Shown here in pieces: positions 1-64,000 of a stretch of 64,000 nucleotides of DNA. Made by a program: the position numbers and the translations under genes. The notes beneath the pieces were generated by a model. That model saw only the letters and a program-made list of their open reading frames with translations, ran no database searches and was not told the origin of the DNA. Origin of the DNA: a virus; IMG/VR virus record IMGVR_UViG_3300009128_000011, positions 8,017 to 72,016 of that record. The stretch is one strand, 5' to 3'. Numbering within the stretch: position 1 is the stretch's first letter; the number at the start of each line of letters is the position of its first letter.

Positions 1-2
1 AA

Positions 3-800
3 GACTGCATGGACGGAGTCGCCGCGGCCTGGGCCGTCTGGCTCAAGCACCCCGAGGCCAAGTTCGTCCCCCTGGAGTACGGCGTCCCCCCGGCACTCGA
101 GACCTTCGGCGGCCACCACGTCGTCCTGGTCGACTTCTCCTACCCGCGTCACGAGCTGGAGCACATCCGGCGAGTCGCCGGCAGTCTGCTCGTCCTCGAC
201 CACCACAAGACCGCCCAGGCCGACCTGCAGGACTTCCCCGGAGCGGTCTTCGACCTCGACAAGGCCGGGTGCCGGCTGGCGTGGGAGCAGTTCCACCCAG
301 GCGAAGCCGCGCCCTGGGTGATCGACTACGTGGAGGATCGGGACCTGTGGCGGTGGAAGCTCCCAGACAGCGAAGCCGTCAGCGCTGGTCTGGCGCTCCA
401 CGGGATCCCGACACATCCTCACGACTTCGAGCCACTGGCAGCGGGGCAACAGGGAGACGCCGACTGGTGCCACCTGGTGCAGTGCGGGGAGGTCGTTCTC
501 ACCTGCCGCGCCGCCCTCGCCCGCGCCATCTCCCTGACCGCCTACACCGTCGAGATGGGGGACGAGCAGGTCCCCATCGCCACCTGTCCCAAGCTCCTGG
601 CCTCCGAGGTCGGAGAGCTGCTGGCCGACGGGATGCCCTTCGGCGCCACCTGGCACCAGCGACATGACGGCCGCATCGTCGTCGAACTCCGGTCCCGGGA
701 AGGGGGCACCGACGTCTCCGAGGTCGCCAAGCTGTACGGAGGAGGAGGCCACCGGCACGCTGCTGGGTTCGTGACCGACCGGCCTTGGTGGCTGCGATGA
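3..800 (+). CDS. DHH/DHHA1-family phosphoesterase (5' end truncated by the window)
   Basis: DCMDG at the window start, LVDFS, LDHHKTA, EDRDLW and C-terminal GGGGHRHAAGF (DHHA1) motifs. Confidence 0.9.
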   Translation, partial: DCMDGVAAAWAVWLKHPEAKFVPLEYGVPPALETFGGHHVVLVDFSYPRHELEHIRRVAGSLLVLDHHKTAQADLQDFPGAVFDLDKAGCRLAWEQFHPGEAAPWVIDYVEDRDLWRWKLPDSEAVSAGLALHGIPTHPHDFEPLAAGQQGDADWCHLVQCGEVVLTCRAALARAISLTAYTVEMGDEQVPIATCPKLLASEVGELLADGMPFGATWHQRHDGRIVVELRSREGGTDVSEVAKLYGGGGHRHAAGFVTDRPWWLR

Positions 801-994
801 GCGGACCCGACCGGGAAGACCTGCTCGACGCCCTCCAGGCCCTCGCCCCCAACCCATGGGCCGAGCCCTGCCGCACCTGCGTCCACCTCGACGAGGAGGG
901 GTGCAACGACTGCGGTCGACCGAACTGCGACCTGGTCGACCGGGACGCACCGGACGCCACCGGCGACTGCACCGACTACGAGGACGGGAGGTAG
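797..994 (+). CDS. Small Cys-rich hypothetical protein
   Basis: ATGA overlap with the DHH stop; several CxxC pairs. Confidence 0.55.
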   Translation: MSGPDREDLLDALQALAPNPWAEPCRTCVHLDEEGCNDCGRPNCDLVDRDAPDATGDCTDYEDGR

Positions 995-998
995 GGGC

Positions 999-1358
999 GT
1001 GAACTGCACGCACGACTGGGACCACGAGTTCGCCGGGTGCACCGCCGACGGTGGGACCGTGATGGTGCTCCGGGCTCGGGGATCCGGCATCACGGAGGCC
1101 ACGCACCGGCTGCAGAACGCCCTCGACGACTTCGGCACCGCCACCTACGACAACGTCGGCCGCATCGGGCAGATCGCCGAGGACATCCGCAGGGCAGAGG
1201 CCCAGGTCCAGGCCATGCTCCGCAACGCCGAGATGTCCAGGGTCGGCCCCGAGCTGGACCTGCGCCCGACCCCCCGCCCGCGGATCTCCCGCTGGCCCGA
1301 GCACGCGCTGCAACGACGGTTCGCCCGGAGGGACCGGGCGCTGGCGGTGAAGGCGTGA
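999..1358 (+). CDS. Hypothetical protein
   Basis: Follows GGGAGG; GTGA overlap with the next gene. Confidence 0.55.
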   Translation: MNCTHDWDHEFAGCTADGGTVMVLRARGSGITEATHRLQNALDDFGTATYDNVGRIGQIAEDIRRAEAQVQAMLRNAEMSRVGPELDLRPTPRPRISRWPEHALQRRFARRDRALAVKA

Positions 1359-2521
1359 ACTACGCCGAGACCGTCGCCCCCTTCGTCGACCGCTGCCTGT
1401 TCGGGGACGCGCTGGACCGGCTCCGGGGCGTCCCCGACGGCGTGGTGCATTCGTGCTGTACGAGCCCCCCCTACTGGGGCCTTCGGGACTATTCAGCAGA
1501 GGGACAACTCGGCCTCGAAGCGACGCCGGCCGAGTACGTCGACAAGCTCGTCACCATCCTCCGGGAAGTCCGCCGCGTCCTCCGGCCCGACGGCACCCTC
1601 TGGCTCAACCTGGGGGACTCGTACAGCGGCAGCGGCGTCAACGACGGCACGAAGTCCCCGGGGCTGTCCAAGGCAGCGGCCCGCGGCAACCCGCAGAAGC
1701 GCCCCGGCGCGAACCGGTGGTCCTGCCCGCTGCCCCGGAAGAACCTCGTCGGCATCCCCTGGCGCGTCGCCTTCGCCCTCCAGGACGACGGCTGGGTGCT
1801 CCGCTCGGACATCGTGTGGGCCAAGCCGTCCTGCATGCCAGAGTCTGTCACGGACCGGCCAGTGCGGTCGCACGAGTACGTCTTTCTGCTCGCGCCGGGG
1901 CCCGTGTACCACTACGACGCGGTGGCGGTGCGGGAGGGGGATAGCGGGGCCCCGGCAGGGAACACCGAGCGGAAGGTAGCGGACGGGACAGAGGGGCGAC
2001 TTGCTACCCACGCAGGGCGCGGTGTCCCGTGGAAGCCCGGTAGCGGCCGCAACCAGCGCGATGTCTGGACGATCAGCACGAAGCCGTACGCCAAGGCCCA
2101 CTTCGCCGTCTTCCCGCCGGAGTTGCCCAAGCGCTGCATCATGGCGGGCACGAGCGAGAAGGGCTGCTGCCCCGAGTGCGGGGCGCCGTGGGAGAGGGTG
2201 GTGGAGAAGACCGCCGAACCCGACGTGAGCAGCCGAGGCAGTCGCTTCGACAAGGGCAAGACCGGGGTCAACGGCCAAGGGCGAACGCTACTAGGAGAGC
2301 GGACCACATCCGTCATCACCGGCTGGCGCAGAACCTGCACCTGCGACGCCGGGGATCCGGTGCCTTGCCTGGTGCTGGATCCGTTCCTCGGCAGCGGCAC
2401 TACCGCGATGGTGGCCCAGGACCTCGGGCGGCGCTGGCTCGGGGTCGAGCTGAATCGGGACTACGAGGCGCTCCAGCGGGAGAGGACGCAGCAGCTCGGG
2501 CTGCTGGGGTACGTGCCTTGA
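1355..2521 (+). CDS. Orphan DNA methyltransferase, N4-cytosine/N6-adenine family, with a Zn-ribbon insertion
   Basis: TSPPYWG catalytic motif, WLNLGDSY, HFAVFP, and VLDPFLGSGTT SAM motif; CPECG...CTC insertion; GTG start at 1355. Confidence 0.92.
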   Translation: MNYAETVAPFVDRCLFGDALDRLRGVPDGVVHSCCTSPPYWGLRDYSAEGQLGLEATPAEYVDKLVTILREVRRVLRPDGTLWLNLGDSYSGSGVNDGTKSPGLSKAAARGNPQKRPGANRWSCPLPRKNLVGIPWRVAFALQDDGWVLRSDIVWAKPSCMPESVTDRPVRSHEYVFLLAPGPVYHYDAVAVREGDSGAPAGNTERKVADGTEGRLATHAGRGVPWKPGSGRNQRDVWTISTKPYAKAHFAVFPPELPKRCIMAGTSEKGCCPECGAPWERVVEKTAEPDVSSRGSRFDKGKTGVNGQGRTLLGERTTSVITGWRRTCTCDAGDPVPCLVLDPFLGSGTTAMVAQDLGRRWLGVELNRDYEALQRERTQQLGLLGYVP

Positions 2522-2799
2522 CCCCTTCCGCCCCCGACTGCCGCGCCTGCGGTGCCTGCTGCGGCACCGACGACGAGAACCGCTGCGGCTACCTCCACGG
2601 CACCATCGGAGAGCACGTCACCTGCGGGAGGTACGACAGCCCCAGCCGACCGCGCATCTGCGGTCTGTTCCCCCGCGACGACCCCGTCTGCCACCTCGCA
2701 CGCTTCGAGCGCCTCGGCATCCCATGCGACGCCGAGACCCTCCGCAAGGGGGAGCGGCAGTTCGAGGAGCTCACCGCACTGCTGGAGCCGCTGCCATGA
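2518..2799 (+). CDS. YkgJ-like cysteine-cluster protein
   Basis: CRACGACC ... CGYL ... C..Y..RPRIC..FP pattern; TTGA overlap with the MTase stop. Confidence 0.7.
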   Translation: MTPSAPDCRACGACCGTDDENRCGYLHGTIGEHVTCGRYDSPSRPRICGLFPRDDPVCHLARFERLGIPCDAETLRKGERQFEELTALLEPLP

Positions 2800-3002
2800 C
2801 ACCTCCAGACCACCCTCCCCTCACCCCCTCCGAAGCCCTCCACGTCGCCCGTGCCGTCCTCCTCGCCGCTGCCGGCGACGACGCAGGCGACCCGCGGGCA
2901 GGAGGGGACTGGGAGGTCGTCAGGCTCGCCGCGGACGTGCTGGGGCACCTGGGGGAGGCGGTGGGGGAGAGCGTCGCTCGACCTCCTCGACGAACGAGGT
3001 AA
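2796..3002 (+). CDS. Hypothetical protein
   Basis: ATGA overlap with the previous stop. Confidence 0.45.
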   Translation: MTPPDHPPLTPSEALHVARAVLLAAAGDDAGDPRAGGDWEVVRLAADVLGHLGEAVGESVARPPRRTR

Positions 3003-3225
3003 ACGGCCCCGGAGGCTCCGGCTCGAACTCCGCGCACTCCAGAGCCCCCGCGCACATCGGACAGTCGTCCCCCCTCCTGATCACGTGCCGCGGCGTCACG
3101 ATGCGTCCCCGGTCGTCGCTCAGCAAGCCACCCTCTCCGGACTGCCAGAGGCAGTCCGGGCACTCGAGCAGCACCGTGTCCGGACCCATGTCGCAGGGGA
3201 TGATCTCGACCGTCAAGCGTCCCAC
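2920..3225 (-). CDS. Hypothetical Zn-ribbon protein
   Basis: CPDC...CPMC; directly downstream of the primase gene. Confidence 0.5.
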   Translation of the reverse strand: MGRLTVEIIPCDMGPDTVLLECPDCLWQSGEGGLLSDDRGRIVTPRHVIRRGDDCPMCAGALECAEFEPEPPGPFTSFVEEVERRSPPPPPPGAPARPRRA

Positions 3226-3226
3226 G

Positions 3227-5836
3227 TCAGTACCACTCCTGCTGCTGGGGCTCGGCCTGCGCTGGTGGCGCCGGCTCGCCCTTCACCCCCTCGAGCCCGA
3301 GCTGCCCCCGGGGCGGCGACAGGACCGAGTAGCGCACGTTGCCTCGGCGGTCCTTGTCCTCGTACCAGGGGTGTGCCTTGAGGATGTCCGTGATCCGGCG
3401 CACCTCCCAGTCTGCGTACTCCGACCGAGCCGGCATCGCCGCCGACAGCGCCGTCGCGTTGAGGAACAGCCGACGCCCGTTCGGATCCCAGCCGCCGAGC
3501 AAGAGCGGAAGGTCGACTGCCGTGCTCCCTGTCCCGATGCTGCGTCGGACCGTTGTCAGACGCCTGCTCCCGTGGTCATCCAGAACCGCCAGCGGGACGT
3601 CCAGCACGTACTCCAGGAAGCGTTGCTCTTGAGGCCCCGACTCCCGCAGCTCCTCACATGCCCCTGCCTCGTAGGACTGTAGCAGCGCCTCCCACGGCTC
3701 CCCCAGCATCTTGAGCATCATCGCCGCGGGGATCACGTTGCGCGCCAGCCGCACGGGGATCCCCGCCTCGTCTGCCCCCCTCCTGACCGTCTCGTACTCG
3801 TCCAGAAACCGTGGGGCGTGACAGGCGAGCCCCCACGACACCACCGGCCGCAGCCTGGCGAGCAACTCCTCCTGCCCCGCCAGCGGGCTGGCGTGCCCGG
3901 GCTCCTGCACTGTCCGCACCTGCCAGAACCGGTTGAGATCCTGGTCCTGCGGCGGCCCCGAGATCCCCGAGTAGATGAGCGGGCCGAGCAGCCGGCACCG
4001 CTCCACCTTGCTCGACCGGTTGATCGTGCCCCGGGTCATGTACCCGACCCGGTACATATCGAAGATCAGGTCCCGCTGCCGCAGCGACCGCGGGTTGTTC
4101 TCCACGTCGTCCATCACGCACGCCGCCGACTTGTTCCCGAACTCCTGCATGAGCGTGTACGGCGTGGCGTTTCCCAGCTCCAAGATGTGCTCCGACAGGG
4201 CGAACAGCGCCGTGCACAGGTTCGACTTCCCGCTGTTCGTCTGCCCCTGGATCCACACCCAGGGGGGCTCCCCGGGGATCGCCGGCGTCAGCGGCACCGT
4301 CAGCGTCGTGGCGGCCAGGAAGTACGGCACCAGCGCGCTGTCGAACGTCCACCGGCCGAACAGCTCGCACAGCTCGTGGTAGGCCGCCCGGATCTCGTCC
4401 GGCGTGTGCACCGACGGCGTCGACCGCACCTTGCCGCTCGGCGCCGAGAAGTGGCCAGCCACGATGGGGGCCGGCAGCCGCTCCCACGCGCTGCCCGAGA
4501 AGACGAACGTCCCCGCCTTGGAGATCGCCGCCACCTCGTCGCCCAGTAGGTGTACCCCGTCGGCGATCTCGTCCTCCGGCACCGGCTCCGAGCATACCTG
4601 GCCGAGGATCTCCGCCACCTGGTTGCGCGCCTTCTTCTCGTCGAACCGCTTGAACACCCGCTTGACGTTGCCCTCGTCGTCCTTCTTGTCCTCCCACACA
4701 GCCCCGAGCTTGTGCTTCGCGCTCTCCCACTTCGGGCCCAGCGCCACGCCGAGACGGGTCTCGTTCGTCGCCTGGTTGATCGGGATCTCCACCCGGCGGT
4801 CCCGGTAGCACACCAGTGACCCGCCCAGGCTCCCGATGGGCAACACGCTCCCGAACAGCTTGCGCCACCGGGCCAGCGGGCGGAGCTGCGCCACGATGTC
4901 GTCCGGCAGGCTCGACGCCCCCGCCACCTGGTCCCCCTTCTCCAGGCGCTTGATCTGGTTGTCCACGCACCGGGTGTAGCTGCGCCGGCGGTCGCTGTCA
5001 GGATCCTGCTCCACCCCCTGGCGCCGGCACACCTCGTCGATGATGCGCAACAGGCCCTCGCGGTCGTAGTGCTGCTTGAGCAGCAGACCCGTGACCGACC
5101 GCCACGTGATCGTTCGCGACTTGCCGTCTGGCGTGCCAGGCCCACCGCTGAAGGGGACGAACGGTACGAGCACCGCGACGATACGTGCCCGATAGAAGGC
5201 CTCCACCCCGTCGTCCCACCGCAGCCCCCCCTCGTACTTCGGGGCAAGGCGCTCCGCAGGCTTCGGCTCCCAATCGCCGATGTCCTCCACGGCGTCGAGC
5301 AGCTCGCCAAGCTCGTGGTGAGAGACCGGCTCGCGCGGTGGGGACGACGGGTGCGCAGGCAGGTAGTAGACCCGGCTGGCGTCCTTGCACTTCTCGTCGA
5401 ACGCCCCGTCCCACTCCTCGTACCACTTCGCCCACAGGGTGGCGTGCACCGCCGAACTGACCGGCGTTGCCAGCGGGAGGACCACCCGGAACCGGTCGCA
5501 TGCAGGCGCAACGAAGTTGCCCTTGTCGTCGTACTTGTCCACCCAGTGGGAATAGGAGGTGTGCAGGACGTACTCGAGCCCCAGGCTCTCCAGGTGGCGC
5601 ATCACCTCGGGGATCGTGATGTTCTCGTCGAAGTCCAAGACGAGGGCCGTGACCTGCTCCACGCCCTCCTTCGCCCGCGTCTGCCCCGTCGGGTAGACCG
5701 TCGGGCTCCACAGCACCCCTTCCTTCCTGTCGCGCTCGTCGAACTCCATGAAGGGGTCCGGCCAGTCTACGCCAAGCGGCCTGGGTACGTTGTCCTTGAG
5801 GTTGTCGAAGCGGTCAGCAGCGAACGTGTCAAGCAC
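3227..5836 (-). CDS. AEP-type primase-polymerase fused to a P-loop helicase (replication protein)
   Basis: N-terminal LVLDFD, HTSYSH, RFRVVLPL, KDASRVYYLP; C-terminal Walker A GQTNSGKS and Walker B CVMDDVE. Confidence 0.85.
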   Translation of the reverse strand: MLDTFAADRFDNLKDNVPRPLGVDWPDPFMEFDERDRKEGVLWSPTVYPTGQTRAKEGVEQVTALVLDFDENITIPEVMRHLESLGLEYVLHTSYSHWVDKYDDKGNFVAPACDRFRVVLPLATPVSSAVHATLWAKWYEEWDGAFDEKCKDASRVYYLPAHPSSPPREPVSHHELGELLDAVEDIGDWEPKPAERLAPKYEGGLRWDDGVEAFYRARIVAVLVPFVPFSGGPGTPDGKSRTITWRSVTGLLLKQHYDREGLLRIIDEVCRRQGVEQDPDSDRRRSYTRCVDNQIKRLEKGDQVAGASSLPDDIVAQLRPLARWRKLFGSVLPIGSLGGSLVCYRDRRVEIPINQATNETRLGVALGPKWESAKHKLGAVWEDKKDDEGNVKRVFKRFDEKKARNQVAEILGQVCSEPVPEDEIADGVHLLGDEVAAISKAGTFVFSGSAWERLPAPIVAGHFSAPSGKVRSTPSVHTPDEIRAAYHELCELFGRWTFDSALVPYFLAATTLTVPLTPAIPGEPPWVWIQGQTNSGKSNLCTALFALSEHILELGNATPYTLMQEFGNKSAACVMDDVENNPRSLRQRDLIFDMYRVGYMTRGTINRSSKVERCRLLGPLIYSGISGPPQDQDLNRFWQVRTVQEPGHASPLAGQEELLARLRPVVSWGLACHAPRFLDEYETVRRGADEAGIPVRLARNVIPAAMMLKMLGEPWEALLQSYEAGACEELRESGPQEQRFLEYVLDVPLAVLDDHGSRRLTTVRRSIGTGSTAVDLPLLLGGWDPNGRRLFLNATALSAAMPARSEYADWEVRRITDILKAHPWYEDKDRRGNVRYSVLSPPRGQLGLEGVKGEPAPPAQAEPQQQEWY

Positions 5837-5876
5837 GACGCGTCCACGCGACAGCCGAGGGGGTCTGGGTCAGCAT
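5829..5876 (-). CDS. Putative 15-aa leader peptide (MLTQTPSAVAWTRRA) overlapping the primase start
   Basis: AGGGAG SD 5 nt before the ATG at 5876; its TGA lies within GTGCTTGA at the primase start. Confidence 0.4.
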   Translation of the reverse strand: MLTQTPSAVAWTRRA

Positions 5877-6002
5877 GCGGTCTCCCTGTCGACAACGACG
5901 GGCCCGGGGCCGGTCAGGGGCGACAGGGAGTCCGTAGAACCCTGCCGGCCAACCGGCCCGCCTCGCCCTCGGGTCGCGACCCCCGAGGACTGGAATGACT
6001 CC

Positions 6003-6031
6003 AGGATGCCCCAGCCCCGCCTCGGCGTCAA
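6003..6031 (-). promoter_or_regulatory. Putative sigma70-type promoter for the primase operon
   Basis: TTGACG-17 nt-CATCCT on the minus strand. Confidence 0.5.
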
Positions 6032-6045
6032 CCAACCGGCCCGAC

Positions 6046-6356
6046 CTCAGCCAGGTCGCCAGGTCTCAAGTCGACCTGGCTGAGACCTGGCTGAGTAGAT
6101 CCGGGGGGTCTAACTATCTATTACTATTATAGATCTTCTTCTACTACTACTACTGCTCAGCCAGGTCGCCAGGTATAGGGGTCTACGTGAATTACATGCG
6201 GAGAAGGAGAGGGAGGAGATCGGATCCGTGATCGGGTCATGTGAATAGGCACGCATCGCGCTCTAGACCTGGCGACCTGGCTGAGAGTCGACGAATCGGC
6301 AACGATCAAGGATGGTTAGGCCTCAGCCAGGTCGCGGTCTTCCTCTGGCTGAGACC
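6046..6356. repeat. Putative replication origin: iterons in both orientations around an AT-rich core
   Basis: CTCAGCCAGGTCGCCAGGT at 6046 and 6156, its reverse complement at 6267, half copies at 6074, 6085, 6322 and about 6345; AT-rich (CTA)n tract at about 6110-6153; adjacent to the primase gene. Confidence 0.75.
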
Positions 6357-6530
6357 CGGCGAGATGCCCCACAACGACCGACGCCCCCGACCATGGGGCG
6401 TGGCAGGGGGCGTCAGTCCCGTCAGGCCACGGATCAGCGTCCCGACGGTGCCAAGGTGCCCGGGGACAGGAGTCGCCCGAGCTCTTGACGCCAGGCTACC
6501 ACCCCCCGCCGGAGGCGAGCAAGGGAGGGG

Positions 6531-6866
6531 CTACAGGGCCAGGATCTCCCAGTACAGCCCGTGTTCGTCCCGGCCGACTGCGCCGAGGCCGATGGCGAAC
6601 TTCCGCCGGATGGCGTCGAGGGATGGGAAGGGGATGCAGTAGGAGGCGTAGCCCCCTGCCTGCCGGTTCATCAGTCCCCATCCCCCTTCGGGCAGCGGGC
6701 GCGCTACCGTATCGCAGAACAGGCGCGTAGTGCCCGAAGGCAGGCTATTGACCCGCTGGCGGACCCATCCGGCGCCTCGCTCATCGATGCCCTCCCCCGG
6801 CCTGACCGCATCCCGGGCCTCCCGCTCGTTCTTCGCCGCGAAGCGGTTCTCTGCTGCTGCACTCAT
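6531..6866 (-). CDS. Hypothetical protein
   Basis: GGAGG SD; ATGA overlap with the upstream gene. Confidence 0.6.
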   Translation of the reverse strand: MSAAAENRFAAKNEREARDAVRPGEGIDERGAGWVRQRVNSLPSGTTRLFCDTVARPLPEGGWGLMNRQAGGYASYCIPFPSLDAIRRKFAIGLGAVGRDEHGLYWEILAL

Positions 6867-7312
6867 GCCGTCCTCCGAGTCGTCAGCGCCTGCTCCAGGT
6901 CCCGGACCGCACCGGCCACGCCGCCGGGCCCGTACTGGATGCCCATGGTGTAGATCTCCTCCCCGTCAGCGTCCCGGGCCAGCTCGATCCGGCCGGCCTT
7001 CGCCGCCGCCTTGTCGATGGCCAGGAAGCCCTGAGTCCCGAGGTCCACCCGGTAGGTGTCCCCCCCCCAGGCCGTCACCTCCGCCCGGTGACCCTGCACC
7101 TCGATCACCCGGCACGGCAGCGCCGGCCCCGGCGTCCCCTGCGTCCCACCCATCCCGCTGTCCCGGTACACGTGACCCGGAGGCACCAGCCCCAGCCCGC
7201 CGCACTCGAAGCACTCGCCGCTCGCGACGTGCTTGAACTGCGGGAGGTACCCCGTCCCGCCGCAGCGGGTGCAGCGCTCGGTCGGGTCCGCGAGGTCGTT
7301 GGTCGTCGGCAT
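6863..7312 (-). CDS. Hypothetical protein with a DnaJ-like CxxCxGxG zinc finger
   Basis: CTRCGGTG...CFECGGLG. Confidence 0.7.
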   Translation of the reverse strand: MPTTNDLADPTERCTRCGGTGYLPQFKHVASGECFECGGLGLVPPGHVYRDSGMGGTQGTPGPALPCRVIEVQGHRAEVTAWGGDTYRVDLGTQGFLAIDKAAAKAGRIELARDADGEEIYTMGIQYGPGGVAGAVRDLEQALTTRRTA

Positions 7313-7582
7313 CTACTTGGCCTCCAGCCGCACCGCCCACCCCCCGTGGCTGTCGCCCACCAGGGTGAGACCGGTGCCGTCGTCGTACACGGCGACCTCG
7401 TCCGTGGCCCACGCCTCGACGAGCAGCTCGCCGAAGAGAAACTCGAGGCCGTTGATCCCGCCGTCCTCGATGCCCACGGCGAACCCCTCACCTTCGGCGT
7501 TGAGGCGGTCCCATGCACTCGAGGCCATGTTCTGGCACGCCTGCGTGGTGGGGGCGGTGCGGATCATGGTGGCGGTAGGCAT
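7313..7582 (-). CDS. Hypothetical protein, first gene of minus-strand cassette 1
   Basis: ATG 33 nt downstream of the predicted TSS with a GGGGGA SD; alternative in-frame ATG at 7615. Confidence 0.65.
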   Translation of the reverse strand: MPTATMIRTAPTTQACQNMASSAWDRLNAEGEGFAVGIEDGGINGLEFLFGELLVEAWATDEVAVYDDGTGLTLVGDSHGGWAVRLEAK

Positions 7583-7614
7583 CGTGTCCCCCGTGCTGTT
7601 GTGTTCCCTGACCA

Positions 7615-7681
7615 TGCGTACATAGTAGCAACGAACCCGGGGGTCGTCAAGGGAAAAGCGCACGAGGGGCGAGAAAAGATC
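7615..7681 (-). promoter_or_regulatory. Conserved cassette promoter, copy 1
   Basis: GATCTTTTCTCGCCCCTCGTGCGCTTTTCCC-TTGACG-17 nt-TACTAT. Confidence 0.85.
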
Positions 7682-7901
7682 AAGGTGAGCGGTTCGTGCC
7701 ACGGTGGGACATCTCTCGCGCACGCGTAGGGCCCACTGCGCTCTCCAGGTCTCGTCGCGCATGCGCGCCCGAGGCTCCCCCGCCACGACTCCTCGCTGTC
7801 AAGGATGTCATCCGCAGTACGGCTCGCGTGGTGGTCGCGGTGGGGAGCGGGGTCATCGTAGCATGCTTCGCTGGGGCTACTCGGATCCGCTCTTCTTTCT
7901 C

Positions 7902-7930
7902 TTGACGCGGCCCAGCGTCTCGTCCACAAT
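7902..7930 (+). promoter_or_regulatory. Putative sigma70-type promoter for the rightward operon
   Basis: TTGACG-17 nt-CACAAT, upstream of GGAGG and the ATG at 7981. Confidence 0.6.
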
Positions 7931-7980
7931 GGTTGCTGCCAAGGGAGAACGGTCCGAGCAGGACCAAGACGGGAGGATCG

Positions 7981-8190
7981 ATGGGAGAGCAGAGGAGACC
8001 GAGCACGGTCCGGGTGCGCCTGGGGCGCGGCTCTGGCTTCGTGGCGCAGGTCCCGGGTCGGGAGACGGTGCGTTCCCCGCACCTGTTCACGGCGCTGGTC
8101 CGTGCGCTGGGGTGGCACGGGACGAGTTCGGAGGAGTTGGAGGCGAGGATTCGGTCGGGGGAGTTGGTGGTGCAGGGGGTGGGGAGATGA
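7981..8190 (+). CDS. Hypothetical protein
   Basis: GGGAGG SD; ATGA overlap with the next gene. Confidence 0.55.
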   Translation: MGEQRRPSTVRVRLGRGSGFVAQVPGRETVRSPHLFTALVRALGWHGTSSEELEARIRSGELVVQGVGR

Positions 8191-8519
8191 CCCCCGCCGG
8201 CCGAGCCGAGTGGCGTCGCCGGGCGATCCGCTCCTACCTCGACGGGTCCAGTCTGGCGATCCCGGCGTTCCTCCTGCCGCGGGAGGACGACCAGTTCGCC
8301 GCTGTCCTGGCGTGTCTGGTGGGGGTTCCGGCGACCGACGTCCCGGCCTATCAGCGGGCGCTGTCCGTGGCGCTGTCGTGCGTGATGGCCCTGACGGCCG
8401 GCATGCGGTCGGGCCCGCACTACCAGGCGCTGATGGGGGAGGTGGCCGTGCGCCTGGGTGACGACTTCGCTTGGTCGCTGCACTACTGGCGCCGCGAGGC
8501 GCCGCTGGAGGGAGCGTGA
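8187..8519 (+). CDS. Hypothetical protein
   Basis: Coupled start; codon usage like neighbouring genes. Confidence 0.6.
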   Translation: MTPAGRAEWRRRAIRSYLDGSSLAIPAFLLPREDDQFAAVLACLVGVPATDVPAYQRALSVALSCVMALTAGMRSGPHYQALMGEVAVRLGDDFAWSLHYWRREAPLEGA

Positions 8520-8613
8520 GCTGGCCCACCGACGCTCCGGCGCCGACCGACCGGGAGCGGGACCGGATCGAGTACGTGGAGAGGCGGCAAGACCGCAGAG
8601 CCCGGAGGTTGGA

Positions 8614-9186
8614 ATGCCCTACCACCTGACCCTGCCCGTGGACGAGACCCGGGCGAAGTTGGAGGAGCTGGACGGCCGGCTGACGGGGATCCTGCCGGCG
8701 CGGGGTCCTGACATGGCCAGCGACGACGTGTACCTGCACCGAGCCGCGGACGCATTCGACGAGGCGCTCAAGTGCTGCGTCGGTTCGGTGGCACCGCGAT
8801 TGGCCGCGGCCATCGACTCGCTGGAATACGTTACCTGCGGGCACAAGGGAGTCGTCGACGAGCTGCTCGCCGGCCTGCGGGCGCTGGTGACGGAGGAGGC
8901 GGAGGAGGACGGGGTGCTCCCCTTCCGGAGTTGGACGATCCTCGAGGACGGTGTCGTGTTGGAGGACGGCCCGGCGGGTGTCCCCGGCGACCAACGGGTG
9001 TCCGGCGGGGCGCCCCGTCCAGCGGTGGTCGAGACCGCCGCCCCCCCCGCCTTCACCGCCACCGTCCAGGCGGCTCTCGCCCACCTGGCGGAGGTGAAGT
9101 CGTGCCCGGCGGAGGTGGGGGTCCACATCGGGCGGGCGGAGCGGTGCCTGCGGGCGCTGGTGCCGGACGGGGGGGACCGTGGCTGA
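8614..9186 (+). CDS. Hypothetical protein
   Basis: GGAGG SD before the ATG at 8614. Confidence 0.6.
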   Translation: MPYHLTLPVDETRAKLEELDGRLTGILPARGPDMASDDVYLHRAADAFDEALKCCVGSVAPRLAAAIDSLEYVTCGHKGVVDELLAGLRALVTEEAEEDGVLPFRSWTILEDGVVLEDGPAGVPGDQRVSGGAPRPAVVETAAPPAFTATVQAALAHLAEVKSCPAEVGVHIGRAERCLRALVPDGGDRG

Positions 9187-9439
9187 CCCCCTCTCCCCCG
9201 ACGCCGCCAAGGCCCTCCGCTACTTCCGCGACCGCCACCACAACAAGGGGGTGCCGGTGGACTGCGTGGCGCGGGCCTGCGACTGGTACCGCAGCAACGA
9301 GCTCGACCCGACGGCGTTCTCGCAGTCGAAGCTGCGCCTCAACACCCGACGCGCCCAGGTGGCGCTCGACGAGCTTGCAACCCGCGGCCTGATCTCGGGC
9401 CGCCCAGCGGCGAGGGGCTACCTCTGGTCCCTGGCCTGA
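9179..9439 (+). CDS. Hypothetical protein, possibly winged-helix
   Basis: Overlapping start; C-terminal ALDELATRGLI pattern. Confidence 0.5.
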   Translation: MADPLSPDAAKALRYFRDRHHNKGVPVDCVARACDWYRSNELDPTAFSQSKLRLNTRRAQVALDELATRGLISGRPAARGYLWSLA

Positions 9440-9457
9440 TACGAGGAGATCCCGGAC

Positions 9458-9943
9458 ATGAGCGACGACCCGACGACCGAGACCACCGAGAAGGCCCCCA
9501 AGCCGAAGCGCAAGCCGAAGCCGCGGCCGTACAAGAGCATCGGCTACTGGCTGGACAGCATCGCCCCGGAGGGGAGGCTGGCCTACCTGAAGGCTCCCTT
9601 GCTGGACGCGGCTGGCTACGTCTCCGGCCTGCGGTACCCCGTCCCCGCCGGGGGCATCCCCGCCAACCTGGCGGAGCACACGGAGGTGGTGGAGTTGCTC
9701 GCCCAGGTCCCGGTGACCCACCGTCGCGGCGCGGCCGAGATCCTCGCCCGGTCCGTGGACGCGGTGTCCGAGGGGGGCAGCAACTCCCGGCTCTACTTCA
9801 AGGCCTGCCGCGAGGTGGAGCGGGTGCTGGGCCCCGAGGTCCGCGACCTGGTCCTCGAGGCCGAGCCGGCGCCGGTGGAGGAGGCGTCCACCGGGTGGGG
9901 GACGTCGTCGCCCGACGACGAGTCCGACGACCTGCCGCTGTAG
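9458..9943 (+). CDS. Hypothetical protein
   Basis: GAGGAG SD; acidic tail ending DDLPL. Confidence 0.65.
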   Translation: MSDDPTTETTEKAPKPKRKPKPRPYKSIGYWLDSIAPEGRLAYLKAPLLDAAGYVSGLRYPVPAGGIPANLAEHTEVVELLAQVPVTHRRGAAEILARSVDAVSEGGSNSRLYFKACREVERVLGPEVRDLVLEAEPAPVEEASTGWGTSSPDDESDDLPL

Positions 9944-10174
9944 GTGCGAGCCGACATTCGGCGCAGCACGTCGTTCCCGGCGCAGGAGCAGGCGGTCATG
10001 CGGGTGGTGCTGGCCGAGCTGGGCCGCGATGAGGATGCGGCCCGCGACGCTCTGCGCACCCCCGCCGGCCGCCAGCTCGTCGAGCGCTTCTTCCGGCTGC
10101 GGGAGCGCATCCGGGCGGACCTGGTAGCGGCCGAGGAGCGGCGCAAGCCGGAGGAGGGGAGACCGTGGGGATGA
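9944..10174 (+). CDS. Hypothetical protein
   Basis: Starts directly after the previous stop. Confidence 0.5.
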   Translation: MRADIRRSTSFPAQEQAVMRVVLAELGRDEDAARDALRTPAGRQLVERFFRLRERIRADLVAAEERRKPEEGRPWG

Positions 10175-10599
10175 GCGATTCGAACGGGCGCCGTCCGGGC
10201 GTGATCCTGACGAGGAGTCTCGGGGACTGTCGGCCGGGGGACACTCTTGTCGTTCGGTCGGCACCCCGCGTGCAGCCGCCGGGGACGTCGCTGCTCTTCT
10301 ACGCTGCCCCCAGTCGCGACCTGCTGGCGTGGGCGAGGGAGGAAGGCGACAGCGAGGAGACGTGGGCGCAGTACCGGGAGGACTATCTCGACGAGCAGCG
10401 GGGGGAGTACTCCCGTCGCCCCGACCGCTACGCCGCCCTGGTAGGCCGGGCACGGGACGAGGGGCTGGCCCTGGTCTGCTACTGCCCGACGGAGGAGTGG
10501 CCGCCGGACACGCACTGCCACCGGATCATCCTCGCCGACGAGGTGCTGGTCCCGGTGGCGGAGAGCATGAACATCCAGTTACGAGTGGAGCACCTGTGA
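10165..10599 (+). CDS. DUF488/YeaO-like protein
   Basis: APSRDLL...W..YREDYL...LVCYC...CHRIIL pattern. Confidence 0.7.
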   Translation: MGMSDSNGRRPGVILTRSLGDCRPGDTLVVRSAPRVQPPGTSLLFYAAPSRDLLAWAREEGDSEETWAQYREDYLDEQRGEYSRRPDRYAALVGRARDEGLALVCYCPTEEWPPDTHCHRIILADEVLVPVAESMNIQLRVEHL

Positions 10600-10737
10600 G
10601 ATGCGAGATCCCGACCTGGCCAGACGACGCCACCATCGGCGACACGCTGCGCCACCCCGTCTTCGGGGCGGCCAAGGACGGCGCACCGGGTGCGGAGTCT
10701 GCCTTCGCTGCGGGGCTGGCTGCGGGGAGTGCAGCCC

Positions 10738-10971
10738 GTGGGTGACGCCAGCGCCCGCCCCCGGTGGTTCACCGCCGAGGCCGACACGTGGCGGGAGGAC
10801 GAGCCGCGAGTGGCCCTGCACCGCCGAGGCGACGGTCGGGACATCGAGCAGGACCCGTTCGCAGACCAGGGCTGTACGTACCTGCTTTCCCTGGACGACG
10901 CCAGGGCACTCCGGGACGAGATCACCGCGGCGCTGGTCGAGCTGACGGAGGAGGAGAGCCGTGCCGAGTGA
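10738..10971 (+). CDS. Hypothetical protein
   Basis: GGGGAG SD; overlaps the next start. Confidence 0.5.
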   Translation: MGDASARPRWFTAEADTWREDEPRVALHRRGDGRDIEQDPFADQGCTYLLSLDDARALRDEITAALVELTEEESRAE

Positions 10972-11206
10972 TCACGTCCAAGTGCCCATTCACTGGTGGG
11001 CAGGCCGTCTCTTCCACGCCAGCATGGCCCGCTCGCTGGTGACGAGGGCGGCGCTGGCGGGACTCGGCTACACGCAGAAGCGGCTCGGCGGTCTGCTCGT
11101 CGTCGAGTACGTCGACACGGTGTCTGGACCCAGGGACAAGGTCGCGGCGTTCCTTCGTTCCGCGGAGCCCATGTTCGGGCACAAGGAGGACCCCCATGCC
11201 GAGTGA
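10961..11206 (+). CDS. Hypothetical protein
   Basis: GAGGAG SD; overlapping starts and stops. Confidence 0.55.
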   Translation: MPSDHVQVPIHWWAGRLFHASMARSLVTRAALAGLGYTQKRLGGLLVVEYVDTVSGPRDKVAAFLRSAEPMFGHKEDPHAE

Positions 11207-11744
11207 CCTCCCGCCCCTGCGGGCGTTGAGTCTCTGGAGGCCGTGGCCCTGGGCCTTCTTCGAGCCGGTGCCCCCGCGCGCCAGGAAGACCATCGAGAAC
11301 CGCAGCAAGCCCCCGCCGCGGGCGCTGCTGGGGCACGACCTGGGGATCCACGCGGCGAAGCGGTGGGACAACGGTGGGGATACGGACATCACCTTCGCTC
11401 TCATGGATCTGGGAGCCCCCGAAGCGAATGCGCATAGGCCGGACAGCGAAAGCTTCGAGCCGGGCATCTGGGGACTCGTCCGCGTCGTCGGCTGGATCGA
11501 GGTGGACGCCGACCTCCAACTCCTCCGCTCGGAGACCATCGACGAGGTGGGCCCGGAGGTGATCGCCCGCGCCCTGCGCTCCCCGTGGCTGTCCGGCCCG
11601 TTCGGCTGGCTGGTGGATCGCCCGCGCAAGCTGACGGAGCCGGTGGAGATCGGCGGCCGCCAGACGCTGGGGTGGGTGGTGCCCCCGGCGGTGGCGGCGG
11701 AGGTGTACCGGAGGCTGCCTGGCGCCGAGGAGGGCGAGCGATGA
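11196..11744 (+). CDS. ASCH-domain protein
   Basis: ALSLWRPWPWA...KTIENRS...IHAAKR and C-terminal GPFGW...PVEIGGRQTL. Confidence 0.85.
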   Translation: MPSDLPPLRALSLWRPWPWAFFEPVPPRARKTIENRSKPPPRALLGHDLGIHAAKRWDNGGDTDITFALMDLGAPEANAHRPDSESFEPGIWGLVRVVGWIEVDADLQLLRSETIDEVGPEVIARALRSPWLSGPFGWLVDRPRKLTEPVEIGGRQTLGWVVPPAVAAEVYRRLPGAEEGER

Positions 11745-12592
11745 ACGACGCCCGTCTGCGGGAGGAGCGCAACGACGCCCTGGACCGCGCCGAGAAGGCA
11801 GAGGCCGCCCTCGCCCGTCTGCGGAAGGAGTACGCCGAGCTACGGGTTCGACACCGCGAGGTGGATCACAAGGCAGCGCTGGCCATGGGGCGGTTGGGAG
11901 TTCCGTTGGACGCCCCCGGCTTCTTCTGTGCCTGCGGCGTCTGGACGACCGTCGACTACGATGACCGCGGCATCTGCGAGATGTGCGGTCTGCACGCCGA
12001 CGAACTCGCCCGTCTGCGAGAGAAGCGCCTCGCCCTGGTGGAGGCGGTGGCGTGGGTGACGGACAATGCCGACCCGCCCGTTGCCCCGTGCAAGGACTGT
12101 GATGCCTGCGGGTGCTCCTCGTGCCGCGGTGCGACGCCTCATCCCTACGGCCCTCGCCCGTCTCGCTGGGAGGGAGGGGTGAGGCGCGAAGACGACCCGC
12201 TCGCCGTGGCCCCGGACAACGTCTGGGGGTACCGGCAGAACCAACCGAAGCTCGTCGCCCGGGACCTTGCCCGGCTCGCCGACGTGCCGCACGCGGTCAC
12301 CCACGCCGTACTCGTTGCCCGAGGCGTCTACAAGTGGCTGGCGGTGCGACGGGACTTGATCCGGCTCAAGGACAAGTGGAAGGCCCAGGTGCGGCTCGCC
12401 CACTATGCCGTGACGGCCTGTCGGCGCGGGGCACGGAAGGTCGACGGGCGCCCTCGGGAGTGGTGGCGTGGCTACCTCGCTGCGAAGACGGAGGATCGGG
12501 CGGACGTGCGGGCGCTCTGCCACTCGGAGCGGTGGAGAGCGCCGGACAACGACGACGAGGCGCAGGCGTTCCTGGCCCGGGGGACCCCATGA
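11741..12592 (+). CDS. Hypothetical protein (coiled coil, Cys pairs)
   Basis: ATGA coupled start; long open frame. Confidence 0.6.
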   Translation: MNDARLREERNDALDRAEKAEAALARLRKEYAELRVRHREVDHKAALAMGRLGVPLDAPGFFCACGVWTTVDYDDRGICEMCGLHADELARLREKRLALVEAVAWVTDNADPPVAPCKDCDACGCSSCRGATPHPYGPRPSRWEGGVRREDDPLAVAPDNVWGYRQNQPKLVARDLARLADVPHAVTHAVLVARGVYKWLAVRRDLIRLKDKWKAQVRLAHYAVTACRRGARKVDGRPREWWRGYLAAKTEDRADVRALCHSERWRAPDNDDEAQAFLARGTP

Positions 12593-12684
12593 CCGAGTGG
12601 GACTGGCTACTGGCCGCCACCTTCGCAGCGGTGGTGGCGATTGCCGCCTGGTGCGTCCTGGACCAGCGGAGGGAAGACAAGTGA
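12589..12684 (+). CDS. Small membrane peptide
   Basis: One hydrophobic helix; overlaps both neighbours by 4 nt. Confidence 0.5.
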   Translation: MTEWDWLLAATFAAVVAIAAWCVLDQRREDK

Positions 12685-13079
12685 GGCGAGGAATCCAGAT
12701 GGTCGCTTGCTACGCGCTGTTCCCCCTCGCTGTGGGGTGTCTGCTGGGGCTGCTGTTCGGCTGCCAGGTCGACGACCCCCGCCCGCCAGACACCCCCCAG
12801 GAGTGGATCCGCATCTTCGAGCACCCCCTCCTCGACTGGACCATCGTGATCTCCGACCGGGAGGCGCCGACCACCGACTGCACGGTCACGGTCCACGTGG
12901 ACGACCGCTACGCCGTCTTGCACCCCTGCCCCGACTGGGACCAGACTCGCTACTCGCTGCACGAAGTCCTGCACGTGGTGTTCGCCGCCGTGTGCGCGGA
13001 CAAGGAAGCCGGCAGCGACGCCCGAGAGGAACAGGCGGTAGACGCCGTCGTCGGGGCGGTCCTCGACGGGCCGTGGTAA
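12681..13079 (+). CDS. Putative lipoprotein with an HExxH metalloprotease-like motif
   Basis: Hydrophobic leader ending LLFG-C; YSLHEVLH followed by a downstream EE. Confidence 0.55.
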   Translation: MRRGIQMVACYALFPLAVGCLLGLLFGCQVDDPRPPDTPQEWIRIFEHPLLDWTIVISDREAPTTDCTVTVHVDDRYAVLHPCPDWDQTRYSLHEVLHVVFAAVCADKEAGSDAREEQAVDAVVGAVLDGPW

Positions 13080-13209
13080 GCTTTTGACGCCGCCCCTCCC
13101 GGGAGTACCCGCCCGCTGGGCCTCCGGTGCTGCAAGCACCCCGGGAGGTGGCGGCGAACCTCCGTCCCTGCTAGACTTCGCGGTGCTTGCAGTTGAGACG
13201 GAGGACAGC

Positions 13210-13392
13210 ATGGCGACTCGCTACGACTACTACTGTGAGGGGTGCCAGTGGGGGACGCGTCGCGTGTCGCTAGAGATCAACAGGGAGCGCAGGGAACGCC
13301 GAAAGCGGACCGCGGACCTGGAGGCTGACTCGAGGGCGCGGCTCGAGCACCTCACCGACGTGGTGCAGCGTCTCGTCCTGGAGGGGCCGTGA
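13210..13392 (+). CDS. Hypothetical protein (YdyxCxxC, FmdB-like start)
   Basis: GGAGG SD, ATG at 13210. Confidence 0.55.
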   Translation: MATRYDYYCEGCQWGTRRVSLEINRERRERRKRTADLEADSRARLEHLTDVVQRLVLEGP

Positions 13393-13634
13393 CCCCTCCC
13401 ACCTGCCGAGCCATCCGCGCAGCGGCCCGGACGGAGTTCTGTCCTGCCGACTGCGAGCTGCGAGGGAAGCCCCCGGCCTCGTGCCGGTGCGTCCGTCTGC
13501 AGGCGGTGGCGGACCGGGTCCGTGCGCAGCGGGAGACGGCTGACGCCCCCATGCGGCCGACGTCGGGCCAGGGGCGGGTGCGGTACATCCAAGAGCCCGA
13601 GTGGGCGTTCGGTCGCCAAGGGAGGAGACGGTGA
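13389..13634 (+). CDS. Hypothetical protein
   Basis: GTGA overlaps on both sides. Confidence 0.5.
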   Translation: MTPPTCRAIRAAARTEFCPADCELRGKPPASCRCVRLQAVADRVRAQRETADAPMRPTSGQGRVRYIQEPEWAFGRQGRRR

Positions 13635-14032
13635 AGCGCTGGCACACGAAGATCGACGAGCACACCTGCGACCCCTGCCGGTCCATGGACGGGGTGCTGG
13701 TCCCGGAGGGGACGTTCCCGCCGCTGGCGGAGTGCGAGTCGGAGGCGCCGTGTCGGTGCGGGGTGGAGCAGGCGTTCGCCGAGGCTCCCTTCGCTGGCAC
13801 GCACGCCTTCCAGCTCGGGTGGGGGGATCGGCTGCGGCTGCTCCTCGGCCGGCCGCTGGTAGTGTCGACGGAGCTCGTGGTGGCCTACTTCGACGGCGAC
13901 CGCTCCATCGACGTCGGTCCGGCCCGGTGGCTGGCGGGCGCGGTGCCGTTCGGCCGGCCGGCGTGGACGCGGTGGGGGTGGTGGCGGGGTCTCCTCCCCT
14001 CCCGCAGCGCGGAGGCCGAGCGTGCCCCCTGA
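13631..14032 (+). CDS. Hypothetical protein with a MuF-like Cys motif at the N-terminus
   Basis: WHTKIDEHTCDPCRSMDG...PP...CRC; GGAGGAG SD. Confidence 0.55.
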   Translation: MKRWHTKIDEHTCDPCRSMDGVLVPEGTFPPLAECESEAPCRCGVEQAFAEAPFAGTHAFQLGWGDRLRLLLGRPLVVSTELVVAYFDGDRSIDVGPARWLAGAVPFGRPAWTRWGWWRGLLPSRSAEAERAP

Positions 14033-15143
14033 TCTCCCTCCCCTCTTCACCTGCGAGGTCCACTCCTGCCGGATGACGCGCCAGGCGTGCCTGCGTCGGC
14101 AGCAGCCGCAGAAGCTCGGTCGGGGCACCCGCGAGACGAAGCGAGTCCCGTGCCCGGAGGACTGCGAGGAGGGGTCGGAGACGAGTCGCCTGGCGGAGGT
14201 CGGCGAGCTCCCCGACGCGGACTTCTCCGAGCTGCTGGACAACGACTGCGACGGGGAGGACAACGGCGGGGGGGAGGGTGGCGTGCCGCCCGTCGCCCCG
14301 GAGTCCCCCGAAGCCTCGCCCAGTGCGGGTGAGGTGGCGAACCTGCTGGAGACGGAGCCCGCGGGTGAAGATCCCCCCGAGGCTACGCATGATGCGCCGG
14401 AAGTCCGCACGGAGCCTGCGTCCGACAACGACTGCGACGGGGGTGATGACGGTCGTCGCTGCTCCGAGTGCAACAAGCCGTTCCGGTTCCGGTCTCGTGA
14501 CCGTCGCCGGCGCACCTGCAGCACCGAGTGCAGCGGCGTCCGGCGGGACCGGAAGAGGAACGAGAAGCGCCGCGCCGTCGCCCGTGCGTCCAGGGAGGCC
14601 AATCCTCCTCCCACTCACTGCTCCGAGTGCCCGAACGAGCTGCCGCAGCAGACAGGGGGCAGGCAGCGCCTGACCTGCAGCAAGAAGTGCTACCGCCGGC
14701 GGAAGGCGCGCCTGGCCCGGGAAGCGAGGGGGAAGCCCCCTCTTGCGCCCCGTCCCCCTCCCGACGCCCCTCTCCCCATCTGCGCGGTCCAGTACCCCCA
14801 CAAGCGGTGCACCAACTCGGTGGGTGTCCTCTCTGGCGGCAAGCGGCTGAAATACTGCGACGAGTGCAACGCTGACGGCTCGGCCAACCGCTACCGGGCG
14901 TGGGACTACCGGAGGCGCAAGCCGGACCCGAGGGGGCAACGGTACGACAAGCGGGGGCGGCCGCCGAAGGGGAGCAAGCCGAAGCCGAAGGCACCCCCTC
15001 CGAAGCCGGCTCCCCCTCCCCGCATCAACTACCAGTTCAAGCTGGTCGAGCTGCTCAGGAAGGCCAAGCCGGAAGACCTTGACCTCGGCGCTCTCCCCGC
15101 CTGGTTCGTCCGGGCGTGCGCTCGCTACCTGGATCCGCGATGA
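14022..15143 (+). CDS. Cys-rich, multi-zinc-finger hypothetical protein
   Basis: Repeated CSEC...TCSxxC motifs; two DNDCDG motifs; basic C-terminus. Confidence 0.65.
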   Translation: MPPDLPPLFTCEVHSCRMTRQACLRRQQPQKLGRGTRETKRVPCPEDCEEGSETSRLAEVGELPDADFSELLDNDCDGEDNGGGEGGVPPVAPESPEASPSAGEVANLLETEPAGEDPPEATHDAPEVRTEPASDNDCDGGDDGRRCSECNKPFRFRSRDRRRRTCSTECSGVRRDRKRNEKRRAVARASREANPPPTHCSECPNELPQQTGGRQRLTCSKKCYRRRKARLAREARGKPPLAPRPPPDAPLPICAVQYPHKRCTNSVGVLSGGKRLKYCDECNADGSANRYRAWDYRRRKPDPRGQRYDKRGRPPKGSKPKPKAPPPKPAPPPRINYQFKLVELLRKAKPEDLDLGALPAWFVRACARYLDPR

Positions 15144-15340
15144 TGGTCTCCACGATGCGCCCCTTCCTCTTGCGGCTCCGCTCCTGGTGGCTGCGGCTCA
15201 AGCTCGACCTGCTGGAATGGCAGATCCGGGGGGTCGACCCCGGTGATCCCGGGAGGGGGAGCCTGGTGGCGGACAGCATCCGGGTGCGCCGGGAGCTCGC
15301 CCGCCTCGGGCGGGAGGGGAGGCGCCGTGGAGGAGCGTAG
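15140..15340 (+). CDS. Hypothetical protein
   Basis: ATGA overlap. Confidence 0.45.
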   Translation: MMVSTMRPFLLRLRSWWLRLKLDLLEWQIRGVDPGDPGRGSLVADSIRVRRELARLGREGRRRGGA

Positions 15341-15971
15341 GTCTCCGAACCCTCTCCCTGACGAGGAGGAGCTGCGGCTCAAGCTGCTCGACAGGATGCC
15401 GCCGGAGGAGGCGAAGCTGCTGACGCTGCGGATGCGCCGCGCCGGGTACAAGCTGCAGGAGATCGCCGACGCGACGGGGCGCAAGAAGTCGCAGGTCGGG
15501 TACTGGTGCCGCAAGGCGGGGCTGTCCCGTGGCAAGCCGGCGCCGGTCCAGCGGGGGGAGAGCCCGACGATGGTGCGCAAGCGGCTCTACCAGAGCCTGC
15601 GCACGCTCAGCCTCGACGGCGTCCCCCCCACGCAGGAGGAGATCGGCAAGGAGACGCTGCGCACGATGGCGCGGGCGCTCGCCGAGTTCAACCGGCTGCT
15701 ACTGGCGGGGGCGGTGAGTGCGAAGGACCTGATCAAGTACCTGGAGACGGCCCCGAAGGCCGCGGCCCTCATGTTGGGGGAGCCGACCGACATTGTGGAC
15801 CAGCGGGTCCGGGACGAGAGCGGCGGGTCCGACGCGACGGACATCATCATGGAGGGGCTGGCGGCGCAGGGGTGGGAGGTCTCGCTCCGTCAGAAGGGGG
15901 CGCCGGAGGTGGAGGCGGAGATCGTGGAGGAGGAGGAGCCGAGGGCGCTCCCCCCTCACGACGAGGACTAG
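15327..15971 (+). CDS. Probable terminase small subunit (N-terminal HTH)
   Basis: YKLQEIADATGRKKSQVGYW HTH, helical middle ending MLGEPTD, acidic tail; lies upstream of terL. Confidence 0.6.
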   Translation: MEERRSPNPLPDEEELRLKLLDRMPPEEAKLLTLRMRRAGYKLQEIADATGRKKSQVGYWCRKAGLSRGKPAPVQRGESPTMVRKRLYQSLRTLSLDGVPPTQEEIGKETLRTMARALAEFNRLLLAGAVSAKDLIKYLETAPKAAALMLGEPTDIVDQRVRDESGGSDATDIIMEGLAAQGWEVSLRQKGAPEVEAEIVEEEEPRALPPHDED

Positions 15972-16222
15972 GCCGCGGCCAGGTAGTAGACCCGGGCGGG
16001 GCGCCCGGAGTCGGCGTCCATCTGGTCGCACTCGAGCCGGTAGCAGGCGTCCCGGAGCCAGAGCTGGAGCTCGGCCCCGCGGTCGGGGTCCTGCTCCAGC
16101 CCGGGGCCGACCCAGTCGTGGGCGTGGAGGAGGAGGGGGCGGGCCCCGTCGAGGTCGCCGCGGTCGAGCGCGGCGTTGCCGTCGTCGAGCAGGGCGGACA
16201 GGCGGTCGATGGGGGTCGGCAT
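15968..16222 (-). CDS. Hypothetical protein, paralog A of the MPTPIDRL family
   Basis: AAGGAG SD; N-terminus shared with 16927-17130. Confidence 0.65.
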   Translation of the reverse strand: MPTPIDRLSALLDDGNAALDRGDLDGARPLLLHAHDWVGPGLEQDPDRGAELQLWLRDACYRLECDQMDADSGRPARVYYLAAA

Positions 16223-16233
16223 GGCGTTCTCCT

Positions 16234-16416
16234 TCAGGCGTTGAGGTGGTTCCAGGCGTCGATCACGTCCACCTGCTCGTGTCCCTGGCGCTCCAGGTCG
16301 TCGGCCCGCCGGTTGGCGGTGTCGAGCGTCCGGTGCCAGGTGGCGTTGCCGTCGCCGTCGCAGCAGTAGAAGCCGGAGCGGCGGCGGGGGAGCGAGTGGA
16401 GGCGGTAGAGCTTCAC
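16234..16416 (-). CDS. Hypothetical protein
   Basis: Tightly packed within the cassette. Confidence 0.55.
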   Translation of the reverse strand: MKLYRLHSLPRRRSGFYCCDGDGNATWHRTLDTANRRADDLERQGHEQVDVIDAWNHLNA

Positions 16417-16418
16417 GG

Positions 16419-16622
16419 CTACACCAGCCCCGAGCGGGCGAGCCAGCGGGCCCAGCGGGCGTCCCGCTCGGCCTGCTCGGCCTTGACCTTGAGCTGGGCG
16501 ATCTGCCCGTCGGTGAGCAGGGCGCCGCGGGCGTTGTCGAAGCGCGCCCAGGCGTCCCTGGCGCGCTTCTCGGCTCCGGCGTAGTGGCCGAGGCGGGGGT
16601 CGGTGTCGTGGTGGGGCTGCAT
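16419..16622 (-). CDS. Hypothetical protein
   Basis: AGGAG SD; TGATG overlap. Confidence 0.6.
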   Translation of the reverse strand: MQPHHDTDPRLGHYAGAEKRARDAWARFDNARGALLTDGQIAQLKVKAEQAERDARWARWLARSGLV

Positions 16623-16957
16623 CAGTCGTTACTCCTGGCGGCAGCGCTCCAGCGATCCCTGCGGCGGATGTCGTCTCGGATCGCCCATTCGGCGGAGGGC
16701 CAGCGTCCGAGGTGTCGGATGGGGTCGGATCGCCCCTCTTGCTTGGCGATCTGGCTCTCGGCCTTGGCGGTGCCGATGAGCCACGCAGCCCACTCGTGGA
16801 CGGTCGCCCGGAGGGCTTCGTCGAAGGGCTGGCCGGCCTGCAGCCGGGCCATGTTGAGGTCGTCGACCTCGCAGGCGACGGCGGTGAGAGCCCGCAGGGC
16901 CATGTCGAGCTGGTGGAGGGTGATCATCAGCCGTTGCTCCTGTCGAACGTCGTGCAC
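16622..16957 (-). CDS. Hypothetical protein
   Basis: Packed ORF; the true start may be the ATG near 16927 after AGGAG. Confidence 0.55.
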   Translation of the reverse strand: MHDVRQEQRLMITLHQLDMALRALTAVACEVDDLNMARLQAGQPFDEALRATVHEWAAWLIGTAKAESQIAKQEGRSDPIRHLGRWPSAEWAIRDDIRRRDRWSAAARSND

Positions 16958-17130
16958 ATCTCGTCGAAGTGGGGTGCCCGGCGGCTTCCGTCGGCGTCCG
17001 CTTCATCGCTCCAGGCGACCCAGTCGTGGGCGTGGTGGAGGAGGGGCCGGGCCCCGTCGAGGTCGCCGCGGTCGAGCGCGGCGTTGCCGTCGTCGAGCAG
17101 GGCGGTCAGGCGGTCGATGGGGGTGGGCAT
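16927..17130 (-). CDS. Hypothetical protein, paralog B of the MPTPIDRL family
   Basis: GGAGGAG SD; N-terminus shared with 15968-16222. Confidence 0.65.
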   Translation of the reverse strand: MPTPIDRLTALLDDGNAALDRGDLDGARPLLHHAHDWVAWSDEADADGSRRAPHFDEMCTTFDRSNG

Positions 17131-17220
17131 GGTCTCCTCCAGTCTCGGGTTCCTCTACCACCCAGACCCCGTGCCGGGGCTACGGGGTGAGGGGGTGTCA
17201 GCGCCAGAAGGCGCCGGCGT

Positions 17221-17499
17221 CTAGTGGTCCCCGGCGGGGCCGGCCCGGTAGCCGTCCGCCGTGATGTGCAGCAGCCCCGCCTCGTCGACCGGCGTGACCG
17301 TCGGCTCGGTCGCGGTGAGGTACCGCACCGACTCCAGCACGTCGTCGAAGGTGACGCCGAAGTGGCGCGCCGCGGCGTCGAACGCCGACTGCGTCCCGAA
17401 GATGGAGATCCGGTCCCGCCAGTTCGTGCCCCGGACCTCGCAGGTGGGGTCGACGACGTTGAAGGCGGCCATCATACGGTCGTGGTGGGTGTCGTCCAT
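17221..17499 (-). CDS. Hypothetical protein, first gene of cassette 2
   Basis: ATG 33 nt after the predicted TSS, GGAG SD; ends ADGYRAGPAGDH. Confidence 0.7.
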   Translation of the reverse strand: MDDTHHDRMMAAFNVVDPTCEVRGTNWRDRISIFGTQSAFDAAARHFGVTFDDVLESVRYLTATEPTVTPVDEAGLLHITADGYRAGPAGDH

Positions 17500-17531
17500 G
17501 TTCCGTGCTCCGTTGTGGCGTCCCCTAACCA

Positions 17532-17598
17532 TGCCCATATAGTAGCAGCACCCCCGGGGGAGGTCAACCCCAAAACGCACGTTGTGCGAAAAAAGATC
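17532..17598 (-). promoter_or_regulatory. Conserved cassette promoter, copy 2
   Basis: GATCTTTTTTCGCACAACGTGCGTTTTGGGG-TTGACC-17 nt-TACTAT. Confidence 0.85.
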
Positions 17599-17604
17599 CC
17601 CACC

Positions 17605-17634
17605 TTGCTCGTCCGCCAACTCCCCGGGTATAGT
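17605..17634 (+). promoter_or_regulatory. Promoter for a leaderless RHH gene
   Basis: TTGCTC-18 nt-TATAGT, then 6 nt, then ATG with no SD. Confidence 0.6.
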
Positions 17635-17640
17635 CCATCT

Positions 17641-17811
17641 ATGGCCAAGACCTACAACCTACGTGTCCCCCTCGACGATGATCAGGCCGAGTGGCTGAAG
17701 GCGGAGGCTGCCCGGCGGCGGGTCTCCATGGCCGCGGTGGTGCGGGAGCAGCTCCTGCGGATGATGGAGGGGAAGCCGGAGCCGCGGGGGCAGCGGGAGG
17801 CCACTGCGTGA
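17641..17811 (+). CDS. Ribbon-helix-helix (CopG/Arc-like) DNA-binding protein
   Basis: MAKTYNLRVPLDDDQAEWLKAEAARRRVSMAAVVREQL: a beta strand followed by two helices. Confidence 0.85.
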   Translation: MAKTYNLRVPLDDDQAEWLKAEAARRRVSMAAVVREQLLRMMEGKPEPRGQREATA

Positions 17812-18224
17812 GCCGCCCTCCTTCCCTCGCCACCCTCTGCGCCCGCTTTCGCAAGCGGGCCGACCGCTACGCGCCTGGCGCTGTCGTGCTCCTCAATGAC
17901 TCGCTGGCGCAGTCCGTGGCGGCGCTGTGGCAGGCGACGCCGTCGGAGTGGACGAGGCCCTCCACCAAGCCCCCCCGCGACCCGTACGAGTGGGCGTGGA
18001 CCGGCGTGGACCTGACCGCCGTGGCGGAGGACATCGCGGGCGCCAGCGGGATCCCGCTGCCCACGGTGGCGGTGAAGCTCCTGTTGTTGATCAGGACCAG
18101 GATGGTCTACCCGGACGGGACGGTGGCGGACGCGTGTCGGGACATCTTGGACGCTCGGCGCTTGGCGCACACATCCTCGGCGCTCCAGTCCTTGGAGAAG
18201 GGCCGCAAGGCCGTGGACAGGTGA
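17808..18224 (+). CDS. Hypothetical protein
   Basis: GGGAGG SD; GTGA overlap with the RHH stop. Confidence 0.6.
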   Translation: MSRPPSLATLCARFRKRADRYAPGAVVLLNDSLAQSVAALWQATPSEWTRPSTKPPRDPYEWAWTGVDLTAVAEDIAGASGIPLPTVAVKLLLLIRTRMVYPDGTVADACRDILDARRLAHTSSALQSLEKGRKAVDR

Positions 18225-18226
18225 GG

Positions 18227-18397
18227 CTACCTGTTCTCTCGGATGGCCTGTTCCTTGGTCAGGCCGAACAACTCGACGCCGGGCGCGATTTCCCCTACGG
18301 CCGTTCGGGCGGTGGCCGCGGGGACGGTGCGGATCGTCCGCTTGCGACGTCGTCCGCTGTGGGTGAAGGGGAAGGAGGCTTGCTTGGTGGAGGGCAT
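18227..18397 (-). CDS. Small hypothetical protein
   Basis: 56-codon ORF (MPSTKQASFPF...) filling the gap downstream of 18407-19267. Confidence 0.35.
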   Translation of the reverse strand: MPSTKQASFPFTHSGRRRKRTIRTVPAATARTAVGEIAPGVELFGLTKEQAIRENR

Positions 18398-18406
18398 CGG
18401 TCCAGC

Positions 18407-19267
18407 CTACAGGGAGCGGGGGCAGTACGGACAGCCGTCGGGGCAGTCGCTACCGCTGTGGGCGTTGCCCTTTTTTGGGGTCTCCAGCCCGGCGTGCTCG
18501 ACTACGGCCCGGTAGAGGTCCTCGCCGTAGCAGCCCTGGTAGTGCCGGAGCCACGCCTGCGCCTTGTCGGGCGTGATGCCGCGGACCTTGGCCGTCGCCA
18601 GCGTCCAGCGGGTGGCGCTCTCGGCGGGGACGTACCACTTCTCGGCGTTGCCGTAGTACTCGTAGTAGGCGGTCGTGCCGTCAGCGAGGCGGTACTCGTC
18701 GAGCGTGGCCCAGCCGAGCCGGCCGTCGGGGCCGAAGTTGCTGGCGAGCCGGTCCACCTTCTCGACCTCGTCTCCGGCGTCGTCGGGGGTGGTGGTCGTC
18801 TCGGTCAGCCCGGCGGTGCGCTCGTCCTTGATCGCCCGGTAGGCGATGGCGGTGAGGTCTCGGCCGAGCAGCGTCACGGCGGCCTCGGCCCTCTGCACTT
18901 CCTGGGCCTTGGGCGCCGCCAGCCTCCGCTCCTCCTGACGGCCCTTGCAGGCGTCCTGGTCCAGGCAGGACACGTGCCAGCGCCCCCCGTCGTGGCTCGC
19001 GTCCTCGCACTCGAAGTGGTTGGAGCTGGAGCCGAGGCACTTCCACGTCTCGCCCTCGCCGGGCTGGCAGAGGTGACCGCACTCGTAGCAGCACTCGGCG
19101 CGGCGGTTGGCCCGCACGGTCGGGGCGTGGTCGTGGGTGCAGGTTTCGATAGCGGGACACTCGGTGTGTCGGACGGCCCAGCGGCCGTTGCTGCGGTAGC
19201 ACTCGCCTTCGTTGGCGGCCACGTAGCCGCCGCACTCGCTGCAGGTTCCTGGGTAGCGGTTGTTCAT
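18407..19267 (-). CDS. Hypothetical protein with two CxxC...GEG...H..C zinc fingers, first gene of cassette 3
   Basis: MNNRYPGTCSECG...; GAGG SD; 33 nt from the predicted TSS. Confidence 0.75.
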   Translation of the reverse strand: MNNRYPGTCSECGGYVAANEGECYRSNGRWAVRHTECPAIETCTHDHAPTVRANRRAECCYECGHLCQPGEGETWKCLGSSSNHFECEDASHDGGRWHVSCLDQDACKGRQEERRLAAPKAQEVQRAEAAVTLLGRDLTAIAYRAIKDERTAGLTETTTTPDDAGDEVEKVDRLASNFGPDGRLGWATLDEYRLADGTTAYYEYYGNAEKWYVPAESATRWTLATAKVRGITPDKAQAWLRHYQGCYGEDLYRAVVEHAGLETPKKGNAHSGSDCPDGCPYCPRSL

Positions 19268-19299
19268 CGTATTGCCTCGCGTTGTCGCGTCCTTGACTA

Positions 19300-19366
19300 T
19301 GCCCATAGTGTAACAACCCACGCTGGCCTGGTCAAGGGAAAAGCGCACATCGGGCGAAAAAAGATC
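19300..19366 (-). promoter_or_regulatory. Conserved cassette promoter, copy 3
   Basis: GATCTTTTTTCGCCCGATGTGCGCTTTTCCC-TTGACC-17 nt-TACACT. Confidence 0.85.
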
Positions 19367-19387
19367 ATGCCTGCGAGCCCCCGCTAG

Positions 19388-21319
19388 GTGCCCTCCCCCC
19401 CCGACGTCCAGGCCGACCTGCGGGCAGCGGTCGACGCCCTCCCGGAGGAGGACAAGCAGCGGCTGGCGGCGGCCTTCCGGGAGGACGCCGAGCGGCGTCG
19501 ACAGGAGCAGGCGCAGCACGAGGAGCGGGAGAGGGAAGCGCGCAAGGCCCGGGGACGCCGGGATCCCGCGTGGTTCCTGCGGTGGTACCTGCCCAAGGCC
19601 TTCCGGCTGAAGTTCGGCCGCTTCCAGCTCGACCTGATCGACGACTTCAAGGAGCTGATCGAGGCGTCGCTGGCGAAGGAGGAGCGCGTCGGCCCTGCAC
19701 TTCGGCTCGTCGAGGAGGACTGGCGGGAGGTCGATACGGAGCCCGACGACGGGGAGGACTACACCGAGGAGGAGCTGGAGGCGCTCCTTGAGCAGGCAGC
19801 CGGGGAGGTGCCGCACTGCGAGGTCGCCGTGTGCCCACGCTTGCACGGCAAGACTTCGTTGCTGGAGGGGCTCGTCCTGTGGTGCGTGGCGTATGGGCTG
19901 CGCAACTTCATCCTGTTCTGTTCGTCGATCCAGGAGCAGAGCATGGACCGCCTCAGCGTGGTCATGGGCCACATCGAGAGCAACGACCGTCTGCACGCTG
20001 ACTTCCCCGAACTGCGCCCGGGCAAGATCAAGTGGACGAACAAGGACGGTGTCACGTCCACGGGGATCCGCCTCAAGGCGTACGGGATCCTCAACCGGAT
20101 TCGGGGGGTCAAGCACGGGGAGCTGCGCCCCGACCTCGCCCTCGGTGATGATATCGAGGACACGGTCAACGTCGAGACGGAGCTCCAGCGGCGCAAGGGG
20201 CGCACGTGGCTGACCCGGGTCCTCATGCCGGCGCTCGACAACCTGCGGGGCGTCCTGTTCATCGCCGGGACCATCCTCCACTACGACGCCCTCCTGGCCC
20301 GTCTGGTGGACGAGGACGAGCACTTCCCGGGGTGGCGCAAGCGGCGCTACAAGGCACTCAACAAGGACGCCAACGGGAAGTTGTGGGCTCTCTGGCCCTC
20401 TCGGTGGCCGGTGCCCGCGCTGCTGGCACAGCGGTCGGCCAAGACGGGGGTGGGTGCAATCGCCTTCGCCTGCGAGTACCAAAATGACCCGATCAGCGAC
20501 GAGACGACCCTCTTCCAGATGACATGGCTCCGCGGTGGCCGCGACCGCGGCCGCGCCTTCGCCGAGAGCTACGAGGCGGCGAAGGCGACGCTGGGCGGGG
20601 TACCTCCCCTCGTCATGGTCCCGGGGTGCGACTTCGGGTGGGTCCACGACAAGAAGAGCGCGGAGGAGCGGGACTCCAACTACACGGTGTGCATCACCGT
20701 CGCCGTCCACCCCGAGACCCGCCACCGCCACATCCTGCGCATCTACCGGGACCGCGGGCGCACGTCACAGCAGTACATCGACGCCATCGCCGACGAGGTG
20801 CGGGTCACCTACCCGGACCCGGTGGAGTGTCCGCGCCACCGCCTGGCGGTGGAGACCGTGGGGCTGCAGCGGCAGCTCTACGAGCTCGGTTTCCAGGAGC
20901 AGACCGACCTCAGCGTGGTCGGGATCAACACGGGCACCGAGAAGGCCGACCCCTACGAGGGGATCCCGATCTTGTCGGCGCTGTTCGAGGGCGGCCAGTA
21001 CCACACGCCGTGGCCGGTCGGTGACGACCCGGAGTCGGTCCGGCAGCGGGAGCTGGTGCAGACGCTGGAGAACGAGCTGTGGGGGCTCGGCTCCGAGGCG
21101 CACGACGACATGGTCCTGGCCCTCTGGTTCACAGAGGTGGTGATTCGCCGTATGCTGAGGGTCTACGACGCCGCCCTCCGACAGGCGGCCCAGCGGGAGG
21201 AGCAGCCCAGTGGCAGACCGCAGCAGCCGCCGACACCCGCCCCAGCTCGAGAGCCGCAAGGCCCAACAGGGCAGCGGGTCATCCCCACCAGGCCCATCGG
21301 GGTCCGTCGTGTCGGGTAG
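19388..21319 (+). CDS. terL: Terminase large subunit
   Basis: Walker A PRLHGKTS, IRGVKH..RPDL..GDDIED, GTILHYD, AFACEYQNDP, nuclease GCDFG and HDDMVLAL. Confidence 0.93.
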   Translation: MPSPPDVQADLRAAVDALPEEDKQRLAAAFREDAERRRQEQAQHEEREREARKARGRRDPAWFLRWYLPKAFRLKFGRFQLDLIDDFKELIEASLAKEERVGPALRLVEEDWREVDTEPDDGEDYTEEELEALLEQAAGEVPHCEVAVCPRLHGKTSLLEGLVLWCVAYGLRNFILFCSSIQEQSMDRLSVVMGHIESNDRLHADFPELRPGKIKWTNKDGVTSTGIRLKAYGILNRIRGVKHGELRPDLALGDDIEDTVNVETELQRRKGRTWLTRVLMPALDNLRGVLFIAGTILHYDALLARLVDEDEHFPGWRKRRYKALNKDANGKLWALWPSRWPVPALLAQRSAKTGVGAIAFACEYQNDPISDETTLFQMTWLRGGRDRGRAFAESYEAAKATLGGVPPLVMVPGCDFGWVHDKKSAEERDSNYTVCITVAVHPETRHRHILRIYRDRGRTSQQYIDAIADEVRVTYPDPVECPRHRLAVETVGLQRQLYELGFQEQTDLSVVGINTGTEKADPYEGIPILSALFEGGQYHTPWPVGDDPESVRQRELVQTLENELWGLGSEAHDDMVLALWFTEVVIRRMLRVYDAALRQAAQREEQPSGRPQQPPTPAPAREPQGPTGQRVIPTRPIGVRRVG

Positions 21320-23267
21320 CCAGGTGACGGTCAAGGGGTTCACCTTCGGTGGGGACGGCGCCCCGCGTTCTCCGGGCCGCGGGGACAAGATCCTCGTCCC
21401 GTTCTCGCAGATGCAGCCGCAGGACCCGCTGTTCTCGCGGCTCATGGCCGAGGGGGACCGCGGCGAGCGGCTGTACGAGCTCCCCATCCCGCCGCCGGTC
21501 GACCTGGACGACCTGGCAACGGCACACTCGGCGTCGTGCATCCTGCCGCAGCTCGGGGACGCCATGTCGTCCGCGGTGGAGGAGCAGGGGCACGAGTTCG
21601 TCCCGGTGCGCAAGTTCAAGGCGGATGAGGAGGACGAGGACGGGACGTCGCCGCAGCTCAAGGCGGAGATGGCTGTCGAGCGGCGCAACCTGCGCCGCTT
21701 CTTCCGTCACGCCAGCCGCCCGGTGTCGTGGAACGCGACGACGGCGCAGACCCGGACGGACCTCGAGCCCATGGGGTGGCGGGCTCTCCAGGTGCTCCGG
21801 CTTCCCCCGGAGGGGTGGGAGAAAGCCGGCGACGACTGGCAGCAGCAGGCCGAAGGGACGCGCAACGAGGACGGGACGATCAAGGCGCCGGGCTGGGGTG
21901 CGGAGCGGGATCCCCTCGGGCCCATCGTGGGCGTCCAGCACATCGAGGGCAACACCCTGCGCTACTGCGAGTCGTCGGATCCGCTGTACGTGACGGACTG
22001 GCTGTACGAGGAGGACGAGGACCCGGAGCACACGGAGGAGGACGACCCCGGGACGCCGAGCTACGTCCCGATGCCAGCGTGGCGGCGCTTCCGGCTGATC
22101 GCCCATGCCAGGACCTCAAGCTTCGCGTCGAACATCGGGCGTGAGTACGCCGAGACCACGATCCCAAACATCGGGGAGGGGGTGCGGTACTTCCGGCAGT
22201 TCGGCGACCCGAGGATCATCGACTGCCGGGACGGGAAGGTCATCGGCAACTACCTGACCGGCGACTTCCCCGACCCGACGGCGAGGGACCACAAGGGGGA
22301 CCTACTCTACCCTCCCGAGTGCTGGGCGAACGAGCTGATCGTCGACCGGTACTACCATCCCCTGTGGGAGCCGTACGGCCGGCCGTGGTGGTTCGGCGTC
22401 CAGGAGACGGATCAGGCGCTGACGAGCGCGGCGTCGGCGAACCGGCACGGGATCGAGGACCCGACGATCCCCAGGGTGTTCCTCACGTCGGAGGGGACGA
22501 ACACCTCGGTGGGGGACTTCGACCGGGCGCTGGAGACGGCGGAGAAGAACCGGGGGCAGGATCCGTCCGCGCATTTCCGCATGATGCTGGTGGAGACGCA
22601 GCCCCACCCGTCCGGCGACCCCATGGTGGACGGGGGCAAGCAGGCGAAGCCGGCCTTGAACGTCCACCAGATTCAGGTGCTCCCCGATGACGGCCTCTTC
22701 GTCGACTTCGACGAGCAGGGGCGCAAGAAGCTCCGGAGCGCCCGGCGCCTCTCCAGCCAGTCGGTGGGGCTGTCGGAGGACGACAGCTTCGCTTCGGCCC
22801 AGGCCGCCCTCGTCATGGAGGACAAGTCGGTGGTCGGTCCCGAGCGGGATCGGTGGGACGCGCTGATCAACGTCACCCTGGTGGCGTCCCTGCGGATCAA
22901 GTGGTGGCGCTACCAGACGAAGGCCCGCAAGCTCGTCAGCCCGGAGGACCGGAGCAAGGCGGTGGACGCCGCGGAGCGGGGCGGGGCGATGACGCCGAAC
23001 CTCCACCGGGAGCGCCTGGGGGAGACCATCGGGGAGGAGATCGACCCCATCGCCGAGAGCTGGGGGGACGCGCCGTTCGCCGTGACCCTGGAGGAGACGA
23101 AGGCGCTCGGGCAGTTCGGGCTGGCGCCGGAGGTGGAGGAAGACGTCGAGGAGACGCCCGGGGGCGAGGAGGGTGCTGGCGCCGAGAAGGCGGCCGCTCC
23201 GGACGATGACGACCTGGTCGTGGCGCTCAAGGGGCTGCGGCGGTACCTGGAGGCCCGGGAGGCGTGA
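21309..23267 (+). CDS. Portal protein (PBSX-like)
   Basis: Directly after terL; YFRQFGDPR, ANELI...YGRPWW, MTPNLHRE motifs; start codon uncertain. Confidence 0.85.
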   Translation: MSGSQVTVKGFTFGGDGAPRSPGRGDKILVPFSQMQPQDPLFSRLMAEGDRGERLYELPIPPPVDLDDLATAHSASCILPQLGDAMSSAVEEQGHEFVPVRKFKADEEDEDGTSPQLKAEMAVERRNLRRFFRHASRPVSWNATTAQTRTDLEPMGWRALQVLRLPPEGWEKAGDDWQQQAEGTRNEDGTIKAPGWGAERDPLGPIVGVQHIEGNTLRYCESSDPLYVTDWLYEEDEDPEHTEEDDPGTPSYVPMPAWRRFRLIAHARTSSFASNIGREYAETTIPNIGEGVRYFRQFGDPRIIDCRDGKVIGNYLTGDFPDPTARDHKGDLLYPPECWANELIVDRYYHPLWEPYGRPWWFGVQETDQALTSAASANRHGIEDPTIPRVFLTSEGTNTSVGDFDRALETAEKNRGQDPSAHFRMMLVETQPHPSGDPMVDGGKQAKPALNVHQIQVLPDDGLFVDFDEQGRKKLRSARRLSSQSVGLSEDDSFASAQAALVMEDKSVVGPERDRWDALINVTLVASLRIKWWRYQTKARKLVSPEDRSKAVDAAERGGAMTPNLHRERLGETIGEEIDPIAESWGDAPFAVTLEETKALGQFGLAPEVEEDVEETPGGEEGAGAEKAAAPDDDDLVVALKGLRRYLEAREA

Positions 23268-24601
23268 CCGCCGTCCACCCCGCCCTCCCCGAGGTCGACG
23301 CCTGCCTCGCCGCCCTTGGCCACGGGCGCCCGATCCGCGATGCCCTCAAGATCACCGACGAGCAGCTCGCAGCGATCCAGGAGCGGCTCGGGGTGGCGCT
23401 GGACCTCGAGGGCGAGCTCACCGTCGGCATCATGGCCGAGTGGACCCCACGAGCCCGGGAGGCGCTGGCAGGTCTCGACGACGTGCTGGAGGCGGCGGGA
23501 GGGGACGTCGACGCGGTGGTCGCCGCCCTCGGTGAGGAGTTCAAGGGCATCGGGAAGGTGCTGGAGCCCCTGGTCTCCGACAAGGTCGGCGTCGCCTACG
23601 ACACCGAGCGGGTGGCGGTCATGCGGTCGGGGGCCATCTCGGAGGCGGCCAGCTTCGACGTGGTGGACGTGGCGGCCAAGGAGTGGCTGGACAAGGACAC
23701 CGTCTACTGGGTCGATAACGCCTACGACCGGGTGATTGGCAAGCGGGTGGCGACGGTCGTGAGCGACGTCGCCGTCGAGCAGGGGCTGGGGACGAGGGCC
23801 GCGGCGCAGGCGCTCCGAGAGCAGCTCCCCCCGGAGCTCCTGGGGAAGAAGCCGCGGGGGTACTTCGAGGTGGTGGCTTCGAGTGCTACCACGCGGGCCA
23901 GGACGTTCGGCGCCATCGCCAGCTTTGAGCAGGCGAACATCGCCTCGGCGCAGTACATCTCGGTCCTGGACCAGGTCACCTCCCGGATCTGCCGGGAGCT
24001 GGATGGCCGTGTCTACCGCGTCGAGGTGCTCACCGAGCTGCGGGACCGCATGCTGGAGGCCGACTCGCCTGAGGCGGCGAAGGAGATCATGCCCTGGGTG
24101 CCGGCGTCTTCGTTGCAGGGCAAGGCCACGGAGCAGCTCGAGGCGGAGGGTGCGATCATACCCCCCGCACACGGGAGATGCAGATCGAGCCTGGATATCT
24201 TCGTCTCCGAGGGGACCGTGAACCAGACCGCCGGCCCCCAGGCCGCCCCCGAGACGACCGGAGCGTGGGGCGCCTACTCGGAGCGGGAGCTGGCGAACAA
24301 GCTCAAGCCGATCACGACGAACCCGCCGGCGCTCACGGCCGCCATCGACGCGGACCTGTCGACGGCGCAGGTGGCGAAGGCGCGCCAGGCAGTGGCGACG
24401 AGATCCGCGGTGGTGGGGACGTTCCCGGACGCGAAGGTGGGGCGGCGCATGGGGTTCTGGGACGAGTCCGCAGGGGTCCGCGCCGAGTTGGACGAGGCGG
24501 GGCTGATCTGGGCGGTGGAGGAGATGGGAGCCGGGGACGTGGCGGCTCGACTCGCGGCCGACCGGGCGACCGGCGTGTCGATGGCGCTGGAGGGACTGTA
24601 G
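23264..24601 (+). CDS. MuF/SPP1 gp7-like head morphogenesis protein with a C-terminal extension
   Basis: SVLDQVTSRICRELDG and PPAHGRCRS motifs; follows the portal gene. Confidence 0.88.
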   Translation: MTAVHPALPEVDACLAALGHGRPIRDALKITDEQLAAIQERLGVALDLEGELTVGIMAEWTPRAREALAGLDDVLEAAGGDVDAVVAALGEEFKGIGKVLEPLVSDKVGVAYDTERVAVMRSGAISEAASFDVVDVAAKEWLDKDTVYWVDNAYDRVIGKRVATVVSDVAVEQGLGTRAAAQALREQLPPELLGKKPRGYFEVVASSATTRARTFGAIASFEQANIASAQYISVLDQVTSRICRELDGRVYRVEVLTELRDRMLEADSPEAAKEIMPWVPASSLQGKATEQLEAEGAIIPPAHGRCRSSLDIFVSEGTVNQTAGPQAAPETTGAWGAYSERELANKLKPITTNPPALTAAIDADLSTAQVAKARQAVATRSAVVGTFPDAKVGRRMGFWDESAGVRAELDEAGLIWAVEEMGAGDVAARLAADRATGVSMALEGL

Positions 24602-25708
24602 ATGCCGCTCATGGGATGCCAGAAGGACGGGGCCGACGGTTGGAAGTACGGCGAGTCGGGGACCTGCTACGTCGGTCCAGACGCCAAGCAGAAGGCCATC
24701 GCCCAGGGGGTCGCCATGGGGGAGATCAAGGCCGAAGACGCCGCCAAGTTCCAGGGCACGAGCCCGGCGCCAGGGAGCAAGGTCACCGTCATGCTCCGCA
24801 TCCCGGAGCCGCTGGCGGCGCAGTGGCCGGAGCACGACGAGGGCTCCCCTCCCCACTTCACCCTGCTGTTCGTCGGCGAGGTCCCCGACGACAAGCGCTC
24901 CGAGTTCCTGGTGGGGGTGGCGGCGGAGGTCCTCTCCACCGCAGCGTTCGACGTCGAGCTGGCCGAGGGCGTCTCCTGGTTCACCTCCACCGGCGAGCAT
25001 GCCGGCCAGGAGGTGGCCCACAAGGCGGTGGTGGACTCGGCACCGATGGCCGAGCTACACGGCCGGCTGCGGGAGGTGGCCGAAGATCTCGACATCGACG
25101 TCGCCCACGTCGGGGAGGGCTTCAAGGCGCACGCCACCCTGGCGATCCTGGACGAGCGCGAGTACCCGGGCCCCGTGCCGGAGGGTTCGTTCCGGGCCGG
25201 GGTGGTCGAGGTGTGGGGGTACCCCGAGGACTACGTCTTCCCGCTGGCGCCCAAGGTGGTCGTGGCCAAGGCCGCGGCGCCCCCTCCGGGCTTCACCCTC
25301 TCCCTCAAGCTCAACGACGAGCGCCGGGAGGCCACCGGGGTGCTGGCCAAGGCGTTCGACGGGACGTCTGACAGCCTCGACACCGACGGCGAAGCCCTCA
25401 CGGCCGAAGACGTCCTCACGCTGGCCCGCAGCTTCATGCTCCAGGAGCTGATCGCCGGCCACGACGACAACCACGACCGGCTGCCGCACAACCGCCGGCT
25501 GGTGGAGATCTTCGTCAACGACGACCGGGTGCAGTCGCCCCTCTTCCCCGCGGACGCCGCGGTGGCGACCATGCACTACCCCGAGGACGAGGACTGGGCG
25601 CTGGTCAAGTCCGGGCAGCGGGCGGGCTTCAGCTTCGACGCTGGGACGATCCCGGTGGTCCGGGAGGTGGAGATCCTGGTGCGGCCGGAGGAGGTGGTGG
25701 GGGCTTAG
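24602..25708 (+). CDS. Fusion of a 2H phosphoesterase (Acb1/LigT-like) and an XkdF-like prohead protease
   Basis: Two HxT motifs (PHFTLLF, AHATLAI); C-terminal DTDGE...H...LVE...WALVKSGQRAGFSF. Confidence 0.8.
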   Translation: MPLMGCQKDGADGWKYGESGTCYVGPDAKQKAIAQGVAMGEIKAEDAAKFQGTSPAPGSKVTVMLRIPEPLAAQWPEHDEGSPPHFTLLFVGEVPDDKRSEFLVGVAAEVLSTAAFDVELAEGVSWFTSTGEHAGQEVAHKAVVDSAPMAELHGRLREVAEDLDIDVAHVGEGFKAHATLAILDEREYPGPVPEGSFRAGVVEVWGYPEDYVFPLAPKVVVAKAAAPPPGFTLSLKLNDERREATGVLAKAFDGTSDSLDTDGEALTAEDVLTLARSFMLQELIAGHDDNHDRLPHNRRLVEIFVNDDRVQSPLFPADAAVATMHYPEDEDWALVKSGQRAGFSFDAGTIPVVREVEILVRPEEVVGA

Positions 25709-25994
25709 GGGGGTTATCGGTCCACCACAGGTAGACGAGGACCATCACGGTAAGGGGCCACACGAGGCCAGCGACGACACAGGCGTCGGGGGAGTCGCCT
25801 TCGTCCAGAGAGTGGGCGATGCTGGACACGATGCCCCACCCGAGCAGGTAGGTTTTGATGTGCACGGCAGTGCGCCACGAGGGGAATCCGTCGGTCGTGG
25901 CGAAGATGACGACGGTTGTCCCCAGGACGAGCGGGAGTGCAAAGCCTGCCAGCAGGGCGTAGGCGATGGGTTGCCACTGGAAGCCCTTACCCAC
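25629..25994 (-). CDS. Membrane protein (2-3 hydrophobic helices)
   Basis: GTG start overlapping the HTH gene stop; hydrophobic segments; 3' end overlaps the convergent gene. Confidence 0.55.
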   Translation of the reverse strand: MGKGFQWQPIAYALLAGFALPLVLGTTVVIFATTDGFPSWRTAVHIKTYLLGWGIVSSIAHSLDEGDSPDACVVAGLVWPLTVMVLVYLWWTDNPPKPPPPPPAAPGSPPPGPPGSSQRRS

Positions 25995-26481
25995 CGGCTC
26001 CCCTTTCCACCGGCTCCTTCCAGGCCTTCCAGTGGTTCTTCCGGGCGGCCTTGTCCAGCTCCTCCTTGAGGGTGGTCTCGCCGGCGAGGAGCCGGAGGAC
26101 CAGTCGGTCGCCGCCGCACGGGGCCGACTGCCCCAGGTTCCAGCGGCTGACGGTGCCGGGTCGCCGCCGCAGCAACCGGGAGATGTCGCCCTGCGTGAGC
26201 CCCTGCTGTTCGCACACCTTCTGTAGGAGGGGGTCCTGGAGGGGGATCTGGGGCGTGCGAGAACTCTGGATGGCGACGACCTCCTTCGGCAAGGTGGTCT
26301 CGCAGGCGACCAGGCGCAGCGCGAGACGGTCACCGGCCCGGGGCTGCTGGAGCCGTCTGCTCCACTTCGACACGGTGGCGGTGGACCGACCAAGCAACCG
26401 CGCTATGTCGGCCTGCGTGATGTTGCGCGTGCGACATGCCCGTCTGGCAAGGGGGAGATGCTTGTACGCTGGGTTACCCAT
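25987..26481 (-). CDS. Tandem double XRE-type HTH regulator
   Basis: ITQADIARLLGRSTATVSKW and LTQGDISRLLRRRPGTVSRW, each followed by GDRL.LRL. Confidence 0.85.
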   Translation of the reverse strand: MGNPAYKHLPLARRACRTRNITQADIARLLGRSTATVSKWSRRLQQPRAGDRLALRLVACETTLPKEVVAIQSSRTPQIPLQDPLLQKVCEQQGLTQGDISRLLRRRPGTVSRWNLGQSAPCGGDRLVLRLLAGETTLKEELDKAARKNHWKAWKEPVERGAGG

Positions 26482-26487
26482 GCCCTC

Positions 26488-26517
26488 ATTCTAGCAGTGG
26501 CGTGTTGATTGCGTCAA
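26488..26517 (-). promoter_or_regulatory. Promoter for the leaderless double-HTH gene
   Basis: TTGACG-18 nt-TAGAAT, then 6 nt, then ATG. Confidence 0.7.
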
Positions 26518-26642
26518 CGGTGGGTTGCTGTAAGCGCACGGGACAGATTACCGCACGCTGCCCTTCGTTGCACTACGTGTAGGGCGGGGTTGACAACCTG
26601 TCGCGACGTCGTGCACCCTTTCCCCAGTACGGGAGTCGCCCC

Positions 26643-28574
26643 GTGAAGACCCTCGAGTTCGATGCCGGACCAGACCAGATCCTCGAAGAGGTGGAGCAGG
26701 ACGGCGAGACGCTCGTGCGCGTTCGACGCAAGGTGGCGTTCCTCACCGACCCCTCCGGCAACGCGATCAGCACCGTGACGAAGCCTGCCAGCGGCGAGAC
26801 GTTCACCGCTGTGAAGGGGGAGACCCCCGCGGAGGACGCGCTCAAGGGGGCGGTGCCCAAGCACGCCCCGCCGAAGGAAGACCAGGCCACGGCGTGGGAC
26901 GCGGCGGCAGCGAAGGGGCGGCTGCAGGAGTGGGCGAGCTCCGACGGTTCCGGCGACAAGGACAAGATCGGCTGGGACAAGTACGCCACCGGCTTCGGCT
27001 GGTTCGACTCGGCCGACAAGGAGAACCTGGGCGCGTACAAGCTCCCCCACCACGACGTGGTCGACGGGGAGCTCAAGACCAACTTCAGGGGCGTCGCCGC
27101 GGCCATGGCCGCCCTCAATGGCGGCCGCGGCGGCGTGGTGCTGACCGACCGGGAGGCCGTCTACGCCCACCTGGTCGACCACTACGAGCAGTTCGACGCG
27201 GAGCCCCCGGCACTCAAGGCGGAGGACGACATGGACGACGCCGAAAAGGCCGATGCTCTGGCCGAGGCGGAGAAGGGTCTGGGGGAGCGGCTCGTGGCCG
27301 CGGTCAAGCAGGCCTTCGGCATGGTGCCGGAGCTGGACCCCGAGGAGACGGACGCCCAGAAGGCGACCATCTCCCCCGTCACCATCGACGAGGGGATCGC
27401 CCGGGACAAGTTCTGGGACCTCAAGTGGGCGTTCTCCGATGCCCTCTGCACGATCATGTGGGACGACGACCTGGAGGCTGACCGGGCCACGCTGCTCGCC
27501 GCTCTCTGCGACGACTTCAAGGCTCGAGCCCTGGCGATCCTCCCTGTCGTGACCGCGCAGAAGTCGGAGGACGACGGCGAGGCCATCAAGGAGCACGCGG
27601 CCGCGTCCTACGCTCTGTCCGAGAAGGCCGGCAAGGTCATCTCGGCGGCCAACATGATGAAGCTGAAGGCGGCCACGGAGGCACTCCAGGCCGTGCTCGA
27701 CAAGGCCAGCCCGCCGCCGCCCCCCGCCGAGACCGAGGAGTCGGAGGACGAGGCGGAGAAGGCCGACGTGCCCCCGCAGTTCCAGACGGACGGCGAGGGC
27801 GACGAGGACGAGGACGAGGACGAGACGAGCAAGGCAACGCCGCCCCCCGAGGGCGAGACCGAGCCGGAGCCCCCGGCCGCCAAGAAGGAGATCGACATGG
27901 ACGCGGAGACCCTCAAGGCCCTGCACGAGAAGGTCGAGGCGGCCAAGGCCGCGGACGACATGGACGCCATGAAGGCGGCCCTCGACGAGATCGGCGTCGC
28001 CCTCAAGGGCGAGGAGCCGGGCGTGGAGGAGGTCGCCCAGAAGGCGGTCGCCGGCGCGGTCAAGGACGCCGTCGCCGAGGCGCTGAAGGAGGCGGGTCTC
28101 GAGGCCATCGCCACCCGCGGCACCAACACGCTCACGGTGCTCAAGGCACTGGTGGGGATGCCGGTCGACGGCGACGAGGACCCGCTCGGCGACGAGGTCG
28201 TGCGGCTGCTCAACGCGGCCCGCACCGAGGACGCCATCGCCAACGCCGGCCCGGGCACGCTCGACAGCGGCCCGGCCGCCCAGTCCCTGGGTGGCGGTCC
28301 CGCGGTCCCGACCTCGGGCACGCAGCGGGGTGGTCGCACCTCGGTGAAGGGCGAGGGCGACGGTGAGGAGTTGCCGGCCGAGGTCGACTCCATCGCGGCC
28401 CTCAAGGAGCACTTCGACGGGCAGGTCATGACCCTGCGGGAGAAGCTCGCCGAGACCCGTGGGGAGCTCAACGCGGTGAAGGGCGCGCGTCCCGCCGGGA
28501 GCGCCCCCCTCAACGGGCCGCAGACCGAGCCGGCCGCCGGTGGCTGGAGCGTCGGTTCCGGCCTCTTCGACTAG
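26643..28574 (+). CDS. Capsid scaffold / head assembly protein
   Basis: N-terminal ISTVTKPA..F..VK, a phage-type WD....YKLPHH...HL..HY domain, long acidic coiled coil; directly before the MCP. Confidence 0.7.
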   Translation: MKTLEFDAGPDQILEEVEQDGETLVRVRRKVAFLTDPSGNAISTVTKPASGETFTAVKGETPAEDALKGAVPKHAPPKEDQATAWDAAAAKGRLQEWASSDGSGDKDKIGWDKYATGFGWFDSADKENLGAYKLPHHDVVDGELKTNFRGVAAAMAALNGGRGGVVLTDREAVYAHLVDHYEQFDAEPPALKAEDDMDDAEKADALAEAEKGLGERLVAAVKQAFGMVPELDPEETDAQKATISPVTIDEGIARDKFWDLKWAFSDALCTIMWDDDLEADRATLLAALCDDFKARALAILPVVTAQKSEDDGEAIKEHAAASYALSEKAGKVISAANMMKLKAATEALQAVLDKASPPPPPAETEESEDEAEKADVPPQFQTDGEGDEDEDEDETSKATPPPEGETEPEPPAAKKEIDMDAETLKALHEKVEAAKAADDMDAMKAALDEIGVALKGEEPGVEEVAQKAVAGAVKDAVAEALKEAGLEAIATRGTNTLTVLKALVGMPVDGDEDPLGDEVVRLLNAARTEDAIANAGPGTLDSGPAAQSLGGGPAVPTSGTQRGGRTSVKGEGDGEELPAEVDSIAALKEHFDGQVMTLREKLAETRGELNAVKGARPAGSAPLNGPQTEPAAGGWSVGSGLFD

Positions 28575-28634
28575 GGAACGACGGCGCCGCTGGGCGCAGG
28601 AGCAGAAGCCCCCAGACGGGGCGGGAGAGCCAGC

Positions 28635-29912
28635 ATGAACCACGACGCCGCACGCATCCAGGAATTCGCCAAGCGTCTGCGCTCCTTGAAGGGCGACGGG
28701 CCGATGACGACCCTCAACACGGGGACGGCATCGTTCATCAACGGCACCTTCTTCAGGGGGCTGATGGACGACACGGTCTCGCTGAGCAAGTGGCTCAGGG
28801 CCGGCGCCCACATGATCGAGGTCGACCCGGGCCAGGAGTCGATCCAGGTCGGCAACTGGGACGACGTGCGGTGGACGCACATCCCGGACGCGGACGAGGG
28901 CGACCCGACGGCCTTCGACGCCACCGTGCGCCCGACCTACCGCGAGGTGCTGATCGCCTGTCAGCACATGGGCATGGAGATGGAGCTCTCCATGCGCAAC
29001 CAGAAGAAGGTCAAGGCCCGTCTGAACGCGGACCTGCGGCGGGAGAGCGAGGTCGGCTTCGCCACCGCGCTCGGCAACAACATGGCTCGGAGCTTCATCC
29101 GGGGGGACGTCACCTCCGCCGACCCGAGCCTCAACGGGTTCGACGGCCTGCGGGTGCGGGCGGCGGCTCAGGGCCGCGTGGTCTCGCTGGCGGAAAACGT
29201 CGGCGGCGTCCTGGTGGCGACCGCCTTCGACCCCAACACGGCCTTCCAGACGGCGCTCCTGCAGATGCCCGAGGGGCTGCGGACCGACAAGCTCCGCTGG
29301 TACGGGCACAACAACCTGTGGCTCGAGTGGATGCGCTGGCTGCAGGCCAGCGGCACCGCCGAGCGTACCCGGGACGGCCTGGCCCGCGATGCCCTGGTCG
29401 ACGGGGTCATCCCGCCGGCGAACGGCTACCTGCCTCTGCAGATCCCGCAGTGGCCGGCGGACGAGGGCCCGCAGGGCGTGCCCGACGCGGTGGCGGACGA
29501 CGGCGACGGCACGATGACCATCCGGGTCAACGTGATCCTGCCGGACCTCAACGACTACTCGGGCCGGCGCGTGCGGGTCACCTACCTGCCCAACGGCGAG
29601 TTCGAGAACCTGACCGTCGCGCAGCCCGTCGTCGGGCAGAACGCCGTGGAGACGGCGGGCTCCCTCGGCCAGCCGGCCGCGGCGCTGGACGTGGTGGCGG
29701 CCAACTACACCGTCGAGGTCATCGACGAGACCACGCTGATGCTGGTCGACCCCTACAACTGCCTGCTGCCGGTCGAGAACGAGATGCTGGCCATCAAGTC
29801 CTTCGAGGGCCGGGGCCTGACCTACAACGACATCGTGCACGCGTTCATGGACAGCCGCCTGCTCCGTCCGGACGCCGTCGTGCTGCTCACTGGCATCTGG
29901 GTGCAGGGGTAG
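28635..29912 (+). CDS. Major capsid protein (P2 gpN/XkdG-like) with an inserted beta domain
   Basis: Position and size; GDVTSADPSLNGFDGL, LLQMPEGLR, MLVDPYNC motifs. Confidence 0.8.
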   Translation: MNHDAARIQEFAKRLRSLKGDGPMTTLNTGTASFINGTFFRGLMDDTVSLSKWLRAGAHMIEVDPGQESIQVGNWDDVRWTHIPDADEGDPTAFDATVRPTYREVLIACQHMGMEMELSMRNQKKVKARLNADLRRESEVGFATALGNNMARSFIRGDVTSADPSLNGFDGLRVRAAAQGRVVSLAENVGGVLVATAFDPNTAFQTALLQMPEGLRTDKLRWYGHNNLWLEWMRWLQASGTAERTRDGLARDALVDGVIPPANGYLPLQIPQWPADEGPQGVPDAVADDGDGTMTIRVNVILPDLNDYSGRRVRVTYLPNGEFENLTVAQPVVGQNAVETAGSLGQPAAALDVVAANYTVEVIDETTLMLVDPYNCLLPVENEMLAIKSFEGRGLTYNDIVHAFMDSRLLRPDAVVLLTGIWVQG

Positions 29913-29973
29913 GAAGAGGCCGGGGTAGCCCGGCATATCTGACGCGCCGCATCCCGGCGGCGGCGGAGGGAAG

Positions 29974-30630
29974 ATGACGAAGCCGACCCACATCAACGTC
30001 TACGAGGCCACCGGCCACCTGACCATCGCGTCGGCCGGGATCCACGTGCGTCCCGGCCAGAAGATGAACGGGACGCCGGGGACGCCGCTGGACGACATCC
30101 TGAGCAGCCTGGTGGGACGCGGGTTCAAGCCGCCGGTCGTGGAGCCCCTGACGACGGCCGGAGCGCATGCCGAGGCGGCCGCGGAGCACGCCATCCGGGC
30201 AGAACTCGCCAAGCTCACCGACCAGATCATGGCCGAGCGGCGTCAGCGGGCCGACGCAGAGCGGGCGGCATCGGAGGCCGTCAACGACGCACAGCGGATG
30301 GCGCAGGAGGCCGACGAGGTCGTCTCCGAGATGCGTCAGCAGGTGGCCGAGCTGTCGGCCGACCTGACCGCCCTGCGGGCGACCGACGCCGAGCGCCAGG
30401 CGGAGATCGACCAGCTCGGTTTCGACCTCGACAACGCCAGGGAGCGCGAGACGGCTCTCAAGGGGGAGATCGATGGCGCCACCGTCGTCAAGACGGGGTT
30501 CGTCGCCATCAGCGAGGAGGAGCTTTCGGAGCTCCGAGCGCAGGCCGTCAAGCCGAAGAAGACGAAGAAGACCACGGCGAAGCCCAAGAAGGCGAAGCCG
30601 AAGAAGAAGACGAAGGCGAAGACCAAGTAG
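29974..30630 (+). CDS. Hypothetical coiled-coil protein with a Lys-rich tail
   Basis: GGAGGG SD; follows the MCP. Confidence 0.7.
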   Translation: MTKPTHINVYEATGHLTIASAGIHVRPGQKMNGTPGTPLDDILSSLVGRGFKPPVVEPLTTAGAHAEAAAEHAIRAELAKLTDQIMAERRQRADAERAASEAVNDAQRMAQEADEVVSEMRQQVAELSADLTALRATDAERQAEIDQLGFDLDNARERETALKGEIDGATVVKTGFVAISEEELSELRAQAVKPKKTKKTTAKPKKAKPKKKTKAKTK

Positions 30631-30660
30631 CGGCCGAGCCGCCCATCGGAGGACCCGAGC

Positions 30661-31269
30661 ATGAGCAAGGACTACTACCAGGGTCGCAAGGACTACGGGA
30701 CGGACCGTCGCTACGTCGTCGAGGGGGCCCGGGCGTTCGCCCCGACGACCGCCTCGACCCAGACGGGGGCGGCCGGCGCGAACCAGACCACGATCCGGGT
30801 CAACGCGGACCGTGGTGTCGTGCGGCTGCCGGGCATCGTCACCCGCCCCGACCTGGGGGACGGGGCGCCGCAGCGCATGCAGCTCGACGACGGCGCCATC
30901 GACGACCTGGCCGCCGAGGTCGACACCGTTCTGCTGCCGGCGACGGCCGCGTGGGTGGCGCTCAACTTCGAGCGCACGATCTACCGGGTCGCCGCCTACG
31001 ACATGCAGAACCAGGCGGTCCGCTACGTCAACGTGGCGGGGACGGCGCAGGCGGACGCCGGCGTGGCCGGCGCGCCCCTCTGGCCGACCGTGGCGCAGAT
31101 CCGGACGGCCATCGACTCCGACGCCGACCACCTGATCCCGTGGGAGATCGTGTACGGGGTGCGGGTGCGGCGGACGGGGGACCTGGTCATCGTGGTCACC
31201 TACGACAACACCCAGCGGCCCCTCGGTGTGCAGCGGGCGGCCAACGCGCAGTTCACCGAGCAGGTGTAG
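30661..31269 (+). CDS. Probable virion structural/decoration protein
   Basis: GGAGG SD; within the head operon; beta-rich composition. Confidence 0.6.
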   Translation: MSKDYYQGRKDYGTDRRYVVEGARAFAPTTASTQTGAAGANQTTIRVNADRGVVRLPGIVTRPDLGDGAPQRMQLDDGAIDDLAAEVDTVLLPATAAWVALNFERTIYRVAAYDMQNQAVRYVNVAGTAQADAGVAGAPLWPTVAQIRTAIDSDADHLIPWEIVYGVRVRRTGDLVIVVTYDNTQRPLGVQRAANAQFTEQV

Positions 31270-31281
31270 AGGGAGAAAACC

Positions 31282-31740
31282 ATGGCCTGGCAGCTCGATT
31301 TCGCCAATCTCCCGTCCCCGACGAAGCTCATCGTCGGGCTCCTCCAGCGAATCCGCGACCGGATCCACACGTGGGAGGACCAGCCGCTCGTGCAGGGCGA
31401 CCGGCTCACCGGCGCCGGCACAGCGGGGCTCGGGGACGTCACCGCCGCGCTGGTCGCGGGGGCCAGGTACGACGTCACCTTCAACGACACGCTCGGCCCG
31501 GTGCCGAACGCGGGTGCGGGGCCGATGTTCTGCCAGCTCTCGACGGCGGCGGCCTTCGGTGCCGCAGGTGCCCCGGCCGTCGCCACCCTGGCGGGGGGGC
31601 TGCAGCTCCAGCATGGGGACAGCCGCTACATCCGCGTCCCGTCGACCGGCGGTCCGCACTACCTGTTCGCCCTGTTCCCCCACGCAGCGGCCTACGCCAC
31701 CGTGACGCAGTCCGACGAGCGGTCGGAGATCGACTCGTAG
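31282..31740 (+). CDS. Probable virion structural protein
   Basis: GGGAG SD; Ala/Gly/Thr-rich. Confidence 0.6.
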   Translation: MAWQLDFANLPSPTKLIVGLLQRIRDRIHTWEDQPLVQGDRLTGAGTAGLGDVTAALVAGARYDVTFNDTLGPVPNAGAGPMFCQLSTAAAFGAAGAPAVATLAGGLQLQHGDSRYIRVPSTGGPHYLFALFPHAAAYATVTQSDERSEIDS

Positions 31741-31772
31741 CAGGAGCGGGCTGACGCCCGCGAGGAGACGCC

Positions 31773-34700
31773 TTGCCCCCGAGCTCCCGGCGCCCGGGTG
31801 GCCGGGCTCGGAACCGGGGAGGGTACGTCCCCCCTGGCACCGCGCCACCACCTCCCGAGCCCTTCGACTGCGACGTCCCTCCTCTCGCCGTCTCCGGCGA
31901 CCTGCGGGTCATCTGGCTCGTCCCGTACTGGGATCGGCTGGATGGCCTCGTGCGGGGCACGGAGGACCTCTCCGGCTGGCTGGACCAGCAGCCCGGCGTC
32001 TCGTCGGAGATCTGGTCCGAACTGCCGCCGAAGCGCGAGGGCGCGCTACATGCGCCTGTAGGGCGCTACCTACCGCTGGATCACCGTCCGACGGTGGTGG
32101 TCTCGACGACGACGGCGACGACCCCGTGGCTGTGCCGCCCGGGCGCGGCGCGGCGCCCCGTCCCCACCGCGGTCTACGTCCACGGGGAGTCGAGCTGGGA
32201 GCCGGTGCGGCAGGCAGGCCTGCTGGACCAGGTGCGGACGTGGTTCGTCCCGTCCGCGGTGTTCGACTGGTCGACGTTCACCGACTGGGCCAAGGCGCGC
32301 CAGGTGGTGCAGGTGCAGCCGGGCTTCATGCCAGACGCGTACCGCCCCCGCGGGCGCCCCCCGAAGCGGGCGGGCGTCCTGGCGATCAACCCGTGCTTCG
32401 GCAAGGGGGCGAGGACCCTGCTGTCGATGGCTCGGGCGATGCCGGACGTGGCGTTCACTCTCGTGCTCGCCAGCATCCAGCCGGCCTACCGAGGATTGGG
32501 CGACCTGCCGAACGTCAAGATCGTGCAGCCGCAAGAGGATCTGCGGCCGTACTACGCCCGGGCGCAGGTGTACGTCAGCCCCACGCACTCGGAGACGTTC
32601 GGCCGTACGGTGGCGGAGGCGCAGGCGGCGGGGACGCCGTGCGTGGTCTCCGACCTGGCGACCCTACGGGCGACCGCGGGGGACGGCGCTCTGTACTGCG
32701 TCCCTGACGTGGTCGGCCCCTGGGTGGAGGCGTGCCGGGCCATCCTGGACGACGAGCAGACGTGGCAGGAGCGCTCCGAGGCGGCTCTCACCAACGCTGC
32801 CCGCTACGAGGCGCAGGAGGACTTCCACGTCTTGCTGTCGACGCTGCGTTCTCTGGCGCCTGCGGTCGCAGCCCCCGTGCCCCGGACGCGGCCGCAGGCG
32901 CCTCCCCCCCCTCCTGCGGCGTGCCGGGAACTCCCTCGTTCCGGCGACCCCTTCCCCCAGGGCGCCGTCCTCCACCTCGGCGCCGGCGGGAAGCGGGTCA
33001 AGGGGTACGTCAACACGGACGTGCGCAAGGCCCAGGCCCCCGATGGGGTGGTGGTGGACGTGCAGCGGACGCCGCTGCCGGCGCGGCGCTTCGGCGCGAT
33101 CTACGCCTGCCACCTGCTCGAGCATCTGTACCCCGAGGAGACGGTCCCGATCCTGCGCCGCTGGCTGCAGGCGCTTCAGCCCGGGGGGACCGTCCGGCTG
33201 TCGGTCCCCGACCTGCGGCTGGTGGTGGCCAACTGCGTGGAGTCGCAGTCGTTCGGGCCGAACCCCGACGCGCCGCTCTTCGGGGACTTCCGCAAGGCGG
33301 CCCACGACTGGGACCGGCACAAGCGGTCGTTCACCGTCGAGATCCTGACGCGCCTGCTGGGGGAGGCGGGCTACGTCAACGTGCGGCCGTGGGTGCCGTC
33401 GCAGTACCCCGAGATCGCTGCGGTGCGGGACTGGAGTTCCTACGCCACGATCTCGCTCAACCTCGAGGCCGACCGGCCCGAGGAGCGCGCGCTGACTCCG
33501 ACGCTGCCGGGGGGGCCGACCCCTGTCGAGGCGGCTGCGCCCGGGGAGCACGTCGAACTGTCGGTCATCATCGGGACCTACAACCGCCTGGAGATGCTGC
33601 AGACGTTCGTCGCCAGCGTGCGCAACGGGGTCGTGCTGGCCGGGGCCGCAGAGCCGATCTGCTCCTACGAGTTCGTGGTCGCGGACGGCGGTTCGACCGA
33701 CGGGACGCTTCCCTGGTTGGCCGAGCAGCATGACGTGCGCGTGGTGCACGGTGGGCTGACGGGAGCCATCGACGCGTTCAACGCGGCCTACGAGGCGTCT
33801 TGGGGCGAGCTGGTCATGCACGCCAACGACGACACCCGCGTCGAGGGCGACGGGGTGGCCGTGGCGGTCGAGTACCTGCGGGCCCATCCCGAGGTGGGCC
33901 AGGTGGTCTTCGAGTGGACGCGGGACGGCGGGAAGACCTGGAGGCACGACGGGACGCAGCTCGGCGACGTGCCCCCGCACCCCAACCAGGCGGTGACGCG
34001 CCGCCTGGCCATCGAGGACACCATCGCCCACGAGCTGGGCGCCTTCTGGGGCGATGAGGAGCGCCGGACGCACAAGACCTACGGCGGCGACACCTACCAG
34101 TGGGTGGTGCTGGCGCGGCGGGGGTGGCAGGCGGTGGGGCTCCCGGGGCGCTGCCGGATCCACGACTACATGCACGAGGCGGACGACGAGCTGCGGGAGG
34201 CCAACCTGGTCGGGACGGGGCCCGGGTCGGACCACGCGCTCAACTTCCGCAAGATGTCCGGCGTCGGACGGCCCGGATGCTGGGACCTCGAGATCCCCGG
34301 GAGTGGGTGGCCGCACGTCTACGTGGCCGAGCCGGGCCGGCCGGCGCGGCGTTCGCCCATCGCCGCCGGGCCGGAGGAGCGTCCTCTCGTGCTCCACATG
34401 GGGTGGGGGCCGGAGCCGCTGGACGGTCTGCGCCGGGCCTTCGCTCGCATGGGGCCGTACCGGGACGTGCCGTGGGTGCCGTTGCTCAACAACGGCGGCC
34501 CTCCGGCCATCGAGGAGGGGGTGCTACGCGCCGCCGCCGAGCTGCAGCCGACTCTGGTCTGGATGCAGATCCAGCGTGGCGACCAGTTCCCCATGAGCAC
34601 GATCCGCAAGCTGCGGGAGGTCGTGCCGCCGGAGTGCCTCCTGATCTCCTGGAACGGGGACGTCCGAACGGGGGGGACGGCCTCCATGGAGGCGTGGCAG

Positions 34701-35393
34701 GCCGAGGTGGGTCGTCTCGTCGACCTGTACCTGGTCAGCAACAACACGCAGCCGGGCATGCTCGCGTCCGAGGGGGTGCGAGCCGGCTACCTGCCGGTCG
34801 GCTACGACCCGCACCTGTCGGACTACCGTCGGGACGCGGGGCCGCAGGAGGGTGAAGGGGGGGTGGTGTTCGCCGGGCAGATGTACTGCCGGCTCGACCA
34901 CGGATTCCGCCGCCGGCTCTTCGAGGCGGTGGCGCAGCGCTTCCCTGGACACCTGACGCTGTTCGGGGGGCTGTGGGACCACTCGCCCATCCTCAAACCG
35001 TGCTGCGGTGGGCAGCGGGACCAGGAGGCCATGAGCTACGTCTACAGCCGAGCACGGGTCTCGGTGGCAACGTCGCTGTTCACGGACCTGCGTCGCTACA
35101 CCTCCGACAGGCTCAAGCGCATGCTCGGCAGCGGGGCGGTCACGGCGCTGCATGCCCTCGACGACTACGAGGGGCTCGGGATCCGCGACGGCGTGCACGC
35201 GCTGATCTGGCGTGACCAGCAGGATCTGCTCGGTCTCCTCGTCGACTGGCTGCGCCCGGAGCGAGACGGCGCTCGCCGGGCACTCCGGGAGGCGGCGCAC
35301 GCGCTGGCGTTGGAGTCCATGACCTGGGACGTGATCGTGGAGAACCTGCTCGCCATCGTGCGGGCGGAGAGGCACCGGAGGGCGACGTGCTGA
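31773..35393 (+). CDS. Four-domain protein: GT4 glycosyltransferase + SAM methyltransferase + GT2 glycosyltransferase + CgeB-like glycosyltransferase
   Basis: ETFGRTVAEAQAAGTPCVVSD; LHLGAG...ACHLLEHL...LQPGG; SVIIGTYNR...DGGSTDGT...NDD; GYDP...VVFAG...YTSDRL. Confidence 0.9.
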   Translation: MPPSSRRPGGRARNRGGYVPPGTAPPPPEPFDCDVPPLAVSGDLRVIWLVPYWDRLDGLVRGTEDLSGWLDQQPGVSSEIWSELPPKREGALHAPVGRYLPLDHRPTVVVSTTTATTPWLCRPGAARRPVPTAVYVHGESSWEPVRQAGLLDQVRTWFVPSAVFDWSTFTDWAKARQVVQVQPGFMPDAYRPRGRPPKRAGVLAINPCFGKGARTLLSMARAMPDVAFTLVLASIQPAYRGLGDLPNVKIVQPQEDLRPYYARAQVYVSPTHSETFGRTVAEAQAAGTPCVVSDLATLRATAGDGALYCVPDVVGPWVEACRAILDDEQTWQERSEAALTNAARYEAQEDFHVLLSTLRSLAPAVAAPVPRTRPQAPPPPPAACRELPRSGDPFPQGAVLHLGAGGKRVKGYVNTDVRKAQAPDGVVVDVQRTPLPARRFGAIYACHLLEHLYPEETVPILRRWLQALQPGGTVRLSVPDLRLVVANCVESQSFGPNPDAPLFGDFRKAAHDWDRHKRSFTVEILTRLLGEAGYVNVRPWVPSQYPEIAAVRDWSSYATISLNLEADRPEERALTPTLPGGPTPVEAAAPGEHVELSVIIGTYNRLEMLQTFVASVRNGVVLAGAAEPICSYEFVVADGGSTDGTLPWLAEQHDVRVVHGGLTGAIDAFNAAYEASWGELVMHANDDTRVEGDGVAVAVEYLRAHPEVGQVVFEWTRDGGKTWRHDGTQLGDVPPHPNQAVTRRLAIEDTIAHELGAFWGDEERRTHKTYGGDTYQWVVLARRGWQAVGLPGRCRIHDYMHEADDELREANLVGTGPGSDHALNFRKMSGVGRPGCWDLEIPGSGWPHVYVAEPGRPARRSPIAAGPEERPLVLHMGWGPEPLDGLRRAFARMGPYRDVPWVPLLNNGGPPAIEEGVLRAAAELQPTLVWMQIQRGDQFPMSTIRKLREVVPPECLLISWNGDVRTGGTASMEAWQAEVGRLVDLYLVSNNTQPGMLASEGVRAGYLPVGYDPHLSDYRRDAGPQEGEGGVVFAGQMYCRLDHGFRRRLFEAVAQRFPGHLTLFGGLWDHSPILKPCCGGQRDQEAMSYVYSRARVSVATSLFTDLRRYTSDRLKRMLGSGAVTALHALDDYEGLGIRDGVHALIWRDQQDLLGLLVDWLRPERDGARRALREAAHALALESMTWDVIVENLLAIVRAERHRRATC

Positions 35394-35938
35394 GGCGGCT
35401 GCGCCGGTGGCTCGTCGGGGACCGCGGCTTCGTGGTGTGGCTCACCGGTCTGCCGTGCTCGGGCAAGACCACGATGGCGAACCTGCTGGCGGGGGAGTTG
35501 CGTCGCCGTGGGCGCGGGGTGCTCGTCCTCGACGGCGACGCTGTGCGAGGAGGGCTCTCCTCCGATCTCGCCTTCGGGGACGAGGACCGGGCCGAGAACC
35601 TGCGCCGGCTACGGGAGGTTGCCCGGCTGGCTGCTCCCCAGGGGCTGGTGGTGGTCGTGGCAGCCATCACGCCCTACGAGAGCGAGCGGTTGAAGGTCCG
35701 CACGATGCCCGGGACTCTCCTGGCCTGGTGCAACGCGCCGGTGGCCGTCTGCGAGAGGCGGGACGTCAAGGGGATGTGGGCCAGGGCAAGGAAGGGGGAG
35801 ATCGAAGACTTCACCGGGGTGGACGGCCCCTACGACCAGCCGGCCACGTTCGACGTGCAGCTCTACACGGACTCGCTGACGGAGACAGCCGCGTTGCGGC
35901 AACTCTGGACAGCGCTTCGGGCCAAGGGGTGGGTGTGA
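35387..35938 (+). CDS. cysC: Adenylyl-sulfate (APS) kinase
   Basis: VWLTGLPCSGKTT, LDGDAVR, DRAENLRR, CERRDVKG, FTGVDGPY. Confidence 0.95.
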   Translation: MLRRLRRWLVGDRGFVVWLTGLPCSGKTTMANLLAGELRRRGRGVLVLDGDAVRGGLSSDLAFGDEDRAENLRRLREVARLAAPQGLVVVVAAITPYESERLKVRTMPGTLLAWCNAPVAVCERRDVKGMWARARKGEIEDFTGVDGPYDQPATFDVQLYTDSLTETAALRQLWTALRAKGWV

Positions 35939-36864
35939 CACGGCTCGTCCTGACCATCGACTGGCGCACGGCCGCGGCGGGCTGGCCCGGGGGGCAGCTC
36001 TACCTGCTCGACCTCGAGAGGCACGAGGTGCTCCACCACTACGTGGGGCCGCTCAAGCCCGCGGCGCTGACGCAGCCCGGGGGGTGGACGGGCTTCCGCG
36101 GCGTGTTCTGCCGCAACGGCCAGGCGTGGGTGGCGGACGCCGACAGCTTCCGGGTGTTCGACCTCGCCGGCGACCGCTTCCGGCTGGCCGAGGCGTGGAC
36201 CGCCCGGCGTTGGTACGACATCCACGACACCTGGCCGGACGCTGACGGCAAGACCTGGTGGGCGACCTCGACGTCTTCCGACGAGGTGGTGCGCTTCCGC
36301 AAGCACGGAGCGCACCTGCTGGCGACGGAGGAGATCTGGGACGCCTACCTCGACCCCGCGGTGGTCAATCCCGACACGGGGATGACGGGGCGCCGGAACG
36401 ACCTGCACCACATCAACTCGGTGTGCATCCACGGCGAGCAGCGGTGGGCGCTGGCGCACCGGGGCGGCAAGGTGATCCGCTTCGCCCCTGGCCCGACGTG
36501 GGTCCACCCCCATCCGGTGTACGGCGGTCACTCGCTGCGGATCACGCCCACCGGTGGCGTCCTCGTCCTCGACACGAAGGCAGAGAAGGTGTTCCTCCTC
36601 GACCCCCGGGGCGGCCCTCCTGTGCGCTCCATCGACTGCGGAGCCAAGCGGCTCGCCCCGAAGATCAACCCCAACACGGGCAAGCGGGCGGATTCCGGCT
36701 GGCTGCGTGGGTGCTGCGTGCTCGACGGGCAGCATGCGGTGGTGGCGACCTCGCCGGCGCAGCTCTTCGTGGTCAACTACAGGACGGGGAAGGTCGAGGA
36801 CTACTGGTGGATCGACAAGAAGGACGTCCGGGCGTCGACCTTCGGTCTGGACGTCGTGAGGTAG
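35935..36864 (+). CDS. Beta-propeller protein (DUF4915-like)
   Basis: GFRG, DIHD, DLHHINSV, GGHS, GWLRG blade motifs; GTGA overlap with cysC. Confidence 0.65.
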   Translation: MTRLVLTIDWRTAAAGWPGGQLYLLDLERHEVLHHYVGPLKPAALTQPGGWTGFRGVFCRNGQAWVADADSFRVFDLAGDRFRLAEAWTARRWYDIHDTWPDADGKTWWATSTSSDEVVRFRKHGAHLLATEEIWDAYLDPAVVNPDTGMTGRRNDLHHINSVCIHGEQRWALAHRGGKVIRFAPGPTWVHPHPVYGGHSLRITPTGGVLVLDTKAEKVFLLDPRGGPPVRSIDCGAKRLAPKINPNTGKRADSGWLRGCCVLDGQHAVVATSPAQLFVVNYRTGKVEDYWWIDKKDVRASTFGLDVVR

Positions 36865-36865
36865 C

Positions 36866-37630
36866 ATGCTGATCCCCCTGACCTACGGCTCGGAGCGCCC
36901 GGAGATCCTCGCCGAGTTCGCCGAGCTGTTCACCTCCCGCAACCCGCGGTGGAAGTGGCCCTTCGTCCACACGCTGTACGCCAACGAGTACGCGTGGACG
37001 GTGGACCGGCTGTTCGAGCGTCTGGGGGCCGACCTGACCGGCAAGCTGGTCATGGACGCCGGCGGGGGCGCCTCGGCGCTGCAGCACTATATCGCCCGGC
37101 GCGGCGCCGACGTGCTCAACGTCAGCCACGGGCCCGGGCAACTCCCGGGGAAGACGGCGGCGGGGGTGGTGATCCCGCGGGTCCGCTGCCACGCCGCTGA
37201 CCTGGTGGAGACCGGCCAGGAGCCGGGGACGTTCGACGCCATCGTGAGCGTGAGCGCCATCGAGCACAACCCGTGGCCCAAGATCGAGCGCATCGTGGCG
37301 CACCTGCTCGACCTGCTCAAGCCGGGAGCGCCGTTGATCGTGACGGTGCCGGCGGGGCGTGAGGGGAAGTGGTACCAGAGGGGGACCTTCCCCGGGCGGC
37401 CCGAGTTCCCGAACGTGTACCTGTGGGACATCGTTGCCTTGGACAGGCTCACTGCCGCCGTGTGGCCGATGGCTCATCTCGTTTCGCAGCGGGGGGGGCC
37501 AGGCCGGGAGAGGTTCGCCGAGGACTACCGAGCGGCCTGGGACGCCATGATGGCCGGGCGGGATTCCACCCCTGGCGCCCAGCGCATGCCCTACCTGTCG
37601 GCCGGCTTCGTGTTCGAGCAGCGAGCGTGA
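36866..37630 (+). CDS. Class I SAM-dependent methyltransferase
   Basis: EYAW, VMDAGGG, FDAIVSVSAIEH, LKPGA. Confidence 0.9.
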   Translation: MLIPLTYGSERPEILAEFAELFTSRNPRWKWPFVHTLYANEYAWTVDRLFERLGADLTGKLVMDAGGGASALQHYIARRGADVLNVSHGPGQLPGKTAAGVVIPRVRCHAADLVETGQEPGTFDAIVSVSAIEHNPWPKIERIVAHLLDLLKPGAPLIVTVPAGREGKWYQRGTFPGRPEFPNVYLWDIVALDRLTAAVWPMAHLVSQRGGPGRERFAEDYRAAWDAMMAGRDSTPGAQRMPYLSAGFVFEQRA

Positions 37631-37893
37631 TGTCCTCCTCGCAGCATCCACCATCTCTCCTTGGTGCACCCCGGGTGCCTGTGCTCGGGACCTACAAGGC
37701 GCGGTGCATGGATCCGTGTGATCATGAGGCCTGCAGAAGGGCGCGGGAGATCGTGGGTGCTGTGTGTCCTCTGTGCGGCAAGCCGGTGGGGCATGAAGGT
37801 TACTGCGTTCTCCGTGCGGGTGACTACGCGCACGCTGAGTGTGCCCGGGACGCCATCACGATAGGGGAGATCGACCCGGACAGCGTCCGATGA
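37630..37893 (+). CDS. Small Cys/His-rich hypothetical protein
   Basis: C..PC.H..C, CPLCG, HAEC; locally lower GC; overlaps both neighbours. Confidence 0.55.
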   Translation: MSSSQHPPSLLGAPRVPVLGTYKARCMDPCDHEACRRAREIVGAVCPLCGKPVGHEGYCVLRAGDYAHAECARDAITIGEIDPDSVR

Positions 37894-39563
37894 CCGCCCC
37901 CGACGTCGCAGTCCTCCTCGGCACGGTCGACCGGCCCGAGATGCTCGCCGAGTGCGTGGCGTCGATCCGGGAGAGCCTGGAGGGGAGCGGCTACACGCAC
38001 GAGGTCGTGGTGGCAGTCGGCACGAAGACGGAGCCGGCCCTCCCCTGGCTCCGCCAACAGCCCGACGTCGTGATCGTGCTCGGCGGCATGGACGGAGCGA
38101 TCCCCGCGTTCAACCGGGCCTGGGAACGGGCGGCCAAACTGTGTCCCCGCTACGTCTGCCAGATCAACGACGACGTGCTGATCGTGGGCGACTCACTCGC
38201 CCGTGCCCTCAACTACCTGGACCGGGACCGGGGGCTCGGGATGGTGGTCTTCACCTTCTCGGTGGATCGCGGGCACCGGTGGCTGGCGCCGACCTACCCT
38301 AGCGGTTACCCGCACCCGAACCAAATGGTGGCGCGTCGAGAACTTGTCGAGGAGGTCGCCCACGAGTTGGGCGCCTTCTGGGGTGACGAGGAGCACAGGA
38401 CGCACAAGACCTATGGGGGAGACACGGCGTTTGGCCTCTGGGCCTGTCGTCTCGGCTGGCGTGCGGAGCGAATGCCGGATGTGTGTTGCCATGATCTCAT
38501 GAGGGAGACTGATATCGCGCTGCGCAGGGCCAACCAGATTGGCACCGCAAGGCATGAGCGCGAGTTCGCCTACCGCTACCCCCCGGGCTTCGACAAGCCG
38601 GTGCGCCGGCTGGAGGAACGCAAAATGGACGAGCGCCCCCGCAACGTGGCCGGGACCGCCGGGATCGACAAGTCCCGCTTCGGCCCGCTCATGGACCGCT
38701 TCACGCTGGACGCCGTGAGCGGGATGGACCGGGAGACCTTCCGGGAGGAGGTCGCAGCCTTCGTCGAGGCCAACCCTTACGAGGCGTGGCGTCAGGCGTG
38801 GCAGGCCAACGACGGGACGTTCTTGGGGACGCTCTGTTGGGGGGCCGACCGCGAGTTCGTGCACCAAGGTCCGGGAGAGCGGAGGTGGTGGGTGAAGGGC
38901 GGCATGGACGACCGGCACGTCACCAACCTCGAGCGGGTGGTCAAGCCCGGGGGGCTCGACGTCGCAGCCCACGTCGAGGGCAAGATGGCCGCGGTCGTCG
39001 GCTGCTGGTGCGGGGAGGAGAACCTCCTCCTGCGCGCTCTCGGGGCTCGGGGAGTGGACGGCGTCGAGGAGGTCAAGGAGTACGCCCGGCTGGCCGGGCT
39101 CCAGCTCCACGCCTTCGAGGTCCCCGGGCGCGTCTGGCCCTGCTCGCTGTACGCCCTCCCGCTGGCGGAGGTGGCCGGGCTGTACGATCTGCTCTACGTC
39201 CCCGGGGTCATGTACCACCTGACCGACCCGGTGGCGGCGCTGGCCATCTTCTGGGCCATGCTCAAGCCGGGGGGCGTCCTCGCCTTCGAGACGGTCGTGA
39301 CGCCGACGCAGGGCGGCCCCCGCCCCATGGCGGCCTACCTCGGTGCGCAGGTGGCGGGGTGGAACTGGTGGGCGCCGACGCCGGAGGCCTACACGCAGAT
39401 GATGAGCGACGCCGGCTTCACCGACTGCCGGCAGGTGGACCAGGTCCCGGGGCGGGCGTGGTTCATGGGGGAGCGGACGGAGCGTCTCCCGCTGCTGGAG
39501 ACGGGCGCGGCGGGCTTCTCCCGGCCCGACCTGCTCAAGCAGATCCAGAGGCTCGCCAAGTAG
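37890..39563 (+). CDS. GT2 glycosyltransferase fused to a CmoB/DUF1698-like methyltransferase
   Basis: VLLGTVDR...QINDD; C-terminal VVGCWCG, GVMYHLTDP, LKPGGVLAFET, NWWAPT. Confidence 0.88.
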   Translation: MTAPDVAVLLGTVDRPEMLAECVASIRESLEGSGYTHEVVVAVGTKTEPALPWLRQQPDVVIVLGGMDGAIPAFNRAWERAAKLCPRYVCQINDDVLIVGDSLARALNYLDRDRGLGMVVFTFSVDRGHRWLAPTYPSGYPHPNQMVARRELVEEVAHELGAFWGDEEHRTHKTYGGDTAFGLWACRLGWRAERMPDVCCHDLMRETDIALRRANQIGTARHEREFAYRYPPGFDKPVRRLEERKMDERPRNVAGTAGIDKSRFGPLMDRFTLDAVSGMDRETFREEVAAFVEANPYEAWRQAWQANDGTFLGTLCWGADREFVHQGPGERRWWVKGGMDDRHVTNLERVVKPGGLDVAAHVEGKMAAVVGCWCGEENLLLRALGARGVDGVEEVKEYARLAGLQLHAFEVPGRVWPCSLYALPLAEVAGLYDLLYVPGVMYHLTDPVAALAIFWAMLKPGGVLAFETVVTPTQGGPRPMAAYLGAQVAGWNWWAPTPEAYTQMMSDAGFTDCRQVDQVPGRAWFMGERTERLPLLETGAAGFSRPDLLKQIQRLAK

Positions 39564-39572
39564 GAGGTCCCC

Positions 39573-40565
39573 ATGCCCACCGCTCTTCTCAGTGGCATCA
39601 CCGGCCAGGACGGCAGCTACCTCGCCGAGCTTCTGCTGGCGAGGGGCTACGAGGTCCACGGATTGATTCGCCGAGCGTCGAGCTTCAACACGGACCGGAT
39701 CGACCACATCTTCGGCCAGCTCCAGCTCCACCACGCCGACCTCACCGAGCCCGAGCGGCTGGCGTGGCTGCTGCGGGGGATCGAGCCGGACGAGGTCTAC
39801 CACCTGGGGGCGCAGTCCCACGTGCGGGTGAGCTTCGACACGCCGGGCTACACGGCGGCGGTGACGGGGCTGGGGACGCAGCATCTGCTGGAGGCGGTCT
39901 TCCGCCACCGCCCGGAGGCCCGGGTCTACGTGGCGTGCAGCTCCGAGATGTTCGGGGCGTCCCCGCCGCCGCAGGACGAGGCGACGCCGTTGCGGCCGCG
40001 GTCGCCGTACGCCTGTGCCAAGGTCTACAGCTTCCACCTGGCTCGGCACTACCGGGACCGGGGGCTGTTCGTGTCGGCGGGGATCCTCTTCAACCACGAG
40101 AGCGAGCGCCGCGGCGAGACCTTCGTCACCCGCAAGATCACCCGGGCGTTGGCCCGGATCCGCCTCGGGCTGCAGAACCGCCTCCAGCTCGGCAACCTGC
40201 AGGCGCGCCGGGACTGGGGGCACGCCGAGGACTACGTGCGCGCCATGTGGCTCATGCTCCAGGAGCAGATCCCGGACGACTACGTGATCGCCACCGGCGA
40301 GAGTCACTCCGTGGAAGACTTCCTCGGGGCGGCCTGCGCCTGGCACGAGATCGAGTTCCCGGACGAGCGGGTCGAAGTGGGCGTCCAGCGGCTGCTCCGG
40401 CCGACGGAGGTGGACGCGCTGGAGGGCGACGCCAGCAAGGCCAGAACGCGGCTCGGCTGGGAGCCGCGGATCACCTTCTCGGAGCTCGTCGACCGCATGT
40501 GCGAGGCGGACTACCGGCTGGCTCTCGGCGAGCGGGCCGCTGCTGTGGCGACCGGGGGCGGCTGA
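39573..40565 (+). CDS. gmd: GDP-mannose 4,6-dehydratase
   Basis: [44 protein letters not shown]. Confidence 0.97.
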
Positions 40566-41485
40566 TGCGCTACCTGGTCCTCGGTGCCCAGGGCATGGTG
40601 GGCCGGGCGGTGGCCGACGAGCTTGAGCGACGGCACGACCTGGTGTGGCGGCACGAGCGTGTCGGGGCGGACCTGACGCGGCAGGACCAGGTCGAGCGTC
40701 TGTTCGACCGCACGTCCCCTGACGCAGTGGTCCTCGCCGCCGCCCGGGTCGGCGGGATCGGCGCGAACGCGTCGGCGCAGTGGGACTTCGGCCGGGACAA
40801 CACGCTGATCGCCGCCCTGTGTATCGACGCTGCGGTGCGCCGGCGGGTCGAGCGGCTCGTCTTTCTGGGATCGAGCTGCATCTACCCCCGCGAGGCGGAG
40901 CAGCCGATTCGGGAGGAGAGCCTGCTGACGGGCCCGCTGGAGGAGACGAATCGCGCCTACGCCGCGGCCAAGCTCACCGGCGTCGAGCTGTGCCGGGCGT
41001 GGAGCCTGGAGGGGGGGCGCCCTCGCTTCATCTGCCCCATGCCGACCAACCTCTACGGGCCCGGCGACAACTACGACCGGCGCACGAGCCACGTACTGGC
41101 GGCCCTGGTGCGCCGGTTCGTCGAGGCCGAGGCGTCCGGCGTCGAGCGGGTGACCCTGTGGGGGTCTGGGGAGCCGCTGCGGGAGTTCCTCCACGTCGAG
41201 GATCTGGCCCGGGCAGTGGCGTTCCTGCTGCGTGACCCGGATCCTCCGTTGCTGGTCAACGTGGGGTGGGGGTGCGACCTGTCGATCAGCGCGCTGGCGC
41301 GAAAGGTGGCGGAGGCGGTAGGCTACGGGGGCGAGATCGACTGGGACCGGTCCATGCCCGACGGCACGCCCCGCAAGCTGCTCGACACCAGCCGCATGCG
41401 GGAACTCGGCTGGGAGCCCCGCATCGGGCTCGACGAGGGCATCCGGAGGACGGTCGCCGAGTACCGAGCGGAGGTGAGACGGTGA
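40565..41485 (+). CDS. fcl: GDP-L-fucose synthase
   Basis: GAQGMVG, AARVGGI, GSSCIYP, LEETN..YAAAK, MPTNLYGPGDN, PDGTPRK; TGATG-coupled to gmd. Confidence 0.96.
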   Translation: MRYLVLGAQGMVGRAVADELERRHDLVWRHERVGADLTRQDQVERLFDRTSPDAVVLAAARVGGIGANASAQWDFGRDNTLIAALCIDAAVRRRVERLVFLGSSCIYPREAEQPIREESLLTGPLEETNRAYAAAKLTGVELCRAWSLEGGRPRFICPMPTNLYGPGDNYDRRTSHVLAALVRRFVEAEASGVERVTLWGSGEPLREFLHVEDLARAVAFLLRDPDPPLLVNVGWGCDLSISALARKVAEAVGYGGEIDWDRSMPDGTPRKLLDTSRMRELGWEPRIGLDEGIRRTVAEYRAEVRR

Positions 41486-42696
41486 GCCGACTGCGAGATC
41501 TGACCATGCTGCTGGCCCTGCTGGCGGTCTTCTTCGCGCTGCCAGAGGCCTCTGCACAGGAGGCGGTCCCTGGTGCGAAGACCTACCAGGAGCGCCTGAA
41601 GAACGCTGTCGGCGTAGACGGCGGCCAGCTACGCACGACCGGCCCGGTGGCGAACCGCTACCACGGGCTACTGCAGGCGTGGAACGACGCCGGCCGGCTG
41701 CGGGTGGTGGACGCCGGGAGCCCGCTGCCCGTGCAGTTCGTGGCGGCCTTCCCGGGAGCGATCAACCTGGTGCAGGTGGGGGGCAACCTCGTCACGGCGG
41801 GTGCCGGAAACGTTGCCGCTGGCACGCAGCGGATGACGCTGGCCAACAACGATCCGGCGGTGGCAGATCTGGCGGCCATCGAGGTGCTGCTCACTACCAT
41901 CGAGGCGCAGTTGGACGTCCTGGACGACTGGGACGACGGCAGCGACCGCGCCAACGTGGTCGTCGCCGGGCCGCTCGGCGGGGGGTTGGAGGCGGCCGCC
42001 GTGCTCGTGACGGTGGCGAACGACAGCACGGGGCTGCTGTCCGTGGACGACAACGGCGGCAGCCTCACGGTGGATATCGACGGCTTCACGGTAGGCAACA
42101 CGGACGCCTTGGGCGCTTATATAACCACCGGGGGCTGGGACGTCGAAACAGGGGCCGACGCATCGATCAAGACACACAACTTGTGGGGCGACGATGCCAC
42201 GATCTGGAACCTGCCGCGCCAGATCGTGATCTCAGAACTGACCGTCCACGACGTCGTGGACGGGAACCGGGACCGCGTGCGGTCCTCAGGGGCCGACACG
42301 TTCGACGTGGCGGTGGGCCTGGAGTACGTGGCCGGGACGGCGACGGCGGTCGACCAGGGGCAGCCGGACGCCGGGACGCTGCGGACGGTGGAGGCGCAGA
42401 GCAATGCGGCCACCCACCACGACATTGACCCGAACCAGAACGAGGTGGCGGCGGACATCAGCGCCAACACGAGCCGCCGCAAGCTTCTCTGCCAGAACGT
42501 CGGCACGGACATCGTGGCGGTCAACTGGTGCGAAAACACCGGGACGGGGACCCACGGCGTGTTCCTCGCCGGAGGGACGGCCGCGTTCGACGGGACTGGT
42601 GGAAGCGTCGAGATCGAGAGCACGTGCGCGGTCTGGCTGTACGACGTGAACAACACGACGAACGCGGACACCAACTGCATCGAGGAGACGATGTGA
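41482..42696 (+). CDS. Hypothetical beta-rich protein with a signal-peptide-like N-terminus
   Basis: LLALLAVFFALPEASA-Q leader; Asp/Asn/Thr/Val-rich body with GGSLTVD. Confidence 0.65.
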   Translation: MSRLRDLTMLLALLAVFFALPEASAQEAVPGAKTYQERLKNAVGVDGGQLRTTGPVANRYHGLLQAWNDAGRLRVVDAGSPLPVQFVAAFPGAINLVQVGGNLVTAGAGNVAAGTQRMTLANNDPAVADLAAIEVLLTTIEAQLDVLDDWDDGSDRANVVVAGPLGGGLEAAAVLVTVANDSTGLLSVDDNGGSLTVDIDGFTVGNTDALGAYITTGGWDVETGADASIKTHNLWGDDATIWNLPRQIVISELTVHDVVDGNRDRVRSSGADTFDVAVGLEYVAGTATAVDQGQPDAGTLRTVEAQSNAATHHDIDPNQNEVAADISANTSRRKLLCQNVGTDIVAVNWCENTGTGTHGVFLAGGTAAFDGTGGSVEIESTCAVWLYDVNNTTNADTNCIEETM

Positions 42697-42863
42697 TGCG
42701 CTGGGCCGGCTCGTCTGCTCCCGTTCTCGTCCACGCGGCCGACTACGGCGACCTGGGCGGGCACGGGTGGCTGGCGGACGGGAACGCCATGTTTGGCGCG
42801 GGTTCGGGCGCCGCTACCGTGACGATCGATATCGACTGGTTCATGGCCGGGAACTGGAGCTAG
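42696..42863 (+). CDS. Small hypothetical protein, possibly a gene remnant
   Basis: TGATG-coupled; 55 aa. Confidence 0.4.
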   Translation: MRWAGSSAPVLVHAADYGDLGGHGWLADGNAMFGAGSGAATVTIDIDWFMAGNWS

Positions 42864-42864
42864 G

Positions 42865-43374
42865 ATGCCTCGACGACTGGCGCTGACCCCCACTCGCAGA
42901 GACGGCGCAGCGGTTGCTGGGGGCGCTGCCCTCGGCGCGCTTCTGACGGCTCTGGTCTCGGGGTCTCCAACCGCCCCCGGCACCCCCGAACCGTCGGCGT
43001 CGGCGAGACGTCCACCCGTCGAGGCAGAGGCGGCCCCGACGCCGCCGTCCCCCGCGGTGACGCCCCCAAAGCCCCAGCCCATGCGCCCCGCCAACGTCAA
43101 GGGCGTCCGCAGCACGACAAACCTGCCCAACCCCATGCGGGTCGTGTGGGACGAGCGGGGTCCGCGGGCGGTAGTTGGGGCCAAGCGCTACCCGGTGGCC
43201 CTCCGAGGCCCGGGGCTGGAGGGGGTCGAGGGGACGCAGTGCTATTCGACGGGCACGGCGGGCGACTTCGGCCCGAAGGGGCCGCGGCTCCGTCCGGGGG
43301 AGTACCTCGTGCTGGCCGAGCGGCCCTGTCGGAGTACGCCTTCGTCTCCCAAGCCTTCCGTGGAGGCTCCCTGA
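42865..43374 (+). CDS. Membrane-anchored Pro-rich hypothetical protein
   Basis: N-terminal hydrophobic helix and a Pro-rich linker. Confidence 0.55.
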   Translation: MPRRLALTPTRRDGAAVAGGAALGALLTALVSGSPTAPGTPEPSASARRPPVEAEAAPTPPSPAVTPPKPQPMRPANVKGVRSTTNLPNPMRVVWDERGPRAVVGAKRYPVALRGPGLEGVEGTQCYSTGTAGDFGPKGPRLRPGEYLVLAERPCRSTPSSPKPSVEAP

Positions 43375-43901
43375 TGGGTGCCGGCGTGGTCCTCCTGGTC
43401 GAGGACGCCGACAGAGATGCGGCATTGATCGAGGCGATCTTGGGAGCGGCTGGCTACGCTACGCGCCGGGCGCTCTCCCTGGCCGGCGGTCTCGAGGCAC
43501 TTCGGGACGTCGACTTCGACGTGGTGCTGATTGACCTCGGACTCCCAGATGCCGAGGGAGGCACCGTCCTGGATGTGGTCCTCGACGCCGCGTGGCTCGC
43601 CCCCGTGGTGGTAGTCACCGGTCGCGACGATCCGGAGATGGAGCTCGACGCCCTGCGATCTGGGGCGCAGGAGTGGTTGTCGAAGGGGAGTGGTCTGACG
43701 TCGAGCGCTGTCCTGCGCTGCGTGCGTCATGCGATAGCGCGCCGCGAGGGGCAGCGGGCCGTCGACAGCCGCAACCTGGAGGCCGTCACGCAGCGACTGC
43801 GCTCTGCGCTAGATCGCACGGAGACGCTACGGCCAGCCAGCAACGGCAGGAAGCCGGAACGTCCCTGGTACACGAGAGCACTCGATGCCGCCTTCGGTTG
43901 A
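43374..43901 (+). CDS. Response-regulator receiver (CheY-like) protein
   Basis: LLVEDAD, DVVLIDLGLPD (phospho-Asp), PVVVVTG, GAQEWLSK. Confidence 0.9.
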   Translation: MGAGVVLLVEDADRDAALIEAILGAAGYATRRALSLAGGLEALRDVDFDVVLIDLGLPDAEGGTVLDVVLDAAWLAPVVVVTGRDDPEMELDALRSGAQEWLSKGSGLTSSAVLRCVRHAIARREGQRAVDSRNLEAVTQRLRSALDRTETLRPASNGRKPERPWYTRALDAAFG

Positions 43902-44124
43902 CACGCTGACCCGCGACCGCGTCCAGGAGCTCGCCATCGAGGTGACCCGGGTGGCGACCCTCCTGGAGACGCAGGCGGGGCTACTGCCGGCGACGCAGGA
44001 GCTCGACCGCCGGCTGTCCCGGATCGAAGGTATCCTCAAGGTGGTGCTGATCGTGGGGACGCTGGCGACGGGGGCGGCCATCACGGCCCTCGTCAAGACG
44101 TTCATCGGAGGAACTGGTGGCTGA
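43885..44124 (+). CDS. Holin-like membrane protein
   Basis: Short coiled coil (LDRRLSRIEG) followed by a C-terminal TM helix. Confidence 0.5.
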   Translation: MPPSVDTLTRDRVQELAIEVTRVATLLETQAGLLPATQELDRRLSRIEGILKVVLIVGTLATGAAITALVKTFIGGTGG

Positions 44125-44788
44125 TCCGCTCGTCACGCTTGCCCAGGTCCGCGCCGAGGGGCTGACGGTGGCGCAGGCCTCCGACGCCAAGGTCACCGAG
44201 GCGATCCAGCTCGCCAGCGACCTGGTCGAGCGGCTGTGCCGGACGAGCTTCACCACGCAGACCTACACGACAGCGGCTCCCTTGCTGCTCAACGGCACGG
44301 GCCACGACACGATTTGGTTCGACGACCGGGTGCGGACCGTCACGGAGATCGGGATCCAGACTGCAGACGGGACGCAGCAGACGGCCTACAACGCCACCTC
44401 CTACCGGCTGTTCGCCAGCCGGACGCCGAGCGCCCGGGACTTCCGCAACCCCAAGGTCCAGCGGCTGGGGGCGCGGACCTTCCGGGAGGGGCTGCTCAAC
44501 GTCTACCTGGCCGGCACGGTGGGGACGACGGAGCTCGTCGGAGGGGTCGAGTCCGTCCCTCTCCTGATCCAGCGGGCGGTGCTGATCCTGGTGATCCAGG
44601 ACTTCGCCTGGCTGCTCACGGACGACGCCCGCCAGAAGATGCGACTCGGGCGCTTCGTGAAGTCGCAGACGACGGAGGGACACCGCTACGTGCTGTCCGA
44701 CATCGCCTTCTCGGGGGCGTACTCGGGCATCCGGGAGGTGGACCGGATCCTGCGCCTGTACTCGCCGCCGCTCGGGGTGCGGGCCTGA
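44117..44788 (+). CDS. Head-tail adaptor protein
   Basis: LVTLAQVR...ASDLVERLC...VPLLIQRAV...VDRILRLY. Confidence 0.75.
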   Translation: MADPLVTLAQVRAEGLTVAQASDAKVTEAIQLASDLVERLCRTSFTTQTYTTAAPLLLNGTGHDTIWFDDRVRTVTEIGIQTADGTQQTAYNATSYRLFASRTPSARDFRNPKVQRLGARTFREGLLNVYLAGTVGTTELVGGVESVPLLIQRAVLILVIQDFAWLLTDDARQKMRLGRFVKSQTTEGHRYVLSDIAFSGAYSGIREVDRILRLYSPPLGVRA

Positions 44789-45201
44789 TGTTCGGCCCCC
44801 CTCCCGCTCTCGACCTGGTCCATCCCGTCACGGTGACCATCGACCCGCTGGACACGGCGAGCACGAGGTGGGACGGCAGTGCCCGGGAGCCTGTCCCGCG
44901 AGAGTGCAGGCTGCCGACGGTGACCATCACCGCACAGGTCCACTGGACGAGGCGACGGGATCGCCAGCGGACGGCCGCGGGGCCGCAGGACAGCTCCGAC
45001 GGCTTCCTCGTCTTCCGCCGCGTGGACCTCACCGCGCAGGCCTACGACCCCCAGCCCGGCGACCGGGTGGCGACGATCACGGAGGCGGGGGTGGCGGTCA
45101 ACGTCTACCTGACCACGCCGGGGCAGCGCCGGGGCCAGTACGGGGGCAACTTCGGCCTCGTCCGGGCCTTCTTCGAGGACCGGCGCCCGCACCAGGACTG
45201 A
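44788..45201 (+). CDS. Head closure / stopper protein
   Basis: Position and size; PQPGDRV motif. Confidence 0.6.
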   Translation: MFGPPPALDLVHPVTVTIDPLDTASTRWDGSAREPVPRECRLPTVTITAQVHWTRRRDRQRTAAGPQDSSDGFLVFRRVDLTAQAYDPQPGDRVATITEAGVAVNVYLTTPGQRRGQYGGNFGLVRAFFEDRRPHQD

Positions 45202-45202
45202 C

Positions 45203-45796
45203 GTGCCCGCCCGCGGCGGCCTGCGACTCACCGGGGCGTGGAAGCGCTGGACCAAGCTCATCGATCCCCAGGACTTTGAGCGGCGCCTCCGACGGAACAT
45301 CCGGCAGGCGACGATCAAGAACGGTCTCCTCGTCGTTCGGGAGATCCGGCAGGGGATCAAGAACCGGGACTACGAGCCCAACGCCTTCTTGACGCTGGCG
45401 GCCAAGGCGCCGAAGGACAAGCCGCTCGTCGACAGCGGGGACTTGTTCAAGGCGATCACGAAGGTGGTCCTGGACGACTTCCGCGTCTTCGTCGGGGTCA
45501 AGAAGACGGCGAAGGGGAAGGAGGGGGAGGCGCTGGTCAACATCGGCGCAGCGCTCCATGAGGGCTACACGGTTCGGGTGACGCCGGCGATGCGAGCCGC
45601 GGTCTTCGCCCGAATCCACGGCAACCAGCAAGGGCGAGCCATCATCAAGGCCGACCCGCCGGCGGGCCCGGCAGCGAAGGTGTGGGTCATCCCCCCTCGC
45701 CCCTTCATCGAGGCGGTGCTCGAGCGCAAGGACATCCAGGAGCGGGTCAGGCGGAACTGGTCCCGGGCGGTGGAGCGGGCGCTGGTGGGGAAGTAG
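45203..45796 (+). CDS. Virion morphogenesis / neck protein (Mu gpG / HK97 gp10-like)
   Basis: KPLVDSGDL, LHEG, IPPRPF. Confidence 0.8.
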   Translation: MPARGGLRLTGAWKRWTKLIDPQDFERRLRRNIRQATIKNGLLVVREIRQGIKNRDYEPNAFLTLAAKAPKDKPLVDSGDLFKAITKVVLDDFRVFVGVKKTAKGKEGEALVNIGAALHEGYTVRVTPAMRAAVFARIHGNQQGRAIIKADPPAGPAAKVWVIPPRPFIEAVLERKDIQERVRRNWSRAVERALVGK

Positions 45797-45800
45797 GGGG

Positions 45801-46274
45801 CTACTTCGGCACCTTCCACCGGTCGGTAATCACCCGGACGGCGGCGAGGCAGAGGGCGTGCGGTAGGCAGTCGCCCTCGACGGTCCAATCGGCGCTGTAG
45901 GGCTCCATGTACACGCTCACCTGCTCCCAGAAGTGGATCGCCACGTTCCCCTCGTCGTCGAAAGTCCAGATCCAGTGCGAGGGCGAGTAGATGCGCTGTA
46001 GTCGCCTCCACACCTTCCAGCCGGCGGCGAGGTTGGTCGAGAACTGGTCCGGCATGTCCCCGGGCCGGATCCCGTAGGTGTCGGGCTCTATGCGATCCGG
46101 CAACCATGTCCGGGCCTGTACCCAGGTCGGGTCTTCGTCGGCTTCGTGCGTCCAGTGCAACACGCGCTTGACGAAGCGGCCCGGGCGCTCGAACAGGTAG
46201 GACTCGATCCAGGCGTCCAGTTCGACGCCGGCACGGAGCTGGTGTGGCTCGGGGTGGGGGAGCCGGGGCATCAT
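45801..46274 (-). CDS. Phage ABA-sandwich-like protein
   Basis: ELDAWI...FSTNLAAGWKV...PHALCLAA. Confidence 0.65.
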   Translation of the reverse strand: MMPRLPHPEPHQLRAGVELDAWIESYLFERPGRFVKRVLHWTHEADEDPTWVQARTWLPDRIEPDTYGIRPGDMPDQFSTNLAAGWKVWRRLQRIYSPSHWIWTFDDEGNVAIHFWEQVSVYMEPYSADWTVEGDCLPHALCLAAVRVITDRWKVPK

Positions 46275-46486
46275 GGCGCCTCCAGCAGCCGCACCTTCCG
46301 CAGCCACCGCGGGGACGCGCAGACCACCTCGTGCAGGTAGCCCGCCGGCACGTCCCAGAGGACGGGGACCGAGCGGCACCGTCTCGGAGCCTGGCAGGCC
46401 ATGCAGTGGTCCACCGTGCCGAAGCCGGCGCACTCGGGGTCGACATCCTCGACGCGCTCGCCGGGGGTGAAGTCGGTCGCCCTCAC
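46271..46486 (-). CDS. Hypothetical protein
   Basis: 4-nt overlaps with both neighbours. Confidence 0.55.
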   Translation of the reverse strand: MRATDFTPGERVEDVDPECAGFGTVDHCMACQAPRRCRSVPVLWDVPAGYLHEVVCASPRWLRKVRLLEAP

Positions 46487-46743
46487 GACGCCTTCTTCCT
46501 CCGGTCCGGGTGGTCCAGCCGGGCCTGATCGACCTCGTCCCGCAGGCGGTAGGACCAGTGCTCGGGGGGGTCGAGGGCGAGTTGCTGCAGGTCGCGCTCG
46601 AACGATCCGGTTGGGGTCGCCAGCCCCCGCACGTACTTCGACGCCTGCGTGTGGGAGCAGCCGAGCACCTGGGCGAGGCCGCGCTGGGTGAGGCCCGTCA
46701 CCTGGCAGGCGGTGCGGGCGAGGGTGGGGGTCTTGGTCTTCAT
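46483..46743 (-). CDS. XRE-type HTH protein
   Basis: GLTQRGLAQVLGCSHTQASKYVRG. Confidence 0.75.
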   Translation of the reverse strand: MKTKTPTLARTACQVTGLTQRGLAQVLGCSHTQASKYVRGLATPTGSFERDLQQLALDPPEHWSYRLRDEVDQARLDHPDRRKKAS

Positions 46744-47054
46744 GGGGTCTCGTTCTCCTTGGTGGTGGGATCCCAGCTCCGGACGCACATGATGGTCGAA
46801 CCGTCGGGCAGCCCTTCGTTGAGCAGTGCGCAAACGAGTGCGCGCACCCCGGGCTGGTCGGCCACTTCGAGCCGGTCCAGAAGCACGGGACAGACGGAAA
46901 CGGCTCTGCGCTCCCTGGCCTGCTCCTCTCCTTCCTGGAGCGTGGCGTAGAACCGGATGCGGCGAGTCCGCACGACCCGCGGCGTCCCGTCCGGACTCGG
47001 GTGAGCGCTCGGGCGCTCTTCCTGCCAGGTGACTCGGTAGACGGTGGCAGTCAT
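46740..47054 (-). CDS. Hypothetical protein
   Basis: GAGGGA SD; ATGA overlap. Confidence 0.55.
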   Translation of the reverse strand: MTATVYRVTWQEERPSAHPSPDGTPRVVRTRRIRFYATLQEGEEQARERRAVSVCPVLLDRLEVADQPGVRALVCALLNEGLPDGSTIMCVRSWDPTTKENETP

Positions 47055-47249
47055 CTAGTTGTCCCTCCCCAGCCGCAGGGGGCAGGTGTCGCAGGACGGC
47101 AGCCCCAACCGGAGGCGGATGACCATCTCCTCCTCGTCGGTGAGACCGGCGTCTTGGATGAGGCGCTCCACCTCCTCTCGCCCCTCGGGGGTGCGGGCCT
47201 TGGCGCGCAGCTCGTCGAGCCTGGTGTCGTCGTCGTTCTTCGTGGCCAT
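47055..47249 (-). CDS. Hypothetical protein (sigma region-4-like LTDEEEMVIRLRLGL)
   Basis: GGAGG SD; packed within the cassette. Confidence 0.55.
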   Translation of the reverse strand: MATKNDDDTRLDELRAKARTPEGREEVERLIQDAGLTDEEEMVIRLRLGLPSCDTCPLRLGRDN

Positions 47250-47251
47250 GG

Positions 47252-47872
47252 CTATGCCAGCGCCTCCACCGTGCCCTCGAACGCCTGGCCCTGGAAGGTC
47301 CACTCGCCGTCGTCCCAGCACTCGTAGGCGGCAGCGGTCTCCCGCACGAACTCGGCCAGCGTGTAGGCCGGCCCGTCGTCGAGCATCACGTCGAAGCCGT
47401 CGGGCTCGTCCAGGGTGGTGATCCGGTGGGTGGGCTTCCACCCGTCGAGCACGCCGGGCGCCCACTCGTAGGTCTCGTCGCCGTCGATGGCCTCGTCGAT
47501 CAGCCGGTCCTGCTCGGCGCGGTAGGCGATCTCGAAGGTGCGCACCGTCTCGGGCGTGGGCTCCGGTCCGGTGAGCTCGTGCAGCCCGTTCTCGAAGTCG
47601 CCGTCGTAGGGGTCGTGGGGCTCGGCGGGGAGCCCGACGGCCTTCGCGTTGCCCTGGGCGCACTCGACGGCGCAGGTGACGATCAGCTCGGGGAGGAGGG
47701 GATCCTCCATCCAGATCAGCCCCGCGTCCTCGGCGGCGACCTCCCGGGCCTCGGCCCGCGTCAGGTCGTCGCAGGCGCCCTCCTCGGGGTCGGCGTACTT
47801 GCAGAGCAGCAGGTTGTGCTCCTCCGCGTGGTCGATGGCGGCGTGTCCGGTCAGGGTGCAGGTGGCGTCCAC
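47252..47872 (-). CDS. Acidic hypothetical protein immediately downstream of the hammerhead
   Basis: GAGGAGG SD before the GTG at 47872; alternative in-frame ATG at 47896. Confidence 0.75.
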   Translation of the reverse strand: MDATCTLTGHAAIDHAEEHNLLLCKYADPEEGACDDLTRAEAREVAAEDAGLIWMEDPLLPELIVTCAVECAQGNAKAVGLPAEPHDPYDGDFENGLHELTGPEPTPETVRTFEIAYRAEQDRLIDEAIDGDETYEWAPGVLDGWKPTHRITTLDEPDGFDVMLDDGPAYTLAEFVRETAAAYECWDDGEWTFQGQAFEGTVEALA

Positions 47873-47887
47873 GGTGTCCTCCTCGGT

Positions 47888-47951
47888 GTCGTGCATCCCG
47901 GACGGGCCGAAGCCCGTTTCGTCCGCCGCCGCGGACTCGTCAGCGGGCGAC
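47888..47951 (-). ncRNA. Type I hammerhead ribozyme
   Basis: GUCG-CCCG / CUGACGA / GUCCGC-GGCG-GCGGAC / GAA / ACGGGC-UUCG-GCCCGU / C / CGGG-AUGCA-CGAC: complete core, three paired stems, GUC cleavage triplet. Confidence 0.93.
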
Positions 47952-48158
47952 GTCCCAGTCCATCCCCTCCCGGCGCCCGTTCTCCGTCCACTCGGCCCAG
48001 CGGGGGAGGTCGGACGGCCTGAGGTCGGCGGCCTGGAGGATGCGCATCCGCACCCCCGCGTCCGTCGCCCCGCACAGGTTGACGGGACCCTCGACGAACC
48101 GCTTGCAGATGCGGGCGTTGGGGCCGTAGGCGATGGTGATGTTGGCGGCCTTGCTCAT
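47940..48158 (-). CDS. Hypothetical protein whose stop codon lies in the hammerhead core
   Basis: GAGGAGGAG SD; MSKAANITIAYG... Confidence 0.65.
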   Translation of the reverse strand: MSKAANITIAYGPNARICKRFVEGPVNLCGATDAGVRMRILQAADLRPSDLPRWAEWTENGRREGMDWDVAR

Positions 48159-48276
48159 CTTCTCCTCCTCGGTGTCGTAGCCTCCTACCCCGAAAGCCCC
48201 GACCCTTGCGGGTACGGGCGGGGGAGGGGGAGGGGGGCGGTCTAGGCGGCGAAGTCGGGGGAGGAAGGTCTGCATG

Positions 48277-48480
48277 CTACGCCAGCGCCTGCACCAGCGG
48301 GGCGTAGAAGCCGCCGCTGTCCGCGTCCACCTGGTTGCTGTAGTCGACCTCCCACCCATCGGGGATGACCGCGTCGACCTCCTCGGCGTCCACGCCGTCC
48401 GCGTACCAGACGCGGGGGCCGACGGCGGCGTCGAGGTCGATGATGACGGCGTCGAACTGCTGCCGGGGCGTGGCGTCCAT
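48277..48480 (-). CDS. Acidic hypothetical protein, first gene of cassette 4
   Basis: GGAG SD; 33 nt from the predicted TSS; alternative ATG at 48513. Confidence 0.65.
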   Translation of the reverse strand: MDATPRQQFDAVIIDLDAAVGPRVWYADGVDAEEVDAVIPDGWEVDYSNQVDADSGGFYAPLVQALA

Positions 48481-48512
48481 GTCGTGCTCCGTGTTGTTGT
48501 GTTCCCTGACCA

Positions 48513-48579
48513 TGCCTATATGGTACCAACCCCCTTCGTGGACGTCAAGGGGAAAAGCGCACGGTGGGCAAAAAAGATC
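48513..48579 (-). promoter_or_regulatory. Conserved cassette promoter, copy 4
   Basis: GATCTTTTTTGCCCACCGTGCGCTTTTCCCC-TTGACG-17 nt-TACCAT. Confidence 0.85.
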
Positions 48580-48635
48580 GCCGGCCAGCAGCCCCCTGGT
48601 CGCGCCCCGGCCGCGTCGTGTAGGATGGGAACCTC

Positions 48636-49934
48636 GTGGCGCGCACTCTCACCACCATGCTGGTCGACCTCGAAGTGCGTTCCCGCCGCGCCGACCGCTT
48701 CGCCGGCCTCGACTGGTTCACCACCCGCGACCGCCTGCGGTGGTCCCGCCTCGCCAACGCGCAGCCGGGGGTCTATGACTCCGACCTGCGGGAGTTCTTC
48801 GGCGACCGAATCACCCTGCGGCCGACGACCCCCTTCTCGGGCACCTACACGACGGGGAGCGGGGGCGCTGCCTACTTCTGCACCTACCGGCGCACCGTGC
48901 CCGAGGCGAAGTCTTGGGCGGCCATCGAGCTGCTCTACGCCGAGCCCGAGCCCACGACCAACGTCCGGTTCCTCCTCGGCGACGCCACCGCCAGCCTGTA
49001 CCGGTGGGACGGCGCGGCCTGGCAGGTGACCGACCCCGCGGTCTCCGGCAACTGGAACACCGAGGCCCAGCTCGTCGAAGGCTTCCCCTCCTGGACCGGC
49101 ACCGTCGTCCGCGTGGCCTTCCGGCTGGCGACGTCGGACGAGGACATCACCCCGACCGTCTACGGCGCCCGGGCCTTCGCCAGGATCTGGAGCCCGAGCC
49201 CGGTCGAAGACTTGGTCCTGCGGACGGTCATGCCCTACTTCGCCACCGCGGCCACGCCGGCCAGGTACAGCGAGGACGCCGACGGGTCGGGGACGGTGGA
49301 CCTGTCCACCATGGTCGAGTACCGGCCGGCGGACGTGACCCCTTTCGCCGTGCACAACGTCACCGACGACCCCACCGAGCAGATCGACCTCTTCCAGGCG
49401 TGGAACGCCGGAACGTTCCGGGTCACCCTGACCGCTGCGCAGGACGCAGGCGACGAGCTGCTGATCGACATGAACGTCGCCCCCCTCGTGGCGCGCGCCG
49501 CGCATCGCGACTACCTGGAGGTGAGCCGGCTCCCGGCCCTGATCATCCAGGGGGTGGAGGTCGTCGACGAGCCGAGCCGGCACGTCCCCACCGCGGTCAA
49601 GGACCGAGCCGCGCTCACGGCCCGGGAGATCGACCGGCCCGACAACTTCCGGCTGGTGCTGGACGTCCTGGCGGTGGCGGGCTACGATACCGAGCTGCAA
49701 CGGCTGTGCGACGCGGTGGACGCCTTGACGACCTGGGCCTACTCAGGGGTGACCGGAGAGCCTGTATCCGTGCGCCGTCTGGGCAACTGGACCCCGCGCG
49801 ACGGGGGCGGCGACAACGTCGTCGACGCGCGGGCCTCCTTCGAGGCGGCCGGGATGATCGCGTACCGCGGCCAGGACACAGCCGCAGCCCTGCTCAACGA
49901 GATGGTGCCAACGGTGGCGGAGAACGCCACGTAG
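48636..49934 (+). CDS. Probable tail terminator / neck protein with extra domains
   Basis: Directly upstream of the sheath gene; C-terminal RLPALII...LDVLAV...ARASF pattern. Confidence 0.55.
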   Translation: MARTLTTMLVDLEVRSRRADRFAGLDWFTTRDRLRWSRLANAQPGVYDSDLREFFGDRITLRPTTPFSGTYTTGSGGAAYFCTYRRTVPEAKSWAAIELLYAEPEPTTNVRFLLGDATASLYRWDGAAWQVTDPAVSGNWNTEAQLVEGFPSWTGTVVRVAFRLATSDEDITPTVYGARAFARIWSPSPVEDLVLRTVMPYFATAATPARYSEDADGSGTVDLSTMVEYRPADVTPFAVHNVTDDPTEQIDLFQAWNAGTFRVTLTAAQDAGDELLIDMNVAPLVARAAHRDYLEVSRLPALIIQGVEVVDEPSRHVPTAVKDRAALTAREIDRPDNFRLVLDVLAVAGYDTELQRLCDAVDALTTWAYSGVTGEPVSVRRLGNWTPRDGGGDNVVDARASFEAAGMIAYRGQDTAAALLNEMVPTVAENAT

Positions 49935-49946
49935 CGGAGGACGAGC

Positions 49947-52655
49947 ATGCCAAGCCGCATCTACGGCCCGATCAACGCCCCTGGAGTCGGGCTCGAGGAG
50001 CTCACGACCCCCCGGCCGCCCCAGCCGGGGCAGATCGGGACGAGCTACGTCCTCGGCTCGTACCGCCGGGGCCCCGTGGGCGGTCCCGGGGTGCCCCCCG
50101 TGGCGATCCGTTCCATGGCCGACCTCTGGCGGCGCCGTGGCGTCAAGGTCGACGCGGCCGCGGATCACTGCGCCGAGCAGGCCTGCCGGGCCTTCCTCGA
50201 TATGGCCGAGGGCGGCGGAGCGCTGTACACCGAGCGCGTCTGCGACGGGACCGAGGTGGCCTCCACCTGGACCCTGCTCACCCGCCGGTGCCCCCGCGGC
50301 GTCCTGTGCCGCAACGACGACACGCTGACCCCGACGGCGGTCACGGCCGTCTGCGAGTGGGCGGGCCGGGACGGCGGCAAGCAGAAGATCCTCGGCGGTC
50401 TGCTTCCCCTGCTGGCGAACATCACGGTCACGACCGTGGCGACCAGTAAGACGATGCTGCTCAACGAGCTGCGCGGCGGCACGCTGACCCTGCGGGGCGT
50501 GAGCGCCCGCACCTACACCATCGTGAGCAACACCACGGCCGGCGTGATCAGCGTCGAAGCCGATGCCACGATGGATACCGACATCGCGGCCGACGACCCG
50601 ACGAACCTCTACTGGATGGTCGAGGTCGTCAACCTGGAGACCGACGAGGAGAAGGGGGCGACCCGGCGTGCCGTCGCCCTGCGCGTTTCCCCGCGGGGGG
50701 CCAGGCGCCCCGCCATCGAGTGCGGCCTGCGGGTCAAGCTCGACCGCTTCGAGCAGCAGCACTACCCCGACCTGTCCATGGTCGCCGGCATCCCCGGACG
50801 CTCCGAGATCGCCGGACGGGTCAACAACGACAGCAACAACCACGAAGTCACGCTGGTCAACGCCTGGACGGGGGGAGACCAGGCGGACGCCCGGCCCGCC
50901 AACTGGGCCGGCATCGCCACCGCGGTCTCCGCCGGCGGCCTGACCCTGCGAATCGTCGAGTGGCAGCGGACGGTGGGCAACGCGACGGGGTGGATCGACA
51001 CCTTCACCTACGGCACCGACCTGCGCCCGCAGACCATCACGCTGACCTTCCTGACGCCGACCACCTACACGGTGGCCACCGACCTGGGGATCGAGGACAT
51101 CCCGAACGCGGGGGCGCTGGGGGCCAACGCGCTGGACGCGCTGCACCCGCAGCTCATGGGCTTCACCGTGACCGCCGGCGCCGTGGCCTTCCAGGCCGGC
51201 GACGTCATCGTGATCCGGGTCAAGGCGCTCCCCACCGACGGGCAGATGGTGGGGGCCCGGCTCTGGCCGGACGGCGACGGCACCAACGCCGGCGTGAGCG
51301 TCCCGATCCAGTCCAGCACCTCCCGCACCGTGACGGTGCCGACGAGCTACGACCTGACCTCTCTGGCGAGCGTCCCCCTCCAGGCGGGGGCGACGACCAC
51401 CGCGGCGGGCCCGTGGAACACCGCGGCCGGCTCCCACGGTGGTCCGGTCACCCTGACGGGGATCTCCGTCACCCAGGACGGGACGGCGGTGGCGGTGGCC
51501 GACTACACCTTCCCCGACACGGTCAACCTGACCGCTGCCGCCCTCAAGGCCGACTGGGACGCCCACGCTGCCTGTCTGCTGGCGACGATCAACGCCGACG
51601 GGACCGTGACGCTGGGCAGCGAGGGGACCGGCGGCCTGGTGAGCTTCACCTACACGGGCGGCACGGCCATCGGGATCCTGATGCCGGCCGCTGCCACCTG
51701 GACCGGCACCGACGGCTCCCTGATCCTGATCGAGTACGACCAGGAGGGGCAGGCGGGCTACGACGGCATCGCCGCCCTGGCCGCCGCGGACGTCGTCGGA
51801 GCGCTCGACCAGAACGGCAGCATCGCCGAGATCCAGGAGGACAACACCGGCCTGATCGTCATCGCCGCCCCCGGCTGGGCGTTCGACAACGTGGTGGCCG
51901 CGGGCAACCAGCTCGCCGCGGACATCAACGCCGTCTTCCTGCCCGAGTACGCCATCACCGTCCTGACCGAGGCCGCTGCCGTGGCCAAGATCTCGGACGA
52001 CTGGGGGCTCGACGACTTCATGTGGCCCTTCTGGCCGTCGTGGGGCTTCGTCGACGCCCGGGACGGCGCAGGAGGGCAGGAGCAGGTCTCCCTGGCTGGC
52101 CACATCATGGGGCTGCAGGCGCGCTCCTGGGCCAGCAACGGCATGGGCAAGGCGCCGTCGGGGACCTCGACGAAGCTGCGGGGCGTCCTGCGTCTGCTCA
52201 AAGCGAACGACGACGTGCTCCCCGATGCCGAGCAGCTCAACCTGACGGGCATCCGGACCATCACGAAGCGCGGCACGACCGACTTCATCATCTGGGGCGA
52301 CCGGTGCCCCGGGGAGACCGAGGTCTGGGTCCACAAGCGGGCGATCAAGGGGCAGGTGGGGCGGGAGCTCGTCTACCCCGGCAACTTCGCCCAGTACATC
52401 TTTGAGACGAACGACACCACCCTGTGGGGCCGGCTCAACGTCGCCCTGCGCCAGCTCCTGCTGCCGCACTACGAGGACGGCTGGTTCGACTCGGATCGGG
52501 AGTTCGACGACGCGGTGCAGATCCAGATCGACGACGAGAACAACACCGCGGCCACCATCGCCGCCGGCCGGGTCATCGTGGACCTCGGCCTGTACCTGCC
52601 GAACACGGCCGAGCAGATCTGGTTCCGGCTCTCCGAGCTGGGCGTGGAGATCTAG
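49947..52655 (+). CDS. Contractile tail sheath protein
   Basis: N-terminal APGV.LEE, RGPVG; C-terminal IWGDR, YIFETNDTTLW, IDDENNT...GRV...NTAEQI. Confidence 0.92.
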   Translation: MPSRIYGPINAPGVGLEELTTPRPPQPGQIGTSYVLGSYRRGPVGGPGVPPVAIRSMADLWRRRGVKVDAAADHCAEQACRAFLDMAEGGGALYTERVCDGTEVASTWTLLTRRCPRGVLCRNDDTLTPTAVTAVCEWAGRDGGKQKILGGLLPLLANITVTTVATSKTMLLNELRGGTLTLRGVSARTYTIVSNTTAGVISVEADATMDTDIAADDPTNLYWMVEVVNLETDEEKGATRRAVALRVSPRGARRPAIECGLRVKLDRFEQQHYPDLSMVAGIPGRSEIAGRVNNDSNNHEVTLVNAWTGGDQADARPANWAGIATAVSAGGLTLRIVEWQRTVGNATGWIDTFTYGTDLRPQTITLTFLTPTTYTVATDLGIEDIPNAGALGANALDALHPQLMGFTVTAGAVAFQAGDVIVIRVKALPTDGQMVGARLWPDGDGTNAGVSVPIQSSTSRTVTVPTSYDLTSLASVPLQAGATTTAAGPWNTAAGSHGGPVTLTGISVTQDGTAVAVADYTFPDTVNLTAAALKADWDAHAACLLATINADGTVTLGSEGTGGLVSFTYTGGTAIGILMPAAATWTGTDGSLILIEYDQEGQAGYDGIAALAAADVVGALDQNGSIAEIQEDNTGLIVIAAPGWAFDNVVAAGNQLAADINAVFLPEYAITVLTEAAAVAKISDDWGLDDFMWPFWPSWGFVDARDGAGGQEQVSLAGHIMGLQARSWASNGMGKAPSGTSTKLRGVLRLLKANDDVLPDAEQLNLTGIRTITKRGTTDFIIWGDRCPGETEVWVHKRAIKGQVGRELVYPGNFAQYIFETNDTTLWGRLNVALRQLLLPHYEDGWFDSDREFDDAVQIQIDDENNTAATIAAGRVIVDLGLYLPNTAEQIWFRLSELGVEI

Positions 52656-52690
52656 CGGGCGCCTGCGCCCTAGCATAGGAGGCAAGCAGC

Positions 52691-53104
52691 ATGCCGACCC
52701 CAGGACAGGACGACGCCCGCAGCACGAAGTTCGTCCTCTTCGCCGGCACCGCCCGGCTCGAGCCCGTGACCATCTCGGGCATCCAGGACGAGTACGTGGC
52801 CGTCGAGCGGCCCGACCGCACCCGGCGGGTGTCGGACCAGCGGGTGCCGTTCGACTTCACGATGACCTTCAAGGTGCGGGACCGCGTGGCGCTCGCCTTC
52901 CTGCGCACCTGGCGCAGCACCCGCGAGCACATCGACTGCACCCTGATCCTGCAGACGGAGGACCGCGAGGAGGTGGGCACGCTCCAACTCCTGAAGGTCT
53001 GCCCGCGCATGTGGTCGATCACCGACCTGTCGGTCTCCGAGGACGCCACCGAGGTGACCAAGGAGCTGACCTTCACGTGCGACGGCGTCAACGAACTCAC
53101 GTAA
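52691..53104 (+). CDS. Tail tube protein
   Basis: 137 aa directly after the sheath gene; beta-rich. Confidence 0.8.
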   Translation: MPTPGQDDARSTKFVLFAGTARLEPVTISGIQDEYVAVERPDRTRRVSDQRVPFDFTMTFKVRDRVALAFLRTWRSTREHIDCTLILQTEDREEVGTLQLLKVCPRMWSITDLSVSEDATEVTKELTFTCDGVNELT

Positions 53105-53141
53105 CGCCGTCGCTTCGCCCGAGCCTATCCCGGAGGCGAGG

Positions 53142-54101
53142 ATGACGAAGCCCGACGAGACCGAGGGGGGCATGCCCCCGGAGAAAGAGAGCACCGTCCC
53201 CGACGAGGCGGACGGAGGCACCGTTCCAGAGGAGGACCTGTCCGACGAGTTGCTGGAGGGACAGCGGTGGACAACGGTCGGCGACCTCGGCCACCGGCTC
53301 CCGTGCGCCGTCGGCCCAGACGTCTCCTACACCTTCCGCACCGCCAACCTGGGGCTGAAGCTGGAGCGGGGACGCAAGGTGCCGGAGACGCTCAAGGCGC
53401 GTCCCATGCTCTACCTCGCCCACTTCCTGGCGGTCTCGCTGGAGAGCGTACAGGGGCGCAGGCTGACCGACATGGGGGTCGAAGAGGCCGCTCTCCTCAT
53501 GCGCTCGTTGCCGTCTTCATCGGTCCTGCAGATGCTCGTCAGGTACTGGATCGACCGTCGCGGTTCGGACGTGTTGGTCCGGGATGACATCATCTGCCCC
53601 CAGGTGTCGTGCGGGGCGGTCCAGGACGTGCCGCTCCACCTGTCGCAGATGCGCGTGCGGGCGTGGGATCATCTCGACGCCCTGCCGCGCATCGAGTGCG
53701 AGCTGGTCGACGACTTCAGATTCCCCGGCGACCGGACGGTCAGCGCGGTCGCCATGGAGCCGGCGCCGTGGGACGCATGCTGCGAGCTCGGAGACGGCCA
53801 ACTCGCCTCGGAAGGGGAGCAGGAGGTGGCGAACCTGCAGCGGGCCATCGTCAGCACCGATACCGTCGAGGGGCGTGTCACGATCCCGAGGCCGGTGCTG
53901 GAGCGGCTGTCTGCCGACGACGCCGTGGGGCTGGGCCTCGACCTGGACCTGCTGTCCGGTGGTCCAGAGATGGCCATGGGTGCGGAGTGCGCGCGCTGCA
54001 AGAGCACGTTCTACGTGGGGGTGCCGTTCAGTAGCCTGGATTTTTTCGGGCAGGAGGTGCGGAGGATGCGCCGACGCCGCAGGAGGTTGGTGAGCAGCTA
54101 G
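53142..54101 (+). CDS. Tail assembly chaperone
   Basis: Between tube and tape measure; CxxC motifs; ends with LDFF at a slippery site. Confidence 0.8.
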   Translation: MTKPDETEGGMPPEKESTVPDEADGGTVPEEDLSDELLEGQRWTTVGDLGHRLPCAVGPDVSYTFRTANLGLKLERGRKVPETLKARPMLYLAHFLAVSLESVQGRRLTDMGVEEAALLMRSLPSSSVLQMLVRYWIDRRGSDVLVRDDIICPQVSCGAVQDVPLHLSQMRVRAWDHLDALPRIECELVDDFRFPGDRTVSAVAMEPAPWDACCELGDGQLASEGEQEVANLQRAIVSTDTVEGRVTIPRPVLERLSADDAVGLGLDLDLLSGGPEMAMGAECARCKSTFYVGVPFSSLDFFGQEVRRMRRRRRRLVSS

Positions 54102-54238
54102 CCTTCCTGGGGCACGTCTGCCACCAGCCAGCATCGGAGGTGCTCGCCATGGAGGACGCGGTGAGAAGATCGATGCTGAAGACGGCCCACAAGCTGTACC
54201 GAACCTGGGCGGAGGTCCAGGGGGCGAAGCTGCGGTAG
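54041..54238 (+). other. Programmed -1 frameshift site (T TTT TTC) and extension frame of the chaperone
   Basis: The -1 frame stays open to TAG 54236-54238 (…QLAFLGHVCHQPASEVLAMEDAVRR…) and abuts the tape-measure ATG. Confidence 0.8.
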
Positions 54239-56617
54239 ATGGGGGCGTTCTCCCGGGCGTTCGGCGGAGGCGGCCGCACCATGGGACTCGGGGCGATCCT
54301 CGACTTCCAGTCCCGGGATGCCGTCAAGAACATGAACAAGGCGCAGGCGGGGACGTTCCGCCTGCAGACGGGGCTGCAGAACGCAGGGATAGCGGCGCGC
54401 ACGGCCGCGGGGACCATCGCCAAGTTCGGCTTGGCGCTCGTGCCGGTCGGCGCTGCGCTCGGCGTGGGGGTCAAGAAGGCGCTGGACTGGGAGACGGGGA
54501 TGGCGCGGATCGGCACCCTGCTGACCGGCCCAGACCTGGAGCGCCTGCCGCAGATCAGCCGGGAGATGGGGGAGCTGACGCGGCAGTACGGGGTCGCCGC
54601 CAGCACCATGCAGGAGGGTATGTTCCAGGCGATCTCGGCCTCGGTGCCGGCGACGAAGTCCATGGAGTTCATGACCGTGGCGGCGAAGGCCGCTGTTGGC
54701 GGCTTCACGGACATGAACGTCGCGGTCGACGGGCTGACGAACGTGATCAACGCCTACGGCCTGTCCGTCGACCGGGCCGAAGAGGTGGCCTCGGCGTTCT
54801 TCGTGAGCAACCGCTTCGGGAAGACCACCTTCGATGAGCTGGCGCAGAGCCTCGGGCAGGTCAGTCCACTCGCGGCCAAGCTGGACGTGGACTTCCGCCA
54901 GCTCTCGGCGGTCATCGCCGGCGTGTCCAAGCAGGGCATCGTGACGGCGGAGGTCGTCACCGGTCTGCGCGCAGCGTTCACCAACCTGATGCAGCAGCAG
55001 CCCCGGGCGATCAAGATGGCGAAAAAGATCGGGATCGAGTGGGGGGTCGCGGGCATGAAGGCAGCCGGAGGCTTCGTCCCCTTCCTCGAAGAGATCACCA
55101 GAAAGGCGAAGGGCAACGTCTCGGTCATGCAGAGGATGTTCCGCTCCGTCGAGGGCCTCAAGGTGGTCCTGGCGCTGACGTCCAAGGTCGGCATGGCGAC
55201 CTACACGCAGTCCATGGAGGACATGGCGACCAGGTCAGTACAACTCCAGGAGGCGTTTGCCAAGGTCGAGCAGAAGACGAAACACCAGCTTCGGCGGCTT
55301 GGTGCCAACTTCTCCAGCTTGGCGAAGGACGTGGGGACCGAGCTACTCCCGGTTGTTCGGGAGGCGGCCAACGCGCTGGGCGACATGGTCGATACGCTGC
55401 GGGCCAACCCCCGAGAGCTTCGTGGCGCCATGCGGTCGCTGGCGACGGGCCTGCGGTCGGCGCTGCAGACGGCCAAGAAGACGATGGGGTGGCTACGGGA
55501 CAACCTGGAGACGATTCTGGCAGTCTCCAAGCAACTCGTCTCCACGTGGATCAAGTTCAAGGCGCTCCAGATCGGCATGGGGCTGGCGCAGGCGGGGGCT
55601 GGTGCGTTTCAGTTCGCCCAGGTCGTCTCCGCCCAGGGGCTCGCTGGCGCGCTCGGGATGCTGAAGACCGAGACCGTGAAGACCGCCGGCAAGATGAAGA
55701 TCCTCGGCATCGCCACGACCGGCGGGATCGCGACGATGCGCGGCCTGCCGGTCGACCTGTCTGCCTTCTCCGGGGCGCTGGGTGGGGCGGCCAAGTCGAC
55801 CCGTCGCATGTTCTGGGTAGGGCCGAAGATGGGTGTCGGTGCAGCGGGGACGATCTTCGGCCCCATCGGGAAGGCGTCGCTGACGTTCGGCAATACGCTG
55901 CTCGTCGCCGCCGCCGGGATGGTCGGCTGGGAGATTGGACAGTGGCTCAACTCCCTTGGGGCCGATGAGCTGGTCTACAGGGGGCTGCGCAAGTTGCTCG
56001 GAGAGGGCGGCGAGACGCCTGCGGAGAGACAGGCGGCCACGCGGCGGCAGGAGGCCGCCAGCCTCGCCGCCCAGCGTCGACGTCGCCTGCTGCGGGCTGC
56101 CGAGCGCATGGCCTTCGCCGAAGGGGCGAAGCAGAAGATCGGGGACGTGCTGGCGGAGCAGGCGCCCGGCCCGAGCGTCGACGTCATCATGGAGCGCACG
56201 CTCGCCAAGACGCAGGGGCAGGTGAGGCGGCTGCGGTCCGCCGTTGCGAAGGGCAAGGTCCCGACCGAGTTCGCCGGGATGGGGCAGCGTGAGCGAGAGC
56301 AGTTCCGGGCGCTGGTGCAGGATATCCAGAAGGGGGCCTACGAGACGGTACTGCCAGGCGTGAGGGAGAGCGTCGGCGACATCCCGAAGCTGCTGGAGGC
56401 CATTGACCGGCTCAACGGGACGGTGAAAGAGACCGCCGACAAGGAGACCACCGTCAACGTCGACATGGACGGCCGCAAGCTCGCCAAGGGGCTGGGGCGC
56501 AACGCCGCTCGGACCAACGCCAGAGGGGGGAGCGGGCGGCAGTTCTCCGCGGCGGAGCGCAACCGGATCCTCCGCTCCGGCGTCGAGGTGCTCCGCGTGG
56601 CACCGGGGACCGTCTGA
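54239..56617 (+). CDS. Tape measure protein (TP901-like core)
   Basis: GKTTFDELAQSLG, TGLRAAFTNL; Ala/Gly-rich helical body; C-terminal VNVDMDGRKLA. Confidence 0.92.
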   Translation: MGAFSRAFGGGGRTMGLGAILDFQSRDAVKNMNKAQAGTFRLQTGLQNAGIAARTAAGTIAKFGLALVPVGAALGVGVKKALDWETGMARIGTLLTGPDLERLPQISREMGELTRQYGVAASTMQEGMFQAISASVPATKSMEFMTVAAKAAVGGFTDMNVAVDGLTNVINAYGLSVDRAEEVASAFFVSNRFGKTTFDELAQSLGQVSPLAAKLDVDFRQLSAVIAGVSKQGIVTAEVVTGLRAAFTNLMQQQPRAIKMAKKIGIEWGVAGMKAAGGFVPFLEEITRKAKGNVSVMQRMFRSVEGLKVVLALTSKVGMATYTQSMEDMATRSVQLQEAFAKVEQKTKHQLRRLGANFSSLAKDVGTELLPVVREAANALGDMVDTLRANPRELRGAMRSLATGLRSALQTAKKTMGWLRDNLETILAVSKQLVSTWIKFKALQIGMGLAQAGAGAFQFAQVVSAQGLAGALGMLKTETVKTAGKMKILGIATTGGIATMRGLPVDLSAFSGALGGAAKSTRRMFWVGPKMGVGAAGTIFGPIGKASLTFGNTLLVAAAGMVGWEIGQWLNSLGADELVYRGLRKLLGEGGETPAERQAATRRQEAASLAAQRRRRLLRAAERMAFAEGAKQKIGDVLAEQAPGPSVDVIMERTLAKTQGQVRRLRSAVAKGKVPTEFAGMGQREREQFRALVQDIQKGAYETVLPGVRESVGDIPKLLEAIDRLNGTVKETADKETTVNVDMDGRKLAKGLGRNAARTNARGGSGRQFSAAERNRILRSGVEVLRVAPGTV

Positions 56618-57441
56618 TGCCCGCCGTCCCCACCAGCCCTGCCGACGTCCTCGCCTTCATCCAGGACCCCACCGGCTTCGTCGTCGACGGCCCCGACCGC
56701 CGGCAGTGGCGGATCAAGAGCCTGGATCCCGCTGTGCCCTTCGTGCAGATCGGGGACTTCCGGCCGCGGGAAGGGGTGCAGATCGGAGCGCAGGCGAGCT
56801 ACGGCACGTCGCAAGGGGTCAACGACCAGGGCGAGCTCGTGCAGTTCCTGGGAGGGGCGTCCGACCGCGCCTCCGTCACCGTGGAGCTGTACTCCGAGCG
56901 GCCCGGGGACGACCTGCGCCAGCGGGTGGACCAGCTCATGGGGCTCGTCAAGCGGCACCACAAGCTGCGGCGCCCCCCCCGCTGCCGGTTCTCCTGGGGG
57001 GACCAGGTCTCCCGGGAGGTCTTCTTCGACCGCGCCGGTCTGACTATCCGGCGCCTGTGGAAGAACGGGGCCATGGCCGAGGTGGCCGTCGCCCTGTCGA
57101 TGGTCGAGACGGCGCCGGTCGACGTAGAGGTCTCCGACCCCGCGGCGCCCCCGGCGGAGTCCGTGGAGTACGTGCTCAAGCCCGGGGACACGTTCGAGCT
57201 GATCGCGCAACGCGCCTACGGCGATCCGCTGCTCGGGGTCAACCTCCGGCTCAGGCATCCCGAGCTGGTGGGAGGGATCGAGACGCCCGGGGCCCGGGTG
57301 CTGGTAGTGGGCCGGGACCACCCAGACATCCGGGCCCCGGTGCGACTCGTGTCGGTGCCCTTCGTCGACGGTGACGACCTGGAGGACGCCTACAGGGCGC
57401 TCGTGCTGGCTCGGTCCGCTGCCGGGACCGTCCCGAGCTGA
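56617..57441 (+). CDS. Tube initiator / LysM-containing baseplate protein
   Basis: PPRCRFSWG; YVLKPGDTFELIAQRAYGD. Confidence 0.8.
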   Translation: MPAVPTSPADVLAFIQDPTGFVVDGPDRRQWRIKSLDPAVPFVQIGDFRPREGVQIGAQASYGTSQGVNDQGELVQFLGGASDRASVTVELYSERPGDDLRQRVDQLMGLVKRHHKLRRPPRCRFSWGDQVSREVFFDRAGLTIRRLWKNGAMAEVAVALSMVETAPVDVEVSDPAAPPAESVEYVLKPGDTFELIAQRAYGDPLLGVNLRLRHPELVGGIETPGARVLVVGRDHPDIRAPVRLVSVPFVDGDDLEDAYRALVLARSAAGTVPS

Positions 57442-58712
57442 TGCCGGAGACCGCCCAGGCGTTCCTCCCCCTCGACGTGGGCACGGGGCGCACCTACCGG
57501 CGCAAGGGGTTCGCCCCTCGCTACGAGCTGTCCGTCAACGGGACGACGCTCAAGGAAGACGTGCTGCGGCAGGTCGCCGGCGTGCAGATCGAGATGGGGG
57601 TGGACGGCGCGGACCAGGTCACCCTGCAAGTCGTGCCCGTCACCGACCAGCGCCGCGTGCGCGACTTGCTCGACGGCTACGTCTTCGCCGAGGGCAACAG
57701 CCTCGAGGTGCGCAGCGGAGACGAGACGGGGCCGCTGCACCACATGGGGCGCTACGACCTGCAGGTCTCCGCCCCCCGCGGCGACGAGCGCGGCCGGGTG
57801 GTGGAGGTGATCGGCTACTCGGCCGCGGCACGGCTGCTGCGCAATCAGGCCCCGTGGCGCTTCGGGCGGGACGTCAGCGACCAGGAGGCGGTCATCCAGA
57901 TCGCCCGGCACGCGGGGATCGAGCCGAACGTCTCGGCCACGCTCCCCCGCAAGCGCGCCCGGGTGAAAGAGGTCGGGACGAGCGACCTGGTCTTCCTCGA
58001 TCAGATCGCAGCCACCGCTCGTAACGAGGCGGGGACGGATTTCCGCTGGTACGTCCGGTGGGATCCGGCGGCGCGAGGGGGGCGGGGGGCCGACGTGCTG
58101 ACCTTCGAGCCCTTCCGGCTCGACACCCAGGTGGAGCAGTACGTCTTCCGCTACGAGCCCGGCGAGGACGCCCGGCTGTCGAGCACCCTGCGTCGGTGGG
58201 CCATCGAGCCCGCCATGGGGGACACCCCCTCGAGGCTCTCCGTCGTCTACCTGGACCGGCTCGCCGGCGAGGAGCGGGAGATCGTCGTCGAGGTGGCCGA
58301 CGCCGATGCCGAGCCGAACGTGCTCTGGTCGGGGAAGGTCGCAGGCCTCGACCTGCGGCAGGAGATCAAGGACGGAGCGGCGGTCCGCGTCCAGGCCATC
58401 GGGGAGGGGACGGAGGAGAACCCCCTCGAGTTCCTGACCTTCGAGGACGAGACCGAGGCGCTCGACTTCGCCCGCCGGCGCTTCCGGGCGCGTCAGCTCG
58501 CCTTCGCCAACGCGGACTTCACCGTGGTGGGGATGGAGCGGATCCTGCCCTGGGACCGGCACACCTTCCGGGGCATGCAGGACCGCTGGGACGGCGACTA
58601 TCTGATCATGAACGTAATCCACGGCTGGCAGAAGTCCGGGCCGTACTTCTGCGACCTGACGGCGAACCGGCTCCCGTCGACGAGGTCGGTGCCGAAGGGA
58701 GGGGTGAGGTGA
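57441..58712 (+). CDS. Baseplate hub (P2 gpD-like)
   Basis: Position; SDLVFLDQIA, WDGDYLIMNVIH. Confidence 0.8.
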   Translation: MPETAQAFLPLDVGTGRTYRRKGFAPRYELSVNGTTLKEDVLRQVAGVQIEMGVDGADQVTLQVVPVTDQRRVRDLLDGYVFAEGNSLEVRSGDETGPLHHMGRYDLQVSAPRGDERGRVVEVIGYSAAARLLRNQAPWRFGRDVSDQEAVIQIARHAGIEPNVSATLPRKRARVKEVGTSDLVFLDQIAATARNEAGTDFRWYVRWDPAARGGRGADVLTFEPFRLDTQVEQYVFRYEPGEDARLSSTLRRWAIEPAMGDTPSRLSVVYLDRLAGEEREIVVEVADADAEPNVLWSGKVAGLDLRQEIKDGAAVRVQAIGEGTEENPLEFLTFEDETEALDFARRRFRARQLAFANADFTVVGMERILPWDRHTFRGMQDRWDGDYLIMNVIHGWQKSGPYFCDLTANRLPSTRSVPKGGVR

Positions 58713-59248
58713 GCTATCGCGCCCGCGTCACCGCCGTCTCCGAGGATCTCGACCAGGCCTTCTGGATCAAGGTGGGGTGGCCCCAGATCGGCGGCGAGCA
58801 TCCGGACTTCGTTCGGCCCATGCCGGCGCCGATGCTCGTCATGCCGCAGGTGGGGCAGTTCGTCGAGGTGGAGCGCATCCCGGGGCGCCCGGACGACTGG
58901 TGGTGGTTCGGGCCGGCATGGCGGCGGGAAGACCTCCCGGACGACCTGGCCGACCTCTACCCGAACGTCGCCGGGATCATGGTGGCGGAGGGGGCCTCGG
59001 TGGTGCTGGCCCGGGACGGGCGCGTGTTTGTGCGGGGGTCTGGTACCATCGTGGTCGACGGCGGCACGATTGAACTCGGCGAAGGGGCGACGGAGTCCGT
59101 GGTGTTGGGAGACACGTTCAAGGCATACTCGGATGGCCATGTCCACCTGTACACGCAGCCTCTGCACCCCGGGGTGCCTGGGCCTACGGGGGCGCCCACC
59201 GTTGCGATGCCGGCCAACGCCCTCTCCGGCACCGTGAAGGCGACGTAG
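58709..59248 (+). CDS. Baseplate spike (gpV-like)
   Basis: MPQVGQFVEVE OB-fold, a beta-helix segment, and an HVH tip motif. Confidence 0.8.
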   Translation: MSYRARVTAVSEDLDQAFWIKVGWPQIGGEHPDFVRPMPAPMLVMPQVGQFVEVERIPGRPDDWWWFGPAWRREDLPDDLADLYPNVAGIMVAEGASVVLARDGRVFVRGSGTIVVDGGTIELGEGATESVVLGDTFKAYSDGHVHLYTQPLHPGVPGPTGAPTVAMPANALSGTVKAT

Positions 59249-59641
59249 ATGTCCACCCCGCGCACCATCCGCCTCCCCTGGACTGCCGACGAGCGGGGCA
59301 GCTTCCGGCAGACGTCGTTGCTCTCGCAGGGGGCCCAGGCCACCAAGCAGATGCTGGGGCTGTCCCTGCAGCCACGCGGAGCCACCACCCACCCCTGGCT
59401 GCAGGACGTCGGCTTCACCGAAGAGGTCGTCTTCGCCAAGCCGGAGAGCGCCCGGGTGGACATCCTGGCGCAGGTGGTCAAGACCTTCGCCGGGCATGCT
59501 GCGCGCGAGCGGGCCGAGCTTGTCGGAACGCCGGAGGTGGAGACCATCCCGGGGCGCCCCGGCGTTCTCCTGATCAACCTGTCGTGGCGTGACCTGCGGA
59601 CCGACGAGACGTTCGACGAGGAGCTGGAGGTAGGCGGCTGA
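59249..59641 (+). CDS. Baseplate wedge (gp25/gpW-like)
   Basis: Size and position between the spike and gpJ genes. Confidence 0.65.
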   Translation: MSTPRTIRLPWTADERGSFRQTSLLSQGAQATKQMLGLSLQPRGATTHPWLQDVGFTEEVVFAKPESARVDILAQVVKTFAGHAARERAELVGTPEVETIPGRPGVLLINLSWRDLRTDETFDEELEVGG

Positions 59642-61839
59642 TGCCGACGACGATCACGATCCCCGACTTCTCGTGGCTGGCCGAGTTCTACCCCGAGATC
59701 TACCAGGCACTGCTCGTCTACAAGCGCCAGCACCTGCCCGAGCTGTCCGAGGAAGCCCCCGACGACCCCGTCATGCAGTTCATCGCCATGGCGGCGATCA
59801 TCGGGCACCTGGTCAACGTCCGGGGGGACTTCACCGCTCGGGAGTTGTACGTCCCGACGCTGCGGCGCCGGACGTCGCTCAACGCTCTGCTGCGCCTGAT
59901 CGACCAGCGGCTCAACGAGGCCTCCCCTGCCGTGGCCGACGTGCTCGCCAGGCTCACGCGCACCTTCACCGCGGACGAGGCCAACCTGGTCCCCGCCCGG
60001 TCGGTCTTCTCCACCATCGCCGGGGAGAACACCGACCCCATCGGCTTCGAGTCGGGCGCTGCCGCGCAGGGGGTGCAGCGCACCGACCAGCTCGGCACCG
60101 TGTGGGGCTTCGACTCCGGGCTCGCTGCCTACGTGGCGTGGGCAGCCGGAGCAGCCCCCTGGGTGACGGCGGCCGAAGCCGGAGACATGATCTACTTCGG
60201 CCACGCTGACGCCATGTGGGACGCGATGGACATCGACCTGTCCGTGGCCCAGGCCGGCATCGCTGCCGTCTGGGAGTACAGCGGCGACAGCGAGGCCACC
60301 CCGACCGGCGTGAGCTGGGTGAGTCCCAACCTCACCTTCGACCTGACGAGCTTGCTGGGGGCGTTCAACCGCACCGGCGCACTCGTCACAATTCTGTGTG
60401 TTCCCACGGGGCAGTCCGCCACCTTCTCCTCGACGTGGAGCGGAGCGGTCAACCAGGTCGTGACCACGGCCACCCTCGGCCAGGGCGCCACGCCGTCGAC
60501 GACCGCGGCAGACTACGTCCTTTCGGTGACCTGGACCGGGGTGACGGTCACGGGCAACAACGCCGACCTGAACAACATCGCTGCGGACGACACCGCCTGG
60601 ACGCTCCCGCAGGCCGTGACCGCCAACTGGGAACAGCGGGCGGTCAACGGGACGACCTCCTACTGGCTGCGCTGGCGCGTGATCAGCGTCGTGGGTCCCA
60701 CGTCGCCCGTGCTCAACGCTGCCATCGACCCGACGACAGGCGACTTCTACGTGCTGGTGGAGGCCACCCAGGGCGAGACCATCGAGGATGACCTCGGCAA
60801 CAGCGACGGGACGGCCTCGCAGACCTTCGCCCTCAACCGGTCGCCCTACATCGAGGGCACCCTGACCGCCCTGCTGGTGGGGGCCGACCCCAACTGGGTG
60901 GTGACGGAGGAGCCGGCCGACTTCTTCGGAGCGGACCCTGCCGAGCTGATCGCCTTCCTCGACGTCCAGGAGGACGGCACCTTCGAGGTGCGCTTCGGCG
61001 ACGGTGTCAACGGGGCGATCCCGCCGGTGGGCGACGCCATCGTGGCCACCTACCGGATCGGCGCCGAGGACGACGGCAACGTCGGTGCCGGGACCATCAC
61101 GCAGAACACCTCCGGACTCGGCTACGTCACCGACCTGACCAACCCGCGGCCGGCCAGCGGCTGGCAGGCGCCGCAGGGGAGCACGGAGGCCGACCTCGAG
61201 ATCCAGAAGCGGCTCCAGCCGGCATCCATGCGGACCCGCAACCGGGCCGTGACGCCGAACGACTGCAGCGTGCTGGTGGTGGACGAGTACACCACGCCGG
61301 ATGGCTCGCGTCCCATCGTGCGGGCCTGGGGCAACGAGGAGGAGTACGGCGTCGGCACCATCGGGCTGCGGGTGGTGGGGGCCGGGGGAGGGTTCGCCTC
61401 CGCGGCCATCCTCACCGCCATCGGCGAGTTCCTCAACGGGACCGATCCCAACGACCCCGACCGGCGCCTCGTCGCGAATCTGGAGCTGACCGCGGCCAAC
61501 TTCATCTCCGAGGCCATCGACGGCGCGATCACCGTCTCCGTCGCCGGCTCGACGGTGGGGGTGGAGTCGGCAGTCCAGGACGTGCTGACCGAACTCCTGG
61601 ATCCCCTCGCCGTCCAGGAGGACGGCACCTGGGAATGGGAGCCGGGCGGTGGCGCCTTCGAGGGGCGCGTCTCCCCGACGCAGATCGCCGGGGCGATCTG
61701 GCTCAACCGGGCCACCGTCGGCGACGTCCGGGATGTGGAGGTGACCGACGTCGACGGAGGAGGTCCAGTCACCTTGATCCTCGCCGACAACGAACTCCCG
61801 CGCATGGGCACGTGGGTCGTCACGGTCACGGCGGTGTAG
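59641..61839 (+). CDS. Baseplate J-like protein
   Basis: VRFGDGVNGAIPP, YRIG...GNV, RNRAVTPND. Confidence 0.88.
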   Translation: MPTTITIPDFSWLAEFYPEIYQALLVYKRQHLPELSEEAPDDPVMQFIAMAAIIGHLVNVRGDFTARELYVPTLRRRTSLNALLRLIDQRLNEASPAVADVLARLTRTFTADEANLVPARSVFSTIAGENTDPIGFESGAAAQGVQRTDQLGTVWGFDSGLAAYVAWAAGAAPWVTAAEAGDMIYFGHADAMWDAMDIDLSVAQAGIAAVWEYSGDSEATPTGVSWVSPNLTFDLTSLLGAFNRTGALVTILCVPTGQSATFSSTWSGAVNQVVTTATLGQGATPSTTAADYVLSVTWTGVTVTGNNADLNNIAADDTAWTLPQAVTANWEQRAVNGTTSYWLRWRVISVVGPTSPVLNAAIDPTTGDFYVLVEATQGETIEDDLGNSDGTASQTFALNRSPYIEGTLTALLVGADPNWVVTEEPADFFGADPAELIAFLDVQEDGTFEVRFGDGVNGAIPPVGDAIVATYRIGAEDDGNVGAGTITQNTSGLGYVTDLTNPRPASGWQAPQGSTEADLEIQKRLQPASMRTRNRAVTPNDCSVLVVDEYTTPDGSRPIVRAWGNEEEYGVGTIGLRVVGAGGGFASAAILTAIGEFLNGTDPNDPDRRLVANLELTAANFISEAIDGAITVSVAGSTVGVESAVQDVLTELLDPLAVQEDGTWEWEPGGGAFEGRVSPTQIAGAIWLNRATVGDVRDVEVTDVDGGGPVTLILADNELPRMGTWVVTVTAV

Positions 61840-61840
61840 C

Positions 61841-63022
61841 GTGGCGCTGACGGTCACCAATCCCGTCAACCTGGTCGACCTCTACACCGGGTCAGTCAAG
61901 CAGGACGGCGGCGACGAGCTGCTTGAGCGGTTCCTCGGCGGCATGCAGACCTGGTTCGACTCCGCGGTGCAGCGGCGCGTCGACATGCTCGAGGCCCTCG
62001 ACCCCCTCGACATGCCGGAGATCCAGGGCTCCGACGGCCGCACGACGCTCGACTACGCCCTCTGGTTGGTGGGGCTCACGGACGAGTGGGACTGGCTGGT
62101 GCGCCAGCTCTCGTCCGCGCAGAAGCGGGCGCTCCTGCGCTCTGCGGTCGCCTTGTGGAAGCTCAAGGGGCTCCCGTACGGCTGGATCCGCTGGATCTCG
62201 CTGCTGACCGCCAAGCCCGTGCTGTACCGGGACTACTTCCACTGGCGCTACCTCACCGACGAGGACTACCTCGGCGACGGGCCCGTGCTCCTCGACCCCA
62301 TCGACGATCCCGTCTTCGGGGCCTACCAGTTCGACTTGTACGTGGTGGACCCCGGGGCGACGTTGCGCGGTCTGGTCACCCAGATCGTCGACGTCACCCG
62401 GCCGAGCTCGCAGCGGGTGCGTCTGCGGTGGGTGGACGCACTCGAGACCTGGGACCGCGACTTCTCCCAGTGGGGGGAGAGGGTGGGCACCGTCACGCTC
62501 GACACGACCGCCCGACGCGCTACGGCGCAGTGGTCGGCGGTGACCCCGGGCCGGGCCGTCTACACCCTGCTGACGCTCTCCTTCACCACCCTCGTCTACC
62601 GGGCGACGTTCCAGGGGGCGGCCGCTGGCTCGCAGGCGGACTTCCTGTTCCACTACAACGACGGCGCCAACTTCGCCTTCGTGCGCTTCGACTACACCGC
62701 CCAGACGGTGGCCGTCTGGACCTGTGTCGCAGGTGTCGAGGCGCTCGTCGCCGCGGCCGCTCTCCCCTGGCCGATGCCCGCTGCCGTCGACTACCACTTC
62801 GAGCTGGCGACGACCGAGACGCCGGCGGGGTACGAGGCGGTCGTGCGGCTCGACGGCGACCCGGTGCTGACAACGGCGGTGGCCGTAGGGCCCGTCGCCG
62901 GGTTGTTCGGCTTCCGGGCTTCCGGCACGGCGAACCTGGAGGTGGGGGACGTCATGCTCTTCTTCCCGCCGCTGACCTACGACTACGCGGCCCCCGACGG
63001 GGCCTTCGACGACGAGGCCTAG
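61841..63022 (+). CDS. Baseplate gpI-like tail protein with a C-terminal beta-sandwich
   Basis: LLERFL, LDP, QKRALLRSAVALWKLKG. Confidence 0.78.
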   Translation: MALTVTNPVNLVDLYTGSVKQDGGDELLERFLGGMQTWFDSAVQRRVDMLEALDPLDMPEIQGSDGRTTLDYALWLVGLTDEWDWLVRQLSSAQKRALLRSAVALWKLKGLPYGWIRWISLLTAKPVLYRDYFHWRYLTDEDYLGDGPVLLDPIDDPVFGAYQFDLYVVDPGATLRGLVTQIVDVTRPSSQRVRLRWVDALETWDRDFSQWGERVGTVTLDTTARRATAQWSAVTPGRAVYTLLTLSFTTLVYRATFQGAAAGSQADFLFHYNDGANFAFVRFDYTAQTVAVWTCVAGVEALVAAAALPWPMPAAVDYHFELATTETPAGYEAVVRLDGDPVLTTAVAVGPVAGLFGFRASGTANLEVGDVMLFFPPLTYDYAAPDGAFDDEA

Positions 63023-64000
63023 ATGGGCACGAACACGCCGCTGTATCCCGCCAGCCTGCCCGACCCGCAGGCCTCCAAGCACGAGCTCACCCGCCAGCAG
63101 GTGGCCTGGCTGCAGGAGCACCATCGGGAGGGGATGGCCACCCTCATGAAGCTCTGGTTCGGGCGGTCCGGGATCTTCGCCTTCGGGGGGGGCTCTCCGC
63201 TCAACCTGCAGGCCGGAGTCGGGAACGACAGCATCGAGGTGCTCGACGGCGTCGGCTACATCGAGGACAGCGCCTACGACGACTTCCCGGGGCTCGTCGA
63301 CTGGGATTCGCTCGGCGACATCGGCGTCGAGAACCAACTTGCCCAGGTCTACCACGTCGGCATGCGGGTGGCGGAGGTACCGATTCCCGACGCCAACGGC
63401 GTGCGGGCCAACCCCAGGACGGGAGCCATCGAGTACGTGGCGACCCGGCTCGAGGTGGGCGAGTTCGGCCAGCCGGACACGGTCAACTACAACGCCGGCA
63501 TCGACCGCTTCGAGTTCACCATCCCGACCGTGGTGGGCAACAACGGCGACAGCCACGGGACTCGGACGGCGCGCATGTGGCTGGCGACGCCGGAGAGCGC
63601 TACGCCGGCCGTGGCCTTCGTCACGCCGACCGTGGGCGACGTCGGCGGCAACTACTTCGCCGTGACCGCTGCCGGTGAGCGCTTCGGTCTGTCGATTGCC
63701 GAGGCGGCCGCAGCGGTGGCCGCGGACTTCCGCCTGATCATGCCCTATCCACGGGTGACGACGGTGGATCTGTCGCTGGACGCCACCTACCTCTACCTCG
63801 GCAACGTCACCGGCGCCGTCCCCGGAGGCCCGGTGGGCGCCATCGACCTGTCCGGCGTCCAGCACCTGGCGAGCGTCAACGAGCTCGTCACGAGCCTGCA
63901 GGAGATCGGGAGCCGTGGACTGCTGCGCCGAACGGCCGCCGCGGGAGCGCAGCCGCCGCTCGTCCGCAACGTGGCCGCGCCGGCCGACCACCAGATCAAC
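63023..64000 (+). CDS. Probable tail fibre / distal tail protein (runs off the window)
   Basis: ATG at 63023 directly after the gpI stop; frame appears open to the end of the window. Confidence 0.65.
   Translation, partial: MGTNTPLYPASLPDPQASKHELTRQQVAWLQEHHREGMATLMKLWFGRSGIFAFGGGSPLNLQAGVGNDSIEVLDGVGYIEDSAYDDFPGLVDWDSLGDIGVENQLAQVYHVGMRVAEVPIPDANGVRANPRTGAIEYVATRLEVGEFGQPDTVNYNAGIDRFEFTIPTVVGNNGDSHGTRTARMWLATPESATPAVAFVTPTVGDVGGNYFAVTAAGERFGLSIAEAAAAVAADFRLIMPYPRVTTVDLSLDATYLYLGNVTGAVPGGPVGAIDLSGVQHLASVNELVTSLQEIGSRGLLRRTAAAGAQPPLVRNVAAPADHQIN

What the first reader, a model, noticed from the sequence alone, without database searches (positions are those of the whole stretch)
47888..47951. 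Canonical hammerhead ribozyme splitting a phage operon, with the upstream stop codon inside its catalytic core
Seen on the minus strand: stem I CCCG/CGGG extended by GUCG/CGAC across an AUGCA bulge, core CUGACGA, stem II GUCCGC-GGCG-GCGGAC, GAA, stem III ACGGGC-UUCG-GCCCGU, then C. Predicted cleavage is after GUC, between 47901 and 47900. The UGA of the CUGA core is the stop codon of gene 47940-48158. The 3' product would begin CGGGAUG, 28 nt before the SD-led GUG of the next gene. Known: hammerheads occur in bacterial and phage intergenic regions and leave 5'-OH and 2',3'-cyclic phosphate ends, but their roles are mostly unknown. Inference: a terminating ribosome would unfold the core, making cleavage translation-dependent and decoupling the downstream six genes from the upstream two.
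Basis: partly seen in the sequence, partly recalled or inferred. Interest (0 to 1): 0.85.

Follow-up and report, generated by a model that had tools for sequence, protein, structure and literature searches.

The report
Phage hammerhead ribozyme overlapping a stop codon
A textbook self-cutting RNA (a type I hammerhead ribozyme) sits between two small genes of an uncultured marine phage, and the upstream gene's stop codon lies inside its catalytic core; a survey suggests this layout is common among phage hammerheads, so this copy is an ordinary member of its class.

Summary
Window 47888-47951 (minus strand) encodes a canonical type I hammerhead. All 13 consensus core positions and the three core-adjacent pairs are present, with 6-bp stems II and III and cleavage after C 47901. 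Rfam RF00163 gives 32.4 bits against a cut-off of 34 (E 3.7e-4 for the window). A descriptor finds 1 site in the window and 0 in 200 shuffles. The core UGA (47942-47940) is the stop of a 72-codon gene with GC3 0.97. An SD-led GUG lies 28 nt after the cut.

The host is a 72-kb, 70% GC marine myovirus with only this one hammerhead. It lies in a minus-strand eight-gene cassette driven by a promoter module that occurs four times.

The stop-in-core layout is not unique. Among 131 clustered phage type I hammerhead contexts, the core UGA ends the longest upstream ORF in 18, and the stop overlaps stem I in 25 more.

The most likely function is self-cleavage that splits g1-g2 mRNA from g3-g8 mRNA. Control by translation is physically plausible but untested. 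No RNA data and no orthologous loci were available. This scan has noted stop-codon-embedded phage hammerheads before on other DNA. Verdict: a new member of a known kind.

The parts
47888..47951 (-). Type I hammerhead ribozyme, including the distal stem I extension. The Rfam match spans 47895-47949.
47937..47943 (-). Catalytic core strand CUGACGA (C3-A9). The UGA at 47942-47940 is the stop codon of g2.
47921..47936 (-). Stem II (6 bp) with loop GGCG (47930-47927)
47901..47920 (-). G12 A13 A14, stem III (6 bp, UUCG loop) and C17. The predicted cut is 3' of 47901.
47892..47900 (-). Stem I 3' strand CGGG plus the AUGCA bulge/tail. The tail is a candidate partner of loop II. It also holds the AUG (47896-47894) that the public gene call uses as the start of g3.
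47940..48158 (-). g2, 72 aa, no known family. It ends at the core UGA.
   Evidence: GC3 0.97, frame plot. A 97%-identical variant has the same length and C-terminus. No Pfam or PHROG match.
47877..47892 (-). 16-nt ribosome-binding module ACGACACCGAGGAGGA. It is identical to 48163-48178 upstream of g2, and each copy lies 4 nt before its start codon.
47252..47872 (-). g3, 206 aa from GUG 47872 (214 aa if started at AUG 47896). It has no relatives.
45801..47249 (-). g4 (47249-47055), g5 (47054-46740), g6 (46743-46483, an Xre-type HTH protein), g7 (46486-46271) and g8 (about 46274-45801)
48277..48513 (-). Predicted transcript start (about 48513), 33-nt leader, and g1. The start of g1 is most likely ATG 48480, giving 67 aa.
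48520..48548 (-). Promoter TTGACG - 17 nt - TACCAT, one of four copies of a conserved promoter-leader module

Best explanation
This is a genuine type I hammerhead ribozyme. It self-cleaves the polycistronic RNA of a minus-strand accessory cassette between g2 and g3.

Inferred course of events: host RNA polymerase starts at the promoter at 48548-48520. Once the 64-nt element is transcribed it folds and cuts after C 47901. The 5' product is the g1-g2 mRNA. It keeps its stop codon 39 nt from the new end and finishes in the two stable hairpins of the ribozyme with a 2',3'-cyclic phosphate. The 3' product is the g3-g8 mRNA. It starts with a 5'-OH, a 28-nt leader and an exposed Shine-Dalgarno sequence. 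The two halves can then have different stabilities and translation rates.

The overlap of the stop codon with the core is the tightest form of a packing seen throughout phage type I hammerheads. It means that ribosomes finishing g2 transiently unfold the ribozyme. I take this as a modulation of cleavage rather than a proven switch.

What is shown: the sequence, the fold, the statistical significance, the gene frames, the promoter family and the class-wide layout. What is inferred: cleavage in vivo, the fate of the two products, and any effect of translation.
For: All consensus core positions and all three core-adjacent pairs are present. They meet the criteria quoted from the Methods of Perreault 2011. 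RF00163 aligns over the full model with E 3.7e-4 per window, and it is the only credible Rfam hit in the 72-kb genome. The descriptor found 1 site against 0 in 200 shuffles. A model built from 46 other phage type I hammerheads scores this one at 50.5 bits, with the next hit at 11.3 bits. That score is partly circular, see the Against line. In those 46 sequences stem I was not imposed by the search pattern. Its four core-adjacent pairs are paired in 43-45 of 46 sequences, with 12-20 double-sided changes each, while slid controls are 27-43% paired. The class is therefore real, and this copy has the same 4-bp stem I. The gene frames on both sides are well supported (GC3 0.97 and 0.98). The promoter occurs 1 time against 0.1 expected and belongs to a four-copy module with 79% mean column identity. 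In the layout survey, the stop of the longest upstream ORF lies within -13..+4 of C3 in 77 of 131 clusters, against 23 of 616 random positions. Downstream starts typically lie 20-40 nt after the cut. Literature, passages read: hammerheads flank genes in prophages and cut about 2-kb polycistronic RNAs in vitro and in E. coli, and processing into single-gene mRNAs was proposed (PMC3088659). Type II hammerheads near phage-like genes cleave in vivo (PMC8782182).
Against: There is no direct evidence of transcription or cleavage, because no RNA run was listed. No orthologous locus exists, so covariation could not be tested for this copy itself. The RF00163 score is below the curated cut-off (32.4 against 34). 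The stems are GC-rich and folding energy is no better than shuffles (z -0.69). In 131-261 nt of native context the hammerhead fold is 4.6-5.8 kcal/mol worse than the nearest-neighbour MFE, which pairs ribozyme strands with the end of g2. The ribozyme could therefore be trapped in an inactive fold. The class-specific model came from sequences retrieved with a pattern copied from this hammerhead's own core and stem bases, so its 50.5 bits overstates independence. The stem I to loop II tertiary contact is only a 3-nt complement with one G-U. The direction of the effect on g3-g8 is unknown. From recall, a 5'-OH end can protect against RNase E-type decay, but the 5'-OH glmS ribozyme product is degraded by RNase J1.
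Confidence: 0.7

Rival explanations
1. Translation-gated ribozyme. Because the g2 stop codon is U4-G5-A6 of the core, ribosome occupancy at the end of g2 decides whether the ribozyme can fold. Cleavage, and hence the fate of g3-g8 mRNA, would then report how heavily g2 is translated. This would be a selected regulatory coupling, not a by-product.
For: The overlap is real. The layout recurs in 18 of 131 clusters, and in 3 of 5 hammerheads of one 1.3-kb array. In 43 of 107 contexts with a clear upstream ORF, the stop overlaps the ribozyme. No spacer that would shield the ribozyme from terminating ribosomes has been kept. In context, the MFE pairs ribozyme strands with the last g2 codons, which translation would open. 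From established knowledge, a ribosome covers roughly 12-15 nt 3' of the A-site codon. That reaches the 5' strand of stem II here.
Against: Dense phage genomes would produce the same flush packing without any regulatory role. The stop positions are spread over -13..+1 rather than fixed. The alternative pairings differ with the length of context folded and are absent from the most similar hammerhead, L029. I therefore found no conserved 'locked' state here. There are no expression data.
Confidence: 0.25
2. Cleavage creates a nearly leaderless mRNA. The AUG at 47896-47894, 4 nt after the cut and in frame with g3, would be the real start. It would be used from the 5'-OH end, as leaderless mRNAs are used in actinobacteria.
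For: The public gene call starts g3 at this AUG, giving 214 aa. All 8 codons between the AUG and the GUG end in G or C. Among 152 surveyed contexts, 7 have an ATG within 10 nt after the cut, and 5 of these 7 open into ORFs of 64 or more codons.
Against: The identical 16-nt SD module sits 4 nt before the g2 ATG, where it is non-coding, and 4 nt before the GUG at 47872. This favours the GUG as the start. Only 7 of 152 hammerheads have such an ATG, and two of those seven are near-duplicates. The AUG lies within the AYGCA tail motif shared with related hammerheads, so its presence may be structural.
Confidence: 0.1
3. The hammerhead is mainly a portable junction of mobile gene cassettes. Under this reading it is a module that travels between unrelated phages with accessory genes, and any effect on expression is secondary.
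For: The five phage records carrying the most similar hammerheads share no detectable terminase with this phage (0 of 5). They also share no flanking proteins with it. The cassette is inverted and sits between the neck genes and the sheath genes. Perreault 2011 notes that the flanked genes are not constant.
Against: Hammerheads are simple enough to arise repeatedly, as discussed in PMC3088659, so similarity need not mean transfer. No repeats or recombination scars were found apart from the 16-nt RBS module. This is an account of origin, not an alternative mechanism.
Confidence: 0.1
4. The element is a chance look-alike or an inactive relic.
For: The score is below the Rfam cut-off. The fold is not more stable than shuffles. 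The fold is not the MFE in context.
Against: E is 9.8e-8 per genome. There were 0 descriptor hits in 200 shuffles. No core position deviates, and both hairpins are perfect 6-bp helices. All 11 hammerhead matches in five other GC-rich phage records also score below the cut-off, so the cut-off is simply ill-suited to this subclass.
Confidence: 0.04

Closest known systems
Hammerhead ribozymes flanking genes in prophages and phages (Perreault et al. 2011, PMC3088659; passages read)
   Same: Same consensus core and same intercistronic position among small phage genes of varying identity. The same role was proposed, namely cutting long phage transcripts into shorter mRNAs. A pseudoknot or loop contact between stems I and II is common.
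   Different: This phage has a single copy, not a cluster. It is type I and GC-rich, with 6-bp stems. The words 'stop codon' occur 0 times in that paper's main text, so the overlap with the upstream stop is not discussed there. I could not see the supplements.
Hammerhead variant of haloviruses HF1/HF2, 13 nt upstream of a helicase start codon (discussed in PMC3088659)
   Same: It is a phage hammerhead just upstream of the first gene of an early polycistronic unit. A mapped 5' end lies within 3 nt of the cut site, which suggests activity in vivo.
   Different: That ribozyme is a core variant from an archaeal virus. Here the core is fully canonical, the leader is 28 nt, and no 5' end mapping exists.
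Type II hammerheads near phage-like genes in Desulfovibrio vulgaris, shown to cleave in vivo by cyPhyRNA-seq (PMC8782182; abstract and passages)
   Same: These are bacterial or phage-context hammerheads with demonstrated 2',3'-cyclic-phosphate and 5'-OH products. The same assay would settle this case.
   Different: The topology differs: type II leaves stem II open, whereas here stem I is open. Nearly the whole ribozyme therefore stays on the upstream mRNA.
Clec2 3'-UTR hammerhead of mammals (as described in the review PMC6765202)
   Same: It is a hammerhead placed just after the end of a coding region, so cleavage changes the fate of the mRNA.
   Different: That case is eukaryotic and discontinuous, and it acts by removing the poly(A) signal. 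It does not overlap the stop codon.
Earlier notes of this scan on other DNA (e1-6044132, e1-3481804, e1-6048749; AI notes)
   Same: They describe phage hammerheads that begin with, or are locked by, the upstream gene's stop codon. They also note that a link to translation is unproven.
   Different: Those notes concern type II modules or arrays with a separate stop-codon hairpin. Here a lone type I ribozyme uses the core UGA itself as the stop.

Membership tests
Hammerhead ribozyme, type I (structural definition; criteria quoted from Perreault 2011 Methods) | Core C3 U4 G5 A6 N7 G8 A9, G12 A13 A14, A15.1, U16.1, H17 with no substitution | tested here: met
   CUGACGA at 47943-47937, GAA at 47920-47918, A 47917, U 47902, C 47901
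Hammerhead ribozyme, type I (structural definition; criteria quoted from Perreault 2011 Methods) | Standard pairs directly adjacent to the core: N10.1-N11.1, N1.1-N2.1, A15.1-U16.1 | tested here: met
   G 47936 with C 47921, C 47900 with G 47944, A 47917 with U 47902
Hammerhead ribozyme, type I (structural definition; criteria quoted from Perreault 2011 Methods) | Three helices without multiple mispairs. Type I topology: stems II and III are closed by loops and stem I is open. | tested here: met
   Stems II and III are 6 perfect pairs each. Stem I has 4 pairs plus 4 more beyond a 5-nt bulge. The MFE of the isolated 68 nt gives this fold.
Hammerhead ribozyme, type I (structural definition; criteria quoted from Perreault 2011 Methods) | Tertiary contact between stem I and loop II, needed for fast cleavage at physiological Mg2+ | tested here: inconclusive
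   Loop GGCG and tail AUGCA allow only GCG:UGC, with one G-U. Across the class, loop GGCG goes with an AYGCA tail in 3 of 6 cases against 2 of 155 (Fisher p 3e-4). Loop GCGG goes with a CCGC tail in 6 of 9 against 4 of 152. The numbers are small, the sequences are related, and this copy is counted among them.
Hammerhead ribozyme, type I (structural definition; criteria quoted from Perreault 2011 Methods) | Site-specific self-cleavage that gives 2',3'-cyclic phosphate and 5'-OH ends | not testable with these tools
   No RNA run was listed. This needs in vitro transcription or end-specific RNA-seq.
Rfam RF00163 Hammerhead_1 (automatic annotation threshold, an operational criterion and not a structural one) | Bit score at or above the curated gathering score of 34 | tested here: not met
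   The score is 32.4 bits over the full model 1-45, with E 3.7e-4 per window. In five other GC-rich phage records, 0 of 11 hammerhead matches reach 34 bits (they score 17-32). At E<=0.01, 14 control genomes give 0 matches.
Phage intercistronic hammerheads (context class of Perreault 2011) | Located between co-oriented small genes of a phage or prophage transcription unit | tested here: met
   The host is a myovirus genome with terminase, portal, tape measure and sheath. The ribozyme lies between g2 and g3 of an eight-gene minus-strand cassette that has an upstream promoter.

The most novel reading that the evidence does not exclude
The core UGA acts as a sensor of translation termination. Ribosome dwell time at the g2 stop would set how often the ribozyme can fold. 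From recall, UGA followed by C is a slow termination context in E. coli. Phage type I hammerheads as a class would then couple the cutting of an operon RNA to translation of the upstream cistron. In 43 of 107 surveyed contexts the stop lies inside the ribozyme. That would make them natural ribosome-gated ribozymes rather than constitutive processing sites.
Probability: 0.25. Interest if true: 0.7.

Novelty: new member of a known kind. Interest (0 to 1): 0.35.

Why it matters
Taken alone, this is one more phage hammerhead, a kind known since 2011 whose biological role is still called unresolved in the 2019 review (PMC6765202). Its value is as a clean, minimal test case: one ribozyme, one promoter, and two well-defined cistrons, with the stop codon inside the catalytic core. 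The survey made here bears on the open question of what bacterial and phage hammerheads are for. Upstream stops lie within -13..+4 of C3 in 77 of 131 clusters, against 23 of 616 control positions. That turns the idea of a link between translation termination and ribozyme folding into an experiment that can be done with reporters. I found no paper that states this positional rule. My searches were made, 'stop codon' is absent from PMC3088659 and PMC6765202, and I could not see supplements. This scan has noted the rule repeatedly on other DNA.

Tried and rejected
Relatives. There was no DNA match in the phage collection. IMG/VR held no relatives of g2, g3 or the 432-aa neighbour. g3 found only itself among 5.8 billion proteins. 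g2 found only a 97% variant with the same length and C-terminus. One metagenome pattern scan gave two more hammerheads of the same subfamily but with unrelated neighbours. Covariation at the orthologous site could therefore not be tested.

Expression. No RNA holder was listed. The four runs laid were DNA contigs. One contig covers 46834-48208 with 0 differences, and no variant lies in the ribozyme.

Gene function. There were no Pfam or PHROG hits for g1-g5, g7 and g8. The protein atlas gave no usable hit for g3.

Thermodynamic support. The z-scores of -0.69, -0.18 and +0.18 are uninformative in this GC-rich RNA.

A decayed second hammerhead in the g1-g2 spacer. I rejected this, because only the 16-nt RBS module is shared and no core is present.

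A conserved 'locking' hairpin of the kind earlier scan notes describe. Alternative pairings exist, but they change with the length of context folded and are not shared with the closest hammerhead. This is not established.

Other ribozymes in the genome. None was found at E<=1, and the class model found none.

A words look-up failed because it had too many words. I did not resend it.

Full report
1. What is in the sequence.
The minus strand of 47951-47888 contains every element of a type I hammerhead.
- Stem I: the 5' strand GUCG-CCCG (47951-47944) pairs with CGGG (47900-47897) and, beyond a 5-nt AUGCA bulge, with CGAC (47891-47888).
- Core: CUGACGA at 47943-47937.
- Stem II: six pairs closed by GGCG (47936-47921).
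- GAA at 47920-47918.
- Stem III: six pairs closed by UUCG (47917-47902), starting A-U.
- C17 at 47901. The predicted cut lies between 47901 and 47900.

ViennaRNA folds the isolated 68 nt into exactly this shape (-30.6 kcal/mol).

2. Is it more than chance?
- At Rfam's curated thresholds nothing is reported, because RF00163 scores 32.4 bits against a gathering score of 34.
- The alignment covers the whole model. E is 1.4e-6 on 251 nt, 3.7e-4 on the whole window against all 4227 families and 9.8e-8 for the 72-kb genome.
- It is the only credible Rfam hit in the genome.
- A descriptor of my own required the core, stem II of at least 3 bp, stem III of at least 4 bp, stem I of at least 4 bp and H17. 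It finds one site in the window and none in 200 first-order shuffles on both strands.
- The sub-threshold Rfam score is a property of this subclass. In five other GC-rich phage records, 0 of 11 hammerhead matches reach 34 bits (17-32 bits), while 14 control genomes give no match at E<=0.01.
- A covariance model built from 46 other phage type I hammerheads scores this one at 50.5 bits (E 3.8e-14). The next hit scores 11.3 bits and lacks the core. That figure is partly circular, because the 46 were retrieved with a pattern copied from this ribozyme's own core and stem-proximal bases.
- Stem I was not in the retrieval pattern. In those 46 sequences its four core-adjacent pairs are paired in 43-45 of 46, with 12-20 double-sided changes each. 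Slid controls drop to 27-43% paired.
- Folding energy gives no support (z -0.69), as expected at 75% GC.

3. The genes around it.
The window is 8017-72016 of a 72,016-bp IMG/VR virus record rated complete. It has 70% GC, and the DNA occurs in marine metagenome runs. PHROG matches identify a myovirus.
- Terminase: 19388.
- Portal and head proteins: 21159-29912.
- Head-tail adaptor and neck: 44051-45796.
- Tail sheath: 49947-52655.
- Tape measure: 54239.
- Baseplate.

Between the neck genes and the sheath module lies an inverted cassette of eight small minus-strand genes, 48513-45801. GC3 frame plots support each of them. Only g6 has a family match, an Xre-type HTH.

g2 (48158-47940, 72 aa, GC3 0.97) ends with the core UGA at 47942-47940. 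Independent public gene calls give the same 72-aa product, and a 97%-identical variant keeps the same length and C-terminus.

g3 most likely starts at GUG 47872. The 16-nt module ACGACACCGAGGAGGA that precedes it by 4 nt is repeated exactly 4 nt before the g2 ATG, where it is non-coding. The public call instead uses the in-frame AUG at 47896, 4 nt after the cut.

The cassette has a sigma-70-type promoter, TTGACG-17-TACCAT, at 48548-48520. The scan found 1 such site against 0.1 expected in shuffles. The four share the -35 box, the -10 box and a 33-nt leader, at 79% mean column identity. Transcription across the ribozyme is therefore well grounded, though still a prediction. The alignment also suggests that g1 starts at ATG 48480.

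4. Is the stop codon in the core special?
I scanned IMG/VR with two patterns that fix only the core and the first pairs of stems II and III. They returned 97 stretches (N7=C) and 109 stretches (N7=U).
- After removing duplicates, and requiring at least 160 nt of upstream sequence, 164 contexts remained. They collapse to 131 clusters, this one included.
- The stop of the longest upstream ORF (at least 50 codons) lies within -13..+4 of C3 in 77 of 131 clusters, against 23 of 616 random positions in the same loci.
- Of the 107 clusters that have such an ORF, the stop is the core UGA in 18, overlaps the 5' strand of stem I in 25, ends 1-6 nt before stem I in 30, and lies farther away in 34.
- The pattern holds for contigs below 55% GC, where long ORFs are more trustworthy: 13 core and 16 stem I of 66.
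- In one complete 49-kb phage, five hammerheads lie within 1.3 kb. For three of them the only open frame of at least 40 codons ends at the core UGA.
- Downstream, an SD-led start usually follows 20-40 nt after the cut. Here the distance is 28 nt.

It is the tight end of a general layout in which the ribozyme fills the whole gap between two cistrons.

Limits of the survey: the two patterns sample only hammerheads whose stem-proximal bases match this one. ORF length stands in for gene calling. Clustering only partly removes relatedness.

5. Subfamily and tertiary contact.
The most similar hammerheads are L029, L009, L208 and L209. They share stem I CCCG/CGGG (CCUG/CGGG, with one G-U wobble, in L208), loop II GGCG and the tail AYGCA.
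- Across the 161 distinct contexts, loop GGCG goes with an AYGCA tail in 3 of 6 cases against 2 of 155 (p 3e-4). Loop GCGG goes with a CCGC tail in 6 of 9 against 4 of 152.
- The mean longest loop-tail complement (2.89) exceeds all 200 permutations (2.60 +/- 0.05).
- This fits the stem I to stem II pseudoknot described by Perreault 2011. For this copy the contact would be only GCG:UGC, so it remains inconclusive.
- The phages carrying these relatives share no terminase (0 of 5) and no flanking proteins with this one.

6. Mechanism.
The best-supported reading is a self-cleaving processing site. Because the ribozyme is type I, almost all of it stays on the upstream product. The g1-g2 mRNA keeps its stop codon 39 nt from the new end and finishes in two stable hairpins with a cyclic phosphate. 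The g3-g8 mRNA begins with a 5'-OH and a short leader. Differential stability or translation of the two halves is the role proposed in the literature (PMC3088659; PMC6765202). I cannot say which half is favoured.

A ribosome terminating at the core UGA must open stem I, the core and part of stem II (established ribosome footprint geometry). Translation of g2 and folding of the ribozyme therefore exclude each other at any instant.

In 131-261 nt of context the hammerhead fold is 4.6-5.8 kcal/mol above the MFE, which pairs ribozyme strands with the last g2 codons. Translation could therefore also free the ribozyme. These alternative pairings are not stable across context lengths and are not conserved in L029. 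I give a selected translational gate 0.25 and constitutive processing with incidental modulation 0.7.

7. Comparison and novelty.
All structural criteria for a hammerhead are met. Only Rfam's operational cut-off is missed, and cleavage itself is untestable here.

The context matches the prophage and phage hammerheads of Perreault 2011. The difference is a lone type I copy whose core supplies the stop codon. I found no paper that states the stop-codon relation. 'Stop codon' occurs 0 times in the main texts of PMC3088659 and PMC6765202. Supplements were closed, and Perreault's alignments and gene-context figures may bear on this.

Earlier AI notes of this scan report the same theme on other DNA (e1-6044132, e1-3481804, e1-6048749). 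My verdict is a new member of a known kind, with modest interest.

Noticed in passing
window 48513-48579, 7615-7681, 17532-17598, 19300-19366 (minus strand): There are four copies of one promoter-plus-leader module. Each has a T-rich upstream element, TTGAC, a 17-nt spacer, a TAC..T -10 box and a conserved 33-nt leader before an invariant ATG. Mean column identity is 79%. Only the copy at 48548 drives a cassette that contains a hammerhead.
   Followed up: partly
window 24602-25708 (+): A head-module protein carries a 2H (LigT-like) phosphoesterase domain at residues 80-184. Pfam gives PF13563 at 33 bits (cut-off 27) and PF02834 at 25.4 bits (cut-off 23.3). It is fused to a weak XkdF-type protease match. 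From recall, enzymes of this superfamily act on 2',3'-cyclic phosphate ends, which is the end a hammerhead leaves. The co-occurrence is a single case and no link is shown. The lead came from e1-6174414.
   Followed up: partly
window 47877-47892 and 48163-48178 (minus strand): An identical 16-nt Shine-Dalgarno module lies 4 nt before the start codons of both g2 and g3. Allowing up to 2 mismatches, the 15-nt core of the module has 7 matches in the window against 0.68 expected. Its first four bases form the distal extension of stem I.
   Followed up: yes
window 48159-48276 (minus strand): The 118-nt g1-g2 spacer has a long C-rich tract that can pair with the G-rich SD region of g2 in the MFE. The fold is no better than shuffles (z 0.18).
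   Followed up: partly
window 31755-40565 (+): Glycosyltransferase, methyltransferase and nucleotide-sugar epimerase genes are embedded in the virion structural module, including a 1212-aa multidomain protein. This suggests glycosylation of the virion or of the host surface.
   Followed up: no
window 45801-48513: The whole eight-gene cassette is inverted relative to the late structural genes. It is wedged between the neck genes (which end at 45796) and the sheath module (which starts at 48636), like a moron or an early/immunity island.
   Followed up: partly
L207 (G004:C1:21500-24300) and L206 (G001:C1:30500-35000): Other GC-rich phages carry arrays of type I hammerheads. One has five within 1.3 kb by my descriptor, of which Rfam RF00163 lists four at E<=0.01. 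The other has four by Rfam within 2.3 kb, of which my descriptor finds three. Roughly one sits at each gene junction, each followed by a loop II-complementary tail, an SD and an ATG.
   Followed up: partly
five GC-rich IMG/VR records (G001-G005): Rfam RF00163 under-scores GC-rich phage type I hammerheads. None of 11 matches reaches the gathering score. Routine annotation will therefore miss this subclass.
   Followed up: partly
L001, L007, L010, L034, L101, L108, L124: An ATG lies within 10 nt after the cleavage site in 7 of 152 contexts, and 5 of these open into ORFs of 64 or more codons. This could mean occasional near-leaderless translation from the 5'-OH end, or it could be chance.
   Followed up: partly
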